Origin: Candidatus Roizmanbacteria bacterium CG_4_9_14_0_2_um_filter_38_17 | Lineage (GTDB): Bacteria; Patescibacteriota; Microgenomatia; GCA-00278855 | Length of the DNA: 64,000 bases | Assembly (NCBI GenBank): GCA_002788855.1 | Contig: PFSB01000006.1 | Span: forward strand, 99,292 to 163,291 | Direction of reading: 5' to 3' | Shown here: piece after piece, positions 1-64,000 of the stretch | Layout of the letters: every line of letters begins with the position of its first letter | How positions within the stretch are numbered: the first letter of the stretch is position 1 | Made by a program: the position numbers and the translations under genes | Notes under the pieces: generated by a model | Seen by the model: only the letters and a program-made list of their open reading frames with translations | Told to the model about the DNA's origin: nothing | Database searches by the model: none

Positions 1-384
1 AAGAATAATACCAGCTAGTGTATAGATAGACTCCATTCCTATGAATAGTTCAAAATTTTTCTTTGATCTTATAGCAAGCTCAAGAGTAGCAAAAATGTCA
101 CGAATCTTAAAAAACACTTGGGTAGATATTGTGTTTTGTAACATTAACAGTGGATACATGAGGATACTAATAACTGACACGCGATTTACCATTTTTTTGT
201 CTGAAGAGTAAGTTTCATATTTTGTAATTACTGTTGATGATCCGGGATGGGGTCCGTCAATTAGGTCTATGTGTTTAACTTGCGGTTTAAAAAAGCTTAA
301 CATTGGTTCAATCATTCCGTTGATTGCTGTGCGCTCGTTGTTTTCCCAGAGGGCAAAAGTTCCAATTAAAAGGCTCTTTAACAT
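1..384 (-). CDS. Hypothetical protein, N-terminal part (gene continues past left edge); hydrophobic segment suggests membrane protein
   Basis: Manual reverse-complement translation from ATG at 384..382 gives an open frame to position 1 (MLKSLLIGTFALWENNERTAINGMIEPMLSFFKPQVKHIDLIDGPHPGSS...ISILMYPLLML...). Not in ORF track because it runs off the window. Confidence 0.35.
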   Translation of the reverse strand, partial: MLKSLLIGTFALWENNERTAINGMIEPMLSFFKPQVKHIDLIDGPHPGSSTVITKYETYSSDKKMVNRVSVISILMYPLLMLQNTISTQVFFKIRDIFATLELAIRSKKNFELFIGMESIYTLAGIIL

Positions 385-428
385 ATAAGGTAGTTTACAA
401 TACTTTGAGATAAAGTTAAAATCATCCC

Positions 429-1067
429 ATGAGTATTAAGCAGGTACTAGTGAAGTTAGGTGATAAGCCTTATTATTTGGCGATAGAGCGGGAACTGGAG
501 GGAATAGAAACTGTACTTGATCTGGGCTGTGGCGCAGACTCACCGCTGTCAGAGGTTGCTGGAAATTATACATCTGTTGGAGTAGATTTATTTACGAAAA
601 GCATAGAAATAAGTAAGCTCAAGAAAATACATGATAAATATATCCAATGTGATGTGACCAAAATTAATGAGAAGGTTAAACCAAAGTCGTTTGATGTGGT
701 TATAGCGTTGGATTTGATTGAGCATCTTGATAAAAAAGAGGGAATAAAATTACTTGAGAAAGTAGAAAAAATTGCGACAAAAAAAGTTATTATAATGACA
801 CCTAATGGCTATTATGATCAAGAACCATACGGAGGAAACCCTTACCAAGTTCACAGATCTGGCTGGAGTGTTGATGATTTTCAAAAACGAGGTTACAATG
901 TTAAGGGAATCAGAGGGTTAAGATATTTACGTGGTGAATGTGCAACTTTAAAATACAGACCTTGGTTTTTTTGGGGAGTAGTTGCAAGTATTACACAGTT
1001 ATTTTTATATAACTTTCCTAAGTTTTCATATCAGCTTTTTGCAGTAAAAAGTATTAATAATTCATGA
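429..1067 (+). CDS. Class I SAM-dependent methyltransferase
   Basis: Motif [13 protein letters not shown] and acidic motif II ([11 protein letters not shown]) typical of Methyltransf_11/12 fold; ATGA overlap with next gene. Confidence 0.7.
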
Positions 1068-2113
1068 CAAAAAAAGCATTAATAACTGGTTCGGCGGGTC
1101 TTATTGGTTCTGAAGCAGTGCGATTTTTCAGTAGAAAGAATTATGAAATCTTTGGTATTGATAACGATATGAGGGCTTATTTTTTTGGTAAGGAAGCGAG
1201 TACCGATTGGAATAGAAAAAAGCTTGAAGAAAGCCATCTAAACTATAAGCATCTGAGTATAGACATCAGAGATGAAAAAAAGATAGAGAAGGTATTTAGA
1301 CAGAATAAGTTTGACGTTGTTATACATACTGCCGCTCAGCCATCACATGATTGGGCAGCTAAGGAGCCTCTGACAGATTTTACGATAAATGCTAATGGGA
1401 CATTGATTTTGCTTGAAAATTTTCGCAAATATGCTCCTGACGGTGTCTTTATTTTCACGTCAACGAATAAAGTATATGGTGACCGTCCAAATTCACTTCC
1501 TTTTGTAGAATTAGAAACTCGTTATGAGTTGCCTAAAGATCATAGGTTTTATCAAGGAATAGATGAATCAATGAGTATAGACAATTCTGTACATAGTATC
1601 TTTGGTGCATCCAAGATTGCCGCGGATATTTTGGTTCAGGAATATGGTAAATATTTTGGTCTCAATACGGCTATCTTTAGAGGTGGATGTTTAACTGGTC
1701 CTGCTCATAGTGGTACTCAGTTGCATGGGTTTTTAGCTTACTTAGTTAAATGTATTGCAATCGGGTTAGAATATAAAATATTTGGGTATAAAGGGAAACA
1801 GGTGCGAGACAATATCCATTCATATGACTTGGTAAATGCTTTTTATCATGTTGTTCAAAACCCTCGAAAAGGAGAAGTGTATAATATGGGCGGATCTAGG
1901 CACTCAAATGTTTCCATGTTAGAGGCTATAGAGAAAATAGAAAAACGGCTAGGTAAAAAGGCTAAAGTTGTTTATATCGATGAAAATAGGATAGGAGATC
2001 ATATTTGGTATGTTTCAGATGTATCAAAATTTCAAAAGCATTATCCTAAGTGGGAATATAAATATGGAATTGACAGAATAATTGAAGAGCTATGTAACGT
2101 TTATAAGAAATGA
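1064..2113 (+). CDS. NAD-dependent sugar epimerase/dehydratase (extended SDR; CDP-paratose/UDP-hexose epimerase-like)
   Basis: N-terminal Rossmann [13 protein letters not shown], catalytic YGASK (YxxxK) motif, about 350 aa. Confidence 0.75.
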
Positions 2114-3177
2114 AGTATAAGAAAGTATTGATCACTGGGGGTGCGGGATTTGTAGGCTCTAACATTTGTCTTGCTCTTAAGAAAGAGTATGCAGGTATTC
2201 ATATTCTAGCCTTGGATAATTTGAGGAGGAGAGGATCAGAATTAAATGTGGGGCGTCTAGCGGATGCTGGAGTTGATTTTATACGAGGGGATGTACGAAA
2301 CCAGGAAGACTTGTCAGGAATAGATCCAGATCTGATTATTGAGTGTTCAGCAGAACCTTCTGCACAGGCTGGAGTGACATCAAGTCCAAGCTATGTTTTG
2401 TCAACAAATTTGATTGGTGCAATTAATTGTTATGAAGTAGCAAGGAAATGCTCAAGTGATGTCATATTTATATCTACAAGTAGAGTATATCCATATAGTG
2501 TTCTTGAAAATATAAAATATGAAGAGACTGAGTCAAGATATAAAATCCCTGAGAATATAGAAATGGCAGGTGTGTCTGTAGACGGTATTAGTGAGAAATT
2601 TCCTCTTCCAGGAAAAAGGACTTTTTATGGTGCTAGTAAGTTATCTGCTGAGCTTATTCTTGAAGAATATAGGGAGGTATATGGTGTAAATGCATCCATT
2701 ATTCGCTATGGAATGATAGCTGGTCCATGGCAGTTTGGCAAGGTTGATCAGGGAATAGTTGCACATTGGTTAGCTAAGCACAGTTTTGGTGGAGAACTAT
2801 CTTATATCGGATATGGTGGACTAGGCAAACAGGTTAGAGATATTGTGCACGTTGATGATGTTGTTGTCTTATTAAGATATCAGCTGGAACATCCAGCTGT
2901 ACTTACAAGTAAAATATATAATGCTGGAGGCGGAGTTGAAAACAGTATTTCTTTGTTAGAGTTAACTGATTATTGTCAGGAAGTTACAGGTAATACAATT
3001 AAAATTGGAAAGAATGACAAAGCAAGACTTGGCGATATTCCGCTATATTACACAGATAATTCAGAAATAACTAAGACTACGGGTTGGAAGCCAAATAAAT
3101 CCATACAAAACATTATCGAGGATACATATAAGTGGCTTATTAGTTACAAACAGCAACTTGTTGGGTTGGTAGGATGA
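2110..3177 (+). CDS. NAD-dependent sugar epimerase/dehydratase (extended SDR), paralog of previous gene
   Basis: [13 protein letters not shown] Rossmann motif, YGASK catalytic motif; translationally coupled (ATGA) to neighbours. Confidence 0.75.
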
Positions 3178-6100
3178 AGTGGTTAAAGGGTCGTAAGCAA
3201 GATATTTTAGGGCTCGCTATTCTCATTGCTATAAGCATGATTCCTTTAATTTGGGTTAGTGGCGGTTATTTGCTAGATGGGCACGATAATGTATTTCCTC
3301 TTGTGCCTCAAGTATTTTTACACGGTAGGTTATTTACATGGATATCAAATGAAGGTTTTGGACTTGATCAAACGCGCTTCATGGGAACAATACCTATGCA
3401 TTTGCTGGAGGCATTACCAGCGATGCTTGGATTTTCGATTACCGTTGCACAAAGATTTACATATATTTTTTGGATGTTGGCAATGTCACTATCGATGTAC
3501 TTATTTGTTCGAAGAACAGGTCTTGGAAATTGGGTTGTAGCAACAATAGCAGCAGTATTATATGTGATTAATTTTTATATATTACAAGCTTGGTTTATTG
3601 CTGAGGTAGCTAAATTTTCAGCGTACACAGCTTTACCTTTGCTTCTGCTGGTATTTTATGAGGTCTATCGTAAGCGGTTATCTATATTGACCGGATCGTT
3701 ACTAAATGGCTTAATCTTGTTTATATTTAATGCTGGTGGCTTGTTTGGCATTCCATTGTATGGAGGTTTAATTACCACTATTGTCGTATTTGTGCTTTTC
3801 TTCTCGCTGCATGATTGCCTTAAAGGTTCACTATCTACAGCTTTTCGGTTTTTGCTATTAATTTTAGGAACTTTAATTTTGGCTGTTTTGGCAAATATGT
3901 ATATGTTGTTGCCTGTGTTTTTTGAGCTTTCAAAGGCTGTAATTGACGGTGTTGCTAGTGTGGGCGGTGTGGAAGGGTTAATTGAGTGGGCGGGTGTTAT
4001 AAGCAAGAATACAAGCTATAATAACTTATTTAGATTGCAGGGTGTTTCGGAGTGGTATGACAATGCTCAGCATTCTTATGCTTCTAACTATTTAATGACT
4101 CCAGTGCTAATATTGGCAAGTTTTGTTCCGCTCGTAATTTTGATTCTACCCTTATATACATGGAAAACATGGTCTATAGCAAAAAAACACAGACCTTTTG
4201 TATTGTACCTCTATTGGTTATTCATTATTGGTTTTGTTCTGTCGGCCGGTACACATGCGCCATTGGGTTTTGTGTACAAGGCTATGATGAGATATATACC
4301 AGGTTTTTTGATATTTCGTACCCCGTATTATAAATTTGCACCTACAATATTCTTTTCGTTTTCCATTATTGCTGGAATTACAATTGGTTTTTTTATAGAC
4401 AGATTTAAACCTAAAATGCATTTAATTATGACTGTGGCCGTTGTGAGTTTGGTAGTTCTTTATCATTTTCCGTTTGTACAAACGAAACAATTTAATTGGA
4501 GAGATGACTTGCGTACTAGGCTCAAGGTGCCTGAATATGTGTTTGATTTTGCTGATTATATAAATAGAGCTGACACTGGGGATAACAGAGTGTTGGCTAT
4601 TCCTAATTTAAGCAGCTCAACCCAAGCGGATGTTTATAACTGGGGATTTTTTAGTCTATATCCTTTAACAAGGTACTTTACTAATAAGCCGGTGATAATG
4701 AACGACCAGCTACTTGATCGGCAGTCTCGCACAATAATAAATGAAATATATCGTAGTTTACTTATTGGAGACAAGCAATATTTTGAGCAATTAGCTAGGT
4801 TAGCAAGCATTAAATACCTGCTTGTGCGTAATGATTTTAATTATAAATTGGAATGGTCGAGATCGATTAGTCCGGATGAATATGAAGCCCAGATAAAAAG
4901 TTTTTATCCTAATATAACCAGTCTAACATTTGGTGAATGGACACTGTATACCATGCCCGTCAATTATTCTAATGGTGTTGTTTCAGTTTATAAGCCAATT
5001 GAAGTGATTAGTTCGGATATTACTAATCTACATAATTTACTGGGTACTCCTTATAGATATTCGCTTAACTCGATAATAGCTGATAGTGTTACGCAGGACA
5101 TGTATAAAGAAGCTAGTTATAGCTCATTTCTTAATTGTCGACTGTGTGAGGTTGAGAGAAATATCATGCATGTAGATTTTACTGCTTCACGGATTTTACC
5201 GAACTCTCCTCTTTTTAAGATAATTCAGTATAGAGAAAATAAGCAAATTAGCTCTGTTGTTGGTGTAGATAAAATAACCACACTTTTGGGAATAAGTAAT
5301 AAAAGAGTAGCCAGATTAATAAAGATGTATGAGCTTGATGTCAAAGATGAACAGGTACTTACCAAGACAATGGATGATATTATTAGTCAGACCGATATTT
5401 TGATTGCTGAGATAGAAAAGATAGAAAATACTGAGGAAAAACTAACGTTAGCTATAAAAGCATCAATGTATATAGATAAAGAACTTCAATATTTAAGAAA
5501 TCAGTTTAAGAATGAAGCTATACAAAGGGCAAGTAGTAGCATGAAGAGTAGATACTTGATGTTACTTCAAGAGTTTCAACAAGATCTATTAAATATTGAA
5601 AGTTATAAATTTGGAGGAAACATTGAAAAGGACAAGTTATTTATATTTCAAGTACCGCGTTCAGGACTTTATGGTTTTAGCTTAAAATATGATTCTAATT
5701 TAGGTAAAGTAGGTACCACTGTCGAATTGGTTATAGATAAAAGTGAATCTTTATTGGTAGAGATAAATAATGATTCTTGGATAGATATGGGTGATCTACC
5801 CTTAGACAAGGGCGAACATAGGTTAGAGATTAGGATAAATAATGAAGATATTGATATTTTAAAATGGGCAGAGACAGATTCAAGCCTTTATCCAGACAAA
5901 AGTTGCTATGGGGCAAAATTAGTCAATGATGATCCAATTGGTTTTGGTTCATTTAAAATGAGGTTTAAGAATCCTATCGCACAAGGTGAGGAATATATTT
6001 TCTATGAAATAAACGATGCAATAGAAGGTGGCGTGACTAATCTTAGTACTTTTGAGTATCAAGAAGATGTATCTGACACAACTGAAGATCTTCGATTTTA

Positions 6101-6584
6101 TGACGTTGAAGCAATGGGAAAAAGAGAATTTGTTTTTTGTGGCAACACACAAGAAGATAGCCTATCTATTCTTCCTCACACAACGCAAATATATTTTCCA
6201 GTTGTATATATGCGAGAGTTGGACCAACAGGTTATAGTGCATAAACTAGTTGTTGATTACACAAAAATTAATCCAACTCATTACAATGTGAATGTTATAG
6301 GTGATAATGGAGATGTAACAGTAGTTACATTAAATGAAAGATTTGACCCAGATTGGGAGCTCTTAATAACGGATGGTAGTGGTGAGACTAGCAAGGTGCA
6401 GAACCACTTTGAATCTGATTATTATGCTAATAGTTGGTTGATTCAGAAAGATGGAGATTATAAACTAGAGGTAAGGCACGCTAGTCAGCGAAGATTTACT
6501 GTAAGTGCAGTTATCAGTTTATTTTTTGCGGTTAGCTCTGGTGCATATATTTGTTACAAAAAATTTGTTAAAAAGAATGATTAA
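3174..6584 (+). CDS. Giant polytopic membrane protein, YfhO-like GT-C glycosyltransferase candidate (1136 aa) with large extracytoplasmic C-terminal domain and C-terminal TM anchor
   Basis: About 13 hydrophobic helices in first 450 aa, LLDGHDNVFPL loop near N-terminus, long beta-rich soluble domain, final TM helix (VISLFFAVSSGAYICY) as in YfhO-family proteins. Confidence 0.45.
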   Translation: MKWLKGRKQDILGLAILIAISMIPLIWVSGGYLLDGHDNVFPLVPQVFLHGRLFTWISNEGFGLDQTRFMGTIPMHLLEALPAMLGFSITVAQRFTYIFWMLAMSLSMYLFVRRTGLGNWVVATIAAVLYVINFYILQAWFIAEVAKFSAYTALPLLLLVFYEVYRKRLSILTGSLLNGLILFIFNAGGLFGIPLYGGLITTIVVFVLFFSLHDCLKGSLSTAFRFLLLILGTLILAVLANMYMLLPVFFELSKAVIDGVASVGGVEGLIEWAGVISKNTSYNNLFRLQGVSEWYDNAQHSYASNYLMTPVLILASFVPLVILILPLYTWKTWSIAKKHRPFVLYLYWLFIIGFVLSAGTHAPLGFVYKAMMRYIPGFLIFRTPYYKFAPTIFFSFSIIAGITIGFFIDRFKPKMHLIMTVAVVSLVVLYHFPFVQTKQFNWRDDLRTRLKVPEYVFDFADYINRADTGDNRVLAIPNLSSSTQADVYNWGFFSLYPLTRYFTNKPVIMNDQLLDRQSRTIINEIYRSLLIGDKQYFEQLARLASIKYLLVRNDFNYKLEWSRSISPDEYEAQIKSFYPNITSLTFGEWTLYTMPVNYSNGVVSVYKPIEVISSDITNLHNLLGTPYRYSLNSIIADSVTQDMYKEASYSSFLNCRLCEVERNIMHVDFTASRILPNSPLFKIIQYRENKQISSVVGVDKITTLLGISNKRVARLIKMYELDVKDEQVLTKTMDDIISQTDILIAEIEKIENTEEKLTLAIKASMYIDKELQYLRNQFKNEAIQRASSSMKSRYLMLLQEFQQDLLNIESYKFGGNIEKDKLFIFQVPRSGLYGFSLKYDSNLGKVGTTVELVIDKSESLLVEINNDSWIDMGDLPLDKGEHRLEIRINNEDIDILKWAETDSSLYPDKSCYGAKLVNDDPIGFGSFKMRFKNPIAQGEEYIFYEINDAIEGGVTNLSTFEYQEDVSDTTEDLRFYDVEAMGKREFVFCGNTQEDSLSILPHTTQIYFPVVYMRELDQQVIVHKLVVDYTKINPTHYNVNVIGDNGDVTVVTLNERFDPDWELLITDGSGETSKVQNHFESDYYANSWLIQKDGDYKLEVRHASQRRFTVSAVISLFFAVSSGAYICYKKFVKKND

Positions 6585-7065
6585 AAACCTTATAAATCGG
6601 GTATCTGAAGCTAGTACAAAGATGGATCTTAAATTTGGTTATACATTGATGATTGTGCTAGTAGTCATAGCAGTTTTGAGCAAAGTTCCTTATGCAAATT
6701 TATTCATAAAAATAGATATTATGACTATGATTCCATTGGTTATATTGGGTGTGTTTTTTCGTTTATTAGTTGGAGCGAGTCTGTGGTTAATAATACCAGT
6801 GCTTTTTCTACTTATACTAATTAGCAGTATTTCTGAGGCAGTGATTACATATACTTCATTTATATATGGACTATATTTAATTATTATTTCTCTTCTAAGC
6901 GTTACATATATGCTGTATTTATTAATCTTTTTTTCTGCTCTATTGCTAATAGATACAGTATTTGGAGTTGGTTTTTCAGAAATATTAGGTGTTTTTTTAT
7001 ATATATCTTTGGTAGGAGTTATTGTGAAATATAGCTATCAAGAGATGATTCAATCTAATAAATAG
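6577..7065 (+). CDS. Small polytopic membrane protein (hypothetical)
   Basis: Highly hydrophobic 160-aa product; start placed at MIKNL to avoid 80-nt overlap of track ORF 6505 with upstream gene. Confidence 0.35.
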   Translation: MIKNLINRVSEASTKMDLKFGYTLMIVLVVIAVLSKVPYANLFIKIDIMTMIPLVILGVFFRLLVGASLWLIIPVLFLLILISSISEAVITYTSFIYGLYLIIISLLSVTYMLYLLIFFSALLLIDTVFGVGFSEILGVFLYISLVGVIVKYSYQEMIQSNK

Positions 7066-8513
7066 TGTTGCTTAATAAGTTGAAATTAGGTTTAGTTTTG
7101 GTTGTTGTTTTTGCTGTGTATAGAGTTTGGTTTCGATTGGGAACTTTATCTGCTGGGGATTGGCCTTATCTGTATTTAGAAAATATTGGAGAATTTTCAT
7201 GGTTTCCAGAAATTAGATTTTTGTGGCTTGGATTATATTATCAGATTCCAGCTAAACTTTTTGTGCAAGTACTGGGATTATCATGGGAAGTGGTTGAGAG
7301 GGTTATATGGTTTGTACCTTTTGTACTGCTTTGTGTCTATTCAAGTTATCGTTTAACTAAATCATGGTTGGGGGTATTGGTTTATACAACCAGCACATAT
7401 ATATTAATGGTGGTTGGAGGGGGACAGATGGGGGTAGCTTTTGGATATGCACTGGCGCCTTTGGTGTTGGATTGGTTTGTAAGAGGTAGGAAAGGGTTAT
7501 TAGGAGGGTTATTTGTTTCTTTACAGTTAATGTTTGATCCTCGAATGGCATATATAACTTTGTTTGGGGTGGTTTTGTATTATCTAGTAACAGACTGGAA
7601 AAAAGTGAGGCTCATTATTATTCCTTTGATTATTGCATTTATTTTGAATCTATTTTGGATAGTTCCTATAATTATGTCTGGTACGGGGGAATATGGAGAT
7701 ATATACACAGGTGGAGAAATGGTAGAGTTTTTTAGTTTTGCAAAGTTTGAAAATGCAATTTCACTTTTTCATCCAAATTGGCCTGACAATATATTTGGAA
7801 AAGTGGGATTCCAAAGGCCTGAGTTTATGTTGCTGCCAATTTTGGCATTTTCCAGTCTTTTGTTCTCAAAAAAGCCTAAAATATTATTTTTTGCTTTACT
7901 AGGGTTAGTTGGTTCATTTTTGGCTAAAGGTGCAAATGAACCCTTTGGTATGGTCTATTTGTGGCTATTTGAACATGTTCCTGGATTTGTGATGTTTAGA
8001 GATCCTACTAAATGGTATCTATTAATTGCTTTAAGCTACTCTGTCCTTATTCCATATGTGCTTAATAGTTTCAAGGTTAAATGGGTTGTGTGGTTATTTA
8101 TTGTTTATTGGGTAATTTTAATAAGACCAGTTTGGCTAGGTCAGCTTACGGGTACATTTGAGCCAAAGGCGGTGCCAGGTGAGTATATTGAATTAAAGGA
8201 TTTTATTTATGAGCAAGATGGTGATTTTAAAACACTATGGATTCCTGGTAGGCAGAGATTTGGATTTGTATCCAAGAATCATCCGGCAATTGAAGCTTCA
8301 TCGTCAGCTGAGCTTTCTAGAAGTGAACTTCTAAATAAAAAGGTTAAGTATATTATTGTTCCTTACGATAATCGCGAGGAACTGTTTATTGAGGATCATA
8401 AGTATGTTCCAGCTCTTAGAGCTGAACTCATAGAGGAGCTTGGGCAGTTATCGTGGCTTGAGCATAGCCAAATAGAGAATATAGATATATTTGAAATTAA
8501 AGCAGATAAATAA
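7065..8513 (+). CDS. Polytopic membrane protein, possible GT-C family glycosyltransferase
   Basis: 482 aa, at least 10 predicted TM helices, aromatic-rich loops; embedded between other GT-C genes. Confidence 0.4.
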   Translation: MLLNKLKLGLVLVVVFAVYRVWFRLGTLSAGDWPYLYLENIGEFSWFPEIRFLWLGLYYQIPAKLFVQVLGLSWEVVERVIWFVPFVLLCVYSSYRLTKSWLGVLVYTTSTYILMVVGGGQMGVAFGYALAPLVLDWFVRGRKGLLGGLFVSLQLMFDPRMAYITLFGVVLYYLVTDWKKVRLIIIPLIIAFILNLFWIVPIIMSGTGEYGDIYTGGEMVEFFSFAKFENAISLFHPNWPDNIFGKVGFQRPEFMLLPILAFSSLLFSKKPKILFFALLGLVGSFLAKGANEPFGMVYLWLFEHVPGFVMFRDPTKWYLLIALSYSVLIPYVLNSFKVKWVVWLFIVYWVILIRPVWLGQLTGTFEPKAVPGEYIELKDFIYEQDGDFKTLWIPGRQRFGFVSKNHPAIEASSSAELSRSELLNKKVKYIIVPYDNREELFIEDHKYVPALRAELIEELGQLSWLEHSQIENIDIFEIKADK

Positions 8514-9826
8514 TGTTTAAGATAAGGGCTAAAATATTAGTGGTAGCAGTTATCCTATCTTTAGGGTTAGGCTTTATCTTACATAACTATGCAAAGTATC
8601 CACAAAGAGGTGCTAGTGCTGATGAGTACACCTATTCATTTCTAGGTTTGAGTCTGATTAAAGACGGTGTTCCAACGTCATGGTCTCATTTTTCGGCATA
8701 CAAGAACAAGTACTCATTAACGATTAATAATGCCTACTTTCCAGTAGTATATCCATATTTTGATCATCCACCGCTTAATGGACTCTTAGTGGCATCAGTG
8801 GCACTTTTAAATGGTGAGCGGGAGTTTTATCAGATTAATCTTTCTACAATTCGTTTAGCACCCATATTTTTATTTATGGTTACTTCAACGCTAGTATTTT
8901 TAATAGGCAAAAAACTATATGGCTATAAGACTGGGTTATGGGCTCTCTTAATAAATATAACTACTACTATTATTGTAATGAATGCGCGTGTGGCATTTGC
9001 TGAGAATCTTTTAACTCCATTATTTCTACTAGCTTTGTACTTATATATACTATTTAAGGACAAACTTCGTGTACCAATCGTATTATTATTGGGTACTCTC
9101 TCGGGTCTTGCTATCTGGACTAAAGAGCTAGGGGTAATAGTCTTTATATCCTTGCTGTATCTTTTTATTGAAAGAAAGCAAAGCTTAAGATTGACGCTTC
9201 TACTAGTATCAACGACCCTCCTATTTGGATTTGGTTATGTATTATATGGTGCTTACTTTGACTGGGGATTGTTTAAGGAGATAATATTCATTCAATCTAC
9301 TAGAAATATAGGTCCTGATAATCTCCTGATACTTCTGTTTAAACCAATTATTGTCAATAAGGAGTATTATGATGGGTGGTACTTCTTGGGCTTACTAAGT
9401 ATATTTACAGCTTTAATTAAATATACAAAACATAAAATAATTATTGTTCCTGCTATGACATACTTTCTATTACTTATAGTTAGTGCTTCACAAGATATTA
9501 TATCTGGCTGGTATATGATACCCTTGTTTCCTTTAATGTCTATATTAACTGCGGCGCTATTGGTTGAGAGTCAGCGCAAGTTTAATTGGTATCCATTAGC
9601 GATGTTACTGTTTGTAGGGTTGTCACAGATGAAGTTAATATTTGAGCCTAATTTTGGATTGGCTCCTTCTCAATTTAGACTGTTCATGGTGATTATGTTT
9701 TTACCAGTTATTGGAGCGATGATGCTACAAAATAAGCGTGTTTATAGCTATTTAGTTAGTATCTGGTTTTATTTATTCATCCTGGGAAATGTTTATTTGA
9801 CATATAATTATGTACACCCAGCTTAA
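8513..9826 (+). CDS. ArnT/PMT-like (PMT_2, GT39/GT83-type) polyprenol-phosphate-sugar dependent glycosyltransferase
   Basis: N-terminal TM then loop with acidic ADEYTY motif and downstream HPPLNGLL motif resembling the DE...KPPL signature of ArnT/PMT_2 family; polytopic. Confidence 0.5.
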   Translation: MFKIRAKILVVAVILSLGLGFILHNYAKYPQRGASADEYTYSFLGLSLIKDGVPTSWSHFSAYKNKYSLTINNAYFPVVYPYFDHPPLNGLLVASVALLNGEREFYQINLSTIRLAPIFLFMVTSTLVFLIGKKLYGYKTGLWALLINITTTIIVMNARVAFAENLLTPLFLLALYLYILFKDKLRVPIVLLLGTLSGLAIWTKELGVIVFISLLYLFIERKQSLRLTLLLVSTTLLFGFGYVLYGAYFDWGLFKEIIFIQSTRNIGPDNLLILLFKPIIVNKEYYDGWYFLGLLSIFTALIKYTKHKIIIVPAMTYFLLLIVSASQDIISGWYMIPLFPLMSILTAALLVESQRKFNWYPLAMLLFVGLSQMKLIFEPNFGLAPSQFRLFMVIMFLPVIGAMMLQNKRVYSYLVSIWFYLFILGNVYLTYNYVHPA

Positions 9827-10048
9827 ATGAAAATACAGGATATTGGTTTTATTGCGGTTTTATTGGTAGTTTTGGTTATGAGGAAACCTCGCCTTTGTGT
9901 TGTTGTTGGATTAGCTTGTTTTGGATTATCTATTCCTTTGTTTGCTACTTGGACATTTTTTACAGCACAGAGGTTGACTTATTATGCCGGCGCATTTATT
10001 CTTCACGCTGTTTTGTTACAGCTATTTATTAGTACACCCCGCAAGTAG
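9827..10048 (+). CDS. Small membrane protein (hypothetical)
   Basis: 73-aa hydrophobic ORF; 3' end overlaps first copy of CCGCAAGTAGCCCTGA motif. Confidence 0.3.
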   Translation: MKIQDIGFIAVLLVVLVMRKPRLCVVVGLACFGLSIPLFATWTFFTAQRLTYYAGAFILHAVLLQLFISTPRK

Positions 10049-10054
10049 CCCTGA
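10039..10054. repeat. Recombination-site-like motif copy 1 (CACCCC-GCAAGTAGCCCTGA-ATTGC)
   Basis: Identical 16-mer CCGCAAGTAGCCCTGA recurs at 11449..11464 and a degenerate copy (CACCCCTTCAGTAGCCCCTTGA) at 11198..11219. Confidence 0.5.
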
Positions 10055-10177
10055 ATTGCTTTGGAGTCAGAAGGGTTACGCGTAGGCGGACAAGTTATTT
10101 GAACTTGGCAGGACTAATCTAAGCGAGGATAGCGTAAGTTAACTGGGGCATTGCAGAGCTCAATAGCATACCCCACG

Positions 10178-10186
10178 TGCTATAAT
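10178..10186 (+). promoter_or_regulatory. Extended -10 promoter element (TGcTATAAT) for MNT/HEPN operon
   Basis: TGCTATAAT 11 nt upstream of ATG 10197; implies short/leaderless transcript. Confidence 0.4.
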
Positions 10187-10196
10187 ATCTACAATA

Positions 10197-10484
10197 ATGC
10201 AGAGATCTGATTTATATAACAATACAAAAGATATTTTTTCTCATTATGGGGTTAAGAAAGCAGCAGTTTTTGGCTCGTATGCTCGTGGTGATAATAGAGA
10301 TGATAGTGATATTGACATTCTTGTTGAATTAGGTAGATCTATGGGTTTAATTGATTATTCTGGATTAAGGCTGGATTTACAGGATAGACTAGGGATGAAA
10401 GTAGATCTAGTTCAGTATAAAACAATAAAACCATCAATAAAGGAGTATATCTTAAAAGACGAAACTGTATTATTTCAAGCGTGA
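10197..10484 (+). CDS. Minimal nucleotidyltransferase (MNT) antitoxin of HEPN/MNT type II TA pair
   Basis: GSYARGD...DSDIDILV motif (GS-x9-Dx D Pol-beta NTase signature), 95 aa, 4-nt overlap with downstream HEPN gene. Confidence 0.75.
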   Translation: MQRSDLYNNTKDIFSHYGVKKAAVFGSYARGDNRDDSDIDILVELGRSMGLIDYSGLRLDLQDRLGMKVDLVQYKTIKPSIKEYILKDETVLFQA

Positions 10485-10807
10485 TGAAAATAGCTACTCC
10501 ATACATTGAGAATATTTTAGATTCAATTGTTCAGATTGAAAAATATTTAACTGAAATTAAATATGATAAAAAGTCTTTTCTAGAGAATATTGAAAAGCAA
10601 GATGCTGTTATTAGACGACTAGAAGTTATAGGTGAAGCTACAAAGAGACTAGAAGAAGATTATAAAAGCCAGTTTCCTAATGTTCCCTGGAAGAATATGG
10701 CAGGGATGAGAGATGTCCTAATTCACGACTATGACGAGGTGGATATTGACTTGGTTTGGGATACTGTAAGTAAAGATTTGGTTGTGCTCAAGGAAGCTAT
10801 TAAATAA
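10481..10807 (+). CDS. HEPN-domain toxin (HepT/DUF86 family)
   Basis: R-x4-H motif (RDVLIHDY) near C-terminus, 108 aa, coupled to MNT gene. Confidence 0.75.
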   Translation: MMKIATPYIENILDSIVQIEKYLTEIKYDKKSFLENIEKQDAVIRRLEVIGEATKRLEEDYKSQFPNVPWKNMAGMRDVLIHDYDEVDIDLVWDTVSKDLVVLKEAIK

Positions 10808-10894
10808 AATAGACTAGTGTAATATTTATGTTTACACTTATTTACAGCCCCTTTTAATGTGGGTGGGTTGAAACAGAATAGCAACCCATAGTGT

Positions 10895-10922
10895 TTGACA
10901 AATAGGCTTTGTTTTGTATACT
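10895..10922 (+). promoter_or_regulatory. Sigma70-like promoter (TTGACA-16nt-TATACT)
   Basis: TTGACA at 10895..10900 and TATACT at 10917..10922; track ORF 10895 starts on the TTG of the -35 box, real start probably ATG 10931. Confidence 0.45.
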
Positions 10923-10930
10923 CTTTGTAT

Positions 10931-11191
10931 ATGTCAGAAGCTAGACCAGGTATGGTTGTTTATGATGGAGCGTTAATGCAAGCACACGATGTTGCAGAGG
11001 AAATGTTTTGGTATGTCTACGGTGACGATTTATCTGAATCCAGGGAAATAGTTGCTGCGTACCGCAATAGGGCTGTTGGCTGTGGCTGTGGTAGGTGCCA
11101 AAAGGACGAGCATCGTGCATGGAAAGGGGAAATACAAAAGTTTATTGATCCCGAAAGTTTAAGTAATCTTTTTCCACATATAGACTGGTAG
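10931..11191 (+). CDS. Hypothetical small protein with CGCGRC motif
   Basis: 86-aa ORF (MSEARPGMVVYDGALMQAHD...VGCGCGRCQKDEHRAWKGE...), locally higher GC than surroundings. Confidence 0.3.
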   Translation: MSEARPGMVVYDGALMQAHDVAEEMFWYVYGDDLSESREIVAAYRNRAVGCGCGRCQKDEHRAWKGEIQKFIDPESLSNLFPHIDW

Positions 11192-11241
11192 TTTTTTCAC
11201 CCCTTCAGTAGCCCCTTGAGATTAGATCAGCTATATTTTTC

Positions 11242-11327
11242 CCATCTCTGACTGCTTGGTTGGTTCCTCGGTCTTCTGGATAAACTTGAGCCATATTTAC
11301 TAAATAGAGATTATCTATACCGGTTTT
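11242..11327 (-). pseudogene. Orphan 86-bp duplicate of the 3' end of the FAD-oxidoreductase gene (12159..12244)
   Basis: About 94 percent identity by eye to 12159..12244 (CCATCTCTGACTGCTTGGTTGG...TCTATACCGGTTTT); would encode the same C-terminal residues (...YLVNMAQVYPEDRGTNQAVRDGK) on the minus strand. Confidence 0.6.
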
Positions 11328-11344
11328 TTTGTTTTAAAACCGGG
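11321..11344. other. Hairpin CCGGTTTT-TTTGTTTT-AAAACCGG at duplication breakpoint
   Basis: 8-bp perfect stem, 8-nt loop, followed by palindromic GTTTTAAAAC. Confidence 0.3.
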
Positions 11345-11448
11345 TTTTAAAACAAATATGTTTCTGTCTTTAATCTTAGCAACTCTTTGGCGTCCACGCC
11401 TGAGTGCTATTGTGGGATTAGTATGTTTGTTATTGTCTATTTCTCTGT

Positions 11449-11464
11449 CCGCAAGTAGCCCTGA
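11449..11464. repeat. Recombination-site-like motif copy 3 (CCGCAAGTAGCCCTGA)
   Basis: Exact repeat of 10039..10054 with similar 3' extension (WTTGC). Confidence 0.5.
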
Positions 11465-11511
11465 TTTGCGCCAGAATTAACAAGGTTTGAATCTATCCGG
11501 GGGAGCGATTG

Positions 11512-11540
11512 TTGACAATCTGTACAGAATTATGTAAAAT
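11512..11540 (+). promoter_or_regulatory. Consensus sigma70 promoter TTGACA-17nt-TAAAAT driving leaderless Phd/RelE operon
   Basis: TTGACA 11512..11517, TAAAAT 11535..11540, ATG at 11547 (only 6 nt after -10). Confidence 0.6.
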
Positions 11541-11546
11541 GAAGAC

Positions 11547-11822
11547 ATGACAATAACAATACCCATAACACAAGCAAGGGAAGAATTGACGAGCCTTGTG
11601 GATAATGTCAAGAGGAAGCTAGATGAGTATGTAATTACAGTTAATGGAACCCCTGCGGCGGTTGTGATATCTTCGGCAGAGTACGAATCTTGGAAAGAAA
11701 CAAATGAAATTCTATCTGATTTGGAACTTACAAAAGCTATAAAGAAGGGTGAGAAAGATGTAGATAAAGGACGGATTTATTCTCTTGAACAGCTGAGAAA
11801 AGAATTGAAACTTGTTTTTTAA
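11547..11822 (+). CDS. Phd/YefM-family antitoxin
   Basis: 91 aa, N-terminal ITQAREELTSLVDNV...VNGTPAAVVISSAEYESWKET typical Phd/YefM fold; immediately upstream of RelE-like gene. Confidence 0.75.
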   Translation: MTITIPITQAREELTSLVDNVKRKLDEYVITVNGTPAAVVISSAEYESWKETNEILSDLELTKAIKKGEKDVDKGRIYSLEQLRKELKLVF

Positions 11823-11827
11823 GTAAG

Positions 11828-12079
11828 ATGTATAGAATACTTATTACTTCTCAAGCTAGAAAAGAACTCAAAAAGATTAAAAAGAAATACCAGCAAGCAA
11901 TAGTAGAAATACTTGTTGAGCTTCAAGAAAATCCCAGATCAGGCAAGCCCCTAACGCGAGAGTTGACTGGAAAATTTTCTTATAAGGTAGGAGTATATAG
12001 AATAATATATACAATTAATGACCTAGATAAGACAATCCATATTCTAACAGCGGGTCATCGTTCTAGTGTATATAAATAG
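11828..12079 (+). CDS. RelE/ParE-family toxin (type II)
   Basis: 83 aa, basic N-terminus, C-terminal ...YRIIYTINDLDKTIHILTAGHRS consistent with RelE/ParE. Confidence 0.75.
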   Translation: MYRILITSQARKELKKIKKKYQQAIVEILVELQENPRSGKPLTRELTGKFSYKVGVYRIIYTINDLDKTIHILTAGHRSSVYK

Positions 12080-12118
12080 CTTGTGTGAATTTTCTGCAAG
12101 GACAAAACTTGCAGAAAA

Positions 12119-13447
12119 TTAGTATTCACCAAAGATGATTTTGTCTGCAATTGATTTTCCATCTCTGACTGCTTGGTTGGTGCCTCTGTCTTCCGGATAA
12201 ACTTGAGCCATGTTTACTAAATAGAGATTATCTATACCGGTTTTAACAGGTGGGATATAGTTATGATAATTTGTGTCTACGATGGGTTGAGCAAACTTAT
12301 CTCTAAATATCCAATGTGCATCTACAAAGGACTTGTTAAATTTGGGATTAATTTTCTTTAGTTCTTTAACAATTAGCTCAAATAAGTCTGTTTTATTCAT
12401 GGTCATTAACTCGTCCGTCTGGGCTGGGTAGGCACCAGCATAAAGCAAGTGAGCTCCACTATATTTATTTGGTGATACAAAATTAGTATGTTCAACTACA
12501 GCCAGAATATGTGAATTTGGATCGTTAACGTTTAGCCAATAGATATCTTTCATAAATTGTTTTTTTAGTTGCAAGATGGCCACCATTGCCCCACGATACT
12601 TAACCTTAGCCAGTTTTTCTGTATATTCTGCTGGTAAAGATGGGCAAAGCTTGGCAAAGACTGGATTTGGGGTTGTGACAATAATTTTGTCATATTGCAA
12701 GGTTTGACCTTTTTGAACTTGCAGGGTCAAACCCTGTTTGCTTGAAGGTTTAATTTCAACAATGTCTGAATTGGTATAGAGATTTACCTGCTTATTCCTA
12801 AGCTTCTCTAATAGCTTATCAATTAATAATTTAAATCCTCCATCAAGATAGACCAGCTCCTCATTAGCGCCGTTTCTGGATTTGCTTCGAAGATATAGCC
12901 TTGACCAGAGCCAAGCCATGGATATGCTGTCTGCGTGTTCTCCAAACTTTCCCTTTAAAAGTGGTTCCCAGATTATCTTATATGCCCTTCGGCCCGCGTA
13001 TTTGAGAATCCAGTTGCCAGCTGACAACTGTGCTAGCTTTTTCCAATTTTTATCAGTAACAAATTTTTGTAGATATATTGCCACAAACCCCAGTCTAATT
13101 CGGTCAATAAGGGGTAGAGGAGAGAAATGAAGTAAGTCTTTTGGTGTGGAGAAAGAGTAGATTTTACTGTTGTAGTGGATACCTACTGAACTTGGTAAAT
13201 AAAGTAGCTTATGATCAATATTTAGTTCGTGAATAAGGCCAATAATATCTTTGTCAGATTTAAATAGGTGATGATAGTAGCCTTCAAAACCTACTCCATT
13301 TACTGTAAGCAATCCCAGTAGTCCACCAAAATTAGCATTTTTTTCGTATAGATCTATCTGGTATTCGGGGTTTTGTGAGAGATAATAGGTTGTGCTTAAT
13401 CCTGACATGCCTCCTCCGATTATTGCAATTTTTGTTTTCATGCTCAA
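12119..13447 (-). CDS. FAD-dependent oxidoreductase (amine oxidase / desaturase / UDP-galactopyranose-mutase-like fold)
   Basis: N-terminal dinucleotide motif KIAIIGGGMSGLSTTYYL, 442 aa. Confidence 0.6.
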   Translation of the reverse strand: MSMKTKIAIIGGGMSGLSTTYYLSQNPEYQIDLYEKNANFGGLLGLLTVNGVGFEGYYHHLFKSDKDIIGLIHELNIDHKLLYLPSSVGIHYNSKIYSFSTPKDLLHFSPLPLIDRIRLGFVAIYLQKFVTDKNWKKLAQLSAGNWILKYAGRRAYKIIWEPLLKGKFGEHADSISMAWLWSRLYLRSKSRNGANEELVYLDGGFKLLIDKLLEKLRNKQVNLYTNSDIVEIKPSSKQGLTLQVQKGQTLQYDKIIVTTPNPVFAKLCPSLPAEYTEKLAKVKYRGAMVAILQLKKQFMKDIYWLNVNDPNSHILAVVEHTNFVSPNKYSGAHLLYAGAYPAQTDELMTMNKTDLFELIVKELKKINPKFNKSFVDAHWIFRDKFAQPIVDTNYHNYIPPVKTGIDNLYLVNMAQVYPEDRGTNQAVRDGKSIADKIIFGEY

Positions 13448-13470
13448 TTTAAGGCTTAGCCTTATTTCGC

Positions 13471-15096
13471 TTAATACTTTACTTTATCTGTAACGTCTAT
13501 AAAATCATAAGGATGTTCAAGGTCAGATGTTATATAGTTGTTATCAGGTAATAATTCCAGATTAGTGTTGAAATATTGATTAAAAATTACTCTAAAAGAG
13601 TTAACTGGAGATATGCTGGGATACAGTATCTCTTGCATGTTCATATTGGGTAGATAATAGGCATTTAGGATACGCATTTTAACTCTAAGTGCGTTATCAC
13701 TGAGCGTTCTCCAATCCATATCTTCACCGCAGTGACCCCAGCCATCGTCTTCTGCTAATTCTGGAATAATGCCACAGGGGCCTTCGTCTGACTGAACAAT
13801 AATGATTGGTTCAGATTCTGAATTAAGCAGAATGTTATCTACAATATCTTGGATAACTTTGTTGGTATAGATTAATTGATCCAGATAACTGTCTGAATCA
13901 CTTTGGCTATTTACATCACTTTCAGTTATATGGTTACCTTCCCTGTCATAAATATATGGTCCATGGGGAAGTAGCATATGGACAAACACAAACTTAGGAC
14001 CAGACTTTGTTTTAGTGATCTGCTCTAACCTCTTAACTTTAGCTGGAATCCTTAACTTCTGCTCAACCCGAAGATAGTTTTCTTCACCGAATTCAACAGC
14101 CTGCATTTTGGCAAGCACTGGTAAGGCTAGTGTGGTCTGCAAGAACTCTCTGGAGAACTGATCAAGCCCTAGAAAGCTCCAACTATATACTTCGTCTGCT
14201 AGAGTATTGTCAGCTGTAGGAAACCACCACGACCCAAGGTGATAATAGGTATATCCTAGTTCCTTCAGTGCTAGTCCAACTTGATGTTTATTCAGCATAC
14301 TGTTAATGAGTGTTTGGTCCTCCGACTCTTTCCCATATTGATCGGTAAGATGGTTAAGATAGGTCATGTTTAATGAAGAAGCGAGTGACTGGAATGTTTT
14401 AGGGTAATTTGCAACACTTTTATCTGTGACATAAAAGCCTGCGTTATTTAGGTAGTTAGTAAACTCTGCGTTATCATAATCTAGTTCTGATAGTAGAGTA
14501 GAGTTGGCAGCGTAGCGGTCGAAGATGAGGTAGTATATGTCTGGTTTAACAGCGCTTCTTAAAATCCCAAAGCTAGCTTTGGGATTGGAAGCTTGATTGG
14601 CATTAGAGCTTGGTTTGTGGGAGATAATGGTGAAGGCAGATGAAAGTAGGAGAACAATGCTCATTATAAAAAATAGCTGATTAAATTTCTCGACAAAGGT
14701 CCCACCTTTCACTTTGTGAAAGGAACGACCAAGTCTCGCATTTTGTATACCTAAGCTTATGAGAAATAACTCTGATACAAAAAGAAGCTTATCTGGGCCA
14801 ACTTTTAATATTCCAAGATCTATATTAAATTCTGGTGGAAATAGCTGTACCAAATGTCCGTGGGTAAAAAAGATTAAAATAAATATACTTGCAATAAAGG
14901 CTGTTTTAGCCTTGTTTCGGATAACCATTATTAATATTAATGTAGTGGAAACGGTTGCTAAAACTGAATATGCTAGGGGTTTATATACCATATTAATTGG
15001 AGTCTCTGCTATATTGTGGGCATAGAGAAAAAGAACTGAATATATAGCGAAAATGACAGGGTTGAGTAGTACTAATTTTTTTGACATAGATATCAT
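13471..15096 (-). CDS. Membrane-anchored sulfatase/alkaline-phosphatase-superfamily transferase (LtaS/EptA-like)
   Basis: About 5 N-terminal TM helices then PDIYYLIFDRYAAN matching the PNIvlIvlDslRaD metal-binding motif of sulfatase-like domains. Confidence 0.45.
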   Translation of the reverse strand: MISMSKKLVLLNPVIFAIYSVLFLYAHNIAETPINMVYKPLAYSVLATVSTTLILIMVIRNKAKTAFIASIFILIFFTHGHLVQLFPPEFNIDLGILKVGPDKLLFVSELFLISLGIQNARLGRSFHKVKGGTFVEKFNQLFFIMSIVLLLSSAFTIISHKPSSNANQASNPKASFGILRSAVKPDIYYLIFDRYAANSTLLSELDYDNAEFTNYLNNAGFYVTDKSVANYPKTFQSLASSLNMTYLNHLTDQYGKESEDQTLINSMLNKHQVGLALKELGYTYYHLGSWWFPTADNTLADEVYSWSFLGLDQFSREFLQTTLALPVLAKMQAVEFGEENYLRVEQKLRIPAKVKRLEQITKTKSGPKFVFVHMLLPHGPYIYDREGNHITESDVNSQSDSDSYLDQLIYTNKVIQDIVDNILLNSESEPIIIVQSDEGPCGIIPELAEDDGWGHCGEDMDWRTLSDNALRVKMRILNAYYLPNMNMQEILYPSISPVNSFRVIFNQYFNTNLELLPDNNYITSDLEHPYDFIDVTDKVKY

Positions 15097-16475
15097 CTAG
15101 ATTTCAGCCAGTATAGCGTTCGTTTGGAACCAGTAATTTTGTGTTTGGATTTTGTGATGAAATATTCATCAAACTCTTGTTCAAACTGGACTTGAGTATA
15201 CTTGTCAAAAATATCTTTGCGACTTGCTAGCATTTTCTGAACTTGGGAATCTGTTTTGGGAACAAACTCAATAACCAAATTAGCTGTAATGCTATGCAGA
15301 TACTCTGCAATACTGCTCAAGGGTAAGTTGTTGGAAATAGCTAGGTGATGGATTAATGCCAATGCCAGAACCAGATCGACTGGTCCACGCTCAATAAGAG
15401 ACATACGCTCACAGTTTTGCCAACCGAGCGCAGGAGATGGATTTGTTAGGTCCTGGATCAAAGGAAGAATATTATTAATCTTTATATTATTAAGCTTAAG
15501 ATAATTGCGTTCAACTGCTAGAGGGTCAATGTCAAAGGCGATGACATTTTTTGTGTAAGGTGCAGTGGTTATGCTAAATTCTCCGGTATTTGCTCCTAAA
15601 TCCCAGATCTGTTTAGGCTTAATCTTTTTAGTAATGTCTTTAACTAGCTTTTGTTTATGTGTAAAAGCTTTACCAGAATAGTTGGTTTGGTTGTAGTAGT
15701 CTCCCCATTCTGTCTTGGCGATATTCCAATTTAAGCTTTCTATGGTTGATTTTAGATTGATTAATATATTTGTTAACTGAGTTTTTGAAATTCCTCTTGG
15801 GTTGGTTTTTACAGTTTCGTGTTTGTCAGCATAACGTTTCTGACTTTGTGCATGAAGATGGATGTGGGTTGCTATTCCAAAATTTAACCACGACTTTTTA
15901 GGTAATAGTTTAGAAGCTAAATCCAACGGAATTCCGTCTATATTTGTTCGTAGGAGCTCCCGGGTGCGAATATCTGCATATGACATGAGAGCTAGTGGAG
16001 CAAGAAAGTGTTGGCAGAACTGTTTGTAAGCCACCCAAGGCTCTTTATTCTCATATTCTTGGAAAGACAGAGTATCTATTAATATAGCTTTATTTTTAAT
16101 AAACTGTATATTAAATGCACTAGCATCTTTTAGGATCATGTTATGTTTTAAAGCTATTAGAGAGATATCTAGCGTGGCAAGCGCAGCAACTTTAAGTTGA
16201 GAAAAACTCCATTCGTATGCATATGAGATAAAAGGTATCATGTCTGGCTTAATTACCTTGTATGACAAAGCTGGCTCAGTTGATTTTTTAGTTGATTCTC
16301 TGTGTGGGATTAATAAACTCTTTTCTAAGAGGTCTTTATATAGACCACTTGATATGAGCTTGTCATAATTACTCTTATACGACTTATTTATTTGTCTGTA
16401 GATCGCGCGGCCTTCGAGAAAAATGAAGCCGGATGGATCACGAAATGAGCCTGGAAGCTTAGTTGTTTTTTTCAT
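15093..16475 (-). CDS. FkbM-family SAM methyltransferase with N-terminal domain of unknown function
   Basis: QIWDLGANTGEFS equals FkbM motif (D-x-G-A-N-x-G); start moved to MKKTTKL. Confidence 0.55.
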   Translation of the reverse strand: MKKTTKLPGSFRDPSGFIFLEGRAIYRQINKSYKSNYDKLISSGLYKDLLEKSLLIPHRESTKKSTEPALSYKVIKPDMIPFISYAYEWSFSQLKVAALATLDISLIALKHNMILKDASAFNIQFIKNKAILIDTLSFQEYENKEPWVAYKQFCQHFLAPLALMSYADIRTRELLRTNIDGIPLDLASKLLPKKSWLNFGIATHIHLHAQSQKRYADKHETVKTNPRGISKTQLTNILINLKSTIESLNWNIAKTEWGDYYNQTNYSGKAFTHKQKLVKDITKKIKPKQIWDLGANTGEFSITTAPYTKNVIAFDIDPLAVERNYLKLNNIKINNILPLIQDLTNPSPALGWQNCERMSLIERGPVDLVLALALIHHLAISNNLPLSSIAEYLHSITANLVIEFVPKTDSQVQKMLASRKDIFDKYTQVQFEQEFDEYFITKSKHKITGSKRTLYWLKSR

Positions 16476-16665
16476 CAGCACTGGATTTTGGTTTACGTTT
16501 AAAGAGCTCAACTATTTTGCTCCAGCCAGATTTAAAGACAACAGCCCCACCTATTATTGAAGCTATAAGGATCTGAAAGACATAGCTACCCGTACCAGGA
16601 TCGAGGTATGCGTGAGCATGCTCGGGGAACAATAATACACTTAGTGTTAAGAGCAAAAGCAACAT
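16459..16665 (-). CDS. Small secreted/membrane peptide (hypothetical)
   Basis: 68 aa, signal-like N-terminus and one TM helix; heads minus-strand operon. Confidence 0.25.
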   Translation of the reverse strand: MLLLLLTLSVLLFPEHAHAYLDPGTGSYVFQILIASIIGGAVVFKSGWSKIVELFKRKPKSSADEKNN

Positions 16666-16707
16666 AAAGTGTATTTTAGCACTGTTTAAGCTAAAATTGA
16701 ATTAGAT

Positions 16708-17244
16708 ATGCGAATAGGAGTAGATATTTCACAAGTTGTGTATTCTGGTACGGGAGTAGGTGAATACACTAAAAGATTAATAGTTAATCTTGTAAAGAAC
16801 GATACGAAGAATGAGTATGTGTTGTTTTTTTCAAGCTTAAGAAGAAAACTACCAGATTCTATAGCTAAGATCCAGAATGAAAACGTAAGCATCAAGAGGT
16901 TTTATCTTCCACCTACTTTATTAGATATACTCTGGAATCGTTTGGGCATATTTCCGATTGAATGGTTTATAGGAAAAGTAGACGTCTTTATTTCCAGTGA
17001 CTGGACGCAGCCGAGCTCTCGCTTGGCTAAACTAGTAACAGTAGTACATGATCTTTCTCCATTAAAGTTCCCCCAAGAGCACCACCCTTTAATAGTAAAT
17101 GTTCATAAACGAAGACTAGATAAAGTAAAAAAACTCTGTAGCATGATAATTTGCGATAGTAAGGCAACTAAACAAGACTTAGTTGAAATGTTAGGTATTA
17201 GTGAATCAGGTGTAAAAGTTGTTTATCCTGGAGGGAAACTATGA
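16708..17244 (+). CDS. GT4 N-terminal-domain-only protein, truncated tandem paralog of 17241..18347
   Basis: MRIGVDISQVVYSGTGVGEYTKRL... aligns to N-terminal half of next gene (MMLIGVDGNEANQDTRVGIGRYAMEL...), both reaching K-VV-YPG; lacks the C-terminal EX7E glycos_transf_1 domain. Confidence 0.5.
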   Translation: MRIGVDISQVVYSGTGVGEYTKRLIVNLVKNDTKNEYVLFFSSLRRKLPDSIAKIQNENVSIKRFYLPPTLLDILWNRLGIFPIEWFIGKVDVFISSDWTQPSSRLAKLVTVVHDLSPLKFPQEHHPLIVNVHKRRLDKVKKLCSMIICDSKATKQDLVEMLGISESGVKVVYPGGKL

Positions 17245-18347
17245 TGTTAATAGGTGTTGATGGTAATGAGGCTAATCAAGACACAAGGGTAGGAATTGGT
17301 AGGTATGCGATGGAACTGCTATGGCAGTTCTACAATTTTCAAATACCAAATATCAAACTCCAAATTTATTTAAAAGATAAACCGAGAGGCCATATGCCTA
17401 AAGAGAAAGATGGGTGGGAATATAAAATTGTTGGTCCTCGAGCGTTTTGGACACAAATAGGTCTACCAATTGATCTATTTTTAGACAAAAATAGACCAGA
17501 TATATTCTGGACACCAACACATTATGCTCCGCGTTTTTGCCCCGTCCCAAGTATTGTATCGATCATGGACACTTCGTATCTACACTATCCAGAAATGTTT
17601 AAGAAAAGAGATCTATATCAATTGACGAGTTGGAGCAAATATTCAATAAATAACGCAGCTATGGTTTTGACTATCAGTAAAGCAGCAAGAGCTGATATAA
17701 TTAAGTTCTATAATGTTGATCCGACAAAAGTAGTGGTTACTTATCCGGGGATTGTAATGAATAAAAATATACTAACGAATAAGATTTTAGCTAAATATGG
17801 AATTAAGCCCAACTTTATTCTGTATGTTGGCACGCTTCAGCCACGCAAGAATTTAGTTCGCTTAATAGAGGCATTTGGTCTGTTGGAAAATAAGACGTTG
17901 CAGTTAGTTATAGTTGGAAAAAAAGGTTGGTTGTTTGACGAGATATTTACAAAAGTAAATGAGCTAGGACTGGAAGATAGAGTTATTTTTACAGGATTTG
18001 TGCCGGACGAAGAACTTTCAAGCTTCTATCAAGAAGCCAAGCTAATTACTTTAGTAAGTCTGTATGAGGGATTTGGGTTACCACCTCTTGAGGCGATGAG
18101 TTATGGTACGCCAGCTGTAGTTTCAAATGTCTCTAGTTTGCCGGAGATTGTTGGTGAGGCGGGTATTTTAGTTAATCCAGAGGATTCATCAGATATAGCC
18201 TCCGGAATAACGAAGGCTCTTACTATGTCTGATTCGGCTTATAATAAGCAAAGGGAGCTGGCAAAAGCACAAGCAGCTAAGTTTAATTGGAGTGACACAG
18301 CTAGAGAGACGCTTCAAGTATTGCAAAGTGTAGTTGGGAATATATAA
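17241..18347 (+). CDS. GT4 family glycosyltransferase
   Basis: C-terminal EGFGLPPLEAMSYGTPAVVS (glycos_transf_1 EX7E region). Confidence 0.75.
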   Translation: MMLIGVDGNEANQDTRVGIGRYAMELLWQFYNFQIPNIKLQIYLKDKPRGHMPKEKDGWEYKIVGPRAFWTQIGLPIDLFLDKNRPDIFWTPTHYAPRFCPVPSIVSIMDTSYLHYPEMFKKRDLYQLTSWSKYSINNAAMVLTISKAARADIIKFYNVDPTKVVVTYPGIVMNKNILTNKILAKYGIKPNFILYVGTLQPRKNLVRLIEAFGLLENKTLQLVIVGKKGWLFDEIFTKVNELGLEDRVIFTGFVPDEELSSFYQEAKLITLVSLYEGFGLPPLEAMSYGTPAVVSNVSSLPEIVGEAGILVNPEDSSDIASGITKALTMSDSAYNKQRELAKAQAAKFNWSDTARETLQVLQSVVGNI

Positions 18348-18364
18348 AGATCGGATCTTTATTA
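18341..18364. repeat. REP-A palindrome (TATATAAAGATC-G-GATCTTTATTA)
   Basis: Near-perfect 11/12-bp-arm hairpin; same element flanks RAYT at 34619 and 35345. Confidence 0.7.
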
Positions 18365-18369
18365 ATTAT

Positions 18370-18963
18370 ATGAAAGATAAATATGGAGATAAATTAAGTT
18401 CAGGTGAGGTTCTACAAAAAGGAATGAATAGGATAGATGGTATTCTATTGGATCTAGAACTTATGATTCTACGCTGGATTGGGCACGTACCATTTCACAG
18501 TTTCCGTAAGCTCTTCTATAGACTTTCGGGTATGAAAATAGGCAAGGGCTCGAATATTCACATGTGGGCTTGTTTTTTTGAGCCAGCTGGAATATCAATA
18601 GGAGAAGACACAATTGTCGGAAATAATGTATTTTTAGATGGTAGGGCTCCGATCACTCTGGGCAATCATGTAGACGTTGCCGCGGAAGTAATGATTTATT
18701 CGTCCCAACATGATATTGATGATCCAAAATTCAAAGCAGTATTTAAACCAGTGAATATTGGAAATTATGTATTTATTGGACCCAGAGCTATTATTTTACC
18801 AGGTGTGACGATAGGAGAAGGAGCAATAGTTGCCGCGGGAGCAGTTGTGTCAAAAGACGTAGCTCCTTTTACTGTTGTAGGAGGTGTTCCGGCTATTAAT
18901 ATACGTGATAGGAAACTTGTGGACCCTCAATACATACTTGGACGTGCGCGTAATTTTCAATAA
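18370..18963 (+). CDS. Hexapeptide-repeat (left-handed beta-helix) acetyltransferase
   Basis: Multiple [LIV]-G-x4 hexapeptides (IGNYVFIGPRAIILPGVTIGEGAIVAAGAVV); start reassigned to ATG 18370 because track start 18334 lies inside REP-A palindrome. Confidence 0.7.
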   Translation: MKDKYGDKLSSGEVLQKGMNRIDGILLDLELMILRWIGHVPFHSFRKLFYRLSGMKIGKGSNIHMWACFFEPAGISIGEDTIVGNNVFLDGRAPITLGNHVDVAAEVMIYSSQHDIDDPKFKAVFKPVNIGNYVFIGPRAIILPGVTIGEGAIVAAGAVVSKDVAPFTVVGGVPAINIRDRKLVDPQYILGRARNFQ

Positions 18964-19835
18964 TGGACCTTTCGATAATAATCTTAAGCTACAATACAGT
19001 AAAGCTACTAGAAGAATGTCTCCAGTCTGTGTTTTTCGGTCTGCAAAACTCTAATCTAAGATTTGAGCTTATCGTGGTGGATAATGCGTCAACCGATGAC
19101 AGCGTAGCAATGGTAGATAAGCAGTTTAAAGCTGTAAAGCTCATAGAAAGCAAAAAAAATATGGGATATTCCAAAGCAAACAATTTAGCAGCTCGCAGGG
19201 CAAAGGGTAAATATTTACTTTTTCTTAATTCAGATATAGTTGTATTAGATAGTGCGATAGATAAACTTCATCGCTTTATTGATCAGAATGTTGATGCTAG
19301 TATTGCAGGAGGCAAACTGTTAAATACTGGTGGAAAATCAGCGCAACCTTCCTGTGGACCATTTTATTCATTACCTGTATCGTTTGGTGTATTATTCTTG
19401 CGTGGTGATCACTGGGGATTAACAAGATATTCACCAGACGTGGTTAAAAAAGTAGATTGGGTTTCTGGGGCTTGCTTAATGTTAGAAAAAGATATTTTTA
19501 ATAAGATCGGTGGATTTGATGAATCGATTTTCATGTATATGGATGAGATAGATATTCTTTATAGGGCTTCTAAAAAAGGATACCGGACATACTTTTATCC
19601 CGATGCAAAGTTTATTCATCATGGAGCTGCAAGCTCAAAAAGCAATCGTGCTCCGGTAATTAATATATTTAAGGGTCTGGTGTATTTTTATAGGAAGCAT
19701 CATAAGGGTGCAAACTTGTTGGTTCTTCAACTAATGTTATTGTTGAAAGGATTATTAGGTATAATAGTTGGTATGTTGGTGCGTAATAGGAATATGCGGA
19801 TAAGTTATAAGCAAGCAATGCGGGAAGCAATATGA
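18963..19835 (+). CDS. GT2 family glycosyltransferase (polyprenol-phosphate sugar synthase-like)
   Basis: LSIIILSYNTVKLLEECL...VVDNASTDDS, DxD-containing GT-A fold; C-terminal hydrophobic helix. Confidence 0.75.
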   Translation: MDLSIIILSYNTVKLLEECLQSVFFGLQNSNLRFELIVVDNASTDDSVAMVDKQFKAVKLIESKKNMGYSKANNLAARRAKGKYLLFLNSDIVVLDSAIDKLHRFIDQNVDASIAGGKLLNTGGKSAQPSCGPFYSLPVSFGVLFLRGDHWGLTRYSPDVVKKVDWVSGACLMLEKDIFNKIGGFDESIFMYMDEIDILYRASKKGYRTYFYPDAKFIHHGAASSKSNRAPVINIFKGLVYFYRKHHKGANLLVLQLMLLLKGLLGIIVGMLVRNRNMRISYKQAMREAI

Positions 19836-22800
19836 TGAAAAAATGGCTAAATTGGTTAGATGACAATATCTTAAAAGTGGTGGTGGTTTTCTTGATTGCA
19901 TTTATTCCACTGTATCCAAAATTTCCTTTATTAGATCTGAAGAATACCTGGGTATATATTCGTTGGGATGATATTGTAATTGCTCTTTCTAGTTTAATAT
20001 TTGGTATTCAGGTTTTGCGTTGGAAAGTAACGCTAAAAACTCCTCTCACAAAGCCAATCGCTCTGTACTGGATAGCTGGATTGTTAACAACCATATATGC
20101 TCTGTTTTTTATTTTGGGAAGCTTGCCTCATGTTTTCCCAAACTTGTCAGTTTTGCATTACCTGCGTCGAATTGAATATATGGTGGTATTTTTTATTGCA
20201 TTTAATAGCATAAAGTCAAAATCCGATGTTAAGTTGTATTTAATAACATTATGTTTGACGGTTTTTGCGATTATTATATATGCAGTAGGACAAAGATTCG
20301 CTGGATTTCCAGCAGTAATAACGATGAATGAAGAGTTTGCTAAAGGTAAGCTCCTTTATCTACCACCGACTGCGCGAATTACAGCAACATTTGCTGGGCA
20401 CTATGATTTGGCGGCTTATATGGTGCTTGTTATTCCTGTTATATTGGCGGCAATATTTTCTGTAAAACGAATTAGTTTAAAGATAGGACTGACGCTATTA
20501 TCTACATTTTCGTATATTGTGTTGCTGTTTACGGAGTCTAGAGTCTCAATCGCGGCATATTTTTTAGCGGTTAGTTCTACCATGATCTTTATGCGAAAGA
20601 AATTACTTCTTATACCGATATTAATTATAAGTTTTGTGCTAATGAATAATCTATCTGGCTCTTCTGAGAGATTATATAAAACATTTCGAATAAGAGATGT
20701 TGCTTTTAATATGGAAACAGGGCAACCTATAGCCGCAGTTGAGGATATAGACAAAGAAACAGGAATAGCTATTGCTGAATCACAGGAAGTTACCAAAGAA
20801 AGACTGCCGGTAGGATCAGGATTTATAGGATTACCTGGAGGAGGAGGAAGTGGAGGCGGAGGTAATAGTGCTGGTTCAGGTTTATTAAGTAGGTATGAGC
20901 CGAGCGAGAGAATTGAAGTTCGCCAATTAACATATAAAACATACGCTACTCAAGAGCTTGCGGCTACAGGTGGAGCAAAACTGGCGACGGTTTCTGGGAG
21001 GTTTTTGATACGCAAAGCTTTAGTTTATGACATTTCATTTACAACGCGATTTCAAGGTGAATGGCCACGAGCAATGGATGCTTTCCGTCGTAATCCCATC
21101 CTTGGTAGTGGTTTCTCTACCATAAGTCTAGCAACAGATAATGATTACTATCGAATGCTAGGGGAGACAGGAATCTTAGGAACCTTGACTTTTCTAGGGG
21201 TTTTCTTTGCCGCTGGAGTAGTGATTATGCGTAGCTATAAAAAAGTGGATCATAAGCTTTCTAGAAATTTTGCGTTAGGCATAGCTGGGGGGATTATTGG
21301 CTTAGCATTTAATGCACTTCTTATTGATGTATTTGAAGCTTCAAAGATTGCATACACACTCTGGATATTGATGGGGTTAGGATTGGGTGCTTTGGTGGTT
21401 AGTTATAAGGGTAAGTTTAATTATCTAAAGGAGCTAATAAGGTTAATCATCTCGAAACCTGTGTTAATTGTTGGACTTTTGACAATTGGTTTAGTTTCCT
21501 TTCTACCGTTTCTGAAAAATTATTTTACAGGTGATGATTTTACGTGGTTACGATGGGCAGCAGAAGATGGATTTGAGGATAGTTTGGCGTACTTTTTATA
21601 TGCAGATGGGTTCTTTTATCGACCATTGCAAAAATTGCTGTATCTAGTGATGTTTAATGTTTTTTGGCTGCAGCCTATGGGGTATCATTTCGTGAGTCTA
21701 GTGGTTCATCTTACTGCAACTGTAGGAGTGTATTTATTGAGCGATCAGCTTATAAAAAACAGGCGCTTAGCCCTTGTTCCAGCCTTTATTTTTCTTTTTC
21801 TAGCAAGTAATTCAGAGTCCATATTTTGGGCTTCTTCACTGGGTAATATGTTAGCTGTGATGACTATGGTGTGGTCTACCTATCTATATAGTCAGGCAAG
21901 ATTACATAATAAAATATTCCTGGGTGTTTTGGTGTTTGTCTTAAATATTATTGCAATGCTGGCCTATGAGGGAGGGATTACGGCTCCACTATTATTAGTT
22001 TTGTGGGAGTTAATATATGGAAGTCGTAAGATATGGCGTTTAATACCTAACTTGTTATTAATGCCAGCGTATGTAGTAGCGAGATATTTTGCTTCTGCGC
22101 ATGGGTTAGCTGGTGACTATAACTATAACTGGTTAAAATTACCAGTTAATGTTGTTGGTAATGCCTTGGCGTATCTAGTTATGTTTGTGACGGGACCACG
22201 CTGGGCAGGTGATTGGTTTAATAGCCTAAGATATCTTTTAAATAGCGAGGTTAAAACAATGATAGCTGTTACAGTCCTAGTTGCAATGTCTGGACTGATA
22301 TTTATTACTGTGATGATTAGACGCAGACAGTATGTTCCTAAGCTACTTTTGTTTGGAATTGGATATTCCATTATTGCTCTAATGCCATTTTTAGGATTGG
22401 GTAATGTTAGCATAAGGTATAGTTATTTGGCCGCACCTGGCTTTGCAATAGTATATATCTATGTTCTTAAGATGGCTTATGATCAGCTTAGAAAAGTTAA
22501 TTTTTTGCTTGCAATAATTGTCACAAGTTTTATATTTATTGCGACACTTAGCTTTAATTATCGACAGCTTGGAGAGTCTAATAGGGACTGGGTTCAGGCT
22601 GGTGAGATAGTCCAGAACACTCTGTTGAGTTTGAAGAATAAATATTTCCCTTTTGCTAGTAAAGGACGTTTTTACTTTGTAGATAGACCAATTCGATATG
22701 GTACAGCTTGGGTGTTTCCAGTTGGGTTAGCTGATGCTTTTTGGCATAGTTGGCAAGATCCACGTTTAGAAATCCACGAAGTTTCTTCAATTGGCGAGGG

Positions 22801-22918
22801 ATTTAGACTTGCTGATACTGCGGGTAATTCATATGTATTTATCTTTCGCGATGGAAAAATAGAATTGGTTAAGCATGAAATAGTGAAATTTGAAAAAGAG
22901 TTTGTTATTGTTGAATGA
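19832..22918 (+). CDS. Fusion membrane protein: Wzy_C (O-antigen ligase/polymerase)-like domain, Gly-rich linker, and C-terminal ArnT/PMT-like GT-C domain with soluble tail (1028 aa)
   Basis: GSGFSTISLATDNDYYRMLGETGILGT matches Wzy_C H-N-x-Y-L-x4-E-x-G-x-x-G motif; GLPGGGGSGGGGNSAGSG linker; second domain with TGDDFTWL and YRPLQKLLY (DE...KPPL-like) motifs and about 12 TM helices. Confidence 0.5.
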   Translation: MMKKWLNWLDDNILKVVVVFLIAFIPLYPKFPLLDLKNTWVYIRWDDIVIALSSLIFGIQVLRWKVTLKTPLTKPIALYWIAGLLTTIYALFFILGSLPHVFPNLSVLHYLRRIEYMVVFFIAFNSIKSKSDVKLYLITLCLTVFAIIIYAVGQRFAGFPAVITMNEEFAKGKLLYLPPTARITATFAGHYDLAAYMVLVIPVILAAIFSVKRISLKIGLTLLSTFSYIVLLFTESRVSIAAYFLAVSSTMIFMRKKLLLIPILIISFVLMNNLSGSSERLYKTFRIRDVAFNMETGQPIAAVEDIDKETGIAIAESQEVTKERLPVGSGFIGLPGGGGSGGGGNSAGSGLLSRYEPSERIEVRQLTYKTYATQELAATGGAKLATVSGRFLIRKALVYDISFTTRFQGEWPRAMDAFRRNPILGSGFSTISLATDNDYYRMLGETGILGTLTFLGVFFAAGVVIMRSYKKVDHKLSRNFALGIAGGIIGLAFNALLIDVFEASKIAYTLWILMGLGLGALVVSYKGKFNYLKELIRLIISKPVLIVGLLTIGLVSFLPFLKNYFTGDDFTWLRWAAEDGFEDSLAYFLYADGFFYRPLQKLLYLVMFNVFWLQPMGYHFVSLVVHLTATVGVYLLSDQLIKNRRLALVPAFIFLFLASNSESIFWASSLGNMLAVMTMVWSTYLYSQARLHNKIFLGVLVFVLNIIAMLAYEGGITAPLLLVLWELIYGSRKIWRLIPNLLLMPAYVVARYFASAHGLAGDYNYNWLKLPVNVVGNALAYLVMFVTGPRWAGDWFNSLRYLLNSEVKTMIAVTVLVAMSGLIFITVMIRRRQYVPKLLLFGIGYSIIALMPFLGLGNVSIRYSYLAAPGFAIVYIYVLKMAYDQLRKVNFLLAIIVTSFIFIATLSFNYRQLGESNRDWVQAGEIVQNTLLSLKNKYFPFASKGRFYFVDRPIRYGTAWVFPVGLADAFWHSWQDPRLEIHEVSSIGEGFRLADTAGNSYVFIFRDGKIELVKHEIVKFEKEFVIVE

Positions 22919-24327
22919 AATACAGGATAGCGCTGCTAATAATTCTAATTTTGGCGGTGGTATTGAGATTACGCGGAATAAATAGTCCGGTTGCAGACTG
23001 GCACTCTTGGCGTCAGGCAGATACCGCAGCTGTAGCGCGAAACTTTGAGAAGTTTGGAGTCGATGTTCTTCATCCTCGTTATGATGATTTGTCTAATATA
23101 TCCTCTGGTCTGGACAATCCGATGGGTTGGAGAATGGTGGAGTTTCCTATCTACCAGTTTGTAGCAGTTGGCTTAAAACAAGCGTTTGGTGTATGGTCAA
23201 TTGAGGTATGGCTCAGATTAATAAGTATATCTTTCTCAACTGGATCTGTACTGCTGATTTATCTTCTTGGGGTCCATGTGGTAAATAAACGAGTAGGACT
23301 GATGTCTGCATTAGGCTACGGAGTTTTTCCGTACTCTGTATATTATGGTAGAGTAATTTTACCTGAAGCAACAGCGGTCTTCTTAGCATTGCTATCTATT
23401 TACCTTTTAATTCGTGTGAAGAGTAACTTAGTAGCAGTGATTTCATCTGGGGTTGTTGGAGCACTTGTGCTACTGGTTAAGCCAACAGCTGCTTTTATCA
23501 TGTTGCCGATGATATATTTTGCTTGGGTTAGATTTAAAGGTATTAGGGGTATCTTTTCAATTTGGCCATATCTTTTGGCTATCTTAATGTTTGTTCCATT
23601 TATCTGGTGGAGAAACTGGATAGCTTCATATCCCGAAGGTATTCCCGCGAACATGTGGTTATTAAATGGTGATGGAATCCGATTAAAAGGTGCGTGGTTT
23701 TACTGGTTATTCGGAGAGCGAATAGCTAAATTAATACTTGGATACTGGGGAGTTGTTCCTCTAGCAATGGGAGTTTTGTGGATGCTAACTAATTCAAAAC
23801 TAAAGCCATTGCTCTGGTTTGTAGTGGGGGCTGGAATATATCTGGTTGTATTCGCAACAGGTAATGTTAAGCACGACTATTATCAAGTGATGATATTGCC
23901 TGCTCTTTTCTTTGCTGTGGCTGTAGGTATTGAGTATCTTATAAAAGATAAAAAAACCTATGTCGAGCGATTTGTTTCTTACGCTTTTGTAATAGTTATT
24001 ATGGGATTGTCAGTAGTTCTTTCTTGGCACGAAATTCGGACATATTACTGGATTAATAATATGAAAATGGTTGAGGTGGGTAAAGTGGTTGATAATTTAT
24101 TGCCCAGCGATGCAAAAGTCATAGCACCGTACGGTGGAGATACGGCTTTTTTGTATCAGACTAATCGCGCGGGTTGGCCAATAGGGTTTGAAATAGAAGA
24201 TAAAATAGAAAAAGGGGCAACTGCCTATGTTTCAATTGATCCATTAGATATAGAGCCTAGAACGCTTGCTGAAAAATATACAGTTGTTGAAGAAGGGGAA
24301 GGGTATATTATTATTTCGCTAAAATGA
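22915..24327 (+). CDS. ArnT/PMT-like GT-C glycosyltransferase
   Basis: N-terminal TM followed by loop ADWHSWRQADTAAVARNF (acidic/Arg loop as in PMT_2), about 11 TM helices, C-terminal soluble tail. Confidence 0.5.
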   Translation: MKYRIALLIILILAVVLRLRGINSPVADWHSWRQADTAAVARNFEKFGVDVLHPRYDDLSNISSGLDNPMGWRMVEFPIYQFVAVGLKQAFGVWSIEVWLRLISISFSTGSVLLIYLLGVHVVNKRVGLMSALGYGVFPYSVYYGRVILPEATAVFLALLSIYLLIRVKSNLVAVISSGVVGALVLLVKPTAAFIMLPMIYFAWVRFKGIRGIFSIWPYLLAILMFVPFIWWRNWIASYPEGIPANMWLLNGDGIRLKGAWFYWLFGERIAKLILGYWGVVPLAMGVLWMLTNSKLKPLLWFVVGAGIYLVVFATGNVKHDYYQVMILPALFFAVAVGIEYLIKDKKTYVERFVSYAFVIVIMGLSVVLSWHEIRTYYWINNMKMVEVGKVVDNLLPSDAKVIAPYGGDTAFLYQTNRAGWPIGFEIEDKIEKGATAYVSIDPLDIEPRTLAEKYTVVEEGEGYIIISLK

Positions 24328-25499
24328 AAATTCTATTTGTCACTTATGATCTACCGTATCCACTTGATGCGGGAGGAAAAGTTCGTGCATATAACTTAAT
24401 AAAGGAACTAGCTAAAGAGAATGAGGTGACATTGTTTTCTTACTACCGTGATAACTCTCAGCTAAGTTATGTGGATGAACTGCGTAAATACTGTGCTAAC
24501 GTTCATCTCTTCAAGCGAGTAGCTGTATTTTCACTAAAGCATATAGTTAATACGATTTTGCATCCAAATCTCACTGCGCATATCTCACATTACTACCACT
24601 CCGGTCTTAGCCAAGAGCTGGATAAAGAATTACAAACTGGCATCTACGACCTACTACATCTGGAATCATTCTATACAAGTCATCTCTTGGGAGATTACAA
24701 CGTTACCCAGGTTTTGGGCACAGAAAATATTGAATGGAAGATATATCAAGGGCATTTCGAGATGAAATCTTTTACTAGTAGATTTCCACTGCAACTGGAA
24801 GCTTTTCGAACAAGGATGTTTGAGCAGTCTAGTTGGAAAAAAGCCGACGCGTTACTTGCGGTTTGCCTGTCTGATAAGGCTACAATTAGCGAACATACTA
24901 CGAAATCAGTGTACGAGATTCCAAATGGAGTGGATATTGATTATTTTTGCTACGAAAGTCCAACCATAGATATAAATAAGTTAAAGTTATTGTATGTAGG
25001 AGATTATGCCTATCTTCAGAATAGTGATGCAATTAGCTGGTTGTTAAAAGATATATACCCAGCAATAAGAGCCAAGTATCCTAATTCAACATTGACTATA
25101 GTTGGCAAGAATATTCCAGAGAATCTTGAAAAAAGCTATGGTGTAACTATCCAAAGAGATGTTGAAGATATTCGTGAAGTATATTCCGATGCAGATATGC
25201 TGCTTGCACCGCTTCGTATAAGCTCGGGAACTCAGTTTAAGATACTTGAGGCAATGGCTACTGGTGTAATTGTGCTTACAACGCCTACGGGGATACAGGG
25301 ATTAAATGCTAAACCCGGAAAGGAACTTGTTGTATTTAAAGATAAGAGAGATGTAGCATTGGCAATAGAAAATATTCTAAAGTCTCAAAATACAGCTGAA
25401 GAGATGTCCAAAAGAGCAAGAGAACTTGTTGAGAAAGAGTATAGCTGGAATATGATAGGCTCAAAATTAAGATCAATTTATAAAAATTTAGTGAAATGA
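24324..25499 (+). CDS. GT4 family glycosyltransferase
   Basis: C-terminal FKILEAMATGVIVLTT (glycos_transf_1). Confidence 0.7.
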   Translation: MKILFVTYDLPYPLDAGGKVRAYNLIKELAKENEVTLFSYYRDNSQLSYVDELRKYCANVHLFKRVAVFSLKHIVNTILHPNLTAHISHYYHSGLSQELDKELQTGIYDLLHLESFYTSHLLGDYNVTQVLGTENIEWKIYQGHFEMKSFTSRFPLQLEAFRTRMFEQSSWKKADALLAVCLSDKATISEHTTKSVYEIPNGVDIDYFCYESPTIDINKLKLLYVGDYAYLQNSDAISWLLKDIYPAIRAKYPNSTLTIVGKNIPENLEKSYGVTIQRDVEDIREVYSDADMLLAPLRISSGTQFKILEAMATGVIVLTTPTGIQGLNAKPGKELVVFKDKRDVALAIENILKSQNTAEEMSKRARELVEKEYSWNMIGSKLRSIYKNLVK

Positions 25500-26386
25500 A
25501 ATTGGCAGTAATTATTGTTAGTTATAATACAAAACCGTATCTTCAGAAGTGTTTAAAGACGTTAAGCAAGAGTAATTATCCTACTAAAGACTTATCTATT
25601 GTTGTGGTAGATAATGCGTCAACAGATGGAACAGTAGCGGAGCTTAAAGTGTTATTTCAAGATGTTACATGGGTTAAGCTGGATGAAAATACCGGATTTT
25701 CCCGTGCCAATAATATAGGAATTAAGCGAGCCGGTGAGGCTGATTATTATCTGTTTCTAAATCCCGACACAGAAGTTTTACCCAGTGGGTTGTCTAAGAT
25801 GGTCAGTTATCTAGAAAGCAATCCAGATGTGGGTATTTTAACTCCGTATGTTAAATTAACAGATGGTTTAATTGACGATGCATGTCATCGGGGATTTCCA
25901 ACTCCCTGGAATGCTTTTTGTCATTTTTCTGGATTAGCTTCGATGTTCCCACGCTCGTTGCTGTTTAATGGTTATCACTTAGGCTATAGGAGTCTAGATA
26001 AGATACACGAAATTGATGCGTGCGTAGGCGCGGCGATGTTAGTAAGAAAAAAAGTAGGCGAAGATATAGGCTGGTGGGATGAAGATTTTTTTTGGTATGG
26101 TGAAGATCTGGATTTTTGTTATAAGGCCAAAGAGAGAGGAAATAAGATAGTATTTAATCCCGATGTTGTAGTACTGCATCATAAGGGAGTATCTGGAGGA
26201 ATTAAAAAGAAGTCTAGTAATTATTCAAACGTAGATAGATTGACTAAAAAAAGGGCACAGGAAGCAAGATTCGATGCAATGATTATTTTTTATAAGAAAC
26301 ACTATACTAACAAGTATCCCAAAATATTAACATTAATTGTTACTTCGTTTATTCGAATAATCAAAGTAATTAAAGTGGGTATATGA
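25496..26386 (+). CDS. GT2 family glycosyltransferase
   Basis: LAVIIVSYNTKPYLQKCL...VVVDNASTDGT. Confidence 0.75.
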   Translation: MKLAVIIVSYNTKPYLQKCLKTLSKSNYPTKDLSIVVVDNASTDGTVAELKVLFQDVTWVKLDENTGFSRANNIGIKRAGEADYYLFLNPDTEVLPSGLSKMVSYLESNPDVGILTPYVKLTDGLIDDACHRGFPTPWNAFCHFSGLASMFPRSLLFNGYHLGYRSLDKIHEIDACVGAAMLVRKKVGEDIGWWDEDFFWYGEDLDFCYKAKERGNKIVFNPDVVVLHHKGVSGGIKKKSSNYSNVDRLTKKRAQEARFDAMIIFYKKHYTNKYPKILTLIVTSFIRIIKVIKVGI

Positions 26387-27429
26387 GAATTGGAATTGAT
26401 ACTCGCTTACAAAATGAGAGCGGTGTAGGTAGATACATACGGAATTTATTGCTTAATCTTAGGAAGCTTAATAGCGGCCATGAATATGTTTCAATTAGCC
26501 CAGATATTAAATGGCACTCAATTAAAGAGCAGCTTATAATGCCATTTTTATTAGGAAATAAATATAACTTGGTTCATTTTCCTTACTTCAATGTCCCTAT
26601 TTTTTACTCTGGAAAATATGTGATGACTGTACACGATCTTATTATTAATACTTATGCTACAGGTAGAGCAAGTACGCTGAATCCAGTATTGTATTGGTTG
26701 AAGAGAATGGCATATTTATTGGTATTAAGTCTCGCGGTGAGACGCGCATGCAGAGTAATTGTGCCAAGTTTTGCTGTTAAAGAACAGTTGCTTCAAGCAT
26801 ATAATATAGGACCAGAGAAAATATCTGTAATATATGAAGGTGTTGATAAGAAACTAAGCGAAGCTACTGGAGGAGGAGATGTTTTAAATAGATATCAACT
26901 TAAAGGTCAGCAATATTTGTTATATGTGGGCAATGCATACCCACATAAAAATCTTGAAACTCTGCTTGTGACTTTTGATAAGATTAGAGAGGGTAATCTT
27001 AAGTTGATACTAGTTGGTAAGTATGACTATTTTTACAACCAGTTCATTGCTGCTAACATGAATAGAAATATTATTTTTACAGGATATGTTGAAGATAATG
27101 AGCTGGCAATTTTGTATAGAGAAGCTTTGTTACTTATCCAGCCTTCGCTAATGGAGGGGTTTAGTTTACCCACAGTCGAAGCAATGGCCAGAGGTTGCCC
27201 TGTTCTTTGCAGTGATATTCCTGTTCATCGTGAAATTTGTCTTGATGCTGCTTTATATTTTAAATCCCAAGATTCTCAAGATCTATATAGTAAGCTTATG
27301 GAGCTGATTGCAGATAGAGACAAACGTAATAATCTCATAGAAAAAGGTAAAGCTAGAGTAACAATATTCTCATGGGAGGATACGGCTGCTTTGACCCTTC
27401 AAACATATGAAAGTTGCTTTAGTTTATGA
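26383..27429 (+). CDS. GT4 family glycosyltransferase
   Basis: EGFSLPTVEAMARGCPVLCSDIPVHREI (EX7E). Confidence 0.75.
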   Translation: MRIGIDTRLQNESGVGRYIRNLLLNLRKLNSGHEYVSISPDIKWHSIKEQLIMPFLLGNKYNLVHFPYFNVPIFYSGKYVMTVHDLIINTYATGRASTLNPVLYWLKRMAYLLVLSLAVRRACRVIVPSFAVKEQLLQAYNIGPEKISVIYEGVDKKLSEATGGGDVLNRYQLKGQQYLLYVGNAYPHKNLETLLVTFDKIREGNLKLILVGKYDYFYNQFIAANMNRNIIFTGYVEDNELAILYREALLLIQPSLMEGFSLPTVEAMARGCPVLCSDIPVHREICLDAALYFKSQDSQDLYSKLMELIADRDKRNNLIEKGKARVTIFSWEDTAALTLQTYESCFSL

Positions 27430-28516
27430 TCGGGTAAACAAATGGGGAGGCGCTGAAAGAGTGTTGCTAGCTCTTCATGAGATTTGGCCAGATGCACCTT
27501 TGTTTACAGGTGTATACAATCCGCAGTCTGCGAAATGGGCTGATGTTTTTGAAGTTAAGCCCTCGCTGATAGATAAGTTAATATTTACTCGTACACGCCA
27601 TGAGCTGTTTGCTTGGCTGATGCCATTTGGTTTTGAAAACTTTTTATTTGATGATTATGATCTAGTTATATCAGTAACTTCAGCTGAGGCAAAAGGTATT
27701 ATAACTAAGCCCAAAACTCTCCATATTTGTTACTGTCTAACCCCAACTAGGTATTTATGGAGCAATGATAAGCAGTATCGAAATAGCATTCATCCAGCTA
27801 TTAGGTGGGTAGCCGATCCTGTGTTAACGTACCTTAGAAAATGGGATAAAGTGGCTGCCTCACGACCAGATGCTTATGTTGCTATTTCAGAGTATGTCAG
27901 TAACCGAATAAAGCGCTACTATAATCGAGACTCAGTAGTTATTTATCCCCCCGTATCACAGCTTGCAGACACCCATTCCAGGAGCGTGATACACACTCCT
28001 GAAATGGGTAAGGGTTATTATTTAGTTGTTAGTCGACTTGTTAAGTATAAAAAAGTGGATTTAGCGATAAAAGCGTGTGAGCAACTAAAACACTCGCTTG
28101 TGATTATTGGAACAGGATCAGAAAAGGACTACTTGCAGAAGTTAGCTGGTAATAATACAACTTTTATATCTGACGTGAATGATGGTGAGCTGGCTGGTTA
28201 TTATCAGAGTTGCAAAGCTCTCATAGCGCCGCAAGAGGAAGATTTTGGTTTGGTTGCCGCGGAAGCTCAGTCAATGGGTAAGCCGGTAATAACTTTTTAT
28301 AAAGGTGGAGTTAGTGAAATTGTGAAAGACGGAGTTACAGGTAAGTATTTTAATAAGCAGACGGTTGCCTCGCTTATAGAAGCCTTGGCAGACTTCGATG
28401 CATCTGTGTATAATAGCAAAGAAATAAGAAGCAAAAGTAAAAAATTTAGTAAACTTAACTTTATGCGTAAATTTGAAAAACATTCGTTGAGTATGTTAAA
28501 TACATACAATAGATAA
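27407..28516 (+). CDS. GT4 family glycosyltransferase
   Basis: FGLVAAEAQSMGKPVITFYKGGVSEIV (EX7E region). Confidence 0.7.
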   Translation: MKVALVYDRVNKWGGAERVLLALHEIWPDAPLFTGVYNPQSAKWADVFEVKPSLIDKLIFTRTRHELFAWLMPFGFENFLFDDYDLVISVTSAEAKGIITKPKTLHICYCLTPTRYLWSNDKQYRNSIHPAIRWVADPVLTYLRKWDKVAASRPDAYVAISEYVSNRIKRYYNRDSVVIYPPVSQLADTHSRSVIHTPEMGKGYYLVVSRLVKYKKVDLAIKACEQLKHSLVIIGTGSEKDYLQKLAGNNTTFISDVNDGELAGYYQSCKALIAPQEEDFGLVAAEAQSMGKPVITFYKGGVSEIVKDGVTGKYFNKQTVASLIEALADFDASVYNSKEIRSKSKKFSKLNFMRKFEKHSLSMLNTYNR

Positions 28517-28527
28517 ATACTAAACAT

Positions 28528-29610
28528 ATGAAAGCAGTAATTTTTGCAGGTGGTGTAGGAACAAGATTGTGGCCGCTGTCTAGAAAAAAATCCCCCAAAC
28601 AATTTGAGCAAATTGTAGGTAATAGCTCCACTCTTCAATTATCAGTTGAGCGTTTAACATCGAGTTTTACGCCTGAACAAATATATATATCTACAGGAAT
28701 GCCATATGTAGATATGGTCTCGGATCAGCTTCCAGATATACCTAAAGATAATATTATTGGTGAACCTGAAATGCGTGATGTGGGTCCAGCTGTTGGTTTA
28801 ATATCTGCGATCTTACGTAAAGATGCTCCTGGTGAGCCATTTGCAATATTATGGAGTGATCATTTGGTTAAAAATGTGAAGCTATTCAACCGTATCTTAG
28901 GAGTTGGTGGAAAATTAGTTGAAAAAGATAAAGACAGTATAGTCTTTATTGGTCAAACCCCACGCTTTGCTAGTGAAAACTTAGGATGGATAGAAAGAGA
29001 TAAAAAACAAAATGAGATAGAGGGGATAGATGTATATGGATTTAAAAGCTGGAAATATCGACCAGATAAAGTTACAGCAGATAAGTTTTTCAAGAGTGGT
29101 AAACATCTCTGGAATCTTGGTTATTTTGTTACGACACCAGAGTTTTTACTTAAGCAGTATAAAAAATATGTTCCAGAAATGTACGAAAAGCTCCAGAAAA
29201 TAGTCGAATTAAGAGGAAAAGCTGGGTATGAAAAAAGGCTTAAGGAGATATATCCAACTTTAGAAAAAATAAGCTTCGATAATGCAATCCTAGAAAAAAT
29301 AGAGACTGGAAATAGATATGTAATCGCGGAAGACATCGGGTGGAGCGATGTGGGTGCCTGGGAGGCTTTAAAAGAGGCATTAGAGGATGAGCCAGGGCAG
29401 AATATAACTAAGGGGAAGGTTATTATAAATAATTGCAGTGATAGCTTAATATATAGCTATACGGGTCAGACCGTTGCGGCCATAGATCTTGACCATATGA
29501 TGATTGTAAATACTGAAGATGTGCTCTTGATTTGTCCTAAAAAATCTACACCAAAAGTTAAAGAATTGGTGAATAGCTTAGTAGGCACGGATAATGATCA
29601 TCTTACATAA
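28528..29610 (+). CDS. manC: Mannose-1-phosphate guanylyltransferase (GDP-mannose pyrophosphorylase, no PMI domain)
   Basis: IFAGGVGTRLWPLSRKKSPKQF N-terminal NTP-transferase signature; 360 aa. Confidence 0.75.
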   Translation: MKAVIFAGGVGTRLWPLSRKKSPKQFEQIVGNSSTLQLSVERLTSSFTPEQIYISTGMPYVDMVSDQLPDIPKDNIIGEPEMRDVGPAVGLISAILRKDAPGEPFAILWSDHLVKNVKLFNRILGVGGKLVEKDKDSIVFIGQTPRFASENLGWIERDKKQNEIEGIDVYGFKSWKYRPDKVTADKFFKSGKHLWNLGYFVTTPEFLLKQYKKYVPEMYEKLQKIVELRGKAGYEKRLKEIYPTLEKISFDNAILEKIETGNRYVIAEDIGWSDVGAWEALKEALEDEPGQNITKGKVIINNCSDSLIYSYTGQTVAAIDLDHMMIVNTEDVLLICPKKSTPKVKELVNSLVGTDNDHLT

Positions 29611-29613
29611 ATA

Positions 29614-30249
29614 ATGTATCCCAAACTTAAACGCGTTTTTGATCTTGTTTGTACAACAATTTTAATGATTGTTTTTTTGCCCATTGCTTTGTTTACGGCA
29701 ATTGCTATTAAATTGGATACAAAGGGTCCAGTCTTTGCAGATACCCCAGAGCGAGTAGGAAAAAATGGTGTACCTTTTAAGATGTATAAATTTCGTTCAA
29801 TGATTATGGATGCTCATAATTTACTTAGAAAAGACCCCAAGTTGAGAGTATTATACGAGCAGTATAAAAAGAATAGTTACAAGTTGGTTGAAGATCCACG
29901 TGTAACAGTAGTGGGTAAGTTTATTCGTAAACATTCTGTTGACGAGCTTCCACAGCTAATCAATGTGATTCGTGGTGAGATGAGCTTAGTTGGTCCCAGA
30001 GCTTATTATCCTGACGAACTAAAGGATCAGCAAAAAAAATATCCACATACACAAAAATCTGTGCAGAAGGTACTTTCTATCAAACCAGGAATCACTGGTA
30101 TCTGGCAGGTATCAGGTAGGTCTGAGGTGAACTTTGATAAACGAATTGCTATGGATGCAAAGTATGCAAGTAAACGATCATTGTTGTATGATATTTCTAT
30201 TCTTCTTAAAACACCTTGGGCCATGATTGGTGGAAAAGGAGCGGTGTAA
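29614..30249 (+). CDS. Small initiating phosphoglycosyltransferase (bacterial sugar transferase, WbaP/WcaJ C-terminal-domain type)
   Basis: One N-terminal [10 protein letters not shown] and [21 protein letters not shown] motifs. Confidence 0.8.
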
Positions 30250-30251
30250 AT

Positions 30252-32219
30252 ATGGATTTTAAAAAAATAGAAATAAATAACCAACCAGAAGCTCAAGTTG
30301 AGACTAAAGGTTCAAGCAGAAGGAGACTTAAGGTGGGCTTTCCCAAGCTTAAATTCAGTAAAAAAACTGGAATAATCTTGACAGCTCTACTAGGAATTCC
30401 GCTTATATTACTAATTGTTTTGGGTGTAGTCGTGGGTATTCCAGCTCGCCAAATTTATGCAGATGCTAAAGTAGCTAAGGATCAACTTCAGGTAACCAAT
30501 GCAGCTATAAAAAAGCAAAATCTCAAAGATGCTAAAGAAAGCTTAAAAGACTCCAAAGACAAACTTACAGTTCTTAATGCTTCTGTTAGTAAGCTTAACT
30601 GGTTTGGATCCCTACCAGTTGTTGGTGCCTACCAAAAAGATTTGAAAAGTTTGGTGACAGCGGGGATAGCAGCTGTTGAGGGAGGTCAAATTGCGGTAGA
30701 TGCGATTGAGCCATATGCAGATTTATTAGGCTTAGAGGAAGGGACCTCATTTGTAAATAAATCTACCGAAGATCGCTTGCAAACAGCTGTGACGACAATA
30801 GGTAAACTGAGCCCAGCGTTAGATGAGATTGCAGGAAAATTGACTATTGTAAGAGATGAAATTGGGAGCATTGATCCAGCTAGATATCCAGAAAAGTACA
30901 AAGACCAGGAGGTAAGAGTTAAGATTGTAGACGCTAAGGCTCAAGTTAACGATCTAGCAGATCTGTTTATTGACGCGAAGCCATTTTTAACCGCGCTACC
31001 TGATCTAATGGGGGCAGACGAAGCAAAAACATATCTTTTCCTTTTTCAGAATGACAAAGAACTACGTCCAACGGGTGGCTTTATTACAGCCTATGCATAC
31101 TTCCGGATGCACAAGGGTAAAATTGAGGTAATTCGCTCAGATGATATCTACAATCTAGATAATGCTAGACGAAAGAAAGTTGCCGCTCCTGAAGAGCTAT
31201 TAAAATATCATAAAGAGGTCTATGAGCTAACCTTAAGAGACAGTAATTTATCTCCAGATTTTAGGGAATCAATGTTGTTATTTGAGGAGTTATATAGTGA
31301 TGTTTCGGGTAATTTGGAGATAGATGGAATCTTTGCTTTAGATACGCATATGTTGGCAGAGTCGATGAAAATTCTTGGTCCGATAAATGCATATGGTACA
31401 ACTTTTACAACTGAACCCGATGATCGTTGCGGTGGCTGTCCGCAAGTGGTGTATGAACTGGAGGAATATGCGGACAAACGAGTCGGCTATATACGAGAAA
31501 ATAGAAAAGATATTATTGGAGTATTAATGTCCCAAATTATGCAAAAAGCGTTAGGAGTATCTCCTGGTCAGTACTGGGGTCGATTGTTCCAGATGACACT
31601 TGACGAAGTTGGGCAGAAGCATTTTATTGCATATTTCCATGATAAAGACGCTCAAGCAGGAGCAGAGGCACTTAACTTTGCTGGCAGGATAAAGGATTTT
31701 GATGGAGATTACTTGCATGTTAATGATACTAACTTTGCTGGAGCAAAATCTAATATGTTTACAAATCATACGGTTGAACAAGAAATAGATATTGCTAAGG
31801 ATGGGACAGTTACAAAGACTTTAACCTTAAGTTATAAAAATACAGAACCAGGTTCTCCTGGTTGTAACTTAGAGCGCGGAGGCCTTTGTTTGAATGGATT
31901 GCTTAGAAACTGGGTACGTATTTACACACCAGAAGGATCCCAGCTTCTGGACTTTAAAGGTTCAGAGACCGATCCAGTGGAGAAGAATGAATTAGGAAAG
32001 ACGGTTTTTGAAGGATTCTTTACAGTGCGACCTGAGGGACAAGCGCAGCTAAAAGTTTCGTATAAGTTGCCGTTTAAGGTGAGCTCTACTGAGGACTATA
32101 ATATGTTAATTCAAAAACAAGCTGGTACAGAAGGTCATAAATATATTATTAAACTGAATGGTAAAATGGTTGAAGAGTTTGATCTTATTACAGATAAAGA
32201 ACTTCAACTCACCCTCTAG
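30252..32219 (+). CDS. Membrane-anchored extracytoplasmic protein, DUF4012-like
   Basis: Single N-terminal TM (GIILTALLGIPLILLIVLGVVVGI), coiled-coil region, conserved-looking RPTGGFITAYAYF segment; start set to ATG 30252. Confidence 0.4.
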   Translation: MDFKKIEINNQPEAQVETKGSSRRRLKVGFPKLKFSKKTGIILTALLGIPLILLIVLGVVVGIPARQIYADAKVAKDQLQVTNAAIKKQNLKDAKESLKDSKDKLTVLNASVSKLNWFGSLPVVGAYQKDLKSLVTAGIAAVEGGQIAVDAIEPYADLLGLEEGTSFVNKSTEDRLQTAVTTIGKLSPALDEIAGKLTIVRDEIGSIDPARYPEKYKDQEVRVKIVDAKAQVNDLADLFIDAKPFLTALPDLMGADEAKTYLFLFQNDKELRPTGGFITAYAYFRMHKGKIEVIRSDDIYNLDNARRKKVAAPEELLKYHKEVYELTLRDSNLSPDFRESMLLFEELYSDVSGNLEIDGIFALDTHMLAESMKILGPINAYGTTFTTEPDDRCGGCPQVVYELEEYADKRVGYIRENRKDIIGVLMSQIMQKALGVSPGQYWGRLFQMTLDEVGQKHFIAYFHDKDAQAGAEALNFAGRIKDFDGDYLHVNDTNFAGAKSNMFTNHTVEQEIDIAKDGTVTKTLTLSYKNTEPGSPGCNLERGGLCLNGLLRNWVRIYTPEGSQLLDFKGSETDPVEKNELGKTVFEGFFTVRPEGQAQLKVSYKLPFKVSSTEDYNMLIQKQAGTEGHKYIIKLNGKMVEEFDLITDKELQLTL

Positions 32220-32770
32220 TGGAATCCTTTAAAGCAGTAGCAGTTATTCTAAAGCGAACGAACTTTGGCGAAGCAGATAGATATGTTTCATTATTTACCC
32301 GGTCACGAGGTAAGCTTACAGGTATTGCAAAAGGAGTTAGGAAAATGACTAGCCGCAGAGCAGCTCATCTTGAGATATTTAATCAGTCGAAACTATATTT
32401 TTCGGTAAACAATGGAACATATTATATTAATGGAGTTGAGAGTATTAATAACTATCGAAACCTTAAAGAAAATGAAGCTAAAGTCCATTTGGCGTTTGCA
32501 TTTTGTGAGTTGATTGAAAAAATATCTCCCGAAGGTGTTCCAAACAGAAAAGTATACGATGTGTTATTGCTGGCGCTTGATCACATAGATAAGCTATCTG
32601 AAGAACTTACTTTGTCTTACTGCGATAAGGTGATAGAAAGATTCTTTTTAAGAGTATTAACTGAATACGGATATATATCAGATACTATGTCAGTTGATGT
32701 GATGGAATATGCTCAACAAATCATTGGACGCAAGTTTAACTCAATTGAGGTAGCTAAACGTACATTATGA
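32219..32770 (+). CDS. recO: DNA repair protein RecO (short form)
   Basis: N-terminal OB-fold pattern AVILKRTNFGEADRYVSLFTRSRGKLTGIAKGVRK. Confidence 0.55.
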   Translation: MESFKAVAVILKRTNFGEADRYVSLFTRSRGKLTGIAKGVRKMTSRRAAHLEIFNQSKLYFSVNNGTYYINGVESINNYRNLKENEAKVHLAFAFCELIEKISPEGVPNRKVYDVLLLALDHIDKLSEELTLSYCDKVIERFFLRVLTEYGYISDTMSVDVMEYAQQIIGRKFNSIEVAKRTL

Positions 32771-32783
32771 TAGAATTCTTATC

Positions 32784-34163
32784 ATGGATGATTTAATGAA
32801 AAAAATTGTTTCCCTGAGTAAGCGACGCGGATTTGTGTATCCTGGTAGTCAGATCTATGGTGGATTAGCTAATACCTGGGATTACGGACCGTTAGGAACT
32901 ATGTTAATGAAGAATATTCGTGATAGTTGGTGGACGCTGTTTATTACTCAAAGAAGAGATATGTTTCCGCTTGATTCGGGAATTCTTATGAGTCCTAGGG
33001 TGTGGGAGGCTTCGGGTCACACTTCAACTTTTAATGACATGCTTATAGATTGCCGTAACTGTAAATTGCGTACAAGAGCAGACCATCTAATAGAGGAACA
33101 CTTTGAAGAAAAAAAAGAAGAAATAAAGGTAGAAGGTTTATCTAGTCAGGACTTGGCAGATATTATTCAGAACCATGGAATTGTGTGCCCTAAATGTAAA
33201 AAAATAGATTGGACTGCTCCACGTGCTTTTAATCTATTATTTGAAACTAACATCGGTATTGTCCCAGAGAATCAGTCAAAAGCTTATTTACGAGGAGAGA
33301 CAGCGCAAGGAATATTTGTTAATTTTAAGCAGGTCGTAGAAAGTATGCGCCCTAAATTACCTTTTGGAATAGGTCAGATTGGTAAATCATTTAGAAATGA
33401 GATTACCAAAGGTAATTTCGTGTTTAGAACTTTGGAGTTTGAGCAGGCTGAGATCGAGTATTTTTTTGATCCAGAACAAGATGACTGGAGAAAATTGTTT
33501 AATAGCTGGAAAGATAAAATGCAGACATTTGTAGTTGATGAATTAGGGATAGATAAGGCGAAGCTACGTTGGAGAAAGCATACAGATGATGAACGCTCGC
33601 ACTATTCCAGACATACAGAAGATCTGGATTACAAGTTTCCGTTTGGATATAAGGAGTTATGGGGAATTGCCTATCGCACAGATTTTGATCTAAAGCAGCA
33701 CATGGAGGAAAGTGGACAGGATCTTAGATATCTTGACCCCCAGACTAATAAAAAATTAGTACCTCATGTAATTGAACCAGCTGTGGGAGTAAATAGATTG
33801 TTTTTGATGGTTCTGGTTGATGCGTATACAGAGGAAGAAAAACGGACAGTACTAAAACTTAAGCCAAGCCTAGCTCCTTATGTTGCAGCTATTTTCCCTC
33901 TCTTGGGTAATAAGCCAGAATTAAAAGAAAAAGCAAAGGCTATATATGATAAGTTGCAAAAATATTTTAGCGTCACTATAGATGAGAGGGGTAATATAGG
34001 TAAAAGATATTTTGCTCAAGACGAGATTGGAACACCACTGTGCATAACTGTAGATTTTGAAACCCTTACGGACGGCGCTGTGACAATCAGAGAACGAGAT
34101 ACAATGGCGCAGAGTAGAGTTGCAATTGATAAAATAGTAGATTATATTAATGATATACTATGA
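32784..34163 (+). CDS. glyQS: Glycine--tRNA ligase (dimeric GlyQS type)
   Basis: SLSKRRGFVYPGSQIYGGLANTWDYGPLG N-terminal signature, class II motifs, 459 aa. Confidence 0.9.
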   Translation: MDDLMKKIVSLSKRRGFVYPGSQIYGGLANTWDYGPLGTMLMKNIRDSWWTLFITQRRDMFPLDSGILMSPRVWEASGHTSTFNDMLIDCRNCKLRTRADHLIEEHFEEKKEEIKVEGLSSQDLADIIQNHGIVCPKCKKIDWTAPRAFNLLFETNIGIVPENQSKAYLRGETAQGIFVNFKQVVESMRPKLPFGIGQIGKSFRNEITKGNFVFRTLEFEQAEIEYFFDPEQDDWRKLFNSWKDKMQTFVVDELGIDKAKLRWRKHTDDERSHYSRHTEDLDYKFPFGYKELWGIAYRTDFDLKQHMEESGQDLRYLDPQTNKKLVPHVIEPAVGVNRLFLMVLVDAYTEEEKRTVLKLKPSLAPYVAAIFPLLGNKPELKEKAKAIYDKLQKYFSVTIDERGNIGKRYFAQDEIGTPLCITVDFETLTDGAVTIRERDTMAQSRVAIDKIVDYINDIL

Positions 34164-34612
34164 AAAATTTAGTTATTGGAGTTGTGGTTTTGATTTTCTT
34201 GGTAATAGGCGGTTGGTTTCTATTTGGTAAAAATACCAATTCAGATATAGAATTGCTGTCAGAGCCAACAGTGACTCCAGCACTTGCCCCTATAGGAGAT
34301 GAGGTTAGTGTTAATTTTGAACCAAATAAAGCCCGTACGAAGGCTACCCTTGTAATCAGTGGCTTAGATAAGGCGGGAGTTGAAAGTTTAGAATATGAAG
34401 TACTCTACGAAACATCTGGCTTAGTTAAAGGAATAAATTCTGGTAGTTCACCTGTTGAGGTGGATGTTAATGGTGAAGTTGAGCGAGAGCTGGACTTTGG
34501 AACGTGCTCTAGTGGAGTATGTAGATATGATAAAGAAATAGGCACTATTACGCTAATAATCCGCTTTAATACCAGCTCTGGCACCAAACTCTTCAAACAA
34601 GAATACAACTAA
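34160..34612 (+). CDS. Hypothetical membrane-anchored secreted protein
   Basis: N-terminal TM then beta-rich 130 aa. Confidence 0.4.
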   Translation: MKNLVIGVVVLIFLVIGGWFLFGKNTNSDIELLSEPTVTPALAPIGDEVSVNFEPNKARTKATLVISGLDKAGVESLEYEVLYETSGLVKGINSGSSPVEVDVNGEVERELDFGTCSSGVCRYDKEIGTITLIIRFNTSSGTKLFKQEYN

Positions 34613-34618
34613 CCCCAA

Positions 34619-34643
34619 CATATAAAGATCCGATCTTTATATA
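34619..34643. repeat. REP-A palindrome (CATATAAAGATC-C-GATCTTTATATG), inverted orientation
   Basis: Perfect 12-bp arms around single C. Confidence 0.75.
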
Positions 34644-35344
34644 TGATATTATTAGTTTGTATGAGACTAGTCAATTTTGTGAATGGTCAGGTTTATCACA
34701 TATATAACAGAGGTGTTCGCAAGGATTTACTTTTTTATAGAGATTCTGACTATGTGAGGTGGGAAAATCTTTTATCCTGGTGTTCTAACTATAGCTATCC
34801 ATTTAGTAGTTATGTTCAAGGGCTAAAATCGCTTAGTAAGGAGAAGGCTAGTCTTGATGCCTATCAAGAACGTATAGAAAAAGAATATCGTTACAGTCGG
34901 CCTCTTGTTAATATTCTTTGCTATATTGAGATGCCTAATCATTTTCACTTAGTTCTCGAGCAAAACGTTGAATCAGGCATTTCTTTGTTTATGCAAAAGC
35001 TGTCCATTGCGTATGCAATGTATCTTAATAGTAAATATGAGCTATCTGGGTCAGCTTTTCAAGGTAAATATAAGTTTGTACACGTAGAAACAGATGCTCA
35101 GCTAGTTCAGCTGTTAAAGTATATGTTACTTAATCCCGTAGTTGCACTCATAGTTTCAATTTTAAATCTAAAAAAATATAAATGGTCAGCACTTAAAGAG
35201 TATTTGGGAAATACTGACAAGATGATAGTCGACACAACCAAGTTGCCTAGTGTGTTTATAAACCCACAGGAGTTATTAAATTTTCTTAAAGAGGAGTCAG
35301 GCTCTGGATTTACAGCGGAACTTGGTTCACTAGTTATAGACTAA
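34643..35344 (+). mobile_element. REP-associated tyrosine transposase (RAYT; IS200-like Y1/HuH transposase) copy 1
   Basis: HuH motif MPNHFHLVL, C-terminal KYMLLNPV (variant of RAYT Y-x-H-x-N-P motif, His replaced by Leu); flanked by inverted REP-A hairpins; probable true start MRLVNF at 34661. Confidence 0.7.
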
Positions 35345-35369
35345 TATATAAAGATCGGATCTTTATATA
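35345..35369. repeat. REP-A palindrome (TATATAAAGATC-G-GATCTTTATATA)
   Basis: Perfect 12-bp arms immediately after RAYT stop. Confidence 0.75.
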
Positions 35370-35427
35370 TTGGTTGTGGTGAAGATGTCTTGACACGTAG
35401 CTTAAATGTGGTGTAGAGTGGATATAA

Positions 35428-35883
35428 GTGGTGAAAAGTGGTGAAATGTTACTAGGTAGATATACGAGCCGTGTTACAGACAAGGGCAGAGTTGCCTTGC
35501 CAGCTAAGCTCAGAGCTGAACTAGGAGAAAAAATAGTAGTGACTCAGGGATATGAAAAATCACTAATCTTAGTTGGCGAGAGTAGTTGGCGAGAGCTGAT
35601 CAAAGGAACAAGTCAAAAGCCTTTTACTATTGGCGCAGCACGCGACACCACGAGGTTTTTATTAGGTAGCGCTAGTTCGGCGATTTTAGATAAGCAAGGT
35701 AGGTTTGTGTTACCTGACTATCTTAAGCAGCACGGTGAGATAACAAAAGAGGTAATATTTCTTGGATTAGGCACGTATATTGAGCTTTGGGATAAAAAGC
35801 GCTGGGAAGAATATCAGGAATATTTAAATGTGAATATTGAAGATATATCAGAGAGATTAAGTAAATTAAACATTGAAAAATAG
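35428..35883 (+). CDS. mraZ: Transcriptional regulator MraZ
   Basis: Two DxxxR repeats (TDKGRVALPAKLR and LDKQGRFVLPDYL), 151 aa, heads dcw cluster. Confidence 0.9.
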   Translation: MVKSGEMLLGRYTSRVTDKGRVALPAKLRAELGEKIVVTQGYEKSLILVGESSWRELIKGTSQKPFTIGAARDTTRFLLGSASSAILDKQGRFVLPDYLKQHGEITKEVIFLGLGTYIELWDKKRWEEYQEYLNVNIEDISERLSKLNIEK

Positions 35884-36757
35884 TACACACTATGCATCTC
35901 ATATACCCGTTCTTCCACGGGAAGCTGTGGATAGCTTAAAGGTGAAGAAGGGTGAGAAATATATTGATGCAACGCTTGGTTTTGGTGGGCATACAAAAGA
36001 GATCCTTAAAAAAGGTGGAATACTTCTTGGAATAGATTGCGACGGTGAAAATCTGGCATCAGTAGGTAAGGATTTATCAGCATATGACAGCAATAGTTGG
36101 AAGTTGGTGCAAGGAAATTTTGAGAATATACAAAATATTGCAGAAGTAGAAGGGTTTAGCTCGGTCTCAGGTGTTCTTTTTGATCTAGGGATATCTAATT
36201 GGCAGTTGGATGAATCTAATCGGGGTTTAAGTATTCGTTTTGATCTTGATTCAGAAGAAAAACTAGATATGCGCTTGGATCAAACTCAAGAGATTACCGC
36301 TGAATATATAGTAAATAAATATTCTGAAAAAGAACTATATGAAGTGTTTAGTAAGTATGGTGAGCTAAGAGAAGCAAAAAGTATAGCAAGAATTATTGTA
36401 AAAAAACGGCCAATAGTTACAGGTAGTAAGCTTGTAACAATCATAAATTCAGTTGCCAGCTCAAAGAGCTTATTGGCAAGATCATTTCAAGCACTGCGTA
36501 TAGAGGTAAATCATGAACTTAGAGCACTAAAATCAGGGTTAGCTGGAGCAGAAGCCATCCTTAAGCCAGGTGGAGTATTAGCTGTTATTAGTTTTCATTC
36601 ACTAGAAGATCGACTGGTTAAACAGGCGTTTAATAATTGGTCAAATACAAAAAAGATGGAGGTAGTAACAAAACAGCCAATTACAGCTGGCACTCAAGAA
36701 GTAAAAGCAAATTCTCGAGCAAAAAGTGCAAAACTTAGAGTTGCTATAAAAAAATGA
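35873..36757 (+). CDS. rsmH: 16S rRNA (cytosine1402-N4)-methyltransferase RsmH (MraW)
   Basis: HIPVLPREAVDSL and DATLGFGGHT motifs. Confidence 0.9.
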   Translation: MKNSTHYASHIPVLPREAVDSLKVKKGEKYIDATLGFGGHTKEILKKGGILLGIDCDGENLASVGKDLSAYDSNSWKLVQGNFENIQNIAEVEGFSSVSGVLFDLGISNWQLDESNRGLSIRFDLDSEEKLDMRLDQTQEITAEYIVNKYSEKELYEVFSKYGELREAKSIARIIVKKRPIVTGSKLVTIINSVASSKSLLARSFQALRIEVNHELRALKSGLAGAEAILKPGGVLAVISFHSLEDRLVKQAFNNWSNTKKMEVVTKQPITAGTQEVKANSRAKSAKLRVAIKK

Positions 36758-37026
36758 AAAAAACAATAATTCTAACCCTGATTCCGTTGTTAATATTATT
36801 TGTTGTACAGATTACTGTATCTGCAAAAGTCTCTGGCATAGGTAAAGATGTGGCGCTTATTGAAGCCAATGCGATCAAACTTGACCGCGAAAATGATTTA
36901 TTACAGCATAAAGTAGCTAGTGAAACTGCCCTTCTTATAGTGCAGCAAAAAGCTGAAAAACTGGGAATAACTACCAAGGTTCCCGTTGAGTTTCTTGACG
37001 ATTCGGTGTATGTTGTACAGAGATGA
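36754..37026 (+). CDS. ftsL: Cell-division protein FtsL-like (single TM plus coiled coil)
   Basis: 90 aa, one TM, position between rsmH and ftsI. Confidence 0.55.
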   Translation: MKKTIILTLIPLLILFVVQITVSAKVSGIGKDVALIEANAIKLDRENDLLQHKVASETALLIVQQKAEKLGITTKVPVEFLDDSVYVVQR

Positions 37027-38693
37027 ACCGGTTACGCTTTATAGGGCTGTTGTTTATGTTAGTCTTCTTGCTAATCTGGGTTAGGCTTTTTTATTGGCAG
37101 GTAATTCAGCGGGATCGGCTCGCAACTCAAGCACAAGGACAATATGCTTCGGAGTATAGTGTATTTCCAACGCGCGGCAAAATTCTATCAGTTGATAATG
37201 CTGTTATTGTTACTAATCAACCTGCTTACATCCTATTTGCTGAGACTAAAAAATTACCTTCAGATAAGAACTATATATTTGAGATAGCCAAGGCGTTGGA
37301 AATTGAAGAAGCTTCGATTGCCGCAACTCTAGATACACAAAAAAACTGGGTGTCTGTAGTTCGTAAAGTAACCACGGAACAAAAACAACTTATTGAGGAG
37401 TTAGAGATTTCTGGTTTGGGTTTTGAACAGGAGAATGTGCGTTTTTATCCTGAAGGCTCGGCAAGTGCTGCTTTATTGGGTTTTGTAGGTGGAGATCTAA
37501 GCGGAGAGCCCAAGGGCTATTTTGGGCTTGAGGGTTATTATGATGAAATTTTGACGGGCAAGCCAGGTTTTGTACGTGCTGAAAAAGATGCACATGGGGT
37601 ACCAATACCCATAGGCTCACAAAAGCGCATAGAAGCTATTGAGGGCGCTGATTTAGTGTTAAATATCGACGTTGGAATTCAAAATGCTGTAGAGCAACAC
37701 TTAAAACGAGGAATAGAACGATATGAAGCAACGTCTGGCGCGGTTATTGTGATGCGCCCTACAACTGGTGCAATAGTCGCAATGGCGTCTTTTCCCTCTT
37801 ATGATCAGCGAGACTATGCAAATTATGATCCGAAGCTGTACAAAAATTCAATAGTGGCTGATACATTCGAACCTGGTTCAACTTTTAAGGTTATTACTAT
37901 GGCTGCTGCTATCAATGAAAAGGTAATTAAACCAACAACTACATATATGGAAACCGGACCTGTAGTTGTGCAGGGATACAAAATTAGAACATGGAATGAG
38001 CAATATGGTGGAAAGACAAATATGACCGAAGTGCTTGAAAGATCTTCTAATGTGGGAATGGTGTTTATTAGCCAGAAACTTGGCATAGAGCTTTTTTACA
38101 AGTATCTTCGTGAATTTGGCTTTGGCGCATATACTGGTATAGATCTTCAGGAGGAAGTAAGTTCTCCTTTGCGTAAAAGAGATTCCTGGAAAGAGATAGA
38201 TCTGGCAACCTCATCTTTTGGCCAGGGAATAGCTGTAACTCCAATTCAGTTAATACGCGGGGTTGCGGCAATTGCTAATCAGGGCGAGCTGGTGGTGCCT
38301 AAAATTGCAAATGCCATGCGCTTTGAGGATAATAGGGTGATTGACCTGATGACGGAACAAGGCAAGAGAGTGATATCTCCAGCTACCGCAAGTATAGTGA
38401 CGGAAATGATGGTTTCATCAGTAGATAATGGTGATGCGCGCTGGGCTAAGCCAAAGGGTTTTCGTATTGCCGGCAAAACTGGTACTGCCCAGATTCCAGT
38501 TGAGGGTCGTTATGATCCAGATCGTACTATAGCTTCTTTTATTGGTTTTGCTCCAGCTAATGATCCCGAGTTTATTATGCTTGTAATACTTAAAGAACCT
38601 CAGACTTCTCCTTGGGGGTCTGAAACAGCAGCGCCGCTTTTCTTTGATATCTCCCGCGACCTCTTTGCGTATCTGAATGTATCTCCAAGTTAA
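37023..38693 (+). CDS. ftsI: Peptidoglycan D,D-transpeptidase FtsI / class B PBP
   Basis: STFK (SxxK), SSN and KTGT active-site motifs, N-terminal TM. Confidence 0.9.
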   Translation: MNRLRFIGLLFMLVFLLIWVRLFYWQVIQRDRLATQAQGQYASEYSVFPTRGKILSVDNAVIVTNQPAYILFAETKKLPSDKNYIFEIAKALEIEEASIAATLDTQKNWVSVVRKVTTEQKQLIEELEISGLGFEQENVRFYPEGSASAALLGFVGGDLSGEPKGYFGLEGYYDEILTGKPGFVRAEKDAHGVPIPIGSQKRIEAIEGADLVLNIDVGIQNAVEQHLKRGIERYEATSGAVIVMRPTTGAIVAMASFPSYDQRDYANYDPKLYKNSIVADTFEPGSTFKVITMAAAINEKVIKPTTTYMETGPVVVQGYKIRTWNEQYGGKTNMTEVLERSSNVGMVFISQKLGIELFYKYLREFGFGAYTGIDLQEEVSSPLRKRDSWKEIDLATSSFGQGIAVTPIQLIRGVAAIANQGELVVPKIANAMRFEDNRVIDLMTEQGKRVISPATASIVTEMMVSSVDNGDARWAKPKGFRIAGKTGTAQIPVEGRYDPDRTIASFIGFAPANDPEFIMLVILKEPQTSPWGSETAAPLFFDISRDLFAYLNVSPS

Positions 38694-38722
38694 AGTTAAT
38701 TGTTTTAGCTCTTATTAGCGGT

Positions 38723-38747
38723 CTATTAAAAACTGGGTTTTTAATAG
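38723..38747. repeat. REP-B palindrome (CTATTAAAAAC-TGG-GTTTTTAATAG)
   Basis: Perfect 11-bp stem, 3-nt loop. Confidence 0.75.
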
Positions 38748-38771
38748 AATATTTGGTATTCTTGTATTGTT

Positions 38772-39482
38772 ATGAGAAAAGATGCGGTGTTTGTAGTCGG
38801 TGAGTTTTATCATGTATATAATAGAGGAACTCGTAAAAGCGAAATATTTTTGAATGAAAGTGATTATAGACGATGAGATGAGTGTTTGTATTGGAGTAAT
38901 AATTTTGGCTATCCCTATAGTCTTCTAAGACAGCAAATTAATCAGGCGAAAAAGAGTGGTAGAAATATTAAAGAAGTAGTTGAACAAATTGAAATGCAGT
39001 ACCGATTATTTGAGTCTTTGGTTAATGTAATTTCTTACGCACATATGCCAAATCACTTTCACCTAGTCTTGAGGCAAAATGTAGATAATGGAATATCAAA
39101 ATTTATGCATAAAATGTCGGCTTCTTATGCAAAGTACTTTAACAAGAAGTACAATCTAACCGGATCACTGTATGAAGGAAATTTTAGAGCGATTCAGATA
39201 ATATCTGAACCTCAACTATTAGAAGTTAGTAGATATGTTCATATTAATCCAACTGTAGCAGGAATTGTTGATATAAAGGGTTTGCTTACATATCCCTGGA
39301 CATCGTTGCGTTTATATGTAGGAGAAGTGAATAATAAGCTCGTTGATATCAGTTATTTACTCGGCTTAAGTAATAATAACGCAGAAGAGCTGGTAAGGTT
39401 TACTCTTTCCAGGATTAGCGATGATAATGAAGGACTATTGGAAGGGATAATGATTGATGGTAACAAATTAGCCCGTAAATAA
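38772..39482 (+). pseudogene. RAYT copy 2, disrupted by in-frame TGA (TGG to TGA at the Trp position conserved in copy 1)
   Basis: ATG 38772 gives MRKDAVFVVGEFYHVYNRGTRKSEIFLNESDYRR-stop-DECLYW...; downstream part intact with MPNHFHLVL and RYVHINPTVAGIV (Y-x-H-x-N-P) motifs; copy 1 has DSDYVRWENLLSW at the equivalent position. Confidence 0.65.
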
Positions 39483-39485
39483 GCT

Positions 39486-39510
39486 CTATTAAAAACCCAG
39501 TTTTTAATAG
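39486..39510. repeat. REP-B palindrome, inverted orientation (CTATTAAAAAC-CCA-GTTTTTAATAG)
   Basis: Exact reverse complement of copy at 38723. Confidence 0.75.
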
Positions 39511-39642
39511 AATTGCAGTGATTATGAAGAGGGTGTGAAGGATAAATCCGGTGATGTACCAGGAAGAGCTACTAGTACTAGCTCACATATAGGAAACTAG
39601 CAGTTTTTAGGTGGAAGATAAGACTTAAGATATAATACATCC

Positions 39643-40920
39643 ATGGCTTTAGTTACAAAGCTTCGTGGTCTGATTCCAAATAATTTAGTTAATACTTTTT
39701 GGCATTATCCTATTGCTTTGTTTGCGGCTTTGAGATATGGGTTTCCAGCTAAAAAACTTACTTTAATTGGGGTAACAGGTACAGATGGAAAGACTACTAC
39801 AACTTACATTATTAACCATTTGTTAAAAAAAGCTGGATATAAAACAGCTATGATCACGTCTGTATTGGCGGAGATAGCTGGCAAAACTAGTAATACAGGT
39901 TTTCATGTTACCAGTCCCCATCCTTGGCAAGTGCAGAAATATTTAGCTGAAGCAGTTAAATCTGGGGTAACTCATGCGATTCTAGAAGTTACTTCCCACG
40001 CATTGGATCAACACAGATTTGCCGGTTGTAGTTTTAGGTATGGAATTGTAACGAATATTAAACCTGACCACCTGGACTATCATAAAACTTATGATAACTA
40101 CTTTCATTCAAAGTCTAAGCTACTCTTAGGAGCTCAAAAAGCAGTTCTTAACAAAGACGATCAAAGCTTTAACAGGCTAAATACACTCTTAACAGGAAAA
40201 GATATTGTTACGTATAGCATTAAGGAGCAAGCAGACTTTACAGGTAAAAAAATAATACAAACAAGTATACCTGTCACTCTACCAGGAGATTACAATCTAT
40301 CCAATATTCTGGCCGCCACAGCCGTTGTAAATAATATTGGCCTCTCTATTGATGAAGTTAGTAAATATTTACCATCTTTTAAAGCAGTACCAGGCAGATT
40401 TAATGAAGTAGATATTAAAAAAGACTTTCGGGTAGTAATAGATTTTGCCCATACGCCCTATGGTTTACAGGCTTTACTTACTGCGCTGCGGAATCAAACT
40501 CAGGCAAGAATTATAGCTGTATTTGGTTGTGCGGCAGAACGTGGAGCAGATAGGCGAGAGATGGGCAGGGTAGGTGGTAAGTTGGCAGATATAACAATTA
40601 TTACAGCCGAGGATCCTCGTTTTGAAGGCGTGGAAAAGATAAGCGCTGTGATTGCAGGTTGGGCAGATAAAGCTGGAGCAGAAGAATTAAGCAGCAAACA
40701 GTTAGGAGATAGTAGCAAAAAAGATAAGCATGTATATACTAAAATAGCAGATCGGCAAGGGGCAATAAATGCTGCAATAGACATTGCAAAGCCTGGAGAT
40801 ATTATTGTTTTATGTGGAAAAGGACACGAGCAAAGTATGAATTTTAGAGGAGTTGAATATCCTTGGGATGAAAATAAGGCTGTTCAAAAAGCCCTAACTA
40901 AAAGATATGGATCTAAGTAA
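39643..40920 (+). CDS. murE: MurE-like Mur ligase (UDP-MurNAc-L-Ala-D-Glu:diamino acid ligase) lacking canonical N-terminal domain
   Basis: P-loop GVTGTDGKTTTTYII at residue 44, C-terminal AVFGCAAERGADRR...TAEDPRFE resembling MurE FGCGGDRD...DNPRxE region; in-frame stop 6 codons upstream of ATG. Confidence 0.7.
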   Translation: MALVTKLRGLIPNNLVNTFWHYPIALFAALRYGFPAKKLTLIGVTGTDGKTTTTYIINHLLKKAGYKTAMITSVLAEIAGKTSNTGFHVTSPHPWQVQKYLAEAVKSGVTHAILEVTSHALDQHRFAGCSFRYGIVTNIKPDHLDYHKTYDNYFHSKSKLLLGAQKAVLNKDDQSFNRLNTLLTGKDIVTYSIKEQADFTGKKIIQTSIPVTLPGDYNLSNILAATAVVNNIGLSIDEVSKYLPSFKAVPGRFNEVDIKKDFRVVIDFAHTPYGLQALLTALRNQTQARIIAVFGCAAERGADRREMGRVGGKLADITIITAEDPRFEGVEKISAVIAGWADKAGAEELSSKQLGDSSKKDKHVYTKIADRQGAINAAIDIAKPGDIIVLCGKGHEQSMNFRGVEYPWDENKAVQKALTKRYGSK

Positions 40921-42343
40921 AATTAAGCATATACATTTTGTTGGTATAAAAGGTGTAGGGATGACATCTCTAGCTGTATTAGCCCATGAGATGAAAAAAA
41001 AGGTGACTGGTTCTGATGTTTTGGAAGAATTTGTGACAGACAAAGTGCTTAAAGATCTGAAGATTGAAGTATTTGGGGAATTTAATGGAGAGAATTTTAA
41101 GAAGTTACTAACAAGATACAGCCCCCCAGAATTATTAGTAGTTACAACGGGTGCACACCAAGGATTTAATAATCTAGAGGTACAACATGCTAAAGAGCTA
41201 GGCTTTAAAGTAGTCTCCCACGCTCAAGCTTTGGGTATATTATCCATGCATAAGAATGTGATTGCTGTTGCTGGAACGCATGGTAAGTCAACAACAACTG
41301 CAATGATAGCGCATGTTTTAACTGAAGCTGGGACAGATCCATCATACTTAGTGGGAGTTGGAAGCATACCTTCATTACCAAATCCAGGTCATCACGGCAA
41401 GGGTAATTTGTTTGTAGTTGAAGCTGACGAATATGTAACTGATCCTCAAACAGATCCTACCCCACGGTTTCTGTGGCTTAAGCCTAAGATATTAGTAATA
41501 ACATCCGTCGAATATGATCACCCAGATGTTTATTCAGATGTTTACAAACTAGTTCAAGCATTTAGAGAGCTAGCGGAAAAAGTACCCATAGATGGTACCA
41601 TCATTGCCTGTATAGATAACCTAGGTGTGGAGAAAGCTCTAGAGGGCTCTAAGGCTAAGATTATTTGGTATGGATTCTCTCCTCGTGCAGATTATAGAAT
41701 CAAAAGTTATTATCCAACCTTATTATCTGGCGGGCAAGTGGTTTTAGAGTTTTGTGTTGAACACCAAAAACGTGAGTTATTTTGCACACAGCTGGCGGTA
41801 TCTGGTAGACATAATAGCTTAAATGCATTGGCATGCATTATTGCTTGTGTTGAGGTAGGAGTATCGTGGACTAAAGCACCCGAATACCTGAGAAGTTTTA
41901 CGGGTACGGGGCGCAGATTTGAGTTAAAAGGCCAACAAGGAGAGACCGTACTATACGATGATTACGCACATCATCCAACTGAGATTAAGGCTGTGCTGGC
42001 TATGGCTAAGGAGCTCTACGTGGGTTATCATATTATAGCTATATTTCAGCCCCATACATATTCACGCACTAAAGCTCTGTTTAAGGACTTTGCAAAATCT
42101 TTTACAGATGCGAATGAAACTTATTTATTAGATATTTTTTCCTCGGCCCGAGAAAAGAAAGATCCATCTATTTCATCACAAGAATTAGCCAAGGAAGCTA
42201 GTAAGCATGGGGCGCAGGTTAAATATGTACGAAGTGTTCTGGAGATGGTTAACAGGATAAAGTCGAAATTAGGGAGTAAACAGGTTATAATTACGATGGG
42301 AGCTGGAGATGTATACAAGATACACGATAAGCTAAAAGTCTAA
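40907..42343 (+). CDS. murC: UDP-N-acetylmuramate--L-alanine ligase MurC
   Basis: HFVGIKGVGMTSLAVLAHEMKKKVTGSD N-terminal signature, P-loop VAGTHGKSTTTAMI. Confidence 0.85.
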   Translation: MDLSKIKHIHFVGIKGVGMTSLAVLAHEMKKKVTGSDVLEEFVTDKVLKDLKIEVFGEFNGENFKKLLTRYSPPELLVVTTGAHQGFNNLEVQHAKELGFKVVSHAQALGILSMHKNVIAVAGTHGKSTTTAMIAHVLTEAGTDPSYLVGVGSIPSLPNPGHHGKGNLFVVEADEYVTDPQTDPTPRFLWLKPKILVITSVEYDHPDVYSDVYKLVQAFRELAEKVPIDGTIIACIDNLGVEKALEGSKAKIIWYGFSPRADYRIKSYYPTLLSGGQVVLEFCVEHQKRELFCTQLAVSGRHNSLNALACIIACVEVGVSWTKAPEYLRSFTGTGRRFELKGQQGETVLYDDYAHHPTEIKAVLAMAKELYVGYHIIAIFQPHTYSRTKALFKDFAKSFTDANETYLLDIFSSAREKKDPSISSQELAKEASKHGAQVKYVRSVLEMVNRIKSKLGSKQVIITMGAGDVYKIHDKLKV

Positions 42344-42344
42344 T

Positions 42345-43604
42345 ATGGCAAAATTTATAATAAATGGCAGAAATAGACTAGAAGGAAAAATTAAGGTTGC
42401 GGCTAATAAGAATGCGGTTTTGCCAGTAATGGCGGCAACGCTTCTTTGTGAAGGAACAAGCATTATTCATAACGTACCTGAAATAAAAGATGTTGAGGTA
42501 ATGGTGAATATTTTACGCAAGCTGGGAGCAAAAGTAACCTTAAGCGAGAGAACATTAACAGTAGACAGCTCAAATATAACCAATCTAGAAATACCACGTG
42601 ATCTAGCTCAACGCCTGAGAGCATCAGTATTATTGTTGGGACCATTACTTGCAAGAGCTGGAGAAGTTAAGCTTCCTCATCCTGGTGGTGATGTAATAGG
42701 TAGGCGTGGTATTTTCACACATATTTCTGCATTGACGAAGCTAGGGGTTCAAATTACTCAAGATGACCTCATGTACTATGGCAAGGTTATTCAGAAAAAT
42801 GCAGTGAAAGTATTTTTAGATGAACCCTCAGTGACAGGCACAGAAAATGTCATGATGTACGCGGCTTTAACAGATGGTGAAACAGTGATAGAGAATGCTG
42901 CAGCTGAACCTCATATTGTTGATCTATCTAGATTTTTAGCATCAGCTGGTGTAACTATCGAGGGAGCAGGAACTAGTAGAATTAGAATAATAGGAAAAAA
43001 GAGCTTAAAGGGCGGAGAGTATACAATTTCTCCTGACCCGATTGAAGCGGGCACATTTGCAATTGCTTCTGCAGTAACCAAAGGAGACCTGGAGATTGGA
43101 CCAATTGTACAAGATGACATGCAGATGATAAAGATAGTGCTGGAGAGATTTGGCGTTAATCTAAAGTTTGATAAAGATAAACTTCGTGTAAATTCCAAAG
43201 AAATAACAGCACCTCTTAGACCTGTGCAAGCAATGGTTTGGCCTGGCTTTCCAACTGACCTTATGAGTCCTTTAATCGTGCTTGCCACACAGGCAGAAAG
43301 GCAGACCCTGTGTCATGATCCTCTTTATGAGTCACGCATGTTCTTTGTTGATAAGCTAATTAGAATGGGGGCTCACATTACAATCTGTGATCCGCATCGT
43401 GTCATTGTGTATGGCAAGTCAAACTTGTATGGAAGAGAGCTGGCAAGTCCAGATATACGAGCAGGAATGGCCTTAGTTTTGGCGGCTTTAATAGCGGAGG
43501 GTAAGAGTGTTATTGATCAAGCAGAGATTGTTGAAAGGGGATACGAGAATATTGACAAAAGATTGCGTATAATAGGAGCAGATATTAAAAGATCTAATGA
43601 TTAA
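42345..43604 (+). CDS. murA: UDP-N-acetylglucosamine 1-carboxyvinyltransferase MurA
   Basis: FIINGRNRLEGKIKVAANKNAVLPVMAATLL, 419 aa EPSP-synthase fold. Confidence 0.9.
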   Translation: MAKFIINGRNRLEGKIKVAANKNAVLPVMAATLLCEGTSIIHNVPEIKDVEVMVNILRKLGAKVTLSERTLTVDSSNITNLEIPRDLAQRLRASVLLLGPLLARAGEVKLPHPGGDVIGRRGIFTHISALTKLGVQITQDDLMYYGKVIQKNAVKVFLDEPSVTGTENVMMYAALTDGETVIENAAAEPHIVDLSRFLASAGVTIEGAGTSRIRIIGKKSLKGGEYTISPDPIEAGTFAIASAVTKGDLEIGPIVQDDMQMIKIVLERFGVNLKFDKDKLRVNSKEITAPLRPVQAMVWPGFPTDLMSPLIVLATQAERQTLCHDPLYESRMFFVDKLIRMGAHITICDPHRVIVYGKSNLYGRELASPDIRAGMALVLAALIAEGKSVIDQAEIVERGYENIDKRLRIIGADIKRSND

Positions 43605-44841
43605 ACAAGCAGTTATATTGGCAGCAGGCGAGTCATCAAGGTTTCAGCCGTTGTCTGCATATAGGCATAAAGCAGAAATCCCATTGCTTGGTAAAAGTTT
43701 GCTCCAGCGCACGGTAGATAACTTACAGAGCATTGGTGTAGAAGAGGTTATTATAGTTCATTCGCCAGATCGAAGACCTCAGTTATTTGCTCATGAGTGT
43801 GAACTAAGATTTGTAGTTCTAGATAAACCTACAGGAATGGGAGATGCCCTGCTGGCAGCTTTAGATTTTTTGGATGATAAATATTTTGTGCTTCATCCCT
43901 ACCACTTTGCGGGAGTTAATTACATGAAAAAGATGGTTAAGGTTACAGCTGAAAATAATGGCTGTTTATTAGTAACTGATCCCGTAATAGGAAAAAGCGG
44001 TGGACTTGCCACGGTTGAAAAGGATGACATTGTCCAGGTTGAGGAGATGGAGTATAAGGGGGGAGATAATAAGAAATATGTTCTTGGAATATATTTACTA
44101 ACCAAAACATACACAGATATTTTGCAACAGACTAAAAAAGATCACTATAGTTTTGAACTTGCCCTTGATCAATATGCAAGAGCTAACAAATTATCCTGGT
44201 TTCAGGTTAGAGACTACTCAGTATCGCTAAAATACCCCTGGGACTTATTCAAGATCAAGGATACGCTTCTTCGCTCTAGTAAAGCAAGTATAGCGAAAAC
44301 AGCGAAAATTGACCCAACAGCCGTGATAGATGGGGTAGTTATTATCGATGAAAATGCGAAAATAGGAGCATATGCCGTTATTAGAGGTCCCGCATATATT
44401 GGTAGAAATGTACGAGTAGGAGATCATGCTTTGGTTCGTGATTTGACTACATTGGAAGAGGGCTCGATGGTGGGTGGTTCAGCAGAAGTAAAAAATAGTA
44501 TTGTTTTGGAAGAGTCTCATGTGCAGGGATATCTTGCAGACTCTATAGTGGGGCAAGAGGTGAGAATAGCTCATGGATTTGTTTCAGCTAATCGCCGCAT
44601 TGATAGGGAAACCATCTCTGTAGAGGTTAAAGGTAAAAAAATAGATACAAGGTTTTTTGCCCTGGGTTGTATAGTAGGTGATAATGTTTATACGGGTATA
44701 AATGTGGCAACTATGCCAGGGGTTAAAGTTGGTGAGAATTCAATAGTTGGCCCTCGTACCACTGTGTTTGCGAATGTCCCTCCAAATGTTCGGTATTATC
44801 AAAAAGCCGAATCCCACACAGAAAAGATTATAAAGAAGTAA
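43597..44841 (+). CDS. Bifunctional sugar-1-phosphate nucleotidyltransferase / hexapeptide acetyltransferase (GlmU-like)
   Basis: N-terminal AVILAAGESSRFQPL NTP-transferase motif and C-terminal LbH repeats; follows murA. Confidence 0.5.
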   Translation: MIKQAVILAAGESSRFQPLSAYRHKAEIPLLGKSLLQRTVDNLQSIGVEEVIIVHSPDRRPQLFAHECELRFVVLDKPTGMGDALLAALDFLDDKYFVLHPYHFAGVNYMKKMVKVTAENNGCLLVTDPVIGKSGGLATVEKDDIVQVEEMEYKGGDNKKYVLGIYLLTKTYTDILQQTKKDHYSFELALDQYARANKLSWFQVRDYSVSLKYPWDLFKIKDTLLRSSKASIAKTAKIDPTAVIDGVVIIDENAKIGAYAVIRGPAYIGRNVRVGDHALVRDLTTLEEGSMVGGSAEVKNSIVLEESHVQGYLADSIVGQEVRIAHGFVSANRRIDRETISVEVKGKKIDTRFFALGCIVGDNVYTGINVATMPGVKVGENSIVGPRTTVFANVPPNVRYYQKAESHTEKIIKK

Positions 44842-44847
44842 TCTGCT

Positions 44848-45555
44848 ATGAATAGTTATCATAGGCAACTATTGGTTAATATCCAGAAGAATTCAAGAAG
44901 AGAAGATTTGTCATTACACAATAGCCAGAAGTACTGTGGGACAAGTGACAAATTCTACAATCTTAAAACAGAAATCAAGCGTCAGGCTGCAAAAGAATTT
45001 TTTAGAAAGTATCTTGATTTATCTTTCGATGAGTATATTGAGCTTTTGGATTCTTTGAACACTGGAAAATCCTATGAAGAAAAAACTATTGCCTCAATGA
45101 TTTTATGTTTGTATAAAAACAACAAAGAACACATAGGTCCAGAACATTTAGATAAGTGGCTTGAAAATCTTGAAGGTTGGGCAGAAATTGATTCATTATG
45201 CCAGTCTTCTTTTGGTGCTGATGAAATATTACTAAAATGGAACAGTTGGGAAAAAGCCTTAATTACTTTCTCCAGATCAGATTTTATTAGCAAAAGAAGA
45301 GCGAGTCTTGTTTTGCTTGTAAAACCTGTAAGAGACGCTAAGAATGATAAGTTGTTTAGTCTTGCGCTGGAAAATATAGATAAATTAAAGAAAGAGAAAG
45401 ATATATTAATTACAAAAGCAATTTCGTGGTTGTTACGGGATATGATAAAAAACTATAGAAATGAAGTAAGGCATTACTTGAAGGAAAATAGAGAAACTCT
45501 CCCAAAAATTGCTATAAGGGAAGTAACAAGGAAACTAGAAACAGGAAAGAAGTAA
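44848..45555 (+). CDS. DNA alkylation repair protein (AlkC/AlkD-like HEAT-repeat glycosylase family)
   Basis: W/D-rich helical repeats (WLENLEGWAEIDSLC, KAISWLLRDM) typical of DNA_alkylation family. Confidence 0.55.
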   Translation: MNSYHRQLLVNIQKNSRREDLSLHNSQKYCGTSDKFYNLKTEIKRQAAKEFFRKYLDLSFDEYIELLDSLNTGKSYEEKTIASMILCLYKNNKEHIGPEHLDKWLENLEGWAEIDSLCQSSFGADEILLKWNSWEKALITFSRSDFISKRRASLVLLVKPVRDAKNDKLFSLALENIDKLKKEKDILITKAISWLLRDMIKNYRNEVRHYLKENRETLPKIAIREVTRKLETGKK

Positions 45556-45572
45556 GCAGTTAGATTATAAAT

Positions 45573-45797
45573 ATGGAAGCTAGAGAAGCAAGTATTATAA
45601 CAGGTGTAATTGCAGAGAAATATGGTCTGGATAACATAGAAGTGAGTGGTTGGCTACATAATGCATTAGATCCTGGACTAGGTCCAGAAAGCAATCAAAA
45701 AGCGAGAGGATCGCTAAATCATGCTCTTGACGAATCGGATGTAACCTATTTACTTGGTATTTGGGCTGATTGTATAGCCGACTCCAACTCTGCTTAA
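45573..45797 (+). CDS. Hypothetical small protein
   Basis: 74-aa ORF, no recognisable motif. Confidence 0.3.
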   Translation: MEAREASIITGVIAEKYGLDNIEVSGWLHNALDPGLGPESNQKARGSLNHALDESDVTYLLGIWADCIADSNSA

Positions 45798-45824
45798 ATA
45801 TCTGGATTGGATCTAGTTCTGGCT

Positions 45825-45890
45825 CTATTAAAAACTGGGTTTTTAATAGGTTGTTAAATCAAGCTATTAAGGGGGTCAACTATTTAAATT
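45825..45890. repeat. REP-B palindrome plus about 40-bp extension; left copy of direct repeat bounding 1.5-kb cassette
   Basis: CTATTAAAAACTGGGTTTTTAATAG then TTGTTAAATCAAGCTATTAAGGGGGTC...TTTAAATT; matches 47377..47443. Confidence 0.7.
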
Positions 45891-46013
45891 ACAGGAAGTG
45901 ATTTCCATTATTGGGACACAGAGCTCGTAATACTTTTTAAACTTCAAAAAAAGTTCCAAAATTTTTGTCATTCAAAAGTTAACCTCATTTTAAGTTCGAA
46001 TCCCACTCGGCCG

Positions 46014-46022
46014 TGGTATAAT
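46014..46022 (+). promoter_or_regulatory. Extended -10 (TGGTATAAT) for cassette operon
   Basis: 6 nt upstream of ATG 46029, leaderless configuration. Confidence 0.4.
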
Positions 46023-46028
46023 AATTGT

Positions 46029-46469
46029 ATGGAAACCTTTCTTAATTTTCTAACAGTATTCGGGCTTGGAAGCGTTATAACTGTATTTATCACACACAAA
46101 CTAAAACAATCCTCAGAATCAAAAATAAAAATGAGAGAATTAAAAGAAAATCAATATAAAAGTCTTCTTAATAATTTAATGGGTTTTTTTGAGGGATGGG
46201 AAGACTATGCAGTTGCAGATAAAAAAGCTCGCAAGAAACAATTCTTGTGGGAAGTTTATACAAGCGTTCCTGTATATGCATCAGATGTGGTTATAAGGCT
46301 TTGCTATGAGTTTATAGAAAGCCATAACAAAGAAGGGAAATTGAAAGGAGAGAGCAATAAAATTTATTCAAAAATCGTAATTGCTATGAGAATGGAATTA
46401 AATAAAATTTATGGTCAGCCAGATACTACACTTTCAGAGAAAGACATTAAAGTTCTTAAAGTTGATTAA
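46029..46469 (+). CDS. Hypothetical membrane-anchored protein (1 TM plus 120-aa soluble domain)
   Basis: N-terminal FLNFLTVFGLGSVITVFITH helix; no known motif. Confidence 0.45.
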   Translation: METFLNFLTVFGLGSVITVFITHKLKQSSESKIKMRELKENQYKSLLNNLMGFFEGWEDYAVADKKARKKQFLWEVYTSVPVYASDVVIRLCYEFIESHNKEGKLKGESNKIYSKIVIAMRMELNKIYGQPDTTLSEKDIKVLKVD

Positions 46470-46508
46470 TGATTCAAAGCAGAGCAGACAAAATTACAAA
46501 AACTGACA

Positions 46509-47330
46509 ATGAATATTTTTCAGAGTAAGTACTTCAACGTTGTTCTTCCAGTTTTATTTGTTTTGTTTCTTTTGCTGCTACTTGTCTATGGTTGTTTAAT
46601 TGGCATATATGATGTTATAACTTTAGCTGTAAATGCCGTCCTTATGCTCCTTGCTACGCTAATTGCAATTTCACTACCTTTGTATGCAAGCGCGAAAAAT
46701 GAACAAAAACGCAGGGATAAGGAACATGAAATGATTTATGTATCTGTATCCCGATACGTTGGCGGTGAAATCTTGGATAATGTTATAGAGATTCAAGATA
46801 TTCTAAAAAATAATGAAAAATCTCTAGGCCAACTGGATAAACAAAATCTTTCTATGTCAGAAAGAGATAAAAAAATAGTTACCGCTTCTATATGGAAAAC
46901 GGCTTCAGAAATCCTTGTTGGTTCGCTTCAGGATAAACATCACAACAATATGGTTATGTCTGGTTTAGTAGCCAAAATTCCCGATGACGCTGTTGGCAAC
47001 GGAATTCGTGATACTTATCAAAAAATGGATAATCTAAAAAAGCGACTCAAAAGCATAACGATGTTTTTTGGAATGCTTATATCTCCCCAAGTTGGGGTTT
47101 CTAAAACATTCTTGGATTATCAGTTTAATACGAAACTGCAAGAAGGTATTACTGCTGTTGAATTGGATATAAAGATATTTAGCGATTCTGCAGAAAAAAC
47201 TAGAAAAGACATTAACAAGCTACTGAAACAATATGGGAAAGAGATTAAAATTATAGCTTATGAAAAAGTACATAACTCTGAAAAAGGATCTAGAAAAACT
47301 GAAAAATCTTCCATTTCTTCAAAAAAATGA
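46509..47330 (+). CDS. Hypothetical membrane protein (2 N-terminal TM plus helical soluble domain, Lys/Ser-rich tail)
   Basis: VLPVLFVLFLLLLLVYGCLIGIYDVITLAVNAVLMLLATLIAISLPLY; no known motif. Confidence 0.45.
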   Translation: MNIFQSKYFNVVLPVLFVLFLLLLLVYGCLIGIYDVITLAVNAVLMLLATLIAISLPLYASAKNEQKRRDKEHEMIYVSVSRYVGGEILDNVIEIQDILKNNEKSLGQLDKQNLSMSERDKKIVTASIWKTASEILVGSLQDKHHNNMVMSGLVAKIPDDAVGNGIRDTYQKMDNLKKRLKSITMFFGMLISPQVGVSKTFLDYQFNTKLQEGITAVELDIKIFSDSAEKTRKDINKLLKQYGKEIKIIAYEKVHNSEKGSRKTEKSSISSKK

Positions 47331-47376
47331 GCAAGAGATTGTTGATAAATAGCTATAGCTATGGTTGAAAGATGTT

Positions 47377-47443
47377 TCTATTAAAAACTGGGTTTTAAAT
47401 AGATTGTTAAATCAAGCTTTTAAGGAGGTCTACCCTTTAAATT
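47377..47443. repeat. REP-B variant plus extension; right copy of direct repeat bounding cassette
   Basis: CTATTAAAAACTGGGTTTTAAATAG then ATTGTTAAATCAAGCTTTTAAGGAGGTC...TTTAAATT. Confidence 0.7.
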
Positions 47444-47579
47444 TCAGACCCTTTAAATCCAGATAATGGGGTCAGCCACCTATTTAGAAAAAATACAAGG
47501 ACAAATCTTGTAGAAAATATATATGCAAATTTTCTACTCAATTGGGAAACGGCACCTTTTTTCATTTAACGCTCAACTT

Positions 47580-47616
47580 AAGGCAAGGTCTTCCATTTCA
47601 TGTAAGGCCTTGCCTT
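47580..47616. terminator. Hairpin AAGGCAAGG-N19-CCTTGCCTT, possible bidirectional terminator
   Basis: 9-bp perfect stem immediately 3' of minus-strand TrmB stop (47625). Confidence 0.3.
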
Positions 47617-47624
47617 GTTTCGCG

Positions 47625-48383
47625 TTAGGGGAGGAGGGACCAGAGGGATTGGAAGATTATTTTCTGGGTTTGGACTAGTCCGGGTTCTTCAATGATAACT
47701 GCATATGGTAGTTCATCTTCGGTGATAGAGATGATGGCATATTTATCTGTATAGATGATGATATAGCTTGAGGAGTTGGAGCTGGAGTTTTGTATCCATT
47801 TTCGCTGTGCTAACTGCACTTCTTCTCCACCTTTTCCTAAGGCAATTACATTTACCTGGATACCTTTGGTAATTCTTTGTTTAGTAAAATTAGGAAATTG
47901 TTGATAGAGGTATTTTCTGATTGGCAAAGCTGAGTAAGCATAATATGTTTTATCTTTAGTATTCTCAACAGAGTGGAGAATATCTAGGAGTACTTTTTCG
48001 ATACCTTCTTCTCCCTCATAATATTTAACCGTGGGACTTGATCCAGTAATTTTAGATGCCTCAAGTTCTGGTATGACTTTTGTACTAAGGGATGAAATTA
48101 GCTGTTTAATCCTGGTTTCTTTTTCTTTAGCAAGATTTGTTAGTTTTTTAGGAGATTCAGCTAGATAACGTTTTCGCTGTCCACTCATCTGAAAGCATAC
48201 GAGGCCTTTTTTTACGAGTTCTCTTAGTATTTCGTGAGTAGTTCCCCTATTGATTTTAGTATCTGCAGCTAGCTCCCGGATGGAGACAGGGCCAAGCTTT
48301 AGGAGTGATTTGTAAACAATATATTCCTTACTAGATATACCCAGCAGACTAAATTGTGAATCCATTGGGTAATTATATAACAC
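47625..48383 (-). CDS. TrmB-family (sugar-responsive) transcriptional regulator
   Basis: N-terminal winged HTH ...YKSLLKLGPVSIRELAADTKINRGTTHEILRELVKKGLV..., 252 aa with C-terminal sensor-like domain. Confidence 0.65.
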   Translation of the reverse strand: MLYNYPMDSQFSLLGISSKEYIVYKSLLKLGPVSIRELAADTKINRGTTHEILRELVKKGLVCFQMSGQRKRYLAESPKKLTNLAKEKETRIKQLISSLSTKVIPELEASKITGSSPTVKYYEGEEGIEKVLLDILHSVENTKDKTYYAYSALPIRKYLYQQFPNFTKQRITKGIQVNVIALGKGGEEVQLAQRKWIQNSSSNSSSYIIIYTDKYAIISITEDELPYAVIIEEPGLVQTQKIIFQSLWSLLP

Positions 48384-48480
48384 TTGTCAATAAAATGTTG
48401 ACAAAAACTGTTGACATTGCATATGTGCCGAACTATGCTTGGTCTTTGTTATTAATTGTCAATATATTAACTGACTGACT
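48384..48480. promoter_or_regulatory. Divergent trmB-like/glmS control region with inverted repeat TTGTCAA-N7-TTGACAA and glmS promoter TTGACA-17-TATGCT
   Basis: TTGTCAA 48384..48390, TTGACAA 48398..48404, TTGACA 48411..48416, TATGCT 48434..48439, extra TTGTCAA 48456..48462. Confidence 0.45.
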
Positions 48481-50250
48481 ATGTGTGGGATATTTGGATA
48501 TACTGGAAAAAATAATAATGCAGCGGATATAGTCCTTGAGGGGCTTAAAAAACTTGAGTATCGTGGATATGATAGCTGGGGTGTGGCAGTCCCGGGTCCT
48601 AGCGATGTAATCTCTGTAAGAAAAAAAATAGGTAAGATTGGTAATGCTACGATTGGCAACTTACCAGATGCATCTACCGGAATTGGACATACACGCTGGG
48701 CGACTCATGGTGGGGTAACAGAAAAGAATGCTCATCCGCATTTATCCTGTGATAAAAAAATTGCAGTAATTCATAATGGCATCATTGAAAATTACGATAA
48801 GCTACGTAGTAAGCTACAGAGCCAAAATCATGTATTTGTATCTGATACAGACTCTGAGGTAGCAGTACATCTGATAGAAGAATACAGGATGACTAATGCA
48901 TTATTAGAAGCTGTACGGAAGGCTTTTTTGGATTTTAGTGGACTAAATGCTGTAATTGCTCTGGAGGTTGGTGAAGAAGGTTTTGTGGCTATTAAAAATG
49001 GTTCACCCGTAGTAGTTGGGTTCGGTCAGGACGGAAACTATTTAGCTAGCGATGCAGTGGCGCTTAGTGCTCATACTAGAACAGTTTATTACCTTAAGGA
49101 TAATGAACTTGTGCATGTAGGCAAAAAAGAGGTACTGCTGTTTAATGCAGAAACTGGCAAGCAAAAGGGTTTTAAGAAGATAAAATTAGATTGGAGTGTA
49201 GAAGCTGCTGATTTAGGAAAGTACAAATACTTTATGCTTAAAGAGATAAATGAGCAACCAGATATTATTTCTCGTATTCTTAAAGAAGATATTGAGCAGG
49301 CAATACAGTTAGCTAAAGTGATTAAAAAATCATATGGTACTTATTTAGTTGGGTGTGGTACTGCTGCATATGCCTGTCTAGCTGGTTCTTATCTGTTTTC
49401 AAAAATAGCTAAAAGACATGTGAACTGGGCAGTAGGGAGTGAATTTGGCTACCAATTAGATTTTCTAACAGATAAAAGCTTCGTATTGGCTTTATCCCAA
49501 TCCGGAGAGACGATGGATATCCTTGAAGCAGTAAAAAAAGCTAAAACAAGAAATGCAAAAATTGGTGCTCTGGTTAATGTAATGGGGTCTACTCTTTACA
49601 GAGAGGCTGACCATAAAATGTTAATAGGGGCTGGCCCTGAAAAAGGAGTAGCCTCAACGAAAGTATTTGTTTCCAAGCTTGCTCATCTTGTGTTGCTTTC
49701 ATATATACTGGAGGGTAAAAACTTGGAAGGAACAGCAGTTCTTAAAAAAGCAGAAGTATCTGCGAGGGATGTTTTGAATGAAAGCACTACAAGAAAAATT
49801 AAAAAGTTAGCAAACAAATTGTATAAAAAAGATCATATGTATATAGTTGGCAGGGGTTTATCATACCCAGCGAGTTTGGAAGCAGCACTAAAGATAAAGG
49901 AAATTTCATATATCCATGCGGAGGGATTTGCCGCCGGGGAGCTAAAACATGGGGTCATAGCATTAATCGAAAAAGGAACACCTTGTATGGTATATGCCCC
50001 GAATGATGAAACATATGGCGCAAATCTTGCAGGCGCAATGGAGATGAAAGCGCGTGGTGGTTATATTATTGGAGTGTCACATAAGGATCATGAAGTATTT
50101 GATTATTATATTGAGGTAAAAGACGCAGCTGAGGCAACCATTATTCCTAATGTGATGGTTGCGCAGTTGCTCTCGTATTATTTAGCAGTTAAGCTAGGAC
50201 TTGATCCAGATAAACCTCGTAACCTAGCTAAATCTGTTACGGTTAAATAA
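48481..50250 (+). CDS. glmS: Glutamine--fructose-6-phosphate aminotransferase GlmS
   Basis: MCGIFGY N-terminal Ntn-amidotransferase start, two SIS domains, C-terminal ...KSVTVK. Confidence 0.95.
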   Translation: MCGIFGYTGKNNNAADIVLEGLKKLEYRGYDSWGVAVPGPSDVISVRKKIGKIGNATIGNLPDASTGIGHTRWATHGGVTEKNAHPHLSCDKKIAVIHNGIIENYDKLRSKLQSQNHVFVSDTDSEVAVHLIEEYRMTNALLEAVRKAFLDFSGLNAVIALEVGEEGFVAIKNGSPVVVGFGQDGNYLASDAVALSAHTRTVYYLKDNELVHVGKKEVLLFNAETGKQKGFKKIKLDWSVEAADLGKYKYFMLKEINEQPDIISRILKEDIEQAIQLAKVIKKSYGTYLVGCGTAAYACLAGSYLFSKIAKRHVNWAVGSEFGYQLDFLTDKSFVLALSQSGETMDILEAVKKAKTRNAKIGALVNVMGSTLYREADHKMLIGAGPEKGVASTKVFVSKLAHLVLLSYILEGKNLEGTAVLKKAEVSARDVLNESTTRKIKKLANKLYKKDHMYIVGRGLSYPASLEAALKIKEISYIHAEGFAAGELKHGVIALIEKGTPCMVYAPNDETYGANLAGAMEMKARGGYIIGVSHKDHEVFDYYIEVKDAAEATIIPNVMVAQLLSYYLAVKLGLDPDKPRNLAKSVTVK

Positions 50251-50269
50251 TAAGGTATACTTAAATATT

Positions 50270-51244
50270 ATGGCGAAGAAGATCGTTGTTATTGGTGGAG
50301 GAACGGGCACTTATGTGGCCTTAACGGGGTTGCGTGAATATGATGTGTCACTAACTGCAGTGGTAACAATGATGGACTCTGGTGGGAGTACTGGGCGTCT
50401 CCGTGATCAACTTGGGGTACTACCTCCTGGGGATATTCGCCAAGCTCTCGTGGCTTTATCAGAATCCGATGAAGTTTGGCGAAAACTGTTTACTTACCGT
50501 TTTGATAATGGAGACCTAAGTGGTCATAACTTTGGCAACTTGTTTATTTCAGCTCTTGAGAAAATGACCGGTGACTTTTCTGAAGCATTAAAATTGGCTT
50601 CAGAGCTTTTGCAAATTAAAGGCCAAGTACTTCCTGTTACCTATTCAAAATCTGATCTCTGTGTGGAGTTAGAAGATGGGCAAGTGATTGAAGGAGAAAC
50701 ATATATTGATGAACTAGAGTCAAATAAAAAGAGATCTAAAATTAAAAGAGCGTATCTTAAACCAACTGCTCCAATTAATGAGGCTGTAGTGGCAGCGATT
50801 CAGGAAGCAGATCTAGTTCTAATTGGTCCGGGTGATCTTTACACAAGTTTATTAGTTAATTTATTAGTTGATGGCGTGGTTGATGCTTTATCATCAACTA
50901 AGGCAAAAGTTGTGTATGCCTTAAATCTAATGACAAAATATGGTCAGACAACAAGTTACACTGGGCAAGATCACGTGTCAGATCTTGAGCAATACCTTGG
51001 TAAAGGCGTATTGGACTATGTATTAGTTAATAATGCTAGGCCCGACGATGACACATTGAAGATATACGAAAAGGAGCAAGAAATTCTTAACGTTGATAAT
51101 CTAAAAGAGAATGGATATAGAATTGTGCATGCAGATATGTTGGCGGATGAGAAGATTCAGAAACCAGCAGCTGATAAACTAAAGAGAAGTTTAATTCGGC
51201 ACGATCCTGACAAACTTGCCAAGGTAATAATGTCTTTAGGCTAA
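50270..51244 (+). CDS. YvcK/CofD-like gluconeogenesis-factor family protein (UDP-sugar binding, cell-wall homeostasis)
   Basis: KIVVIGGGTGTYVALTGL...AVVTMMDSGGSTGRLRD signature of UPF0052/YvcK. Confidence 0.8.
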   Translation: MAKKIVVIGGGTGTYVALTGLREYDVSLTAVVTMMDSGGSTGRLRDQLGVLPPGDIRQALVALSESDEVWRKLFTYRFDNGDLSGHNFGNLFISALEKMTGDFSEALKLASELLQIKGQVLPVTYSKSDLCVELEDGQVIEGETYIDELESNKKRSKIKRAYLKPTAPINEAVVAAIQEADLVLIGPGDLYTSLLVNLLVDGVVDALSSTKAKVVYALNLMTKYGQTTSYTGQDHVSDLEQYLGKGVLDYVLVNNARPDDDTLKIYEKEQEILNVDNLKENGYRIVHADMLADEKIQKPAADKLKRSLIRHDPDKLAKVIMSLG

Positions 51245-51292
51245 TTAATGCTTAAATATAGCCATTTCTTGTTATAATCAGGCTATAAGATT

Positions 51293-52009
51293 ATGAACAA
51301 GGGCAAAACTATTGTAATACTACATGGCTGGAAACTTAGCTCCCAGAGATATAATCCACTAGTCAAAGAACTTAGGAAGCTTGGGTATAGAGTATATATT
51401 CCGGATATGCCAGGTAATGGGGTTGCGAAGTTACCTAAGAATCCATTTACACTTGATGACTATGTTGAGTACGTATTAGGGTATTTGTCTACGAATAAAC
51501 TACGAAGATTTACTTTAATTGGTCATTCTTTCGGAGGAAGAGTGGGGATCAAATTAGTTGCTAAAAACCCCGAGCTTATAAATAAGCTGGTCCTAACTGG
51601 TACTCCAGGTGTGATCCCTGTGTCATCAACTAAAATTAAGATGTTTTTGGTGTTAGCGAAAATTGGTAATATGATTTTTAACTTACCTGTCCTAGAGTTA
51701 TTCAAGGACAGTGCAAGAAGAGGCTTATATAGACTAGCGAAATCCAGTGATTACTACCATACAGATGGAGTTATGAGACAAACTTTTAAAAATATTATTA
51801 GAGCTGATCTAGTAAAATCTATGTCAAAATTAAAGCTTCCAGTTACTCTCGTCTGGGGTGAGCATGATGAGGCAGTTCCTGTAAATGTAGCTAAAGTGAT
51901 GCAAAAAATGATTAAGGGATCAAAACTTGTGGTGATACCCGGATCTAGTCACGATGTTATCTGGGCAAACCCGCTTAGGTTTATTGATGCGTTTAATACT
52001 GATAAATAA
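51293..52009 (+). CDS. Alpha/beta-hydrolase fold protein
   Basis: GHSFGG nucleophile elbow, 238 aa. Confidence 0.65.
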   Translation: MNKGKTIVILHGWKLSSQRYNPLVKELRKLGYRVYIPDMPGNGVAKLPKNPFTLDDYVEYVLGYLSTNKLRRFTLIGHSFGGRVGIKLVAKNPELINKLVLTGTPGVIPVSSTKIKMFLVLAKIGNMIFNLPVLELFKDSARRGLYRLAKSSDYYHTDGVMRQTFKNIIRADLVKSMSKLKLPVTLVWGEHDEAVPVNVAKVMQKMIKGSKLVVIPGSSHDVIWANPLRFIDAFNTDK

Positions 52010-53616
52010 TGATAAATATATTGTCATATATTGTTCTAGCAGCATTTGTAATTCGTACTATACGAAATACTCTTTACCACATATTTTTGTGGCAAAACAA
52101 TGAATATCGTCTAGACATGCTTAAGGTTTATCTAAAGACGAGTGTTGGCAAAAGAATTGTTTTTGGTCCCATGGCAAAGATTAAATTTGTTTTATTAGCT
52201 CTATTTATCTTTGCTTTAATAGGGGAGTTTAATATTATAGCTAGCTTGGCTATCTGGAGTTTTGGGGTTTTATTTATTGTGGAAGCATGGCGAAATCTAG
52301 GCGAGTTTATGTCAGGTTCTTTGCCTCTTCCTAAGTTTACAGTCAAAGTTGTGCTGATCATATTAATAACATTACTTTTTCAGTTTATTCTGATATTGTC
52401 CTCATCTCCACGTTTTGCTTTAGATCTTATGCCATTTATGGATAAGCTGCTTGCTGTATCCGTTGCTGCGCAGATTGGGTTACTAAGCATCCCAACTCGA
52501 ATTAGGGATGCATTGTTGGAGTATTTTGCCATGGAGAAAATGGTTAGATTTAAAAGAATTCGCGTAGTGGGAATTACCGGAAGTTATGGAAAATCTACAA
52601 CTAAGGAGTTTTTGTACCAGTTGGTTAAAGATGAGTTCAATGTAGTTAAAACTTCTAAGAATATAAACAAGCCAGTGGGTATTGCAAAGCTTATTTTGCA
52701 AGAAGTCAGTGACAAAACTGAGCTACTTATAGTTGAAGCAGCGGCTGACAAACACCATGGTCGGAACCAGGTGGTGCGTATTACAAATATGTTAGCAGAT
52801 AAGCTGAGTGTGGCTGTGATAACAGGAGTAAATCAGCAACATCTAGCGCTGTTTAAATCTAGACAGGAAATAATTCAAACAAAATATAGTTTGGTGACAG
52901 GTCTTAATGATGAGGGCGTTGCGGTTCTTAAGGTAGATAGTCGTTCTATGCGGAGGCTTGCAAAAAAAGCCAAAAAAGACAGTTTAAAAACGGTGTTATG
53001 CGGAACGGATAAACGCCTCTATGCCTATGGGGACAAAATTGTGCTATCTAGTTCTGGGTCTAAATTTGAATTAGTTATCGGAAAGAATAGAGCTAAATTA
53101 AATACAGATCTTCTAGGGTTAGCAAACGTGGAAGGCATTGTTGTAGCGGCAACAGTGGCTATGCAGCTAGGTGTTTCGTGGAATAGGATAAAGACTAAGA
53201 TAAAAAAACTTACTCCGCCACTTAATTCTCTTAATGTAGTTAAAAAACGTGGCTTAGTATTGATTGACGATACCTACAGCGCAAATCCTGATGGTGTAAT
53301 TGCAGCTTTAGACTTTTTATCACTCTATTCTGATACCAAAATATTAGTGCTTAATCCATTAGCTGAACTTGGAGAGGATTCCGTTTTAGTACATAAGAAC
53401 ATAGTCAAGTATGCGGCAAAAATTTGTGATGCCATCATCTTAACAAATGGTAATAACTACGAAGCTGTTATGAAAGCTGTAAAAGAAGATGTTGTTGTAG
53501 TGGTAAAGAATAAGAATCAAGTGAAAGATTACATAAAGAACAACTTTAAAGGTAAAAAGGTTATATTATTTGAAGGAAGGGAGACCGCGGGTGCTTTGAG
53601 CACTTACAAAAGTTAA
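52009..53616 (+). CDS. murF: MurF-like UDP-MurNAc-tripeptide--D-Ala-D-Ala ligase with polytopic N-terminal membrane domain replacing canonical domain 1
   Basis: About 5 TM helices in first 170 aa, then VVGITGSYGKSTTKEF P-loop, NINKPVGIAKLIL and VNQQHLALFKSRQEIIQTKYSL matching MurF central-domain motifs. Confidence 0.65.
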   Translation: MINILSYIVLAAFVIRTIRNTLYHIFLWQNNEYRLDMLKVYLKTSVGKRIVFGPMAKIKFVLLALFIFALIGEFNIIASLAIWSFGVLFIVEAWRNLGEFMSGSLPLPKFTVKVVLIILITLLFQFILILSSSPRFALDLMPFMDKLLAVSVAAQIGLLSIPTRIRDALLEYFAMEKMVRFKRIRVVGITGSYGKSTTKEFLYQLVKDEFNVVKTSKNINKPVGIAKLILQEVSDKTELLIVEAAADKHHGRNQVVRITNMLADKLSVAVITGVNQQHLALFKSRQEIIQTKYSLVTGLNDEGVAVLKVDSRSMRRLAKKAKKDSLKTVLCGTDKRLYAYGDKIVLSSSGSKFELVIGKNRAKLNTDLLGLANVEGIVVAATVAMQLGVSWNRIKTKIKKLTPPLNSLNVVKKRGLVLIDDTYSANPDGVIAALDFLSLYSDTKILVLNPLAELGEDSVLVHKNIVKYAAKICDAIILTNGNNYEAVMKAVKEDVVVVVKNKNQVKDYIKNNFKGKKVILFEGRETAGALSTYKS

Positions 53617-53618
53617 GT

Positions 53619-54815
53619 ATGTTAAAAGTAATATCTTCAGGACTTTCTCCAAATACGAAAGCGACAGATGTCATAATTGCTCTGGAGGCATTAATATTAA
53701 AACGGCACTGGAAAGATCCTTTGCAGTTGCATATTCTAAAAAAATGGTTTGCAAGTCGGTATAACTCTGATCAAGTCTATTTATTTAATTCTGGGCGGTC
53801 TGCGTTGTATTTTCTGCTTAAAGCGGCGGGTGTAACAAAACAAGACGAGGTTATAGTGCAGGCTTTTACATGTATTGGAGCTATTAACCCAATTATCTGG
53901 ATTGGAGCAAAACCTGTTTATATAGATATAGATCCACAAACATATAATCTTGACCCTGACTTACTGGAGTCATCAATTACTTCTAAAACTAAAGTTGTAA
54001 TTGTTCAACATACCTTTGGAATACCTGCTGCTATTTCTAAAATTAAGAAAATATGTCAAGAGCATAAAATTATTCTAATTGAAGACTGTGCGGTAAGTAT
54101 TGGCGCATTTGTGGGTAAAAAAGAAGTAGGTACATATGGTGATGCGGCTTTTTTTAGTTTTGGAAGAGATAAGATAGTTTCTAGTGTTAGTGGTGGTGCC
54201 GCAATAATTAATAATCTTAAACATTTTGCCAATCTAGATGAGTTATATAGAGAGATACTAGAGCCTTCCTCTAACTGGGTATATCAGCAGTTATTGCACC
54301 CTGTTGCTATGGCTGTAATTCTTCCTCTGTATTTGATTCAAGTAGGAAAGATATTATTAGTTTTATTGCAGAAAATTAAACTTATTTCTAAACCATATGA
54401 AGAATTGGAATATTCTGGAGGTAAACCAGAAAGTTATCCTCGAAGGTATTCTCCAGCTTTAGTTCCGCTAATTATGCATCAGCTTAGACAGCTAGATGCG
54501 ATGGATGCAAGACGGGTCTTTAATGCCAGTTACTATGGAGAAAATTTAATAAAAGGAGCTGTATATTTGCGCTATCCAGTATTGGTAAAAAATAGAGAAC
54601 AGATATTAAATAAAGCTCAAAGGGCAGGAATTTATCTTGGTACATGGTATGATAGTGTGATTAATCCAGCTGGTGTAACTTTGAGTAATTTTAAATACAA
54701 AAAAGGTAGTTGCCCAGTGGCAGAAGATATTGCAGGACGAATACTAAATTTACCAACATACGCGCGTTTGACTGTTAGGGAAATAAAGAAAGTTAGAGAT
54801 ATTGTGAATGACTAA
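53619..54815 (+). CDS. DegT/DnrJ/EryC1/StrS-family PLP-dependent sugar aminotransferase
   Basis: EDCAVSIGAFVGKKEVGTYGDAAFFSFGRDKIVS (D-x-A-x-A-x-G ... SF-x-x-x-K Lys motif). Confidence 0.65.
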   Translation: MLKVISSGLSPNTKATDVIIALEALILKRHWKDPLQLHILKKWFASRYNSDQVYLFNSGRSALYFLLKAAGVTKQDEVIVQAFTCIGAINPIIWIGAKPVYIDIDPQTYNLDPDLLESSITSKTKVVIVQHTFGIPAAISKIKKICQEHKIILIEDCAVSIGAFVGKKEVGTYGDAAFFSFGRDKIVSSVSGGAAIINNLKHFANLDELYREILEPSSNWVYQQLLHPVAMAVILPLYLIQVGKILLVLLQKIKLISKPYEELEYSGGKPESYPRRYSPALVPLIMHQLRQLDAMDARRVFNASYYGENLIKGAVYLRYPVLVKNREQILNKAQRAGIYLGTWYDSVINPAGVTLSNFKYKKGSCPVAEDIAGRILNLPTYARLTVREIKKVRDIVND

Positions 54816-55881
54816 TCTCCACATAAAACCAGTTACTAGTAACAAAACCTGGAACAACTTCATAAGCTCAGTTGCTGCTCGCTCTTTTTTTCAGTCCTGG
54901 GAGTGGGGAGAAGTGAGTAAGCTCAATGGTCAGACAATAGATAGACTCGGCATCTATGAAAAAGACAGGTTGGTTGGTGTTTTTCAGATAACACTTGTTC
55001 AAGCTAAGCGTGGTAACTATATTATGTTAAGACATGGTCCAGTGCTTAGTAGTTGGAACAGTAGATATCTAGTAGTATTGATAGATTTTTTAAAAAAAAT
55101 CTACAAAGATAATTATTCTTTTATAAGAATAAGTCCATTAATAGACCGTGTATATAGTACTTTGTTGAAGAAAGTTGGATTCAGACTAGCGCCTGTGCAC
55201 GACAATATTGATGCGCAGATATGCTACGAGGTGAATCTCAAACCTGAGCTGGAAGTAATCTTGGCGGGCATGCGCAAAAATACTAGAGGATCGATTAAAA
55301 AAACAGCTTCAAACGAAAACCTTACGATAGGGTATGAAATTTCAGCTAAATCTATTAAGGAATTTAGTCAACTATACCGTCAAACGGCTCGTAAAAAAGG
55401 TTTTGTGGAATGGAGTGGGATAAAAACAGAAGTTAGTGAGTTTGATAAGAACAAAGCTGTGGATCTTATCATTGTCTACTTGAATAAAGAGCCGGTTGCG
55501 GGAGCAGTGATTAATTACTGGGGTAATCAGGGTATTTATCATTATGCTGCTGCAAATTATGATGGCTTAAAAACTCAAGCGCAATATTTAGTGATTTACG
55601 AGGCAATAAAACGTTGCAAAATGCGTGGGTTGGAATATTTTAATTTCTGGGGTGGAATTGAAGACATCAGTGATGTTGGGCACCCATGGTTTGGGTTAAC
55701 AGTTTTTAAACGTGGATTCGGGTCAAAGCAGAAAGTTTATCTACAGACATATGATTATATGCTTTCTCATGGGTACTGGAAAACATATCTATATGAGCAA
55801 GTTGTTGAGCATTTACGAGGATACAAAACAATTGGTACTTGGCGTAGTCCAACTTTCTTACGACGACTATTTGGTGTATGA
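54808..55881 (+). CDS. FemAB-family peptidyltransferase (peptidoglycan branch/interpeptide formation)
   Basis: FFQSWEWGEVSKLNGQ N-terminal FemAB signature, 357 aa, two GNAT-like halves. Confidence 0.55.
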   Translation: MTNLHIKPVTSNKTWNNFISSVAARSFFQSWEWGEVSKLNGQTIDRLGIYEKDRLVGVFQITLVQAKRGNYIMLRHGPVLSSWNSRYLVVLIDFLKKIYKDNYSFIRISPLIDRVYSTLLKKVGFRLAPVHDNIDAQICYEVNLKPELEVILAGMRKNTRGSIKKTASNENLTIGYEISAKSIKEFSQLYRQTARKKGFVEWSGIKTEVSEFDKNKAVDLIIVYLNKEPVAGAVINYWGNQGIYHYAAANYDGLKTQAQYLVIYEAIKRCKMRGLEYFNFWGGIEDISDVGHPWFGLTVFKRGFGSKQKVYLQTYDYMLSHGYWKTYLYEQVVEHLRGYKTIGTWRSPTFLRRLFGV

Positions 55882-55894
55882 TGAAATTATAGAG

Positions 55895-56239
55895 ATGAAA
55901 TTTGTAAAATCAGTAACCCATGCAATTGAAGGCTTAGGGTACGTGCTTAGAGAGCATGCAAACTTTCGTATTCATATAGCATTAGCTTTTGTCGCGATAG
56001 TTTTAGGAATAAGCTTAAAATTGTCTAATCTCGAACTGTCCATACTTGTAATAACTATTACGCTAGTATTAATGGCAGAGATTCTGAATACTGCGGTTGA
56101 AGAGCTGTCGGACTTAATTACCCTGCGCTGGAGTAAACATGCTAAAGTTGCAAAGGATGTCTCTGCTGGCATGGTATTTTTAACTTCAATTTGCGCGGCA
56201 ATTGTGGGGTGGTTGCTTTTTATTCCTAAACTTAATTAA
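55895..56239 (+). CDS. dgkA: Diacylglycerol/undecaprenol kinase DgkA family
   Basis: MKFVKSVTHAIEGLGYVLREHANFRIHIA...EILNTAVEELSD (E-x-x-N-T-A-V/I-E motif), 3 TM; track ORF 55712 is an upstream over-extension overlapping femAB gene. Confidence 0.7.
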   Translation: MKFVKSVTHAIEGLGYVLREHANFRIHIALAFVAIVLGISLKLSNLELSILVITITLVLMAEILNTAVEELSDLITLRWSKHAKVAKDVSAGMVFLTSICAAIVGWLLFIPKLN

Positions 56240-56242
56240 TAT

Positions 56243-57277
56243 ATGGCATTATTCTTAGGTATATTTCTAGTTTCTTTTTGCATTAATGCATTATTGTTTG
56301 TCCCATTCATTAATCTTCTATATAAAATTCAGATGCAGCGGCAAAAACAAGATACGCTGGATACTTTTGGTAAATTAACGCCAATATTTAATCGTTTACA
56401 CAAAATGAAAGTGGGTACTCCAGTTGGCGGTGGGCTTTTACTCATAATAACAACCTGCATTTTAACTCTGGTGATTTTGTCTAGCTTGAAACTATTCTGG
56501 GTACCTATAGTTTCTGACTATCCACTCATATCTGAGCTTAAAGTAATTTTTTTTACATTTGTCATGTTTGGGCTCTTAGGTCTTTATGATGACATAAAAA
56601 AGATGTTTAAGTTCTTAGCGGATACTTTTTTTGGTCTTAGGTTTAGGCACAAGATTCTATTGCAAATTATTCTTGCTGCAATTATTTCATATTGGCTTTA
56701 CCAGAATCTTTCAATATCTATTATTAATATTCCCTTAATTGGGGTAATAGACCTAGGCTGGATATATATTCCGTTTGCAACACTAGTTATTGTGGCTTTC
56801 ACCAATGCATATAATATTACCGATGGTCTAGACGGGCTTGCAGGAGGGCTGTTATTTATTGCACTTATTATTTTCTGGGTTATATCTGCTTCAGTTTTAG
56901 ATACTCCTTTGGAAATTTTTATTGCCGTCTGGGTAGGGGGATTGGTAGCTTTCTTGTATTTTAATGTATTTCCAGCTAGGATCTGGATGGGTGATGTGGG
57001 TTCAATGGCTTTTGGAGCAACATTAGCTGTAATTGGCTTATTATTAGGTAAGTTAGTAGCCCTGGTAATAATTGGTTTAATATTTGTTCTAGAAGTAAGC
57101 TCCAGCTTAGCTCAGATGTTATCTAAATATTTTCGTGGAAAGAAATTATTCGAAGTAGCTCCATTTCATTTATTGCTTCAAAATAAAGGATGGGCAGAGC
57201 CTAAAATTGTTATGCGTGCTTGGTTGGTCCAAATTATGCTGGGAGTGTTCGGCCTCTGGCTCTCCTTCTTTACTTAA
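56243..57277 (+). CDS. mraY: Phospho-N-acetylmuramoyl-pentapeptide transferase MraY
   Basis: NAYNITDGLDGLAGG motif, polytopic 344 aa. Confidence 0.9.
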   Translation: MALFLGIFLVSFCINALLFVPFINLLYKIQMQRQKQDTLDTFGKLTPIFNRLHKMKVGTPVGGGLLLIITTCILTLVILSSLKLFWVPIVSDYPLISELKVIFFTFVMFGLLGLYDDIKKMFKFLADTFFGLRFRHKILLQIILAAIISYWLYQNLSISIINIPLIGVIDLGWIYIPFATLVIVAFTNAYNITDGLDGLAGGLLFIALIIFWVISASVLDTPLEIFIAVWVGGLVAFLYFNVFPARIWMGDVGSMAFGATLAVIGLLLGKLVALVIIGLIFVLEVSSSLAQMLSKYFRGKKLFEVAPFHLLLQNKGWAEPKIVMRAWLVQIMLGVFGLWLSFFT

Positions 57278-57326
57278 GTTTTAATATTTTATTGATTCAC
57301 CCTATTTTGATATATACTCTAAGCTC

Positions 57327-58793
57327 ATGATTCGCGCAAAGGATATAACATTTTCGTATGGTAGTGAGCTCGTTTTTGATAAAACTAGTTTTATCATTAC
57401 TGAAGGTCAAAAAGTTGGCATGGTTGGTCCAAATGGGGCTGGTAAATCAACATTATTTTCCATTATTACAAATAAACTAGAGCTGGATGCTGGAAGTATC
57501 GAGACGACTGGAACTGTCGGATATGTTCCACAGGAAGTTAAGCAAGATCCTAGTTTAGAAGAGTCTTTATCAGTAAGAGACTATATTGATCCAGAAAAGC
57601 AGAAGAGCGATTTCGAGCTAAAAAAACTATTAGCAGGACTAGAATTAGATCATGTAGCGCTACTATCAAAGCCCAAGATCTTGAGTGGAGGCCAAAAAAC
57701 AAAACTAGCTCTTGCACGAGCTTTAATTCAAGAGCCTGACCTACTGCTGTTGGATGAACCTGTTAATTTTATGGATTCTGCTGGTAAGAGATTCGTGATG
57801 AACTTCTTGAGTCAATATCCTAAATCTCTGATGATCGTGTCCCATGACCTTGATTTACTGGACGAGCACATTGATAAGGTCTTGATATTAAATATACAAA
57901 GCAAAAAAATAGAGACGTATGCTGGAACATATAAAAAAGCAATGAAACTCAAAGAAGAACAGGAAGAGCATTTTAAAAGACAGGTTAGAGTAAAGGAGAA
58001 GCATATAGAACAAATGGAAAAATCATTGCTTAAGCTCTACAGGAACAAGTCAAAAAAAGGGGTACGTGCTCGCATGCAACACATAAAACGTATTGGGCAA
58101 GAAAAATCTGCGCTTCCTGCAATGCCAACTGCGATTAAAAAATTTAAGCTAGATTTACCTGAACCTAGTAGAATTGCTGAGTTACCAATAATGGTTAAGG
58201 GTATCAATAAATCATATGGTGATAATAAGGTTCTTAAAGACCTATCTTTTTATGTAAATAGAGGAGAGAAAATATTAATAACTGGAGACAACGGGGCAGG
58301 TAAGTCGACACTTATTAAAATTATTATGAATAAAATTAAAGCAGATACAGGTACAGTTTTGATCAAGGAAAACGTGCAAATTGGCTACTATTCTCAAGAG
58401 TTTGAAACTTTTGATTTTAGCAAAAGAGTGTTGGATACGGTAATGGAGGAGTGTGGTATCTATGAGCAGAAAGCTCGGAGTTTTTTGGGGAGGTTTATGT
58501 TTGATGCAGATAATGTAAAACAGCGCGTCGGGACGCTCTCAGGAGGTGAAAAAACTAGATTGTCTGTGGCTATGATAATGCTGAATAATAATAATCTCTT
58601 AGTTCTTGATGAACCTACTACCTATCTTGATCCTCTGAGCCAAAGAATCGTTCTCGAAGCTCTCAAGGAATATAAAGGAACTCTTGTATTAGTTAGCCAT
58701 GTGGATGAATTTGTAAAAGAATTAAAACCAGATAGAGCATTCCTCATGCCAGAAGGTGAACTAATCACCTGGTTCTCCACCCAGGATTATTAG
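57327..58793 (+). CDS. ABC-F family ATPase (two ABC domains, basic inter-domain linker; no TM domain)
   Basis: Two Walker A (GMVGPNGAGKST, ITGDNGAGKST), two LSGG signature motifs, K/R-rich linker. Confidence 0.8.
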   Translation: MIRAKDITFSYGSELVFDKTSFIITEGQKVGMVGPNGAGKSTLFSIITNKLELDAGSIETTGTVGYVPQEVKQDPSLEESLSVRDYIDPEKQKSDFELKKLLAGLELDHVALLSKPKILSGGQKTKLALARALIQEPDLLLLDEPVNFMDSAGKRFVMNFLSQYPKSLMIVSHDLDLLDEHIDKVLILNIQSKKIETYAGTYKKAMKLKEEQEEHFKRQVRVKEKHIEQMEKSLLKLYRNKSKKGVRARMQHIKRIGQEKSALPAMPTAIKKFKLDLPEPSRIAELPIMVKGINKSYGDNKVLKDLSFYVNRGEKILITGDNGAGKSTLIKIIMNKIKADTGTVLIKENVQIGYYSQEFETFDFSKRVLDTVMEECGIYEQKARSFLGRFMFDADNVKQRVGTLSGGEKTRLSVAMIMLNNNNLLVLDEPTTYLDPLSQRIVLEALKEYKGTLVLVSHVDEFVKELKPDRAFLMPEGELITWFSTQDY

Positions 58794-58834
58794 AATTATA
58801 TAGAGCGTCGCTCTATTAAGGCCTTGTTTACAAC

Positions 58835-58859
58835 CTATTAAAAACTGGGTTTTTAATAG
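58835..58859. repeat. REP-B palindrome (fifth copy)
   Basis: CTATTAAAAACTGGGTTTTTAATAG. Confidence 0.75.
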
Positions 58860-58988
58860 GAAAGAGCGGAAGCTTCAAAGCCGAGCTTTATGCTCTAGTA
58901 TATAGTTTGGTTTTAGAATCGCTTAACTTAAAGCAATGCTATTTATTACATAAAAAGCCTCGCTTTGTTTCACTTGCTTACTGAAAAG

Positions 58989-59011
58989 TGTCAAACGTCC
59001 AGCGTTTGACA
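58989..59011. promoter_or_regulatory. Perfect inverted repeat TGTCAAACG-N5-CGTTTGACA upstream of murD, overlapping putative promoter (TTGCTT-17-TAAAAT at 59015..59043)
   Basis: 9-bp arms exact reverse complements; shares TGTCAA/TTGACA half-site with trmB-like/glmS region. Confidence 0.45.
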
Positions 59012-59056
59012 ACTTTGCTTAGGATGGGGGTTTGGATTAAAATAGTAGTACAGAAG

Positions 59057-60406
59057 ATGCAAAACCTTAATCCAGTTGAAACCTTGCGTGAGAAATATTC
59101 AGGTAAGAATGTGTTAGTTTTAGGGATAGGGGTATTGGGTGGAGGAGTTGGCTCCGCGCGTTTTTTTGCAGATATTGGTGCAAAAGTTGTAGCAACTGAT
59201 CTTAAGTCAGCTGAACAACTCGACCCCTCTTTACTTAGGCAGCTACAAGATTTGGGAGTAGAGCTCAAGCTAGGTGGACATAGTAAAGAAATGATAGATG
59301 CTGCGGATCTGGTGATTCGTAACCCAGCGGTTCCTTTAGATTCTGAATATGTACAATACGCAAAAGAGCAAAATATTCCGGTTGTAATGGACGCAGCCTT
59401 ATTTGTAACTTTAAGCCCTGCTCCTATTATTGGTGTAACAGGTACCAGAGGTAAAACAACTACCTGTAATATGATTGCTTCTATTTTACAAGCTGTGGGT
59501 AAGCATGTGCTGCTGGGAGGAAATATTCATGGCACATCTACGCTTGATCTACTCTACGAAGTGAATGAAAAATCTATTGTGGTATTAGAATTATCTAGCT
59601 GGGCGCTACAGGGATTTTGCGATTTTGCGGTTAGCCCTCATATTGCTGTCATAACTAATATTTATCCAGACCATCTTAATAGATATACTGATATGCAGAG
59701 CTATGTGGATGATAAACAAACAATCTTTGCTTACCAGAAGCCTAACGATATATTGTTCTTAAATAGTGAAGATGGTTTTACAAGTAAATTTTCAAAAAAA
59801 GTAGTGGGCAAGGTGGGATTGTTTAACAAAAAAGATTTACTGCAAAAAATTGAATTACAGTTACCTGGTGAGCACAATATGGCAAACGCGGCTTGTGCTT
59901 TTGGAGTTGCTAGATATCTAGGTGTAAGTGAGAAGGATATTTTATCGAGCCTATCTCAGTTTTCTGGAGTCCCATATAGGCTGGAAATTATTGCTGAAAT
60001 AAATGGAGTGACATATGTAAATGACACAACCAGCACGACCCCTACATCTGTTATTGCGGCACTAAATGCCTTTATGAATAAGTCGATTGTATTAATTATT
60101 GGAGGTGCGGATAAAAATTTACCTCTTGATGAGCTCGTAAAATTATTCCAGAGTGAAAAACAGATTAAAGACGTGGTGTTTCTTAAAGGTGGAGGGACCA
60201 GTAAGTTGCTTGAAGCCTTAGGCAGGCAGGACGCTGTTGTCTATGATAACCTTGAGAAAGCAGTTTTTGCAGCATCTAACAAAGCTAACAAAGGAGATTA
60301 TGTAATATTTAGTCCAGGATTTACTTCTTTTGAGATGTTTAAAAATGAATTTGATCGAGGAGATAGATTCAACCAAATTGTGAACTCACTTAATGCAAAA
60401 AATTAA
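59057..60406 (+). CDS. murD: UDP-N-acetylmuramoylalanine--D-glutamate ligase MurD
   Basis: N-terminal VLVLGIGVLGGGVGSARFFADIGAKVVATD Rossmann-like domain, P-loop GVTGTRGKTTT; start placed at ATG 59057. Confidence 0.85.
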   Translation: MQNLNPVETLREKYSGKNVLVLGIGVLGGGVGSARFFADIGAKVVATDLKSAEQLDPSLLRQLQDLGVELKLGGHSKEMIDAADLVIRNPAVPLDSEYVQYAKEQNIPVVMDAALFVTLSPAPIIGVTGTRGKTTTCNMIASILQAVGKHVLLGGNIHGTSTLDLLYEVNEKSIVVLELSSWALQGFCDFAVSPHIAVITNIYPDHLNRYTDMQSYVDDKQTIFAYQKPNDILFLNSEDGFTSKFSKKVVGKVGLFNKKDLLQKIELQLPGEHNMANAACAFGVARYLGVSEKDILSSLSQFSGVPYRLEIIAEINGVTYVNDTTSTTPTSVIAALNAFMNKSIVLIIGGADKNLPLDELVKLFQSEKQIKDVVFLKGGGTSKLLEALGRQDAVVYDNLEKAVFAASNKANKGDYVIFSPGFTSFEMFKNEFDRGDRFNQIVNSLNAKN

Positions 60407-61529
60407 AAAGAGAGCCAGACACAAACTTCGCAAGGTAGGACCTCGTCTATCTGGTAAGCGTCCCAATTCCACGTCTTTTCTTATCATTATAGTTACGATA
60501 GTGTTGGCTGCATTTGGACTGCTGATGATATTTGAAGCTTCGGCCGTCTCGGCTTTGCGAACATTTGACGATAAATTTCATTTTTTGCGAAACCAAGGAA
60601 CCTGGGCGAGTATAGGTTTAGTGAGCATGTTTATAGTTTCACGTATAGATTATCGTAGATATTACAGCATGTCAGTATTTTTATTGAGCGGTGTAATATT
60701 TAGTTTAATTATGGTTTTTTTACCAGGTATCGGCCTTAAAGCGTCAGGAGCTCATCGCTGGATTAATCTGGGCTTTTTTAATTTTCAACCTACAGAGTTG
60801 GCAAAGCTCGTATTAGTTATTTATCTTGCTGCTTGGTTTACACATAAGGAAAAAAATCGATTATTGTCGTTTGGTTTGTTGCTTTTTGTTGTATTGGGTT
60901 TGATAGTGCTGGAGCCAGATTTGGGTACGGCAATTATTATTGGTGCTATTGCGATGGTTTTATACTTTTTATCTGGCGCACCACTTGCCCAGTTTGTTTT
61001 ACTAATACCAGTAGGTGTGGTTTTGGTGCTGCTTTTGGCATTGACGTCACCCTATCGTTACCAACGTATAATGACATTCTTAAAGCCAGATTCTGATCCA
61101 CTTGGGGCGTCTTATCATGTTCAACAGCTGTTGTTGGGTTTTGGTAGTGGGGGCTGGTTTGGAGTAGGGTTAGGTAGATCGTTGCAGAAATTTTCGTATC
61201 TGCCCGAAGCGACTACGGACTCTATCTTTTCAATTGTGGGAGAAGAAACCGGTTTTATCGGCGCCAGTTTAGTTTTGTTACTATATTTGATACTAATTGT
61301 AGTTGCATTTAAAGTTGCTGTGAACTCACCAACTCGCTTTGGACAGCTACTTGCTGCTGGGATAGGCAGCTGGATTGCTATACAGACTATAATCAACCTT
61401 GGAGCTACTGTTGCTCTCTTACCACTAACCGGAGTACCGTTGATGCTATTATCATATGGTGGTTCAAGTTTATTGGTTACATTTTTAGGAATTGGAATTT
61501 TGTTAAACATTAGTAAACAAAGCAAATGA
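60393..61529 (+). CDS. ftsW: SEDS-family peptidoglycan glycosyltransferase FtsW
   Basis: 10-TM pattern, conserved SEDS segments (PTELAKLVLVIYLAAWF, ATTDSIFSIVGEETGFIG). Confidence 0.85.
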   Translation: MQKIKKRARHKLRKVGPRLSGKRPNSTSFLIIIVTIVLAAFGLLMIFEASAVSALRTFDDKFHFLRNQGTWASIGLVSMFIVSRIDYRRYYSMSVFLLSGVIFSLIMVFLPGIGLKASGAHRWINLGFFNFQPTELAKLVLVIYLAAWFTHKEKNRLLSFGLLLFVVLGLIVLEPDLGTAIIIGAIAMVLYFLSGAPLAQFVLLIPVGVVLVLLLALTSPYRYQRIMTFLKPDSDPLGASYHVQQLLLGFGSGGWFGVGLGRSLQKFSYLPEATTDSIFSIVGEETGFIGASLVLLLYLILIVVAFKVAVNSPTRFGQLLAAGIGSWIAIQTIINLGATVALLPLTGVPLMLLSYGGSSLLVTFLGIGILLNISKQSK

Positions 61530-62626
61530 GAATAGTTATTACCGGAGGACATCCAGGACCAGCGCTGGCTGTAATTGATCATATTAGAACAAGCTATCCC
61601 GACTGGAAGATATATTTTGTAGGAACTAAAAACCCCTTAACAGATGATAAAGCTTTGTCATTTGAGTATAAAGAGATAGCTACAAGAGGTCTTTCTTTTA
61701 TTAATTTAGATACGGGAAAATTTGATAGAGCAAATAAATTAAAGTTAATACTAAATTCATATAAAATTGCCCGTGGGTATTTTAAAAGCTTAGCTATTCT
61801 TAAGAGAATAAAACCAGATGTTGTATTATCTTTTGGTGGATACTTGGCGGTTCCTGTAGCATTTGGTGCGAAAACTCTGGGAATTAAGATCCTCACCCAT
61901 GAGCAGACTTTTGGAGTGGGATTTGCAAATAGGTTAATTGCCAGAATTGCAGATAGAGTGCTGTTGTCGTGGGAAGAAACAAAGCTAGTGGATCCTCGCT
62001 GGAAAAGCTTGGTAACTGGTTTACCTATTCGCAAATCCGTAATTAATGCCAAAACTCAGATGGATAAGTCTAAGTTGCCATTAATACTAGTGATGGGTGG
62101 AAGCCAGGGGGCACATTTTATTAATCAGCTTATTGGAAACATGCTAGATGATTTGTTGAGCGTATTTAGAGTTGTGCACCAAGTGGGAGATTCTAGTGCT
62201 TATGATGATTACGTTACGCTTAATCACAAACGCAAAGAAATGAAACAAGAGATAGGTGATAAGTATGAGTTATATAAGCATATATCTACAGAAAAAATTG
62301 GCACATATCTTGAGCTTGCTGATATTGTAATTTCACGCGCTGGAATAAATACTATGGCTGAGCTTTTGTATTTGCAAAAAAAAGCCGTATTAATTCCATT
62401 GCTCGAGAGTATTAATCCTGAGCAGTTAGTAAATGCTAGATATTATAAAGAGACACAGCTGGGTACATATCTAAAGCAAGATGAAGTTACACCAGAGAAA
62501 TTACATAACGAAATCAACAATATAGCAAAGAATAATGCGGCTAAAAGTGATATTCCAGTATTTAAGATGCTGGAGTTTGCGGCAGATAACGTCGTTAAGG
62601 AGTTAATAGCTGTAACCAATGGGTAG
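61526..62626 (+). CDS. murG: Undecaprenyldiphospho-muramoylpentapeptide beta-N-acetylglucosaminyltransferase MurG
   Basis: MRIVITGGHPGPALAV N-terminal G-loop, GT28 architecture, GGSQGAHFIN. Confidence 0.85.
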   Translation: MRIVITGGHPGPALAVIDHIRTSYPDWKIYFVGTKNPLTDDKALSFEYKEIATRGLSFINLDTGKFDRANKLKLILNSYKIARGYFKSLAILKRIKPDVVLSFGGYLAVPVAFGAKTLGIKILTHEQTFGVGFANRLIARIADRVLLSWEETKLVDPRWKSLVTGLPIRKSVINAKTQMDKSKLPLILVMGGSQGAHFINQLIGNMLDDLLSVFRVVHQVGDSSAYDDYVTLNHKRKEMKQEIGDKYELYKHISTEKIGTYLELADIVISRAGINTMAELLYLQKKAVLIPLLESINPEQLVNARYYKETQLGTYLKQDEVTPEKLHNEINNIAKNNAAKSDIPVFKMLEFAADNVVKELIAVTNG

Positions 62627-63302
62627 GACTAAATTACTTTCTTTTGTTATATTATTGTTTGTTATTGCTGGTGAATTATATATTGTCTCCTTGTTGTGGG
62701 GGTTCGAGAGAGTGGGTAGGGTTTTTACCAATAACTATTTGAATCCAGCATTTTTTAAGTTTGGAAAGTTTAATGTCCTAGGTGTTTCCAAGCAACAGCT
62801 AATGGATCAGATGAAAGAGTATGATCCTGAGCTGACCAATGTAAAGATCACGAAAAAACTAAATGGTGACATATATATTGATGTAGCCGGTATTGAGGAA
62901 AAATACATGCTGGCAGATAAAGATGAAACACAGTTTTTTTCCGCTGATGAGAGAGGTGTTGTAATTAAAGAGGCCACTGGGCAAGATAAATTGCTGATTG
63001 TGACTGGTAAAGCGAGCTTAAAAAAAGGCTCCAAAATGGATTCAGAGTCTGAGAGAGCAGCGCTAATTTTAGTAGATAAAGTAGCCAAATACCCAGCTTT
63101 GGAAGAGTTGAAAAAGGTGATTATTCAAGACGACAAGCTACTAATGGTCTTTGAGCGGAATTTTGTGGTAATATTGCCTATTGTAGAGGATCTTGATTCT
63201 TACTTACAATCTTTACAAATCCTGCTAGATCGGTTTACAATAGAAGGTAAGCTGCCACAAGAGATAGATATGAGATATATCAGGGCAGTGGTAAAAATGT
63301 AA
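62619..63302 (+). CDS. ftsQ: Cell-division protein FtsQ/DivIB-like (TM plus POTRA)
   Basis: N-terminal TM, position between murG and ftsA. Confidence 0.5.
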   Translation: MGRTKLLSFVILLFVIAGELYIVSLLWGFERVGRVFTNNYLNPAFFKFGKFNVLGVSKQQLMDQMKEYDPELTNVKITKKLNGDIYIDVAGIEEKYMLADKDETQFFSADERGVVIKEATGQDKLLIVTGKASLKKGSKMDSESERAALILVDKVAKYPALEELKKVIIQDDKLLMVFERNFVVILPIVEDLDSYLQSLQILLDRFTIEGKLPQEIDMRYIRAVVKM

Positions 63303-63304
63303 TA

Positions 63305-64000
63305 TGGCTAAAGACAGAGTTATTGTTGGAATAGATATTGGTAGTGAAAAAATTGCGACCCTCATTGCTTCGGTTTCTGAGGATGAGCAGCCACGCATAA
63401 TTGGTGTTTCCACAGTTTTAAGCAAAGGTATCAAGAGAAGCCAGGTAGTAGACATTGAGCAGGCTACAAAAAGTGTGTTATCTAGTTTAGAGAGCGCAGA
63501 ACGCATGGCTGGGTACCAAGTGACAAATGCATTTATCTCAGTCGGTGGATCTCATATTGGATCGGTCAATTCGCAAGGAGTAGTAGCTGTTGCTAATCCA
63601 GATAAAGAGATTATCAACGATGATATTGAGCGGGCTATTGAGGCAGCAAAAGCACTATCCATACCTTCTACTCAGGCAATTTTACATGTACTGCCACGGC
63701 AGTTTACCGTCGATTCTCAGGAAGGTATAAAAGATCCAGTAGGAATGACAGGTGTACGTTTGGAGGTAGACACACATCTAGTTACTGGTGGAGCAACATC
63801 TATCAGAAACTTAACTAAATGTGTTGAAGAGGTGGGCATAGATGTTGAGGGGTTAGTCTTTAATGGGTTGGCTTCTTCCAGCAGTACATTAACAGATACT
63901 GAAAAAGAACTTGGTGTAGTAATGCTGGATATTGGTGCGGGAACAACTGATCTTTGTATCTGGATTGAAGGATCATTAGCTTATTCAGCTGTTGTACCAG
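63305..64000 (+). CDS. ftsA: Cell-division protein FtsA, N-terminal part (continues past right edge)
   Basis: MAKDRVIVGIDIGSEKIATLIA actin-fold phosphate-1 motif; open to end of window. Confidence 0.85.

What the first reader, a model, noticed from the sequence alone, without database searches (positions are those of the whole stretch)
39643..53616. Mur ligases with remodelled N-termini: membrane-anchored MurF and N-domain-less MurE
The MurF homolog (52009..53616) has about 170 aa of polytopic membrane sequence before its P-loop (GITGSYGKSTTKEF). A normal MurF has an about 100-aa soluble UDP-binding domain 1 there. The MurE homolog (39643) has its P-loop at residue 44, with an in-frame stop 6 codons upstream and a REP/RAYT immediately 5', so domain 1 is absent. 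Domain 1 normally binds the UDP moiety. Loss or replacement suggests that substrates are recognised differently (membrane-proximal, perhaps lipid-linked) or that insertions have eroded these genes.
Basis: partly seen in the sequence, partly recalled or inferred. Interest (0 to 1): 0.55.

Follow-up and report, generated by a model that had tools for sequence, protein, structure and literature searches.

The report
Membrane-anchored MurF, domain-less MurE
Two cell-wall peptide ligases of this ultra-small (CPR) bacterium really lack the usual nucleotide-binding first domain: the short MurE is the norm across the CPR, and the membrane-embedded MurF belongs to a large family spread over several phyla that I could not find described in the literature I was able to search.

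Summary
MurE (39643..40920, 425 aa) starts about 20 residues before the point where domain 2 begins in solved MurE structures. MurF (52009..53616, 535 aa) has about 165 residues of five-helix membrane domain in place of domain 1.

The "erosion by insertion" reading is refuted. A 73%-identical relative without the RAYT has the same 425-aa MurE, 22 nt after ftsI. Of the 120 closest MurE clusters, 118 have the P-loop at residues 33-59.

The membrane domain of MurF is conserved. Its profile finds 1,248 clusters at 50% identity, always N-terminal to a MurF-type ligase. It is predicted N-out/C-in, with invariant cytoplasmic motifs (WQxKEYRxDR, PxFTxK). AlphaFold2 gives pLDDT 93.7, and no solved fold matches it convincingly.

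The family extends beyond the CPR to Clostridia/Tissierellales isolates, Poribacteria, NC10 and others. It nearly always follows an alpha/beta-hydrolase gene. Downstream lies Ddl in non-CPR loci (31/31) or a DegT-like plus FemAB-like pair in CPR loci (Ddl 0/40).

Most likely it is the housekeeping D-Ala-D-Ala-adding enzyme, working at the membrane next to MraY. Whether its acceptor is UDP-linked or lipid-linked is untested. I rate it a new variant of a known kind and could not find it in the searchable literature.

The parts
39643..40920 (+). MurE without domain 1 (425 aa). A short N-terminal segment (residues 1-23) precedes the linker and P-loop.
   Evidence: TIGR01085 murE scores 333.9 bits, above its cut-off of 257.3. 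PF01225 is absent. The same length is seen in the RAYT-free relative L087.
39769..39798 (+). MurE P-loop GVTGTDGKTT (residues 43-52)
   Evidence: T45, G46, T47, G49, K50 and T51 are invariant in 84 homologs.
38772..39482 (+). RAYT-like Y1 transposase gene interrupted by an in-frame TGA at 38874-38876. It is inserted between ftsI and murE.
   Evidence: PF01797 35.4 bits; NF047646 37.9 bits, below its cut-off of 80; translation YRR*DECLYW.
38723..38747 (+). REP-like perfect palindrome, left flank of the RAYT
   Evidence: 5 copies in the window, 0 expected.
39486..39510 (+). REP-like palindrome, right flank of the RAYT, with the loop inverted (CCA instead of TGG)
40907..42343 (+). MurC with a normal N-terminal domain (internal control: not all Mur ligases here are remodelled)
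   Evidence: PF01225 at residues 8-114; TIGR01082 387 bits, cut-off 335.
51293..52009 (+). Alpha/beta-hydrolase with an apparent serine nucleophile motif (GHSFG). Its stop overlaps the murF start (TAATG). It is a conserved upstream partner of TM-MurF.
   Evidence: It lies upstream in 34/36 CPR-type and 30/31 Ddl-type loci.
52009..53616 (+). Membrane-anchored MurF (535 aa)
52009..52500 (+). N-terminal five-helix membrane domain (residues 1-164), predicted N-out/C-in
   Evidence: K+R per loop: 5.9, 4.7 and 6.2 on the inside, 0.1-0.8 on the outside.
52087..52119 (+). Cytoplasmic motif 1, LWQNNEYRLDM (family consensus LWQLKEYRxDR). Q29, E32 and Y33 are invariant.
   Evidence: The non-CPR equivalent is 'mlQ...Y'.
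52330..52347 (+). Cytoplasmic motif 2, PKFTVK (consensus PxFTxK). P108 is invariant; T111 and K113 are conserved in at least 90%.
   Evidence: The non-CPR equivalent is 'kkplV.T.R.kRl'.
52570..52596 (+). MurF P-loop GITGSYGKS (residues 188-196)
53619..54815 (+). DegT/DnrJ-type PLP aminotransferase-like protein with a hydrophobic segment at about residues 232-250. It is the conserved downstream partner in the CPR.
   Evidence: It lies downstream in 34/40 CPR-type loci and 0/31 Ddl-type loci.
54808..55881 (+). FemAB-family (aminoacyl-tRNA-dependent peptidyltransferase-like) protein, overlapping degT by 8 nt
   Evidence: weak match to S. aureus FemX 6snr. It is present in 36/39 CPR-type loci.
55712..56239 (+). 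DgkA-type lipid kinase. The true start is probably later than this ORF start, because the Pfam match covers residues 70-170.
56243..57277 (+). MraY, the membrane enzyme that uses the MurF product. It lies in the same gene string.
58988..60406 (+). MurD with its normal N-terminal domain (second internal control)
   Evidence: PF21799; TIGR01087 344 bits, cut-off 212.

Best explanation
Both genes are intact, lineage-typical housekeeping enzymes, not decayed genes.

(1) MurE. The CPR radiation uses a MurE that consists only of the ATP-binding and amino-acid-binding domains. These are preceded by a conserved segment of about 20-40 residues (..IP..LVN..kH.P.A..). It is a soluble enzyme encoded directly after ftsI. 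The RAYT/REP element in this window landed in the ftsI-murE spacer without touching the gene.

(2) MurF. It belongs to a family found in several phyla, in which domain 1 was replaced by a five-helix membrane domain. The N-terminus is outside and the ligase is inside. The last helix (134-180) continues as a basic stalk into the ligase.

Two invariant polar, basic motifs lie on the cytoplasmic face: WQxKEYRxDR after helix 1 and PxFTxK before helix 4. By inference they sit where domain 1 would normally hold the nucleotide-diphosphate end of the substrate.

The enzyme adds the terminal dipeptide to the MurNAc-tripeptide precursor at the inner face of the membrane. It thereby delivers its product next to MraY, which is encoded in the same gene string.

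A translationally coupled alpha/beta-hydrolase with an apparent serine nucleophile motif is an obligatory partner of unknown role.

Shown: the architecture, its conservation, the predicted topology and the gene neighbourhood. Inferred: catalytic role, substrate, the function of the motifs and any complex with MraY or the hydrolase.
For: - Architecture and family assignment.
- Fold: the ligase part is closest to solved MurF (4qf5, TM-score on target 0.73, 376 alignment columns). The whole model has pLDDT 93.7 and pTM 0.90.
- The MurF signature IDDTYSANP is conserved.
- Conservation of TM-MurF: 120 nearest clusters have a median P-loop position of 189, and 111 of them have 3-6 hydrophobic segments before it. 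A profile of the membrane domain alone finds 1,248 clusters at 50% identity (870 at E<=1e-10), always at the N-terminus of proteins of about 520-570 aa. The shorter hits I inspected break off inside the family's own sequence, consistent with fragments.
- Motifs and topology.
- Housekeeping role: in the window the order is ABH, murF, degT, femAB, dgkA, mraY. In Poribacteria the order is ftsI, murE (full length), ABH, TM-murF, ddl, mraY, murD. In Clostridia the order is ABH, TM-murF, ddl, like the separate ddl-murF operon that I recall from Bacillus. Ddl lies immediately downstream in 31/31 non-CPR loci.
- MurE: 118 of the 120 nearest clusters have the P-loop at 33-59 and 119 lack PF01225. There are 43 invariant columns, including catalytic-domain motifs. 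The tight ftsI-murE junction recurs in three other CPR lineages.
- MurC and MurD in the same window keep their N-domains, so there is no general decay.
Against: - No biochemical data exist for any member.
- I could not scan a whole genome, so I cannot show that TM-MurF is the only MurF-type ligase in these organisms. One CPR lineage (L086) has a different, soluble N-domain-less MurF-like gene next to mraY.
- The murF model score (200 bits) is below NCBI's curated cut-off of 288.6. Part of this follows from the missing N-domain.
- I had no model coordinates, so the position of the conserved motifs relative to the active-site cleft is inferred, not seen.
- How a MurE without domain 1 binds UDP-MurNAc-dipeptide is unexplained.
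Confidence: 0.72

Rival explanations
1. Lipid-linked acceptor (MurT-like logic). TM-MurF has lost the UDP-binding domain because it no longer uses a UDP-linked substrate. MraY first transfers phospho-MurNAc-tripeptide to undecaprenyl phosphate. TM-MurF then adds the dipeptide to lipid I- or lipid II-tripeptide in the membrane plane. The basic motifs at the membrane face bind the undecaprenyl pyrophosphate.
For: - Domain 1 is replaced by an integral membrane domain whose only invariant residues are polar or basic and lie at the cytoplasmic interface.
- The gene lies in one string with dgkA and mraY.
- From my own knowledge, MurT lacks domain 1 and acts on lipid II (papers listed, not read here).
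- The neighbouring DegT-like protein also has a strongly hydrophobic segment, and FemAB relatives act on lipid II.
Against: - Poribacteria pair TM-MurF with a canonical, UDP-domain-bearing MurE, so the precursor is still UDP-linked one step earlier.
- Loss of domain 1 does not require membrane contact. CPR MurE and the L086 MurF-like ligase are soluble and domain-1-less.
- The ligase part is not MurT-like (MurT models score below 40 bits against a cut-off of 800).
- There is no direct evidence.
Confidence: 0.15
2. Specialised paralogue. TM-MurF is not the housekeeping MurF. Together with the alpha/beta-hydrolase (plus DegT and FemAB in the CPR) it forms a membrane-bound module that edits, repairs or diversifies stem peptides. 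For example, it might add a non-canonical C-terminal residue or dipeptide, or re-extend trimmed precursors.
For: - A hydrolase partner that canonical murF operons lack, as far as I know, is almost always present.
- In the CPR the Ddl position is taken by DegT plus FemAB, with Ddl in 0 of 40 loci.
- The murF model score is below its cut-off.
- A different MurF-like gene sits next to mraY in one CPR lineage.
Against: - No second murF lies in the 64-kb window, which holds murA, murC, murD, murE, murG, mraY, ftsW, ftsI, glmS and a glmU-like gene.
- In Poribacteria and NC10 it occupies the exact murF slot of the dcw cluster, followed by ddl and mraY.
- Ddl is adjacent in 31/31 non-CPR loci.
- Public annotation of isolates names it MurF.
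Confidence: 0.1
3. Erosion or artefact. The RAYT insertion truncated MurE, and the hydrophobic N-terminus of MurF is a mis-joined upstream ORF or a frameshift.
For: A RAYT/REP element lies 160 nt upstream of murE, and there is an in-frame stop 8 codons before its ATG.
Against: - The RAYT-free relative has an identical-length MurE.
- 118 of the 120 closest clusters have the P-loop at 33-59.
- The TM-MurF architecture is conserved end to end in hundreds of clusters and several phyla.
- AlphaFold2 models the whole chain with pLDDT 93.7.
- No domain-1 remnant exists in any frame.
Confidence: 0.02

Closest known systems
Canonical MurF (UDP-MurNAc-tripeptide:D-Ala-D-Ala ligase; e.g. E. coli 1GG4, A. 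baumannii 4QF5, P. aeruginosa 4CVM)
   Same: The central P-loop domain and the C-terminal domain are shared. It gives the best fold and sequence match. The DDTYxANP motif is present. The genes for Ddl and MraY are neighbours.
   Different: The soluble domain 1 of about 80-100 aa is replaced by a five-helix membrane domain of about 165 aa with its own invariant motifs. An alpha/beta-hydrolase partner is almost always encoded upstream. The score is below NCBI's murF cut-off.
Canonical MurE (e.g. E. coli 1E8C, M. tuberculosis 2WTZ, T. maritima 4BUB)
   Same: Domains 2 and 3 are shared. The score is above the TIGR01085 cut-off. It keeps an EDPR motif that retains the arginine of the DNPR motif of meso-DAP-type enzymes (own knowledge). 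It sits in the ftsI-murE position of the dcw cluster.
   Different: Domain 1 (residues 1 to about 88 of E. coli MurE) is entirely missing. It is replaced by a conserved CPR-specific segment of about 20-40 residues.
MurT of the MurT/GatD lipid II amidotransferase
   Same: It is a Mur-ligase-fold enzyme without domain 1, and (from my own knowledge) it works on a membrane-bound, lipid-linked substrate. This is the precedent for the lipid-linked reading.
   Different: No DUF1727-type C-domain, no GatD partner and no sequence affinity were found (MurT models score below 40 bits against a cut-off of 800). MurT has no transmembrane domain.
Natural Mur fusions and proposed Mur-MraY-MurG complexes (MurE-MurF of Bordetella, PMC10214165)
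   Same: The shared theme is physical coupling of late cytoplasmic steps to speed hand-over of precursors towards the membrane.
   Different: Those are soluble chimeras that keep all domains. Here the coupling to the membrane is built into MurF itself, at the cost of domain 1. That paper does not mention transmembrane forms.
REP-associated tyrosine transposases (RAYT) with flanking REP palindromes
   Same: It has a Y1_Tnp domain. It is flanked by inverted copies of a 25-nt palindrome that is repeated in intergenic regions of the window.
   Different: The ORF carries an in-frame TGA. Its score is below the NCBIfam RAYT cut-off (37.9 against 80). It is irrelevant to the MurE architecture.

Membership tests
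Mur ligase family | Central ATP-binding domain with P-loop (PF08245) and C-terminal domain (PF02875) | tested here: met
   MurE: 146 and 89.7 bits. MurF: 110 and 43.4 bits.
MurF | Best match to MurF models and structures among all Mur ligases | tested here: met
   (TIGR01143 is the top hit at 200 bits; the next non-MurF model, murD, scores 72). (the top 10 PDB folds are all MurF).
MurF | Score above the curated family cut-off (TIGR01143, 288.6 bits) | tested here: not met
   200.1 bits. The alignment covers profile positions 64-405 only, because the N-domain is absent.
MurF | N-terminal soluble domain 1 that binds the UDP moiety | tested here: not met
   residues 1 to about 164 are transmembrane helices.
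MurF | Genomic linkage to ddl and/or mraY | tested here: met
   mraY lies 2.6 kb downstream in the same gene string. In non-CPR members ddl is immediately downstream in 31/31 loci.
MurF | ATP-dependent addition of D-Ala-D-Ala to UDP-MurNAc-tripeptide | not testable with these tools
   This needs an enzyme assay.
MurE | Score above the curated subfamily cut-off (TIGR01085, 257.3 bits) | tested here: met
   333.9 bits.
MurE | N-terminal domain 1 (PF01225) | tested here: not met
   The alignment to solved MurE begins at residue 88-134 of the solved chains.
MurE | Position in the dcw cluster after ftsI | tested here: met
   in the window (with the RAYT inserted); in relatives.
MurT (lipid II isoglutaminyl synthase subunit) | Sequence membership, DUF1727 C-domain and GatD partner | tested here: not met
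   (38.5 bits against a cut-off of 800 for MurE; no hit for MurF). No GatD-like gene was identified among the neighbours examined.
RAYT/REP element | Y1 transposase flanked by REP palindromes that recur in the genome | tested here: met
RAYT/REP element | Intact transposase ORF | tested here: not met
   in-frame TGA at 38874-38876.

The most novel reading that the evidence does not exclude
In a large part of the bacterial world the last 'cytoplasmic' step of peptidoglycan precursor synthesis is carried out by an integral membrane MurF that acts on a lipid-linked (post-MraY) tripeptide. This would reverse the textbook order of MurF and MraY. In addition, in the CPR the usual dipeptide supplier Ddl has been displaced in this operon by a PLP enzyme (DegT-like) plus an aminoacyl-tRNA-dependent FemAB-like transferase, so the stem peptide terminus would be made by a different chemistry.
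Probability: 0.1. Interest if true: 0.9.

Novelty: new variant of a known kind. Interest (0 to 1): 0.6.

Why it matters
Textbooks and drug-discovery work treat MurC to MurF as soluble three-domain enzymes whose first domain holds the UDP of the substrate. Two things here do not fit that picture.

First, domain 1 appears to be dispensable for MurE across a whole radiation of bacteria.

Second, a membrane-integral MurF with its own invariant motifs and a fixed hydrolase partner appears to be the housekeeping enzyme in the CPR, Poribacteria, NC10 and many Clostridia/Tissierellales, including cultured isolates. This gives a natural system to test how Mur ligases recognise their acceptor, whether precursor hand-over to MraY is physically coupled, and whether the order of MurF and MraY can differ.

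It also flags a possible replacement of Ddl by DegT plus FemAB in the CPR. MurF inhibitors aimed at the domain 1/2 cleft would not be expected to fit these enzymes.

Tried and rejected
- **Domain 1 in another frame or place.** tblastn of a full-length relative's N-domain against the window gave nothing (best E 1.6).
- **Amphipathic membrane-binding helix in MurE.** The hydrophobic moment is at most 0.33 and there is no hydrophobic peak. I rejected this idea.
- **Literature.** Eight full-text searches used combinations of MurF/MurE, transmembrane, CPR/Patescibacteria, ddl, FemX, DegT and dcw cluster. I also did targeted text searches within five papers. None described either architecture. Megrian et al. 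2022 (dcw cluster evolution, Nat Microbiol) is not held and could be relevant.
- **"Ddl is absent from the CPR".** Not tenable as a general statement, because one CPR dcw cluster (L085) encodes a Ddl. Only the operon-level exclusivity stands.
- **Closest solved relatives of the hydrolase, DegT-like and FemAB-like proteins.** They are generic esterases, sugar aminotransferases and FemX (weak). None gives a specific function.
- **Lipocone/VanZ-type domain.** The lipocone paper does not mention MurF.

Full report
**Where the window comes from.** The MurE protein is 100% identical to a protein named from [quoted passage not shown]. The window therefore comes from a Microgenomates/CPR genome with about 37% G+C. 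Almost all genes lie on the + strand.

The window holds a stretched division and cell-wall (dcw) cluster, in this order:
- rsmH, ftsL-like, ftsI
- RAYT (inserted)
- murE, murC, murA, a glmU-like gene
- unrelated genes
- glmS, a yvcK/cofD-like gene
- alpha/beta-hydrolase, murF, a degT-like gene, a femAB-like gene, dgkA, mraY
- an ABC-F gene, murD, ftsW, murG

**Check of the observation.** Both descriptions hold.

The MurF homolog (52009..53616, 535 aa) has Pfam hits only for the middle and C-terminal Mur ligase domains, at residues 189-384 and 409-523. The murF model TIGR01143 aligns from its position 64 at residue 173. E. coli MurF residue 80 aligns with residue 165. Everything before that is hydrophobic helix.

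The MurE homolog (39643..40920, 425 aa) lacks PF01225. It aligns to MurE models from profile position 73-89, and to solved MurE from about residue 88-96. Its P-loop is at residues 43-52. The in-frame stop is 8 codons, not 6, before the ATG.

The REP/RAYT element is real. A Y1 transposase-like ORF lies at 38772..39482 and is interrupted by one TGA. It lies between two inverted copies of a 25-nt perfect palindrome. That palindrome occurs five times in the window against none expected.

No domain-1-like sequence is encoded in any frame of the window. MurC and MurD in the same window keep their normal N-domains.

**MurE: not eroded, but the CPR norm.** Among the 120 closest clusters at 90% identity, the P-loop lies at residues 33-59 in 118. 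One cluster carries a longer upstream extension, and only one (505 aa) has PF01225.

An alignment of 84 homologs has 43 invariant columns through the catalytic domains. It also has a conserved short N-terminal segment, with H21, A28 and P35 near-invariant.

The decisive control is a 73%-identical relative (L087). It has mraZ, rsmH, ftsL and ftsI, then 22 nt, then a murE of 425 aa followed by murC, murA and glmU, with no RAYT. Two more distant CPR lineages show the same tight junction, with MurE of 411 and 431 aa. The RAYT therefore inserted into the ftsI-murE spacer and did not shorten the gene.

MurE has no hydrophobic segment and no amphipathic N-terminal helix, so it is a soluble two-domain enzyme. 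The EDPR motif keeps the arginine that, from my own knowledge, marks meso-DAP-type MurE (DNPR in E. coli).

**MurF: a conserved membrane-integral form.** Most of the 120 nearest clusters are 480-600 aa long and align over 95-100% of the query. The median P-loop position is 189. In 111 of them there are 3-6 hydrophobic segments before it.

AlphaFold2 on a 96-sequence alignment gives pLDDT 93.7 and pTM 0.90. It predicts helices 2-30, 35-42, 45-52, 54-72, 75-102, 112-131 and a 47-residue helix at 134-180 that runs into the ligase domain. The ligase part superposes best on solved MurF structures.

Within the membrane domain:
- The invariant residues are Q29, E32, Y33, P108 and A174.
- The near-invariant residues are W28, K31, R37, T111, K113 and K177.
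- Together they form the motifs (L/F)WQxKEYRxDR just after helix 1 and PxFTxK just before helix 4.

Counts of lysine plus arginine per loop are 5.9, 4.7 and 6.2 for loop 1, loop 3 and the stalk. They are 0.1-0.8 for the N-terminus, loop 2 and loop 4. The predicted topology is therefore N-out/C-in with five helices. Both motifs then face the cytoplasm on the same side as the ATP-dependent ligase.

A profile of the membrane domain alone, searched against 1.84 billion representatives, finds 1,248 clusters at 50% identity (870 at E<=1e-10). The hit always starts at residue about 1 of a protein that is usually 520-570 aa. The shorter hits I inspected break off inside the family's own sequence, either within the membrane domain or after the MurF P-loop, which is consistent with fragments. 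I found no case of this domain fused to anything other than a MurF-type ligase.

**The family is wider than the CPR and has fixed neighbours.** A scan of one genome per species returned 575 confirmed relatives, of which 80 loci were kept.

Full-length matches come mostly from Patescibacteria: records labelled Saccharibacteria, Gottesmanbacteria, Yanofskybacteria, Wildermuthbacteria, Staskawiczbacteria, Nealsonbacteria, Gribaldobacteria and Paceibacterota. One record is labelled Chloroflexota.

Loci where only the ligase part aligned come from Clostridia/Tissierellales, Poribacteria, NC10/Methylomirabilota, Muribaculaceae and others. These too encode proteins of about 470-560 aa, most with 170-208 residues before the P-loop. 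They carry recognisably the same motifs: 'mlQ...Y', 'kkplV.T.R.kRl' and 'Ak.kl'.

Cultured carriers include Gottschalkia acidurici 9a, Caloranaerobacter, Tepidimicrobium, Anaerosalibacter and Sporosalibacterium. In all of them the protein is annotated simply as MurF.

Across 84 loci, an alpha/beta-hydrolase gene lies directly upstream in 34/36 CPR-type and 30/31 other loci that have room for it. In the window its stop overlaps the murF start (TAATG).

Downstream the two groups are mutually exclusive:

| Locus type | Ddl | DegT-like | FemAB-like |
|---|---|---|---|
| Non-CPR (Ddl-type) | 31/31 | 0/31 | 0/30 |
| CPR (DegT/FemAB-type) | 0/40 | 34/40 | 36/39 |

In Poribacteria the order is ftsI, murE (full length, with PF01225), hydrolase, TM-murF, ddl, mraY, murD. 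That is the canonical murF slot. In Sporosalibacterium the order is hydrolase, TM-murF, ddl. This resembles the separate ddl-murF operon that I recall from Bacillus.

**Mechanism proposed.** I take TM-MurF to be the housekeeping dipeptide-adding enzyme (confidence about 0.7). It is held at the inner face of the membrane by a domain that replaced domain 1.

The invariant cytoplasmic motifs are the best candidates for a substitute binding site for the diphosphate end of the acceptor, or for a docking surface for MraY or the hydrolase. This is inference, because I had no model coordinates.

Two rivals remain open. In the first, the acceptor is lipid-linked, so MurF acts after MraY. This is the logic of MurT, which also lacks domain 1. 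I give it about 0.15. In the second, the protein is a specialised paralogue within a hydrolase/DegT/FemAB editing module. I give it about 0.10.

Three points argue against a simple link between loss of domain 1 and a lipid substrate. CPR MurE is soluble. Poribacteria combine canonical MurE with TM-MurF. One CPR lineage (L086) has a 416-aa soluble MurF-like ligase next to mraY, with its P-loop at residue about 33 and no N-domain at all. Domain 1 thus seems dispensable in this radiation, and the membrane domain looks like an addition with its own function.

**What is known.** I found no description of a transmembrane MurF or of a domain-1-less MurE in eight full-text searches and in the papers I opened. 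Databases carry these proteins under the plain names MurF and MurE. The sequences are therefore known, but the architecture appears to be uncommented.

**Verdict.** The erosion reading is refuted, and the altered-recognition reading remains open. I rate the finding a new variant of a known kind with moderately high interest (0.6).

The strongest new facts are:
- the breadth of the TM-MurF family
- its invariant motifs
- the fixed hydrolase partner
- the exclusive alternation downstream between Ddl and DegT plus FemAB

Noticed in passing
window 51293..55881; loci L001, L002, L004-L035, L077 versus L038-L084: There is a conserved operon. It reads alpha/beta-hydrolase, TM-MurF, DegT-like, FemAB-like in the CPR (Ddl in 0/40 loci). 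It reads alpha/beta-hydrolase, TM-MurF, Ddl in Clostridia, Poribacteria, NC10 and Muribaculaceae (Ddl in 31/31 loci, DegT and FemAB in 0). This suggests that DegT plus FemAB occupy the functional slot of Ddl in the CPR. However, one CPR dcw cluster (L085) does encode a Ddl.
   Followed up: partly
window 38772..39482 (TGA at 38874-38876): The RAYT-like transposase ORF is interrupted by a single in-frame TGA (…ESDYRR*DECLYW…). It is either a pseudogene or a recoded codon. From my memory of other Y1 transposases, an aromatic residue is usual at this position; I did not check this here.
   Followed up: partly
window 38723, 39486, 45825, 47378, 58835: Five copies of the 25-nt perfect palindrome CTATTAAAAAC-NNN-GTTTTTAATAG lie in intergenic regions (0 expected). 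The copies at 45825 and 47378 bracket two ORFs with no Pfam hit (46029..46469 and 46509..47330).
   Followed up: partly
window 53619..54815: The DegT-like PLP enzyme matches sugar aminotransferases strongly only over residues about 40-210. It carries a strongly hydrophobic segment at about residues 232-250 (Kyte-Doolittle 2.31). This suggests membrane association, which as far as I know is unusual for this family.
   Followed up: no
L086 9899..11149: Another CPR lineage has a 416-aa soluble MurF-like ligase directly upstream of mraY. Its P-loop GVVGSYGKT is at residue about 33, and it has neither domain 1 nor a membrane domain. It ends in a Cys-rich tail (CKVNSCHFYHPCKNC).
   Followed up: no
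L085 6233..7021: In one CPR dcw cluster a 262-aa protein with a weak ATE_C (arginyl-tRNA protein transferase-like) hit sits between the short murE and murC.
   Followed up: no
window 1..64000: No Ddl homolog was found in the 64-kb window, and no murB was identified among the genes I annotated, although nearly all other peptidoglycan precursor genes are here. GC skew is positive throughout and almost all genes are on the + strand.
   Followed up: partly
window 55712..56239: The mechanical ORF for the DgkA-type kinase starts 170 nt inside femAB. The Pfam match covers only residues 70-170, so the real start is probably the ATG near 55895.
   Followed up: no

What the first reader, a model, noticed from the sequence alone, without database searches (positions are those of the whole stretch)
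45825..47443. AT-rich 1.5-kb cassette of two unknown membrane-anchored proteins bounded by about 65-bp direct repeats (REP-B plus extension), next to a TrmB-like regulator
Direct repeats 45825..45890 and 47377..47443 share the REP-B hairpin plus TTGTTAAATCAAGCTWTTAAGGRGGTC...TTTAAATT. Between them lie an extended -10 promoter (TGGTATAAT, leaderless) and two ORFs. One is 146 aa with 1 TM. The other is 273 aa with 2 TM, a long helical domain and a Lys/Ser-rich tail. Neither has recognisable motifs. The cassette sits beside a DNA-alkylation-repair gene and a 74-aa orphan. The layout is a small membrane-protein pair with its own promoter inside a repeat-bounded unit. This resembles abortive-infection or phage-exclusion modules and mobile accessory cassettes. 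It is my best candidate in this window for an undescribed system.
Basis: partly seen in the sequence, partly recalled or inferred. Interest (0 to 1): 0.65.

Follow-up and report, generated by a model that had tools for sequence, protein, structure and literature searches.

The report
Swappable accessory gene cassette in Roizmanbacteria
A 1.5-kb stretch bounded by two 71-base repeats is one exchangeable module of a small strain-variable gene islet in an uncultured groundwater bacterium; it carries two unrelated, uncharacterised membrane-anchored proteins that may act in phage defence but do not form a conserved two-gene system.

Summary
Direct repeats of 71 nt (45824-45894 and 47377-47447, 89% identical) bracket a low-GC unit with orfA (146 aa, 1 TM) and orfB (273 aa, 2 TM). 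Each repeat is the genome's 25-nt REP hairpin plus a 45-nt extension. The hairpin occurs 5 times in the window and flanks, in inverted copies, a RAYT-like Y1 transposase at 38886-39482. The extension occurs only at the cassette borders.

The whole 2.8 kb between the glmU-like gene and the TrmB-like gene is a lineage-specific islet, absent in more distant Roizmanbacteria. A sister lineage has the same flanks and the same REP+extension, followed by a different cargo (zinc ribbon + borderline DUF4145/HEPN). A third contig joins the window's cassette (orfB 821/822 nt) to the sister's backbone, with the crossover inside 41 conserved bases. This points to cargo swapping by homologous recombination in conserved flanks.

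orfA and orfB are unrelated, rare families with no known domain. Outside this lineage they never co-occur. Each is found elsewhere alone: directly after a tRNA gene, at the 3' end of a type I R-M operon, or near other defence genes. A defence role is circumstantial. This is a new member of a known kind (a core-flanked accessory hotspot) with uncharacterised cargo.

The parts
45824..45894 (+). Left 71-nt repeat (c1): REP hairpin 45825-45849 plus 45-nt extension 45850-45894
   Evidence: It is orthologous to L017_b: 55/57 identical although the neighbouring orf74 is only 63% identical.
45994..46013 (+). tRNA 3'-end-like fragment GTTCGAATCCCACTCGGCCG (T-loop, T-stem, acceptor strand). Suggestive only.
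   Evidence: The exact 10-mer GTTCGAATCC is unique in the window, and ARAGORN finds no tRNA in the window. Homologs of orfA and orfB lie 24-26 nt after intact tRNAs elsewhere. Noticed post hoc.
46014..46022 (+). Extended -10-like box TGGTATAAT, 6 nt before the orfA ATG (possible leaderless transcript)
   Evidence: Read. Not reported by the two-hexamer scan. Untested.
46029..46469 (+). orfA, 146 aa: N-terminal TM anchor plus a ~110-aa helical cytoplasmic domain. Rare family of 11 clusters.
   Evidence: No family or structure match.
46509..47330 (+). orfB, 273 aa: two-TM hairpin, ~190-aa helical bundle and a Lys/Ser-rich disordered tail. Rare stand-alone family.
   Evidence: 38 representatives among 1.84 billion proteins; full-length members are 245-283 aa and there are no fusions. 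No family or structure match.
47377..47447 (+). Right 71-nt repeat (c2): REP hairpin (1 mismatch) plus extension
   Evidence: 89.6% identical to c1 and 89.4% to L017_b, so it is an outgroup to both. 71/71 identical in L019.
47517..47610 (.). 94-nt block identical in window, L017 and L019. It contains an inverted repeat at 47580-47616 that may be a bidirectional terminator. It is the right-hand homology anchor next to the cargo.
   Evidence: (I8)
47623..47663 (.). Crossover interval in L019: window-type alleles up to 47622, L017-type alleles from 47664
44848..45555 (+). DNA-alkylation-repair-like gene, the first gene of the lineage-specific islet (GC 0.321)
   Evidence: Absent at this site in L020, L022 and L026. 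Present in L017 at 78% aa identity.
45573..45797 (+). 74-aa acidic orphan, the second islet gene. It is older than the cassette (52% aa identity to the 69-aa gene in L017).
43597..44841 (+). glmU-like nucleotidyl/acetyltransferase, the left core flank of the islet
47625..48383 (-). TrmB-like regulator, the right core flank (convergent with the islet genes)
38886..39482 (+). RAYT-like Y1 (HUH) transposase whose inverted flanking hairpins (38723-38747 +, 39486-39510 -) are the same REP as at the cassette borders
58835..58859 (+). Fifth REP copy, 41 nt after the ABC-F gene, without the extension

Best explanation
The 1.55-kb unit is the terminal, exchangeable module of a ~2.8-kb accessory islet (44848-47460). 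The islet is wedged between two convergent core genes, the glmU-like gene and the TrmB-like regulator/glmS, in the cell-wall gene cluster of a Candidatus Roizmanbacteria (CPR) population.

Shown:
- The islet is missing in more distant relatives.
- A sister lineage carries a different gene after the same REP+extension.
- The same cassette occurs almost unchanged on a 10%-diverged backbone, with a crossover inside a short conserved stretch.

Inferred from those points: cargo is swapped between related strains by homologous recombination in conserved flanks. On the right the anchor is the 94-nt block and the 3' end of TrmB. On the left it is probably the REP+extension or the upstream genes. No cassette-borne recombinase is involved.

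The bounding repeats are resident sequences of this lineage. Each is the REP hairpin that belongs to the RAYT-like transposase 7 kb upstream, plus a 45-nt junction sequence that is under constraint for an unknown reason.

Inferred about the cargo: the cassette is transcribed from its own extended -10 box as a leaderless orfA-orfB message. The two products are unrelated membrane-tethered proteins with cytoplasmic helical domains. Each is an independent accessory gene found elsewhere in variable or defence regions, including the last slot of type I R-M operons. I think the most likely role is a phage-defence or abortive-infection-type membrane sensor or effector, each acting on its own rather than as a pair.
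For: Islet is lineage-specific. In L022 and L026 (named Roizmanbacteria) the glmU-like gene lies 74 nt and roughly 200 nt from the TrmB 3' end, and in L020 murA abuts it directly. None of L020-L099 has DNA_alk, orf74, orfA or orfB.

Alternative cargo. In L017 and L018, homology with the window ends at 45888 and resumes at about 47460-47517. In between is a 246-aa zinc-ribbon + DUF4145-like gene.

Recombinant. L019 is ~100% identical to the window over 46477-47622 (orfB 821/822, c2 71/71), then ~100% identical to L017 and ~90% to the window from 47664. The crossover interval is 41 nt and the longest three-way identical run is 94 nt, both shorter than the assembler k of 141. glmS is also mosaic between these lineages, so recombination with divergent DNA happens in this region.

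Composition. GC 0.323 against 0.369, lowest 1.1% of same-size windows.

Repeats are native. The REP is found at 5 sites and flanks a Y1 transposase that has the HFH and YVHINP motifs. REP and extension are absent from every other locus carrying a homolog.

Constraint on the junction. 55/57 identical between lineages, against a 74% flank rate (P about 1e-5).

Independence of the two genes.

Defence-type contexts.
- orfB homolog P0013 lies between HsdR/HsdM-S and PDC-S18 plus a QatA/PifA-like KAP NTPase.
- orfA homolog P0023 lies directly after HsdM-S.
- HEPN_AbiU2 neighbour.
- PDC-S06 2.4 kb away, and BrnT/CopG in the same locus.
- HicA-like neighbour.
- DUF4145 is a HEPN domain linked to R-M and to the RAZR abortive-infection protein (PMC3710099, PMC13017515).
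Against: - Function is inferred from neighbourhood only. No PADLOC, Pfam, PHROG or NCBIfam model matches either protein, and no phage or plasmid homologs exist.
- Three of six orfB contexts (L001, L002, L006) are simply tRNA-adjacent with no known defence gene next door. They could reflect conserved synteny in one clade.
- Each R-M association is a single instance.
- L019 is a 2.5-kb metagenome contig, so an assembly chimera cannot be fully excluded, and its left junction is not visible.
- On the left side the REP (27 nt exact) is not the longest shared exact match; 32-33-nt runs exist in DNA_alk. The left anchor is therefore not identified.
- The rest of this genome could not be searched, so the extension may occur elsewhere.
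Confidence: 0.55

Rival explanations
1. The REP+extension is a dedicated recombination site. Cassettes would be captured or excised by site-specific or single-strand transposition, either by the RAYT-like HUH enzyme acting in trans or by an unseen recombinase. That would give an integron-like array in which each module is delimited by an extension copy.
For: - All four known extension copies lie at module borders inside the islet: window c1 and c2; L017 between DNA_alk and orf69; L017 between orf69 and the DUF4145-like gene.
- Non-homology with the sister lineage begins at the end of the extension.
- The extension is conserved well above its flanks.
- A Y1 transposase with the same hairpin is encoded 7 kb away.
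- Two hairpins in direct orientation on one strand resemble the ends of IS200/IS605 elements (PMC6006769; own knowledge).
Against: - No integrase appears among the genes called from about 40 kb to 57 kb of the window.
- The extension has no conserved hairpin and no compensatory changes.
- The L017 cargo has no significant right-hand copy (p = 0.2).
- The window lacks a copy between DNA_alk and orf74.
- c2 is not a fresh duplicate of c1; it is equidistant from c1 and from L017_b.
- The one observed exchange (L019) has its crossover in ordinary conserved DNA 175 nt beyond the repeat.
- RAYTs are thought to move REP doublets, not gene cargo (PMC2817692, PMC3390384).
Confidence: 0.12
2. The bracketing is incidental. 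REP+extension would be a generic 3'-end module of this genome (terminator, RNA-stability or protein-binding element) that happens to follow both orf74 and orfB, with no role in delimiting or moving the cassette.
For: - All five REPs lie 3-47 nt after a stop codon, as is typical of REPs.
- c2 is an old copy, not an insertion scar.
- The L017 cargo lacks a right copy.
- REPs mark long-resident DNA in Pseudomonas (PMC3390384).
- Strong conservation fits a cis-acting function unrelated to mobility.
Against: - In 64 kb plus the sister loci, the extension is seen only inside the islet. Three other REPs lack it.
- The point where homology with the sister is lost coincides with the end of the extension.
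- This rival and the main explanation are largely compatible. It disputes only whether the repeat matters for exchange.
Confidence: 0.2
3. orfA and orfB are ordinary envelope or housekeeping membrane proteins of this lineage, for example linked to the surrounding cell-wall and division genes or to the TrmB/glmS regulon. They would not be conflict genes.
For: - They sit within a dcw/glm cluster.
- Three orfB homologs occupy a similar tRNA-adjacent position next to a small MS-channel-like membrane protein, which could be vertical inheritance.
- orfA is strongly conserved, with 46 invariant columns.
Against: - They are absent from this site in other Roizmanbacteria and replaced by another gene in the sister lineage.
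- Both families are extremely rare: 11 and 16 clusters among 5.8 billion, and 38 representatives among 1.84 billion.
- Low GC.
- Neighbourhoods elsewhere are non-conserved and several are defence-type.
Confidence: 0.1
4. One reading: orfA and orfB together form one undescribed two-component membrane defence system that moves as a repeat-bounded unit.
For: - They are adjacent, co-oriented and 39 nt apart behind one promoter-like box.
- Both are membrane-anchored.
- Both families occur in the same kinds of slot elsewhere.
Against: - They never co-occur within about 8 kb in 10 independent contexts outside this lineage, tested with profile HMMs.
- They are not homologous.
- Caveats: the L011 contig ends right after the orfA homolog, and L100 starts shortly before its copy. 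Two of the ten contexts are therefore one-sided.
Confidence: 0.06

Closest known systems
Core-gene-flanked defence/accessory hotspots (e.g. cDHS1/cDHS2 of Pseudomonas aeruginosa, PMC10250203)
   Same: A fixed chromosomal site between conserved core genes whose content differs between related strains. It has low GC and no mobility genes inside. Transfer by homologous recombination through the conserved flanks was proposed for cDHS, and here it is supported by one recombinant contig.
   Different: It is tiny (1-3 genes, 2.8 kb, against a median of 26 kb). It lies in a CPR bacterium inside the dcw/glm cluster. Only one of the alternative cargos has even a borderline match to a known defence domain. 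Its modules are separated by a conserved 45-nt sequence joined to a REP.
REP / RAYT (REPIN) systems (PMC2817692, PMC3733652)
   Same: A short perfect palindrome is dispersed in intergenic regions just after genes. A single Y1 HUH transposase gene is flanked by two inverted copies of it.
   Different: - The transposase scores below the NCBIfam RAYT cutoff.
- The hairpin has CTAT/ATAG ends rather than a GTAG or CGTC head.
- Copies in the window are singlets, not doublets.
- The family was defined in Proteobacteria, whereas this is CPR.
- REPs are not known to delimit gene cassettes.
Integron gene cassettes (attC-bounded)
   Same: A co-oriented array of small, unrelated, promoter-poor genes, each followed by a related repeat. 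The content varies between strains.
   Different: No IntI integrase nearby. The repeat has no attC-type imperfect palindrome. Repeat copies are missing at some module borders. The cassette has its own promoter-like box.
Suicide/abortive-infection genes embedded in type I R-M loci (PrrC in EcoprrI; HEPN/DUF4145 genes in R-M operons, PMC3710099)
   Same: Homologs of orfA and of orfB each occupy the last position of a type I R-M operon, starting 1-2 nt after hsdM-S. That is the kind of slot used by R-M-linked back-up effectors.
   Different: There is no sequence or fold similarity to PrrC or to HEPN proteins. The proteins are membrane-anchored. In the window there is no R-M system next to them. 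Each association is a single instance.
RAZR / PD-T7-4 (zinc-finger + DUF4145 HEPN RNase, PMC13017515). Relevant to the alternative cargo in the sister lineage.
   Same: The L017 246-aa protein has a Cys-rich N-terminus with CxxC motifs and a C-terminal DUF4145-like domain, which is the same two-domain layout.
   Different: DUF4145 scores just under the Pfam cutoff (22.8 against 23.1). The position of the catalytic Arg holds Lys (AKDIGNNETH). No PADLOC model and no PDB sequence matches.

Membership tests
REP/RAYT system | Y1 (HUH) IS200-like transposase domain with HUH and catalytic Tyr motifs | tested here: met
   Pfam Y1_Tnp 1.3e-8, 35.4 bits against cutoff 23. HFH at residue 57 and YVHINP at residue 117.
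REP/RAYT system | Protein reaches the curated RAYT model threshold (NCBIfam NF047646) | tested here: not met
   It is the best NCBIfam hit, but at 37.9 bits against a cutoff of 80.
REP/RAYT system | [quoted passage not shown] | tested here: met
   Hairpin at 38723-38747 (+) and 39486-39510 (-) around the gene at 38886-39482.
REP/RAYT system | The same palindrome dispersed in many extragenic copies in the genome | tested here: inconclusive
   5 copies in 64 kb, all intergenic, 0 expected. The genome-wide count could not be obtained because this lineage is absent from the scanned collections.
REP/RAYT system | GTAG or CGTC tetranucleotide head on the palindrome (PMC3733652) | tested here: not met
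   The palindrome ends are CTAT...ATAG, and the flanking 8-mers show no conserved GTAG or CGTC.
Integron gene cassette | IntI-type tyrosine recombinase with attI next to the array | tested here: not met
   All genes from about 35.9 kb to 60 kb have other identities in Pfam scans and precomputed Pfam of the identical or sister loci. The remainder of the window was not scanned.
Integron gene cassette | attC-type imperfect inverted repeat forming a conserved hairpin at each cassette end | tested here: not met
   Outside the REP the extension has no conserved stem. A second hairpin folds well only in L017_b, and there are no compensatory changes.
Known anti-phage defence system (PADLOC-DB v2) | Protein matches a model of a known or candidate defence system | tested here: not met
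   0 families for orfA, orfB and orf74 at E <= 1.
Conserved two-gene system (orfA+orfB dyad) | The two families are adjacent in independent genomes | tested here: not met
   Profile HMM search of all fetched loci finds co-occurrence only in the window lineage, across 6 independent orfB and 4 independent orfA contexts.
Core-gene-flanked accessory/defence hotspot | Conserved core genes on both sides in related genomes | tested here: met
   glmU-like/murA/murC on one side and TrmB/glmS/CofD on the other in L017, L020, L022 and L026.
Core-gene-flanked accessory/defence hotspot | Different gene content at the site in related strains | tested here: met
   Window: orfA+orfB. L017/L018: DUF4145-like gene. 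L019: orfB cassette on the L017 backbone. L022/L026/L020: empty.
Core-gene-flanked accessory/defence hotspot | Content made of recognised defence systems | tested here: inconclusive
   Only a borderline DUF4145 match in the sister cargo. orfA and orfB are unknown. Defence genes neighbour some homologs elsewhere.
Core-gene-flanked accessory/defence hotspot | No integrase or transposase inside the variable segment | tested here: met
   The only ORFs in 44848-47460 are DNA_alk, orf74, orfA and orfB.
RAZR/PD-T7-4 (sister-lineage cargo only) | N-terminal zinc-finger plus C-terminal DUF4145 HEPN with a conserved catalytic Arg and His (R146/H154 in RAZR; canonical HEPN motif Rx4-6H) | tested here: inconclusive
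   Cys-rich N-terminus with CPVC and CPRNDC. DUF4145 at 22.8 bits against a cutoff of 23.1. Lys replaces the Arg. No PADLOC hit and no PDB sequence hit.

The most novel reading that the evidence does not exclude
The 45-nt junction sequence, with or without the REP hairpin, is a dedicated cassette-border site of an integrase-free, REP/RAYT-linked gene-capture array in CPR bacteria. In addition, orfA and orfB belong to a class of small, interchangeable membrane-tethered effectors that plug into the same two kinds of slot: just after a tRNA gene, or as the last gene of a type I R-M operon, where they would act as back-up abortive-infection modules.
Probability: 0.1. Interest if true: 0.75.

Novelty: new member of a known kind. 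Interest (0 to 1): 0.36.

Why it matters
CPR bacteria have tiny genomes and mostly lack CRISPR (PMC4742961), so how they vary their accessory or defence genes is poorly known. This locus gives a concrete small example. It is a hotspot inside the otherwise conserved cell-wall cluster where sister strains carry different cargo, with direct sequence evidence for exchange through conserved flanks. It also flags two rare protein families, each seen at the end of a type I R-M operon, as candidates for functional testing. Finally, it identifies a 45-nt non-coding element that is more conserved than the genes around it. None of this overturns current ideas.

Tried and rejected
1. Scan of species-representative genomes for the REP hairpin gave 0 hits. 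The metagenome scan for the extension gave only 2 hits, in unrelated coding DNA (one SpoVS-like 'LNQAIKAV'), which is about the number expected by chance. The scan did not even return this population's own contigs. Both scans therefore say nothing about the rest of the genome.
2. orfA and orfB as paralogues: rejected (BLASTP E 0.22; hhalign probability 4%).
4. Rfam: no family in 45500-47700.
5. The extension as a small conserved peptide. It is open in one frame in three copies, but c1 and c2 differ by 7 non-synonymous and 1 synonymous changes, and L017_a has a stop. Rejected (my reading).
6. A third, degenerate extension copy at the right end of the L017 cargo, which I first saw by eye: not significant (p = 0.2). 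Dropped.
7. Bracketing repeats around homologs in other genomes: none found.
8. Phage and plasmid homologs of either protein: none.
9. RAZR membership of the sister cargo by sequence: no PDB or PADLOC match.
10. The afdb50 fold library was unavailable.
11. The other low-GC stretch, near 5450-7100, is the C-terminal part of a 1136-aa membrane protein and is unrelated.
Full report
1. What is in the sequence.

The repeat finder reports one outstanding direct repeat in 44000-49500: 71 nt at 45824-45894 and 47377-47447, 89% identical, 1553 nt apart. Its first 25 nt form a perfect 11-bp hairpin with a TGG loop. That hairpin occurs at five places in the 64-kb window (38723 +, 39486 -, 45825 +, 47378 +, 58835 +), where shuffles give none. 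The 45-nt continuation (TTGTTAAATCAAGCT.TTAAGG.GGTC...TTTAAATT.CAG) is present only at the two cassette borders.

Between the copies lie a TGGTATAAT box (46014-46022, 6 nt before the ATG), orfA (46029-46469, 146 aa) and orfB (46509-47330, 273 aa). orfA has one N-terminal hydrophobic segment. orfB has a continuous hydrophobic stretch over residues 3-63, which is two TM helices. AlphaFold models built on the family alignments are all-helical, with pLDDT 76 and 80, and the orfB tail is disordered. GC of the interior is 0.323 against 0.369 for the window, in the lowest 1.1% of same-size windows.

2. What the hairpin is.

The ORF at 38886-39482 is an IS200-like Y1 transposase (Pfam 1.3e-8). Its best NCBIfam match is 'REP-associated tyrosine transposase', though below cutoff (37.9 against 80 bits). 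It has the HFH and YVHINP motifs, and inverted copies of the same hairpin flank it. That is the arrangement that defines RAYT/REP systems (PMC2817692). All five hairpins lie 3-47 nt after a stop codon. The cassette borders are REP plus something extra.

3. Source and setting.

Exact matches name the source as Candidatus Roizmanbacteria bacterium CG22_combo_CG10-13_8_21, a CPR bacterium. The window is a cell-wall/division cluster. The gene order is rsmH, ftsL-like, ftsI, [RAYT], murE, murC, murA, glmU-like, DNA_alkylation, orf74, orfA, orfB, TrmB-like (-), glmS, CofD, then further on mraY, ABC-F, murD and ftsW.

4. Comparison with relatives.

Twenty-four contigs of the same population were read, and they collapse to three representative places that all carry the cassette. 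Relatives were reached through the TrmB-like flank.

- In two named Roizmanbacteria (L022, L026) the glmU-like gene lies 74 nt and roughly 200 nt from the 3' end of TrmB. In L020 murA abuts TrmB directly. None of 80 related loci encodes DNA_alk, orf74, orfA or orfB. The whole stretch 44848 to about 47460 is therefore a lineage-specific islet between convergent core genes.
- In the sister lineage L017/L018 (TrmB and CofD 91% aa identical) the order is DNA_alk, an extension-only copy, a 69-aa homolog of orf74 (52% aa), REP+extension, then a different 246-aa gene. Homology with the window resumes at GATAATGGGGTCAGCC, at about window 47460.
- That 246-aa gene has a Cys-rich N-terminus and a borderline DUF4145 match, 22.8 against 23.1 bits. 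This is the domain layout of RAZR/PD-T7-4, an abortive-infection HEPN RNase (PMC13017515). DUF4145 is a HEPN family often linked to R-M systems (PMC3710099). Membership could not be confirmed: Lys stands where the catalytic Arg should be, and no PADLOC or PDB sequence matches.

5. Evidence for exchange.

L019, a 2.5-kb contig, encodes exactly the L017 TrmB protein. Yet from its end at window 46477 up to 47622 it is about 100% identical to the window (orfB 821/822 nt, c2 71/71). From 47664 onward it is about 100% identical to L017 and only about 90% to the window. The switch lies in a 41-nt interval bounded by diagnostic differences on both sides. The longest stretch identical in all three is 94 nt (47517-47610). 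Both are shorter than the assembler's k of 141, so a real recombinant is more likely than a chimera, although the latter is not excluded.

So one backbone occurs with either cargo, and one cargo occurs on two backbones 10% apart. The crossover lies in ordinary conserved DNA. The body of glmS is likewise replaced between these lineages: 42% aa identity between flanks that are 91% identical. Recombination with divergent DNA therefore operates in this region. This is the behaviour described for core-gene-flanked defence hotspots, for which transfer through conserved flanks was proposed (PMC10250203).

6. The repeats themselves.

c1 and its orthologue L017_b are 96.5% identical over 57 nt. c2 is 89.6% identical to c1 and 89.4% to L017_b. 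c2 is therefore not a scar of a recent insertion. It either predates the split of the lineages or came from another REP+extension locus.

REP+extension is much better conserved between lineages (55/57) than DNA_alk (82%) or orf74 (63%), with P about 1e-5. The conserved parts are sequence blocks rather than a structure. Only the REP folds consistently, a second hairpin is good only in L017_b, and no Rfam family matches.

REP and extension are absent from all loci that carry homologs of orfA or orfB in other organisms, and those homologs are not bracketed by repeats. The repeats therefore belong to this lineage and not to the genes. In Pseudomonas, REPs mark long-resident DNA (PMC3390384). This suggests the cassette has circulated within this REP-bearing group rather than arriving recently from outside.

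A putative third, degenerate extension at the right end of the L017 cargo was not significant. On the left side the REP gives a 27-nt exact match, the nearest to the cargo but not the longest. On the right a 94-nt identical block abuts the cargo.

7. The proteins.

Both families are rare: 16 and 11 clusters among 5.8 billion proteins. For orfB there are 38 representatives among 1.84 billion; full-length members are 245-283 aa and there are no fusions. They are not homologous to each other. Profile searches find them together only in this lineage. The 'pair' is a local juxtaposition.

8. Where their homologs sit.

- orfB homolog P0013 starts 1 nt after a fused hsdM-S gene of a type I R-M operon. 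It is followed by PDC-S18 and a QatA/PifA-like KAP NTPase, next to type IV secretion genes.
- orfA homolog P0023 starts 2 nt after another fused hsdM-S gene.
- Other contexts include HEPN_AbiU2, PDC-S06 and BrnT/CopG, and a HicA-like pair.
- Three orfB homologs start 24-26 nt after tRNA-Lys or tRNA-Glu, and one orfA homolog starts 26 nt after tRNA-Glu.
- In the window, 15 nt before the orfA ATG, the sequence GTTCGAATCCCACTCGGCCG looks like the 3' end of a tRNA. The 10-mer is unique in the window. This was noticed post hoc and is only suggestive. It hints that the cassette was once copied from a tRNA-adjacent site.

These contexts fit accessory, conflict-related genes. They are few, and three of the six orfB contexts show no defence neighbour.

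9. Conclusion.

Shown: the repeat; its REP/RAYT origin; the lineage-specific islet; alternative cargo at the same point; one recombinant joining cassette and foreign backbone; independence of orfA and orfB; and the absence of any known domain.

Inferred: exchange by homologous recombination in the flanks (one instance, right side only), leaderless transcription from the extended -10, a cytoplasmic orientation of the helical domains (positive-inside rule), and a defence-type function.

Unexplained: why the 45-nt junction is so conserved and confined to module borders, and why two unrelated small membrane proteins share the same two preferred slots.

The finding is a real, tidy example of a known kind of locus, a core-flanked accessory hotspot, with uncharacterised cargo. 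It is not a demonstrated new system.

Noticed in passing
window 48481-50250 (glmS) vs L017 8107-9885: glmS is a mosaic. It is only 42% aa identical between the window and the sister lineage, although the flanking TrmB and CofD are 91% identical. Nucleotide homology (86%) runs through the first ~265 nt of glmS and resumes about 90 nt before its stop. The body of an essential gene has been replaced in situ by a divergent allele in one lineage.
   Followed up: partly
window 38723-39510: A RAYT-like Y1 transposase with its two inverted REPs is inserted between ftsI and murE, inside the conserved division/cell-wall cluster of a CPR bacterium. The RAYT family was originally described as gammaproteobacterial.
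   Followed up: partly
L001 7905-8000, L002 7902-8000, L006 7903-8000; L101 555-653: orfB homologs start 24-26 nt after tRNA-Lys(ttt) or tRNA-Glu(ttc), with a second, inverted tRNA 0.9-1.8 kb upstream. A 12-nt perfect palindrome lies between tRNA and ATG and shows a compensatory change (CTAAACGTTTAG in L001, CTAAGCGCTTAG in L002). An orfA homolog likewise follows tRNA-Glu(ctc) by 26 nt.
   Followed up: partly
L020-L099: The TrmB-like regulator family next to glmS is shared at 42-54% aa identity with many Oceanospirillales and related Gammaproteobacteria (Marinomonas, Endozoicomonas, Saccharospirillum and others). This is an odd distribution for a CPR gene. L020 and L021 are labelled Pseudomonadales/Gammaproteobacteria but have CPR-like dcw synteny, so they may be mis-binned.
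   Followed up: no
window 48384-48480: The divergent TrmB-glmS intergenic region contains an inverted repeat, TTGTCAA-N6-TTGACAA, and further TGTTGACA/TTGTCAA copies, which look like an operator. The 45-nt extension begins with TTGTTAA, one mismatch away. Whether the regulator binds the extension was not tested.
   Followed up: no
window 47432-47462: The end of the right repeat is followed by a near-tandem 15-16-nt duplication (ACCCTTTAAATTTCAG / ACCCTTTAAATCCAG). The left repeat lacks it.
   Followed up: no
L003 1-13000 (GCA_004196255.1): A compact defence island next to type IV secretion genes (TraC-like, TrbL, TrbC). It holds a type I R-M system with fused HsdM-S, the orfB homolog, PDC-S18 (NucS_C/DUF5655) and a 1085-aa KAP NTPase resembling QatA/PifA.
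   Followed up: partly
L015 (PDWI01018982.1): This contig has only one ORF of at least 70 aa in 6.8 kb under table 11, yet reads as coding around the chance match. It is probably from an organism or phage with a reassigned stop codon.
   Followed up: no
L008 vs L009/L010, about 7400-7900: Strains of the Pacebacteria/Roizmanbacteria population that carries the orfA homolog P0024 differ in the small gene just upstream of it: 70 aa on the + strand in one, 96 aa on the - strand in the others. That site seems variable too.
   Followed up: no
window 46509 vs 46644 (L012/L013 gene calls): Public gene calls for orfB disagree on the start (273 aa or 228 aa) on identical DNA. Conservation of the first 45 residues across 14 homologs supports the long form with two TM helices.
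   Followed up: yes
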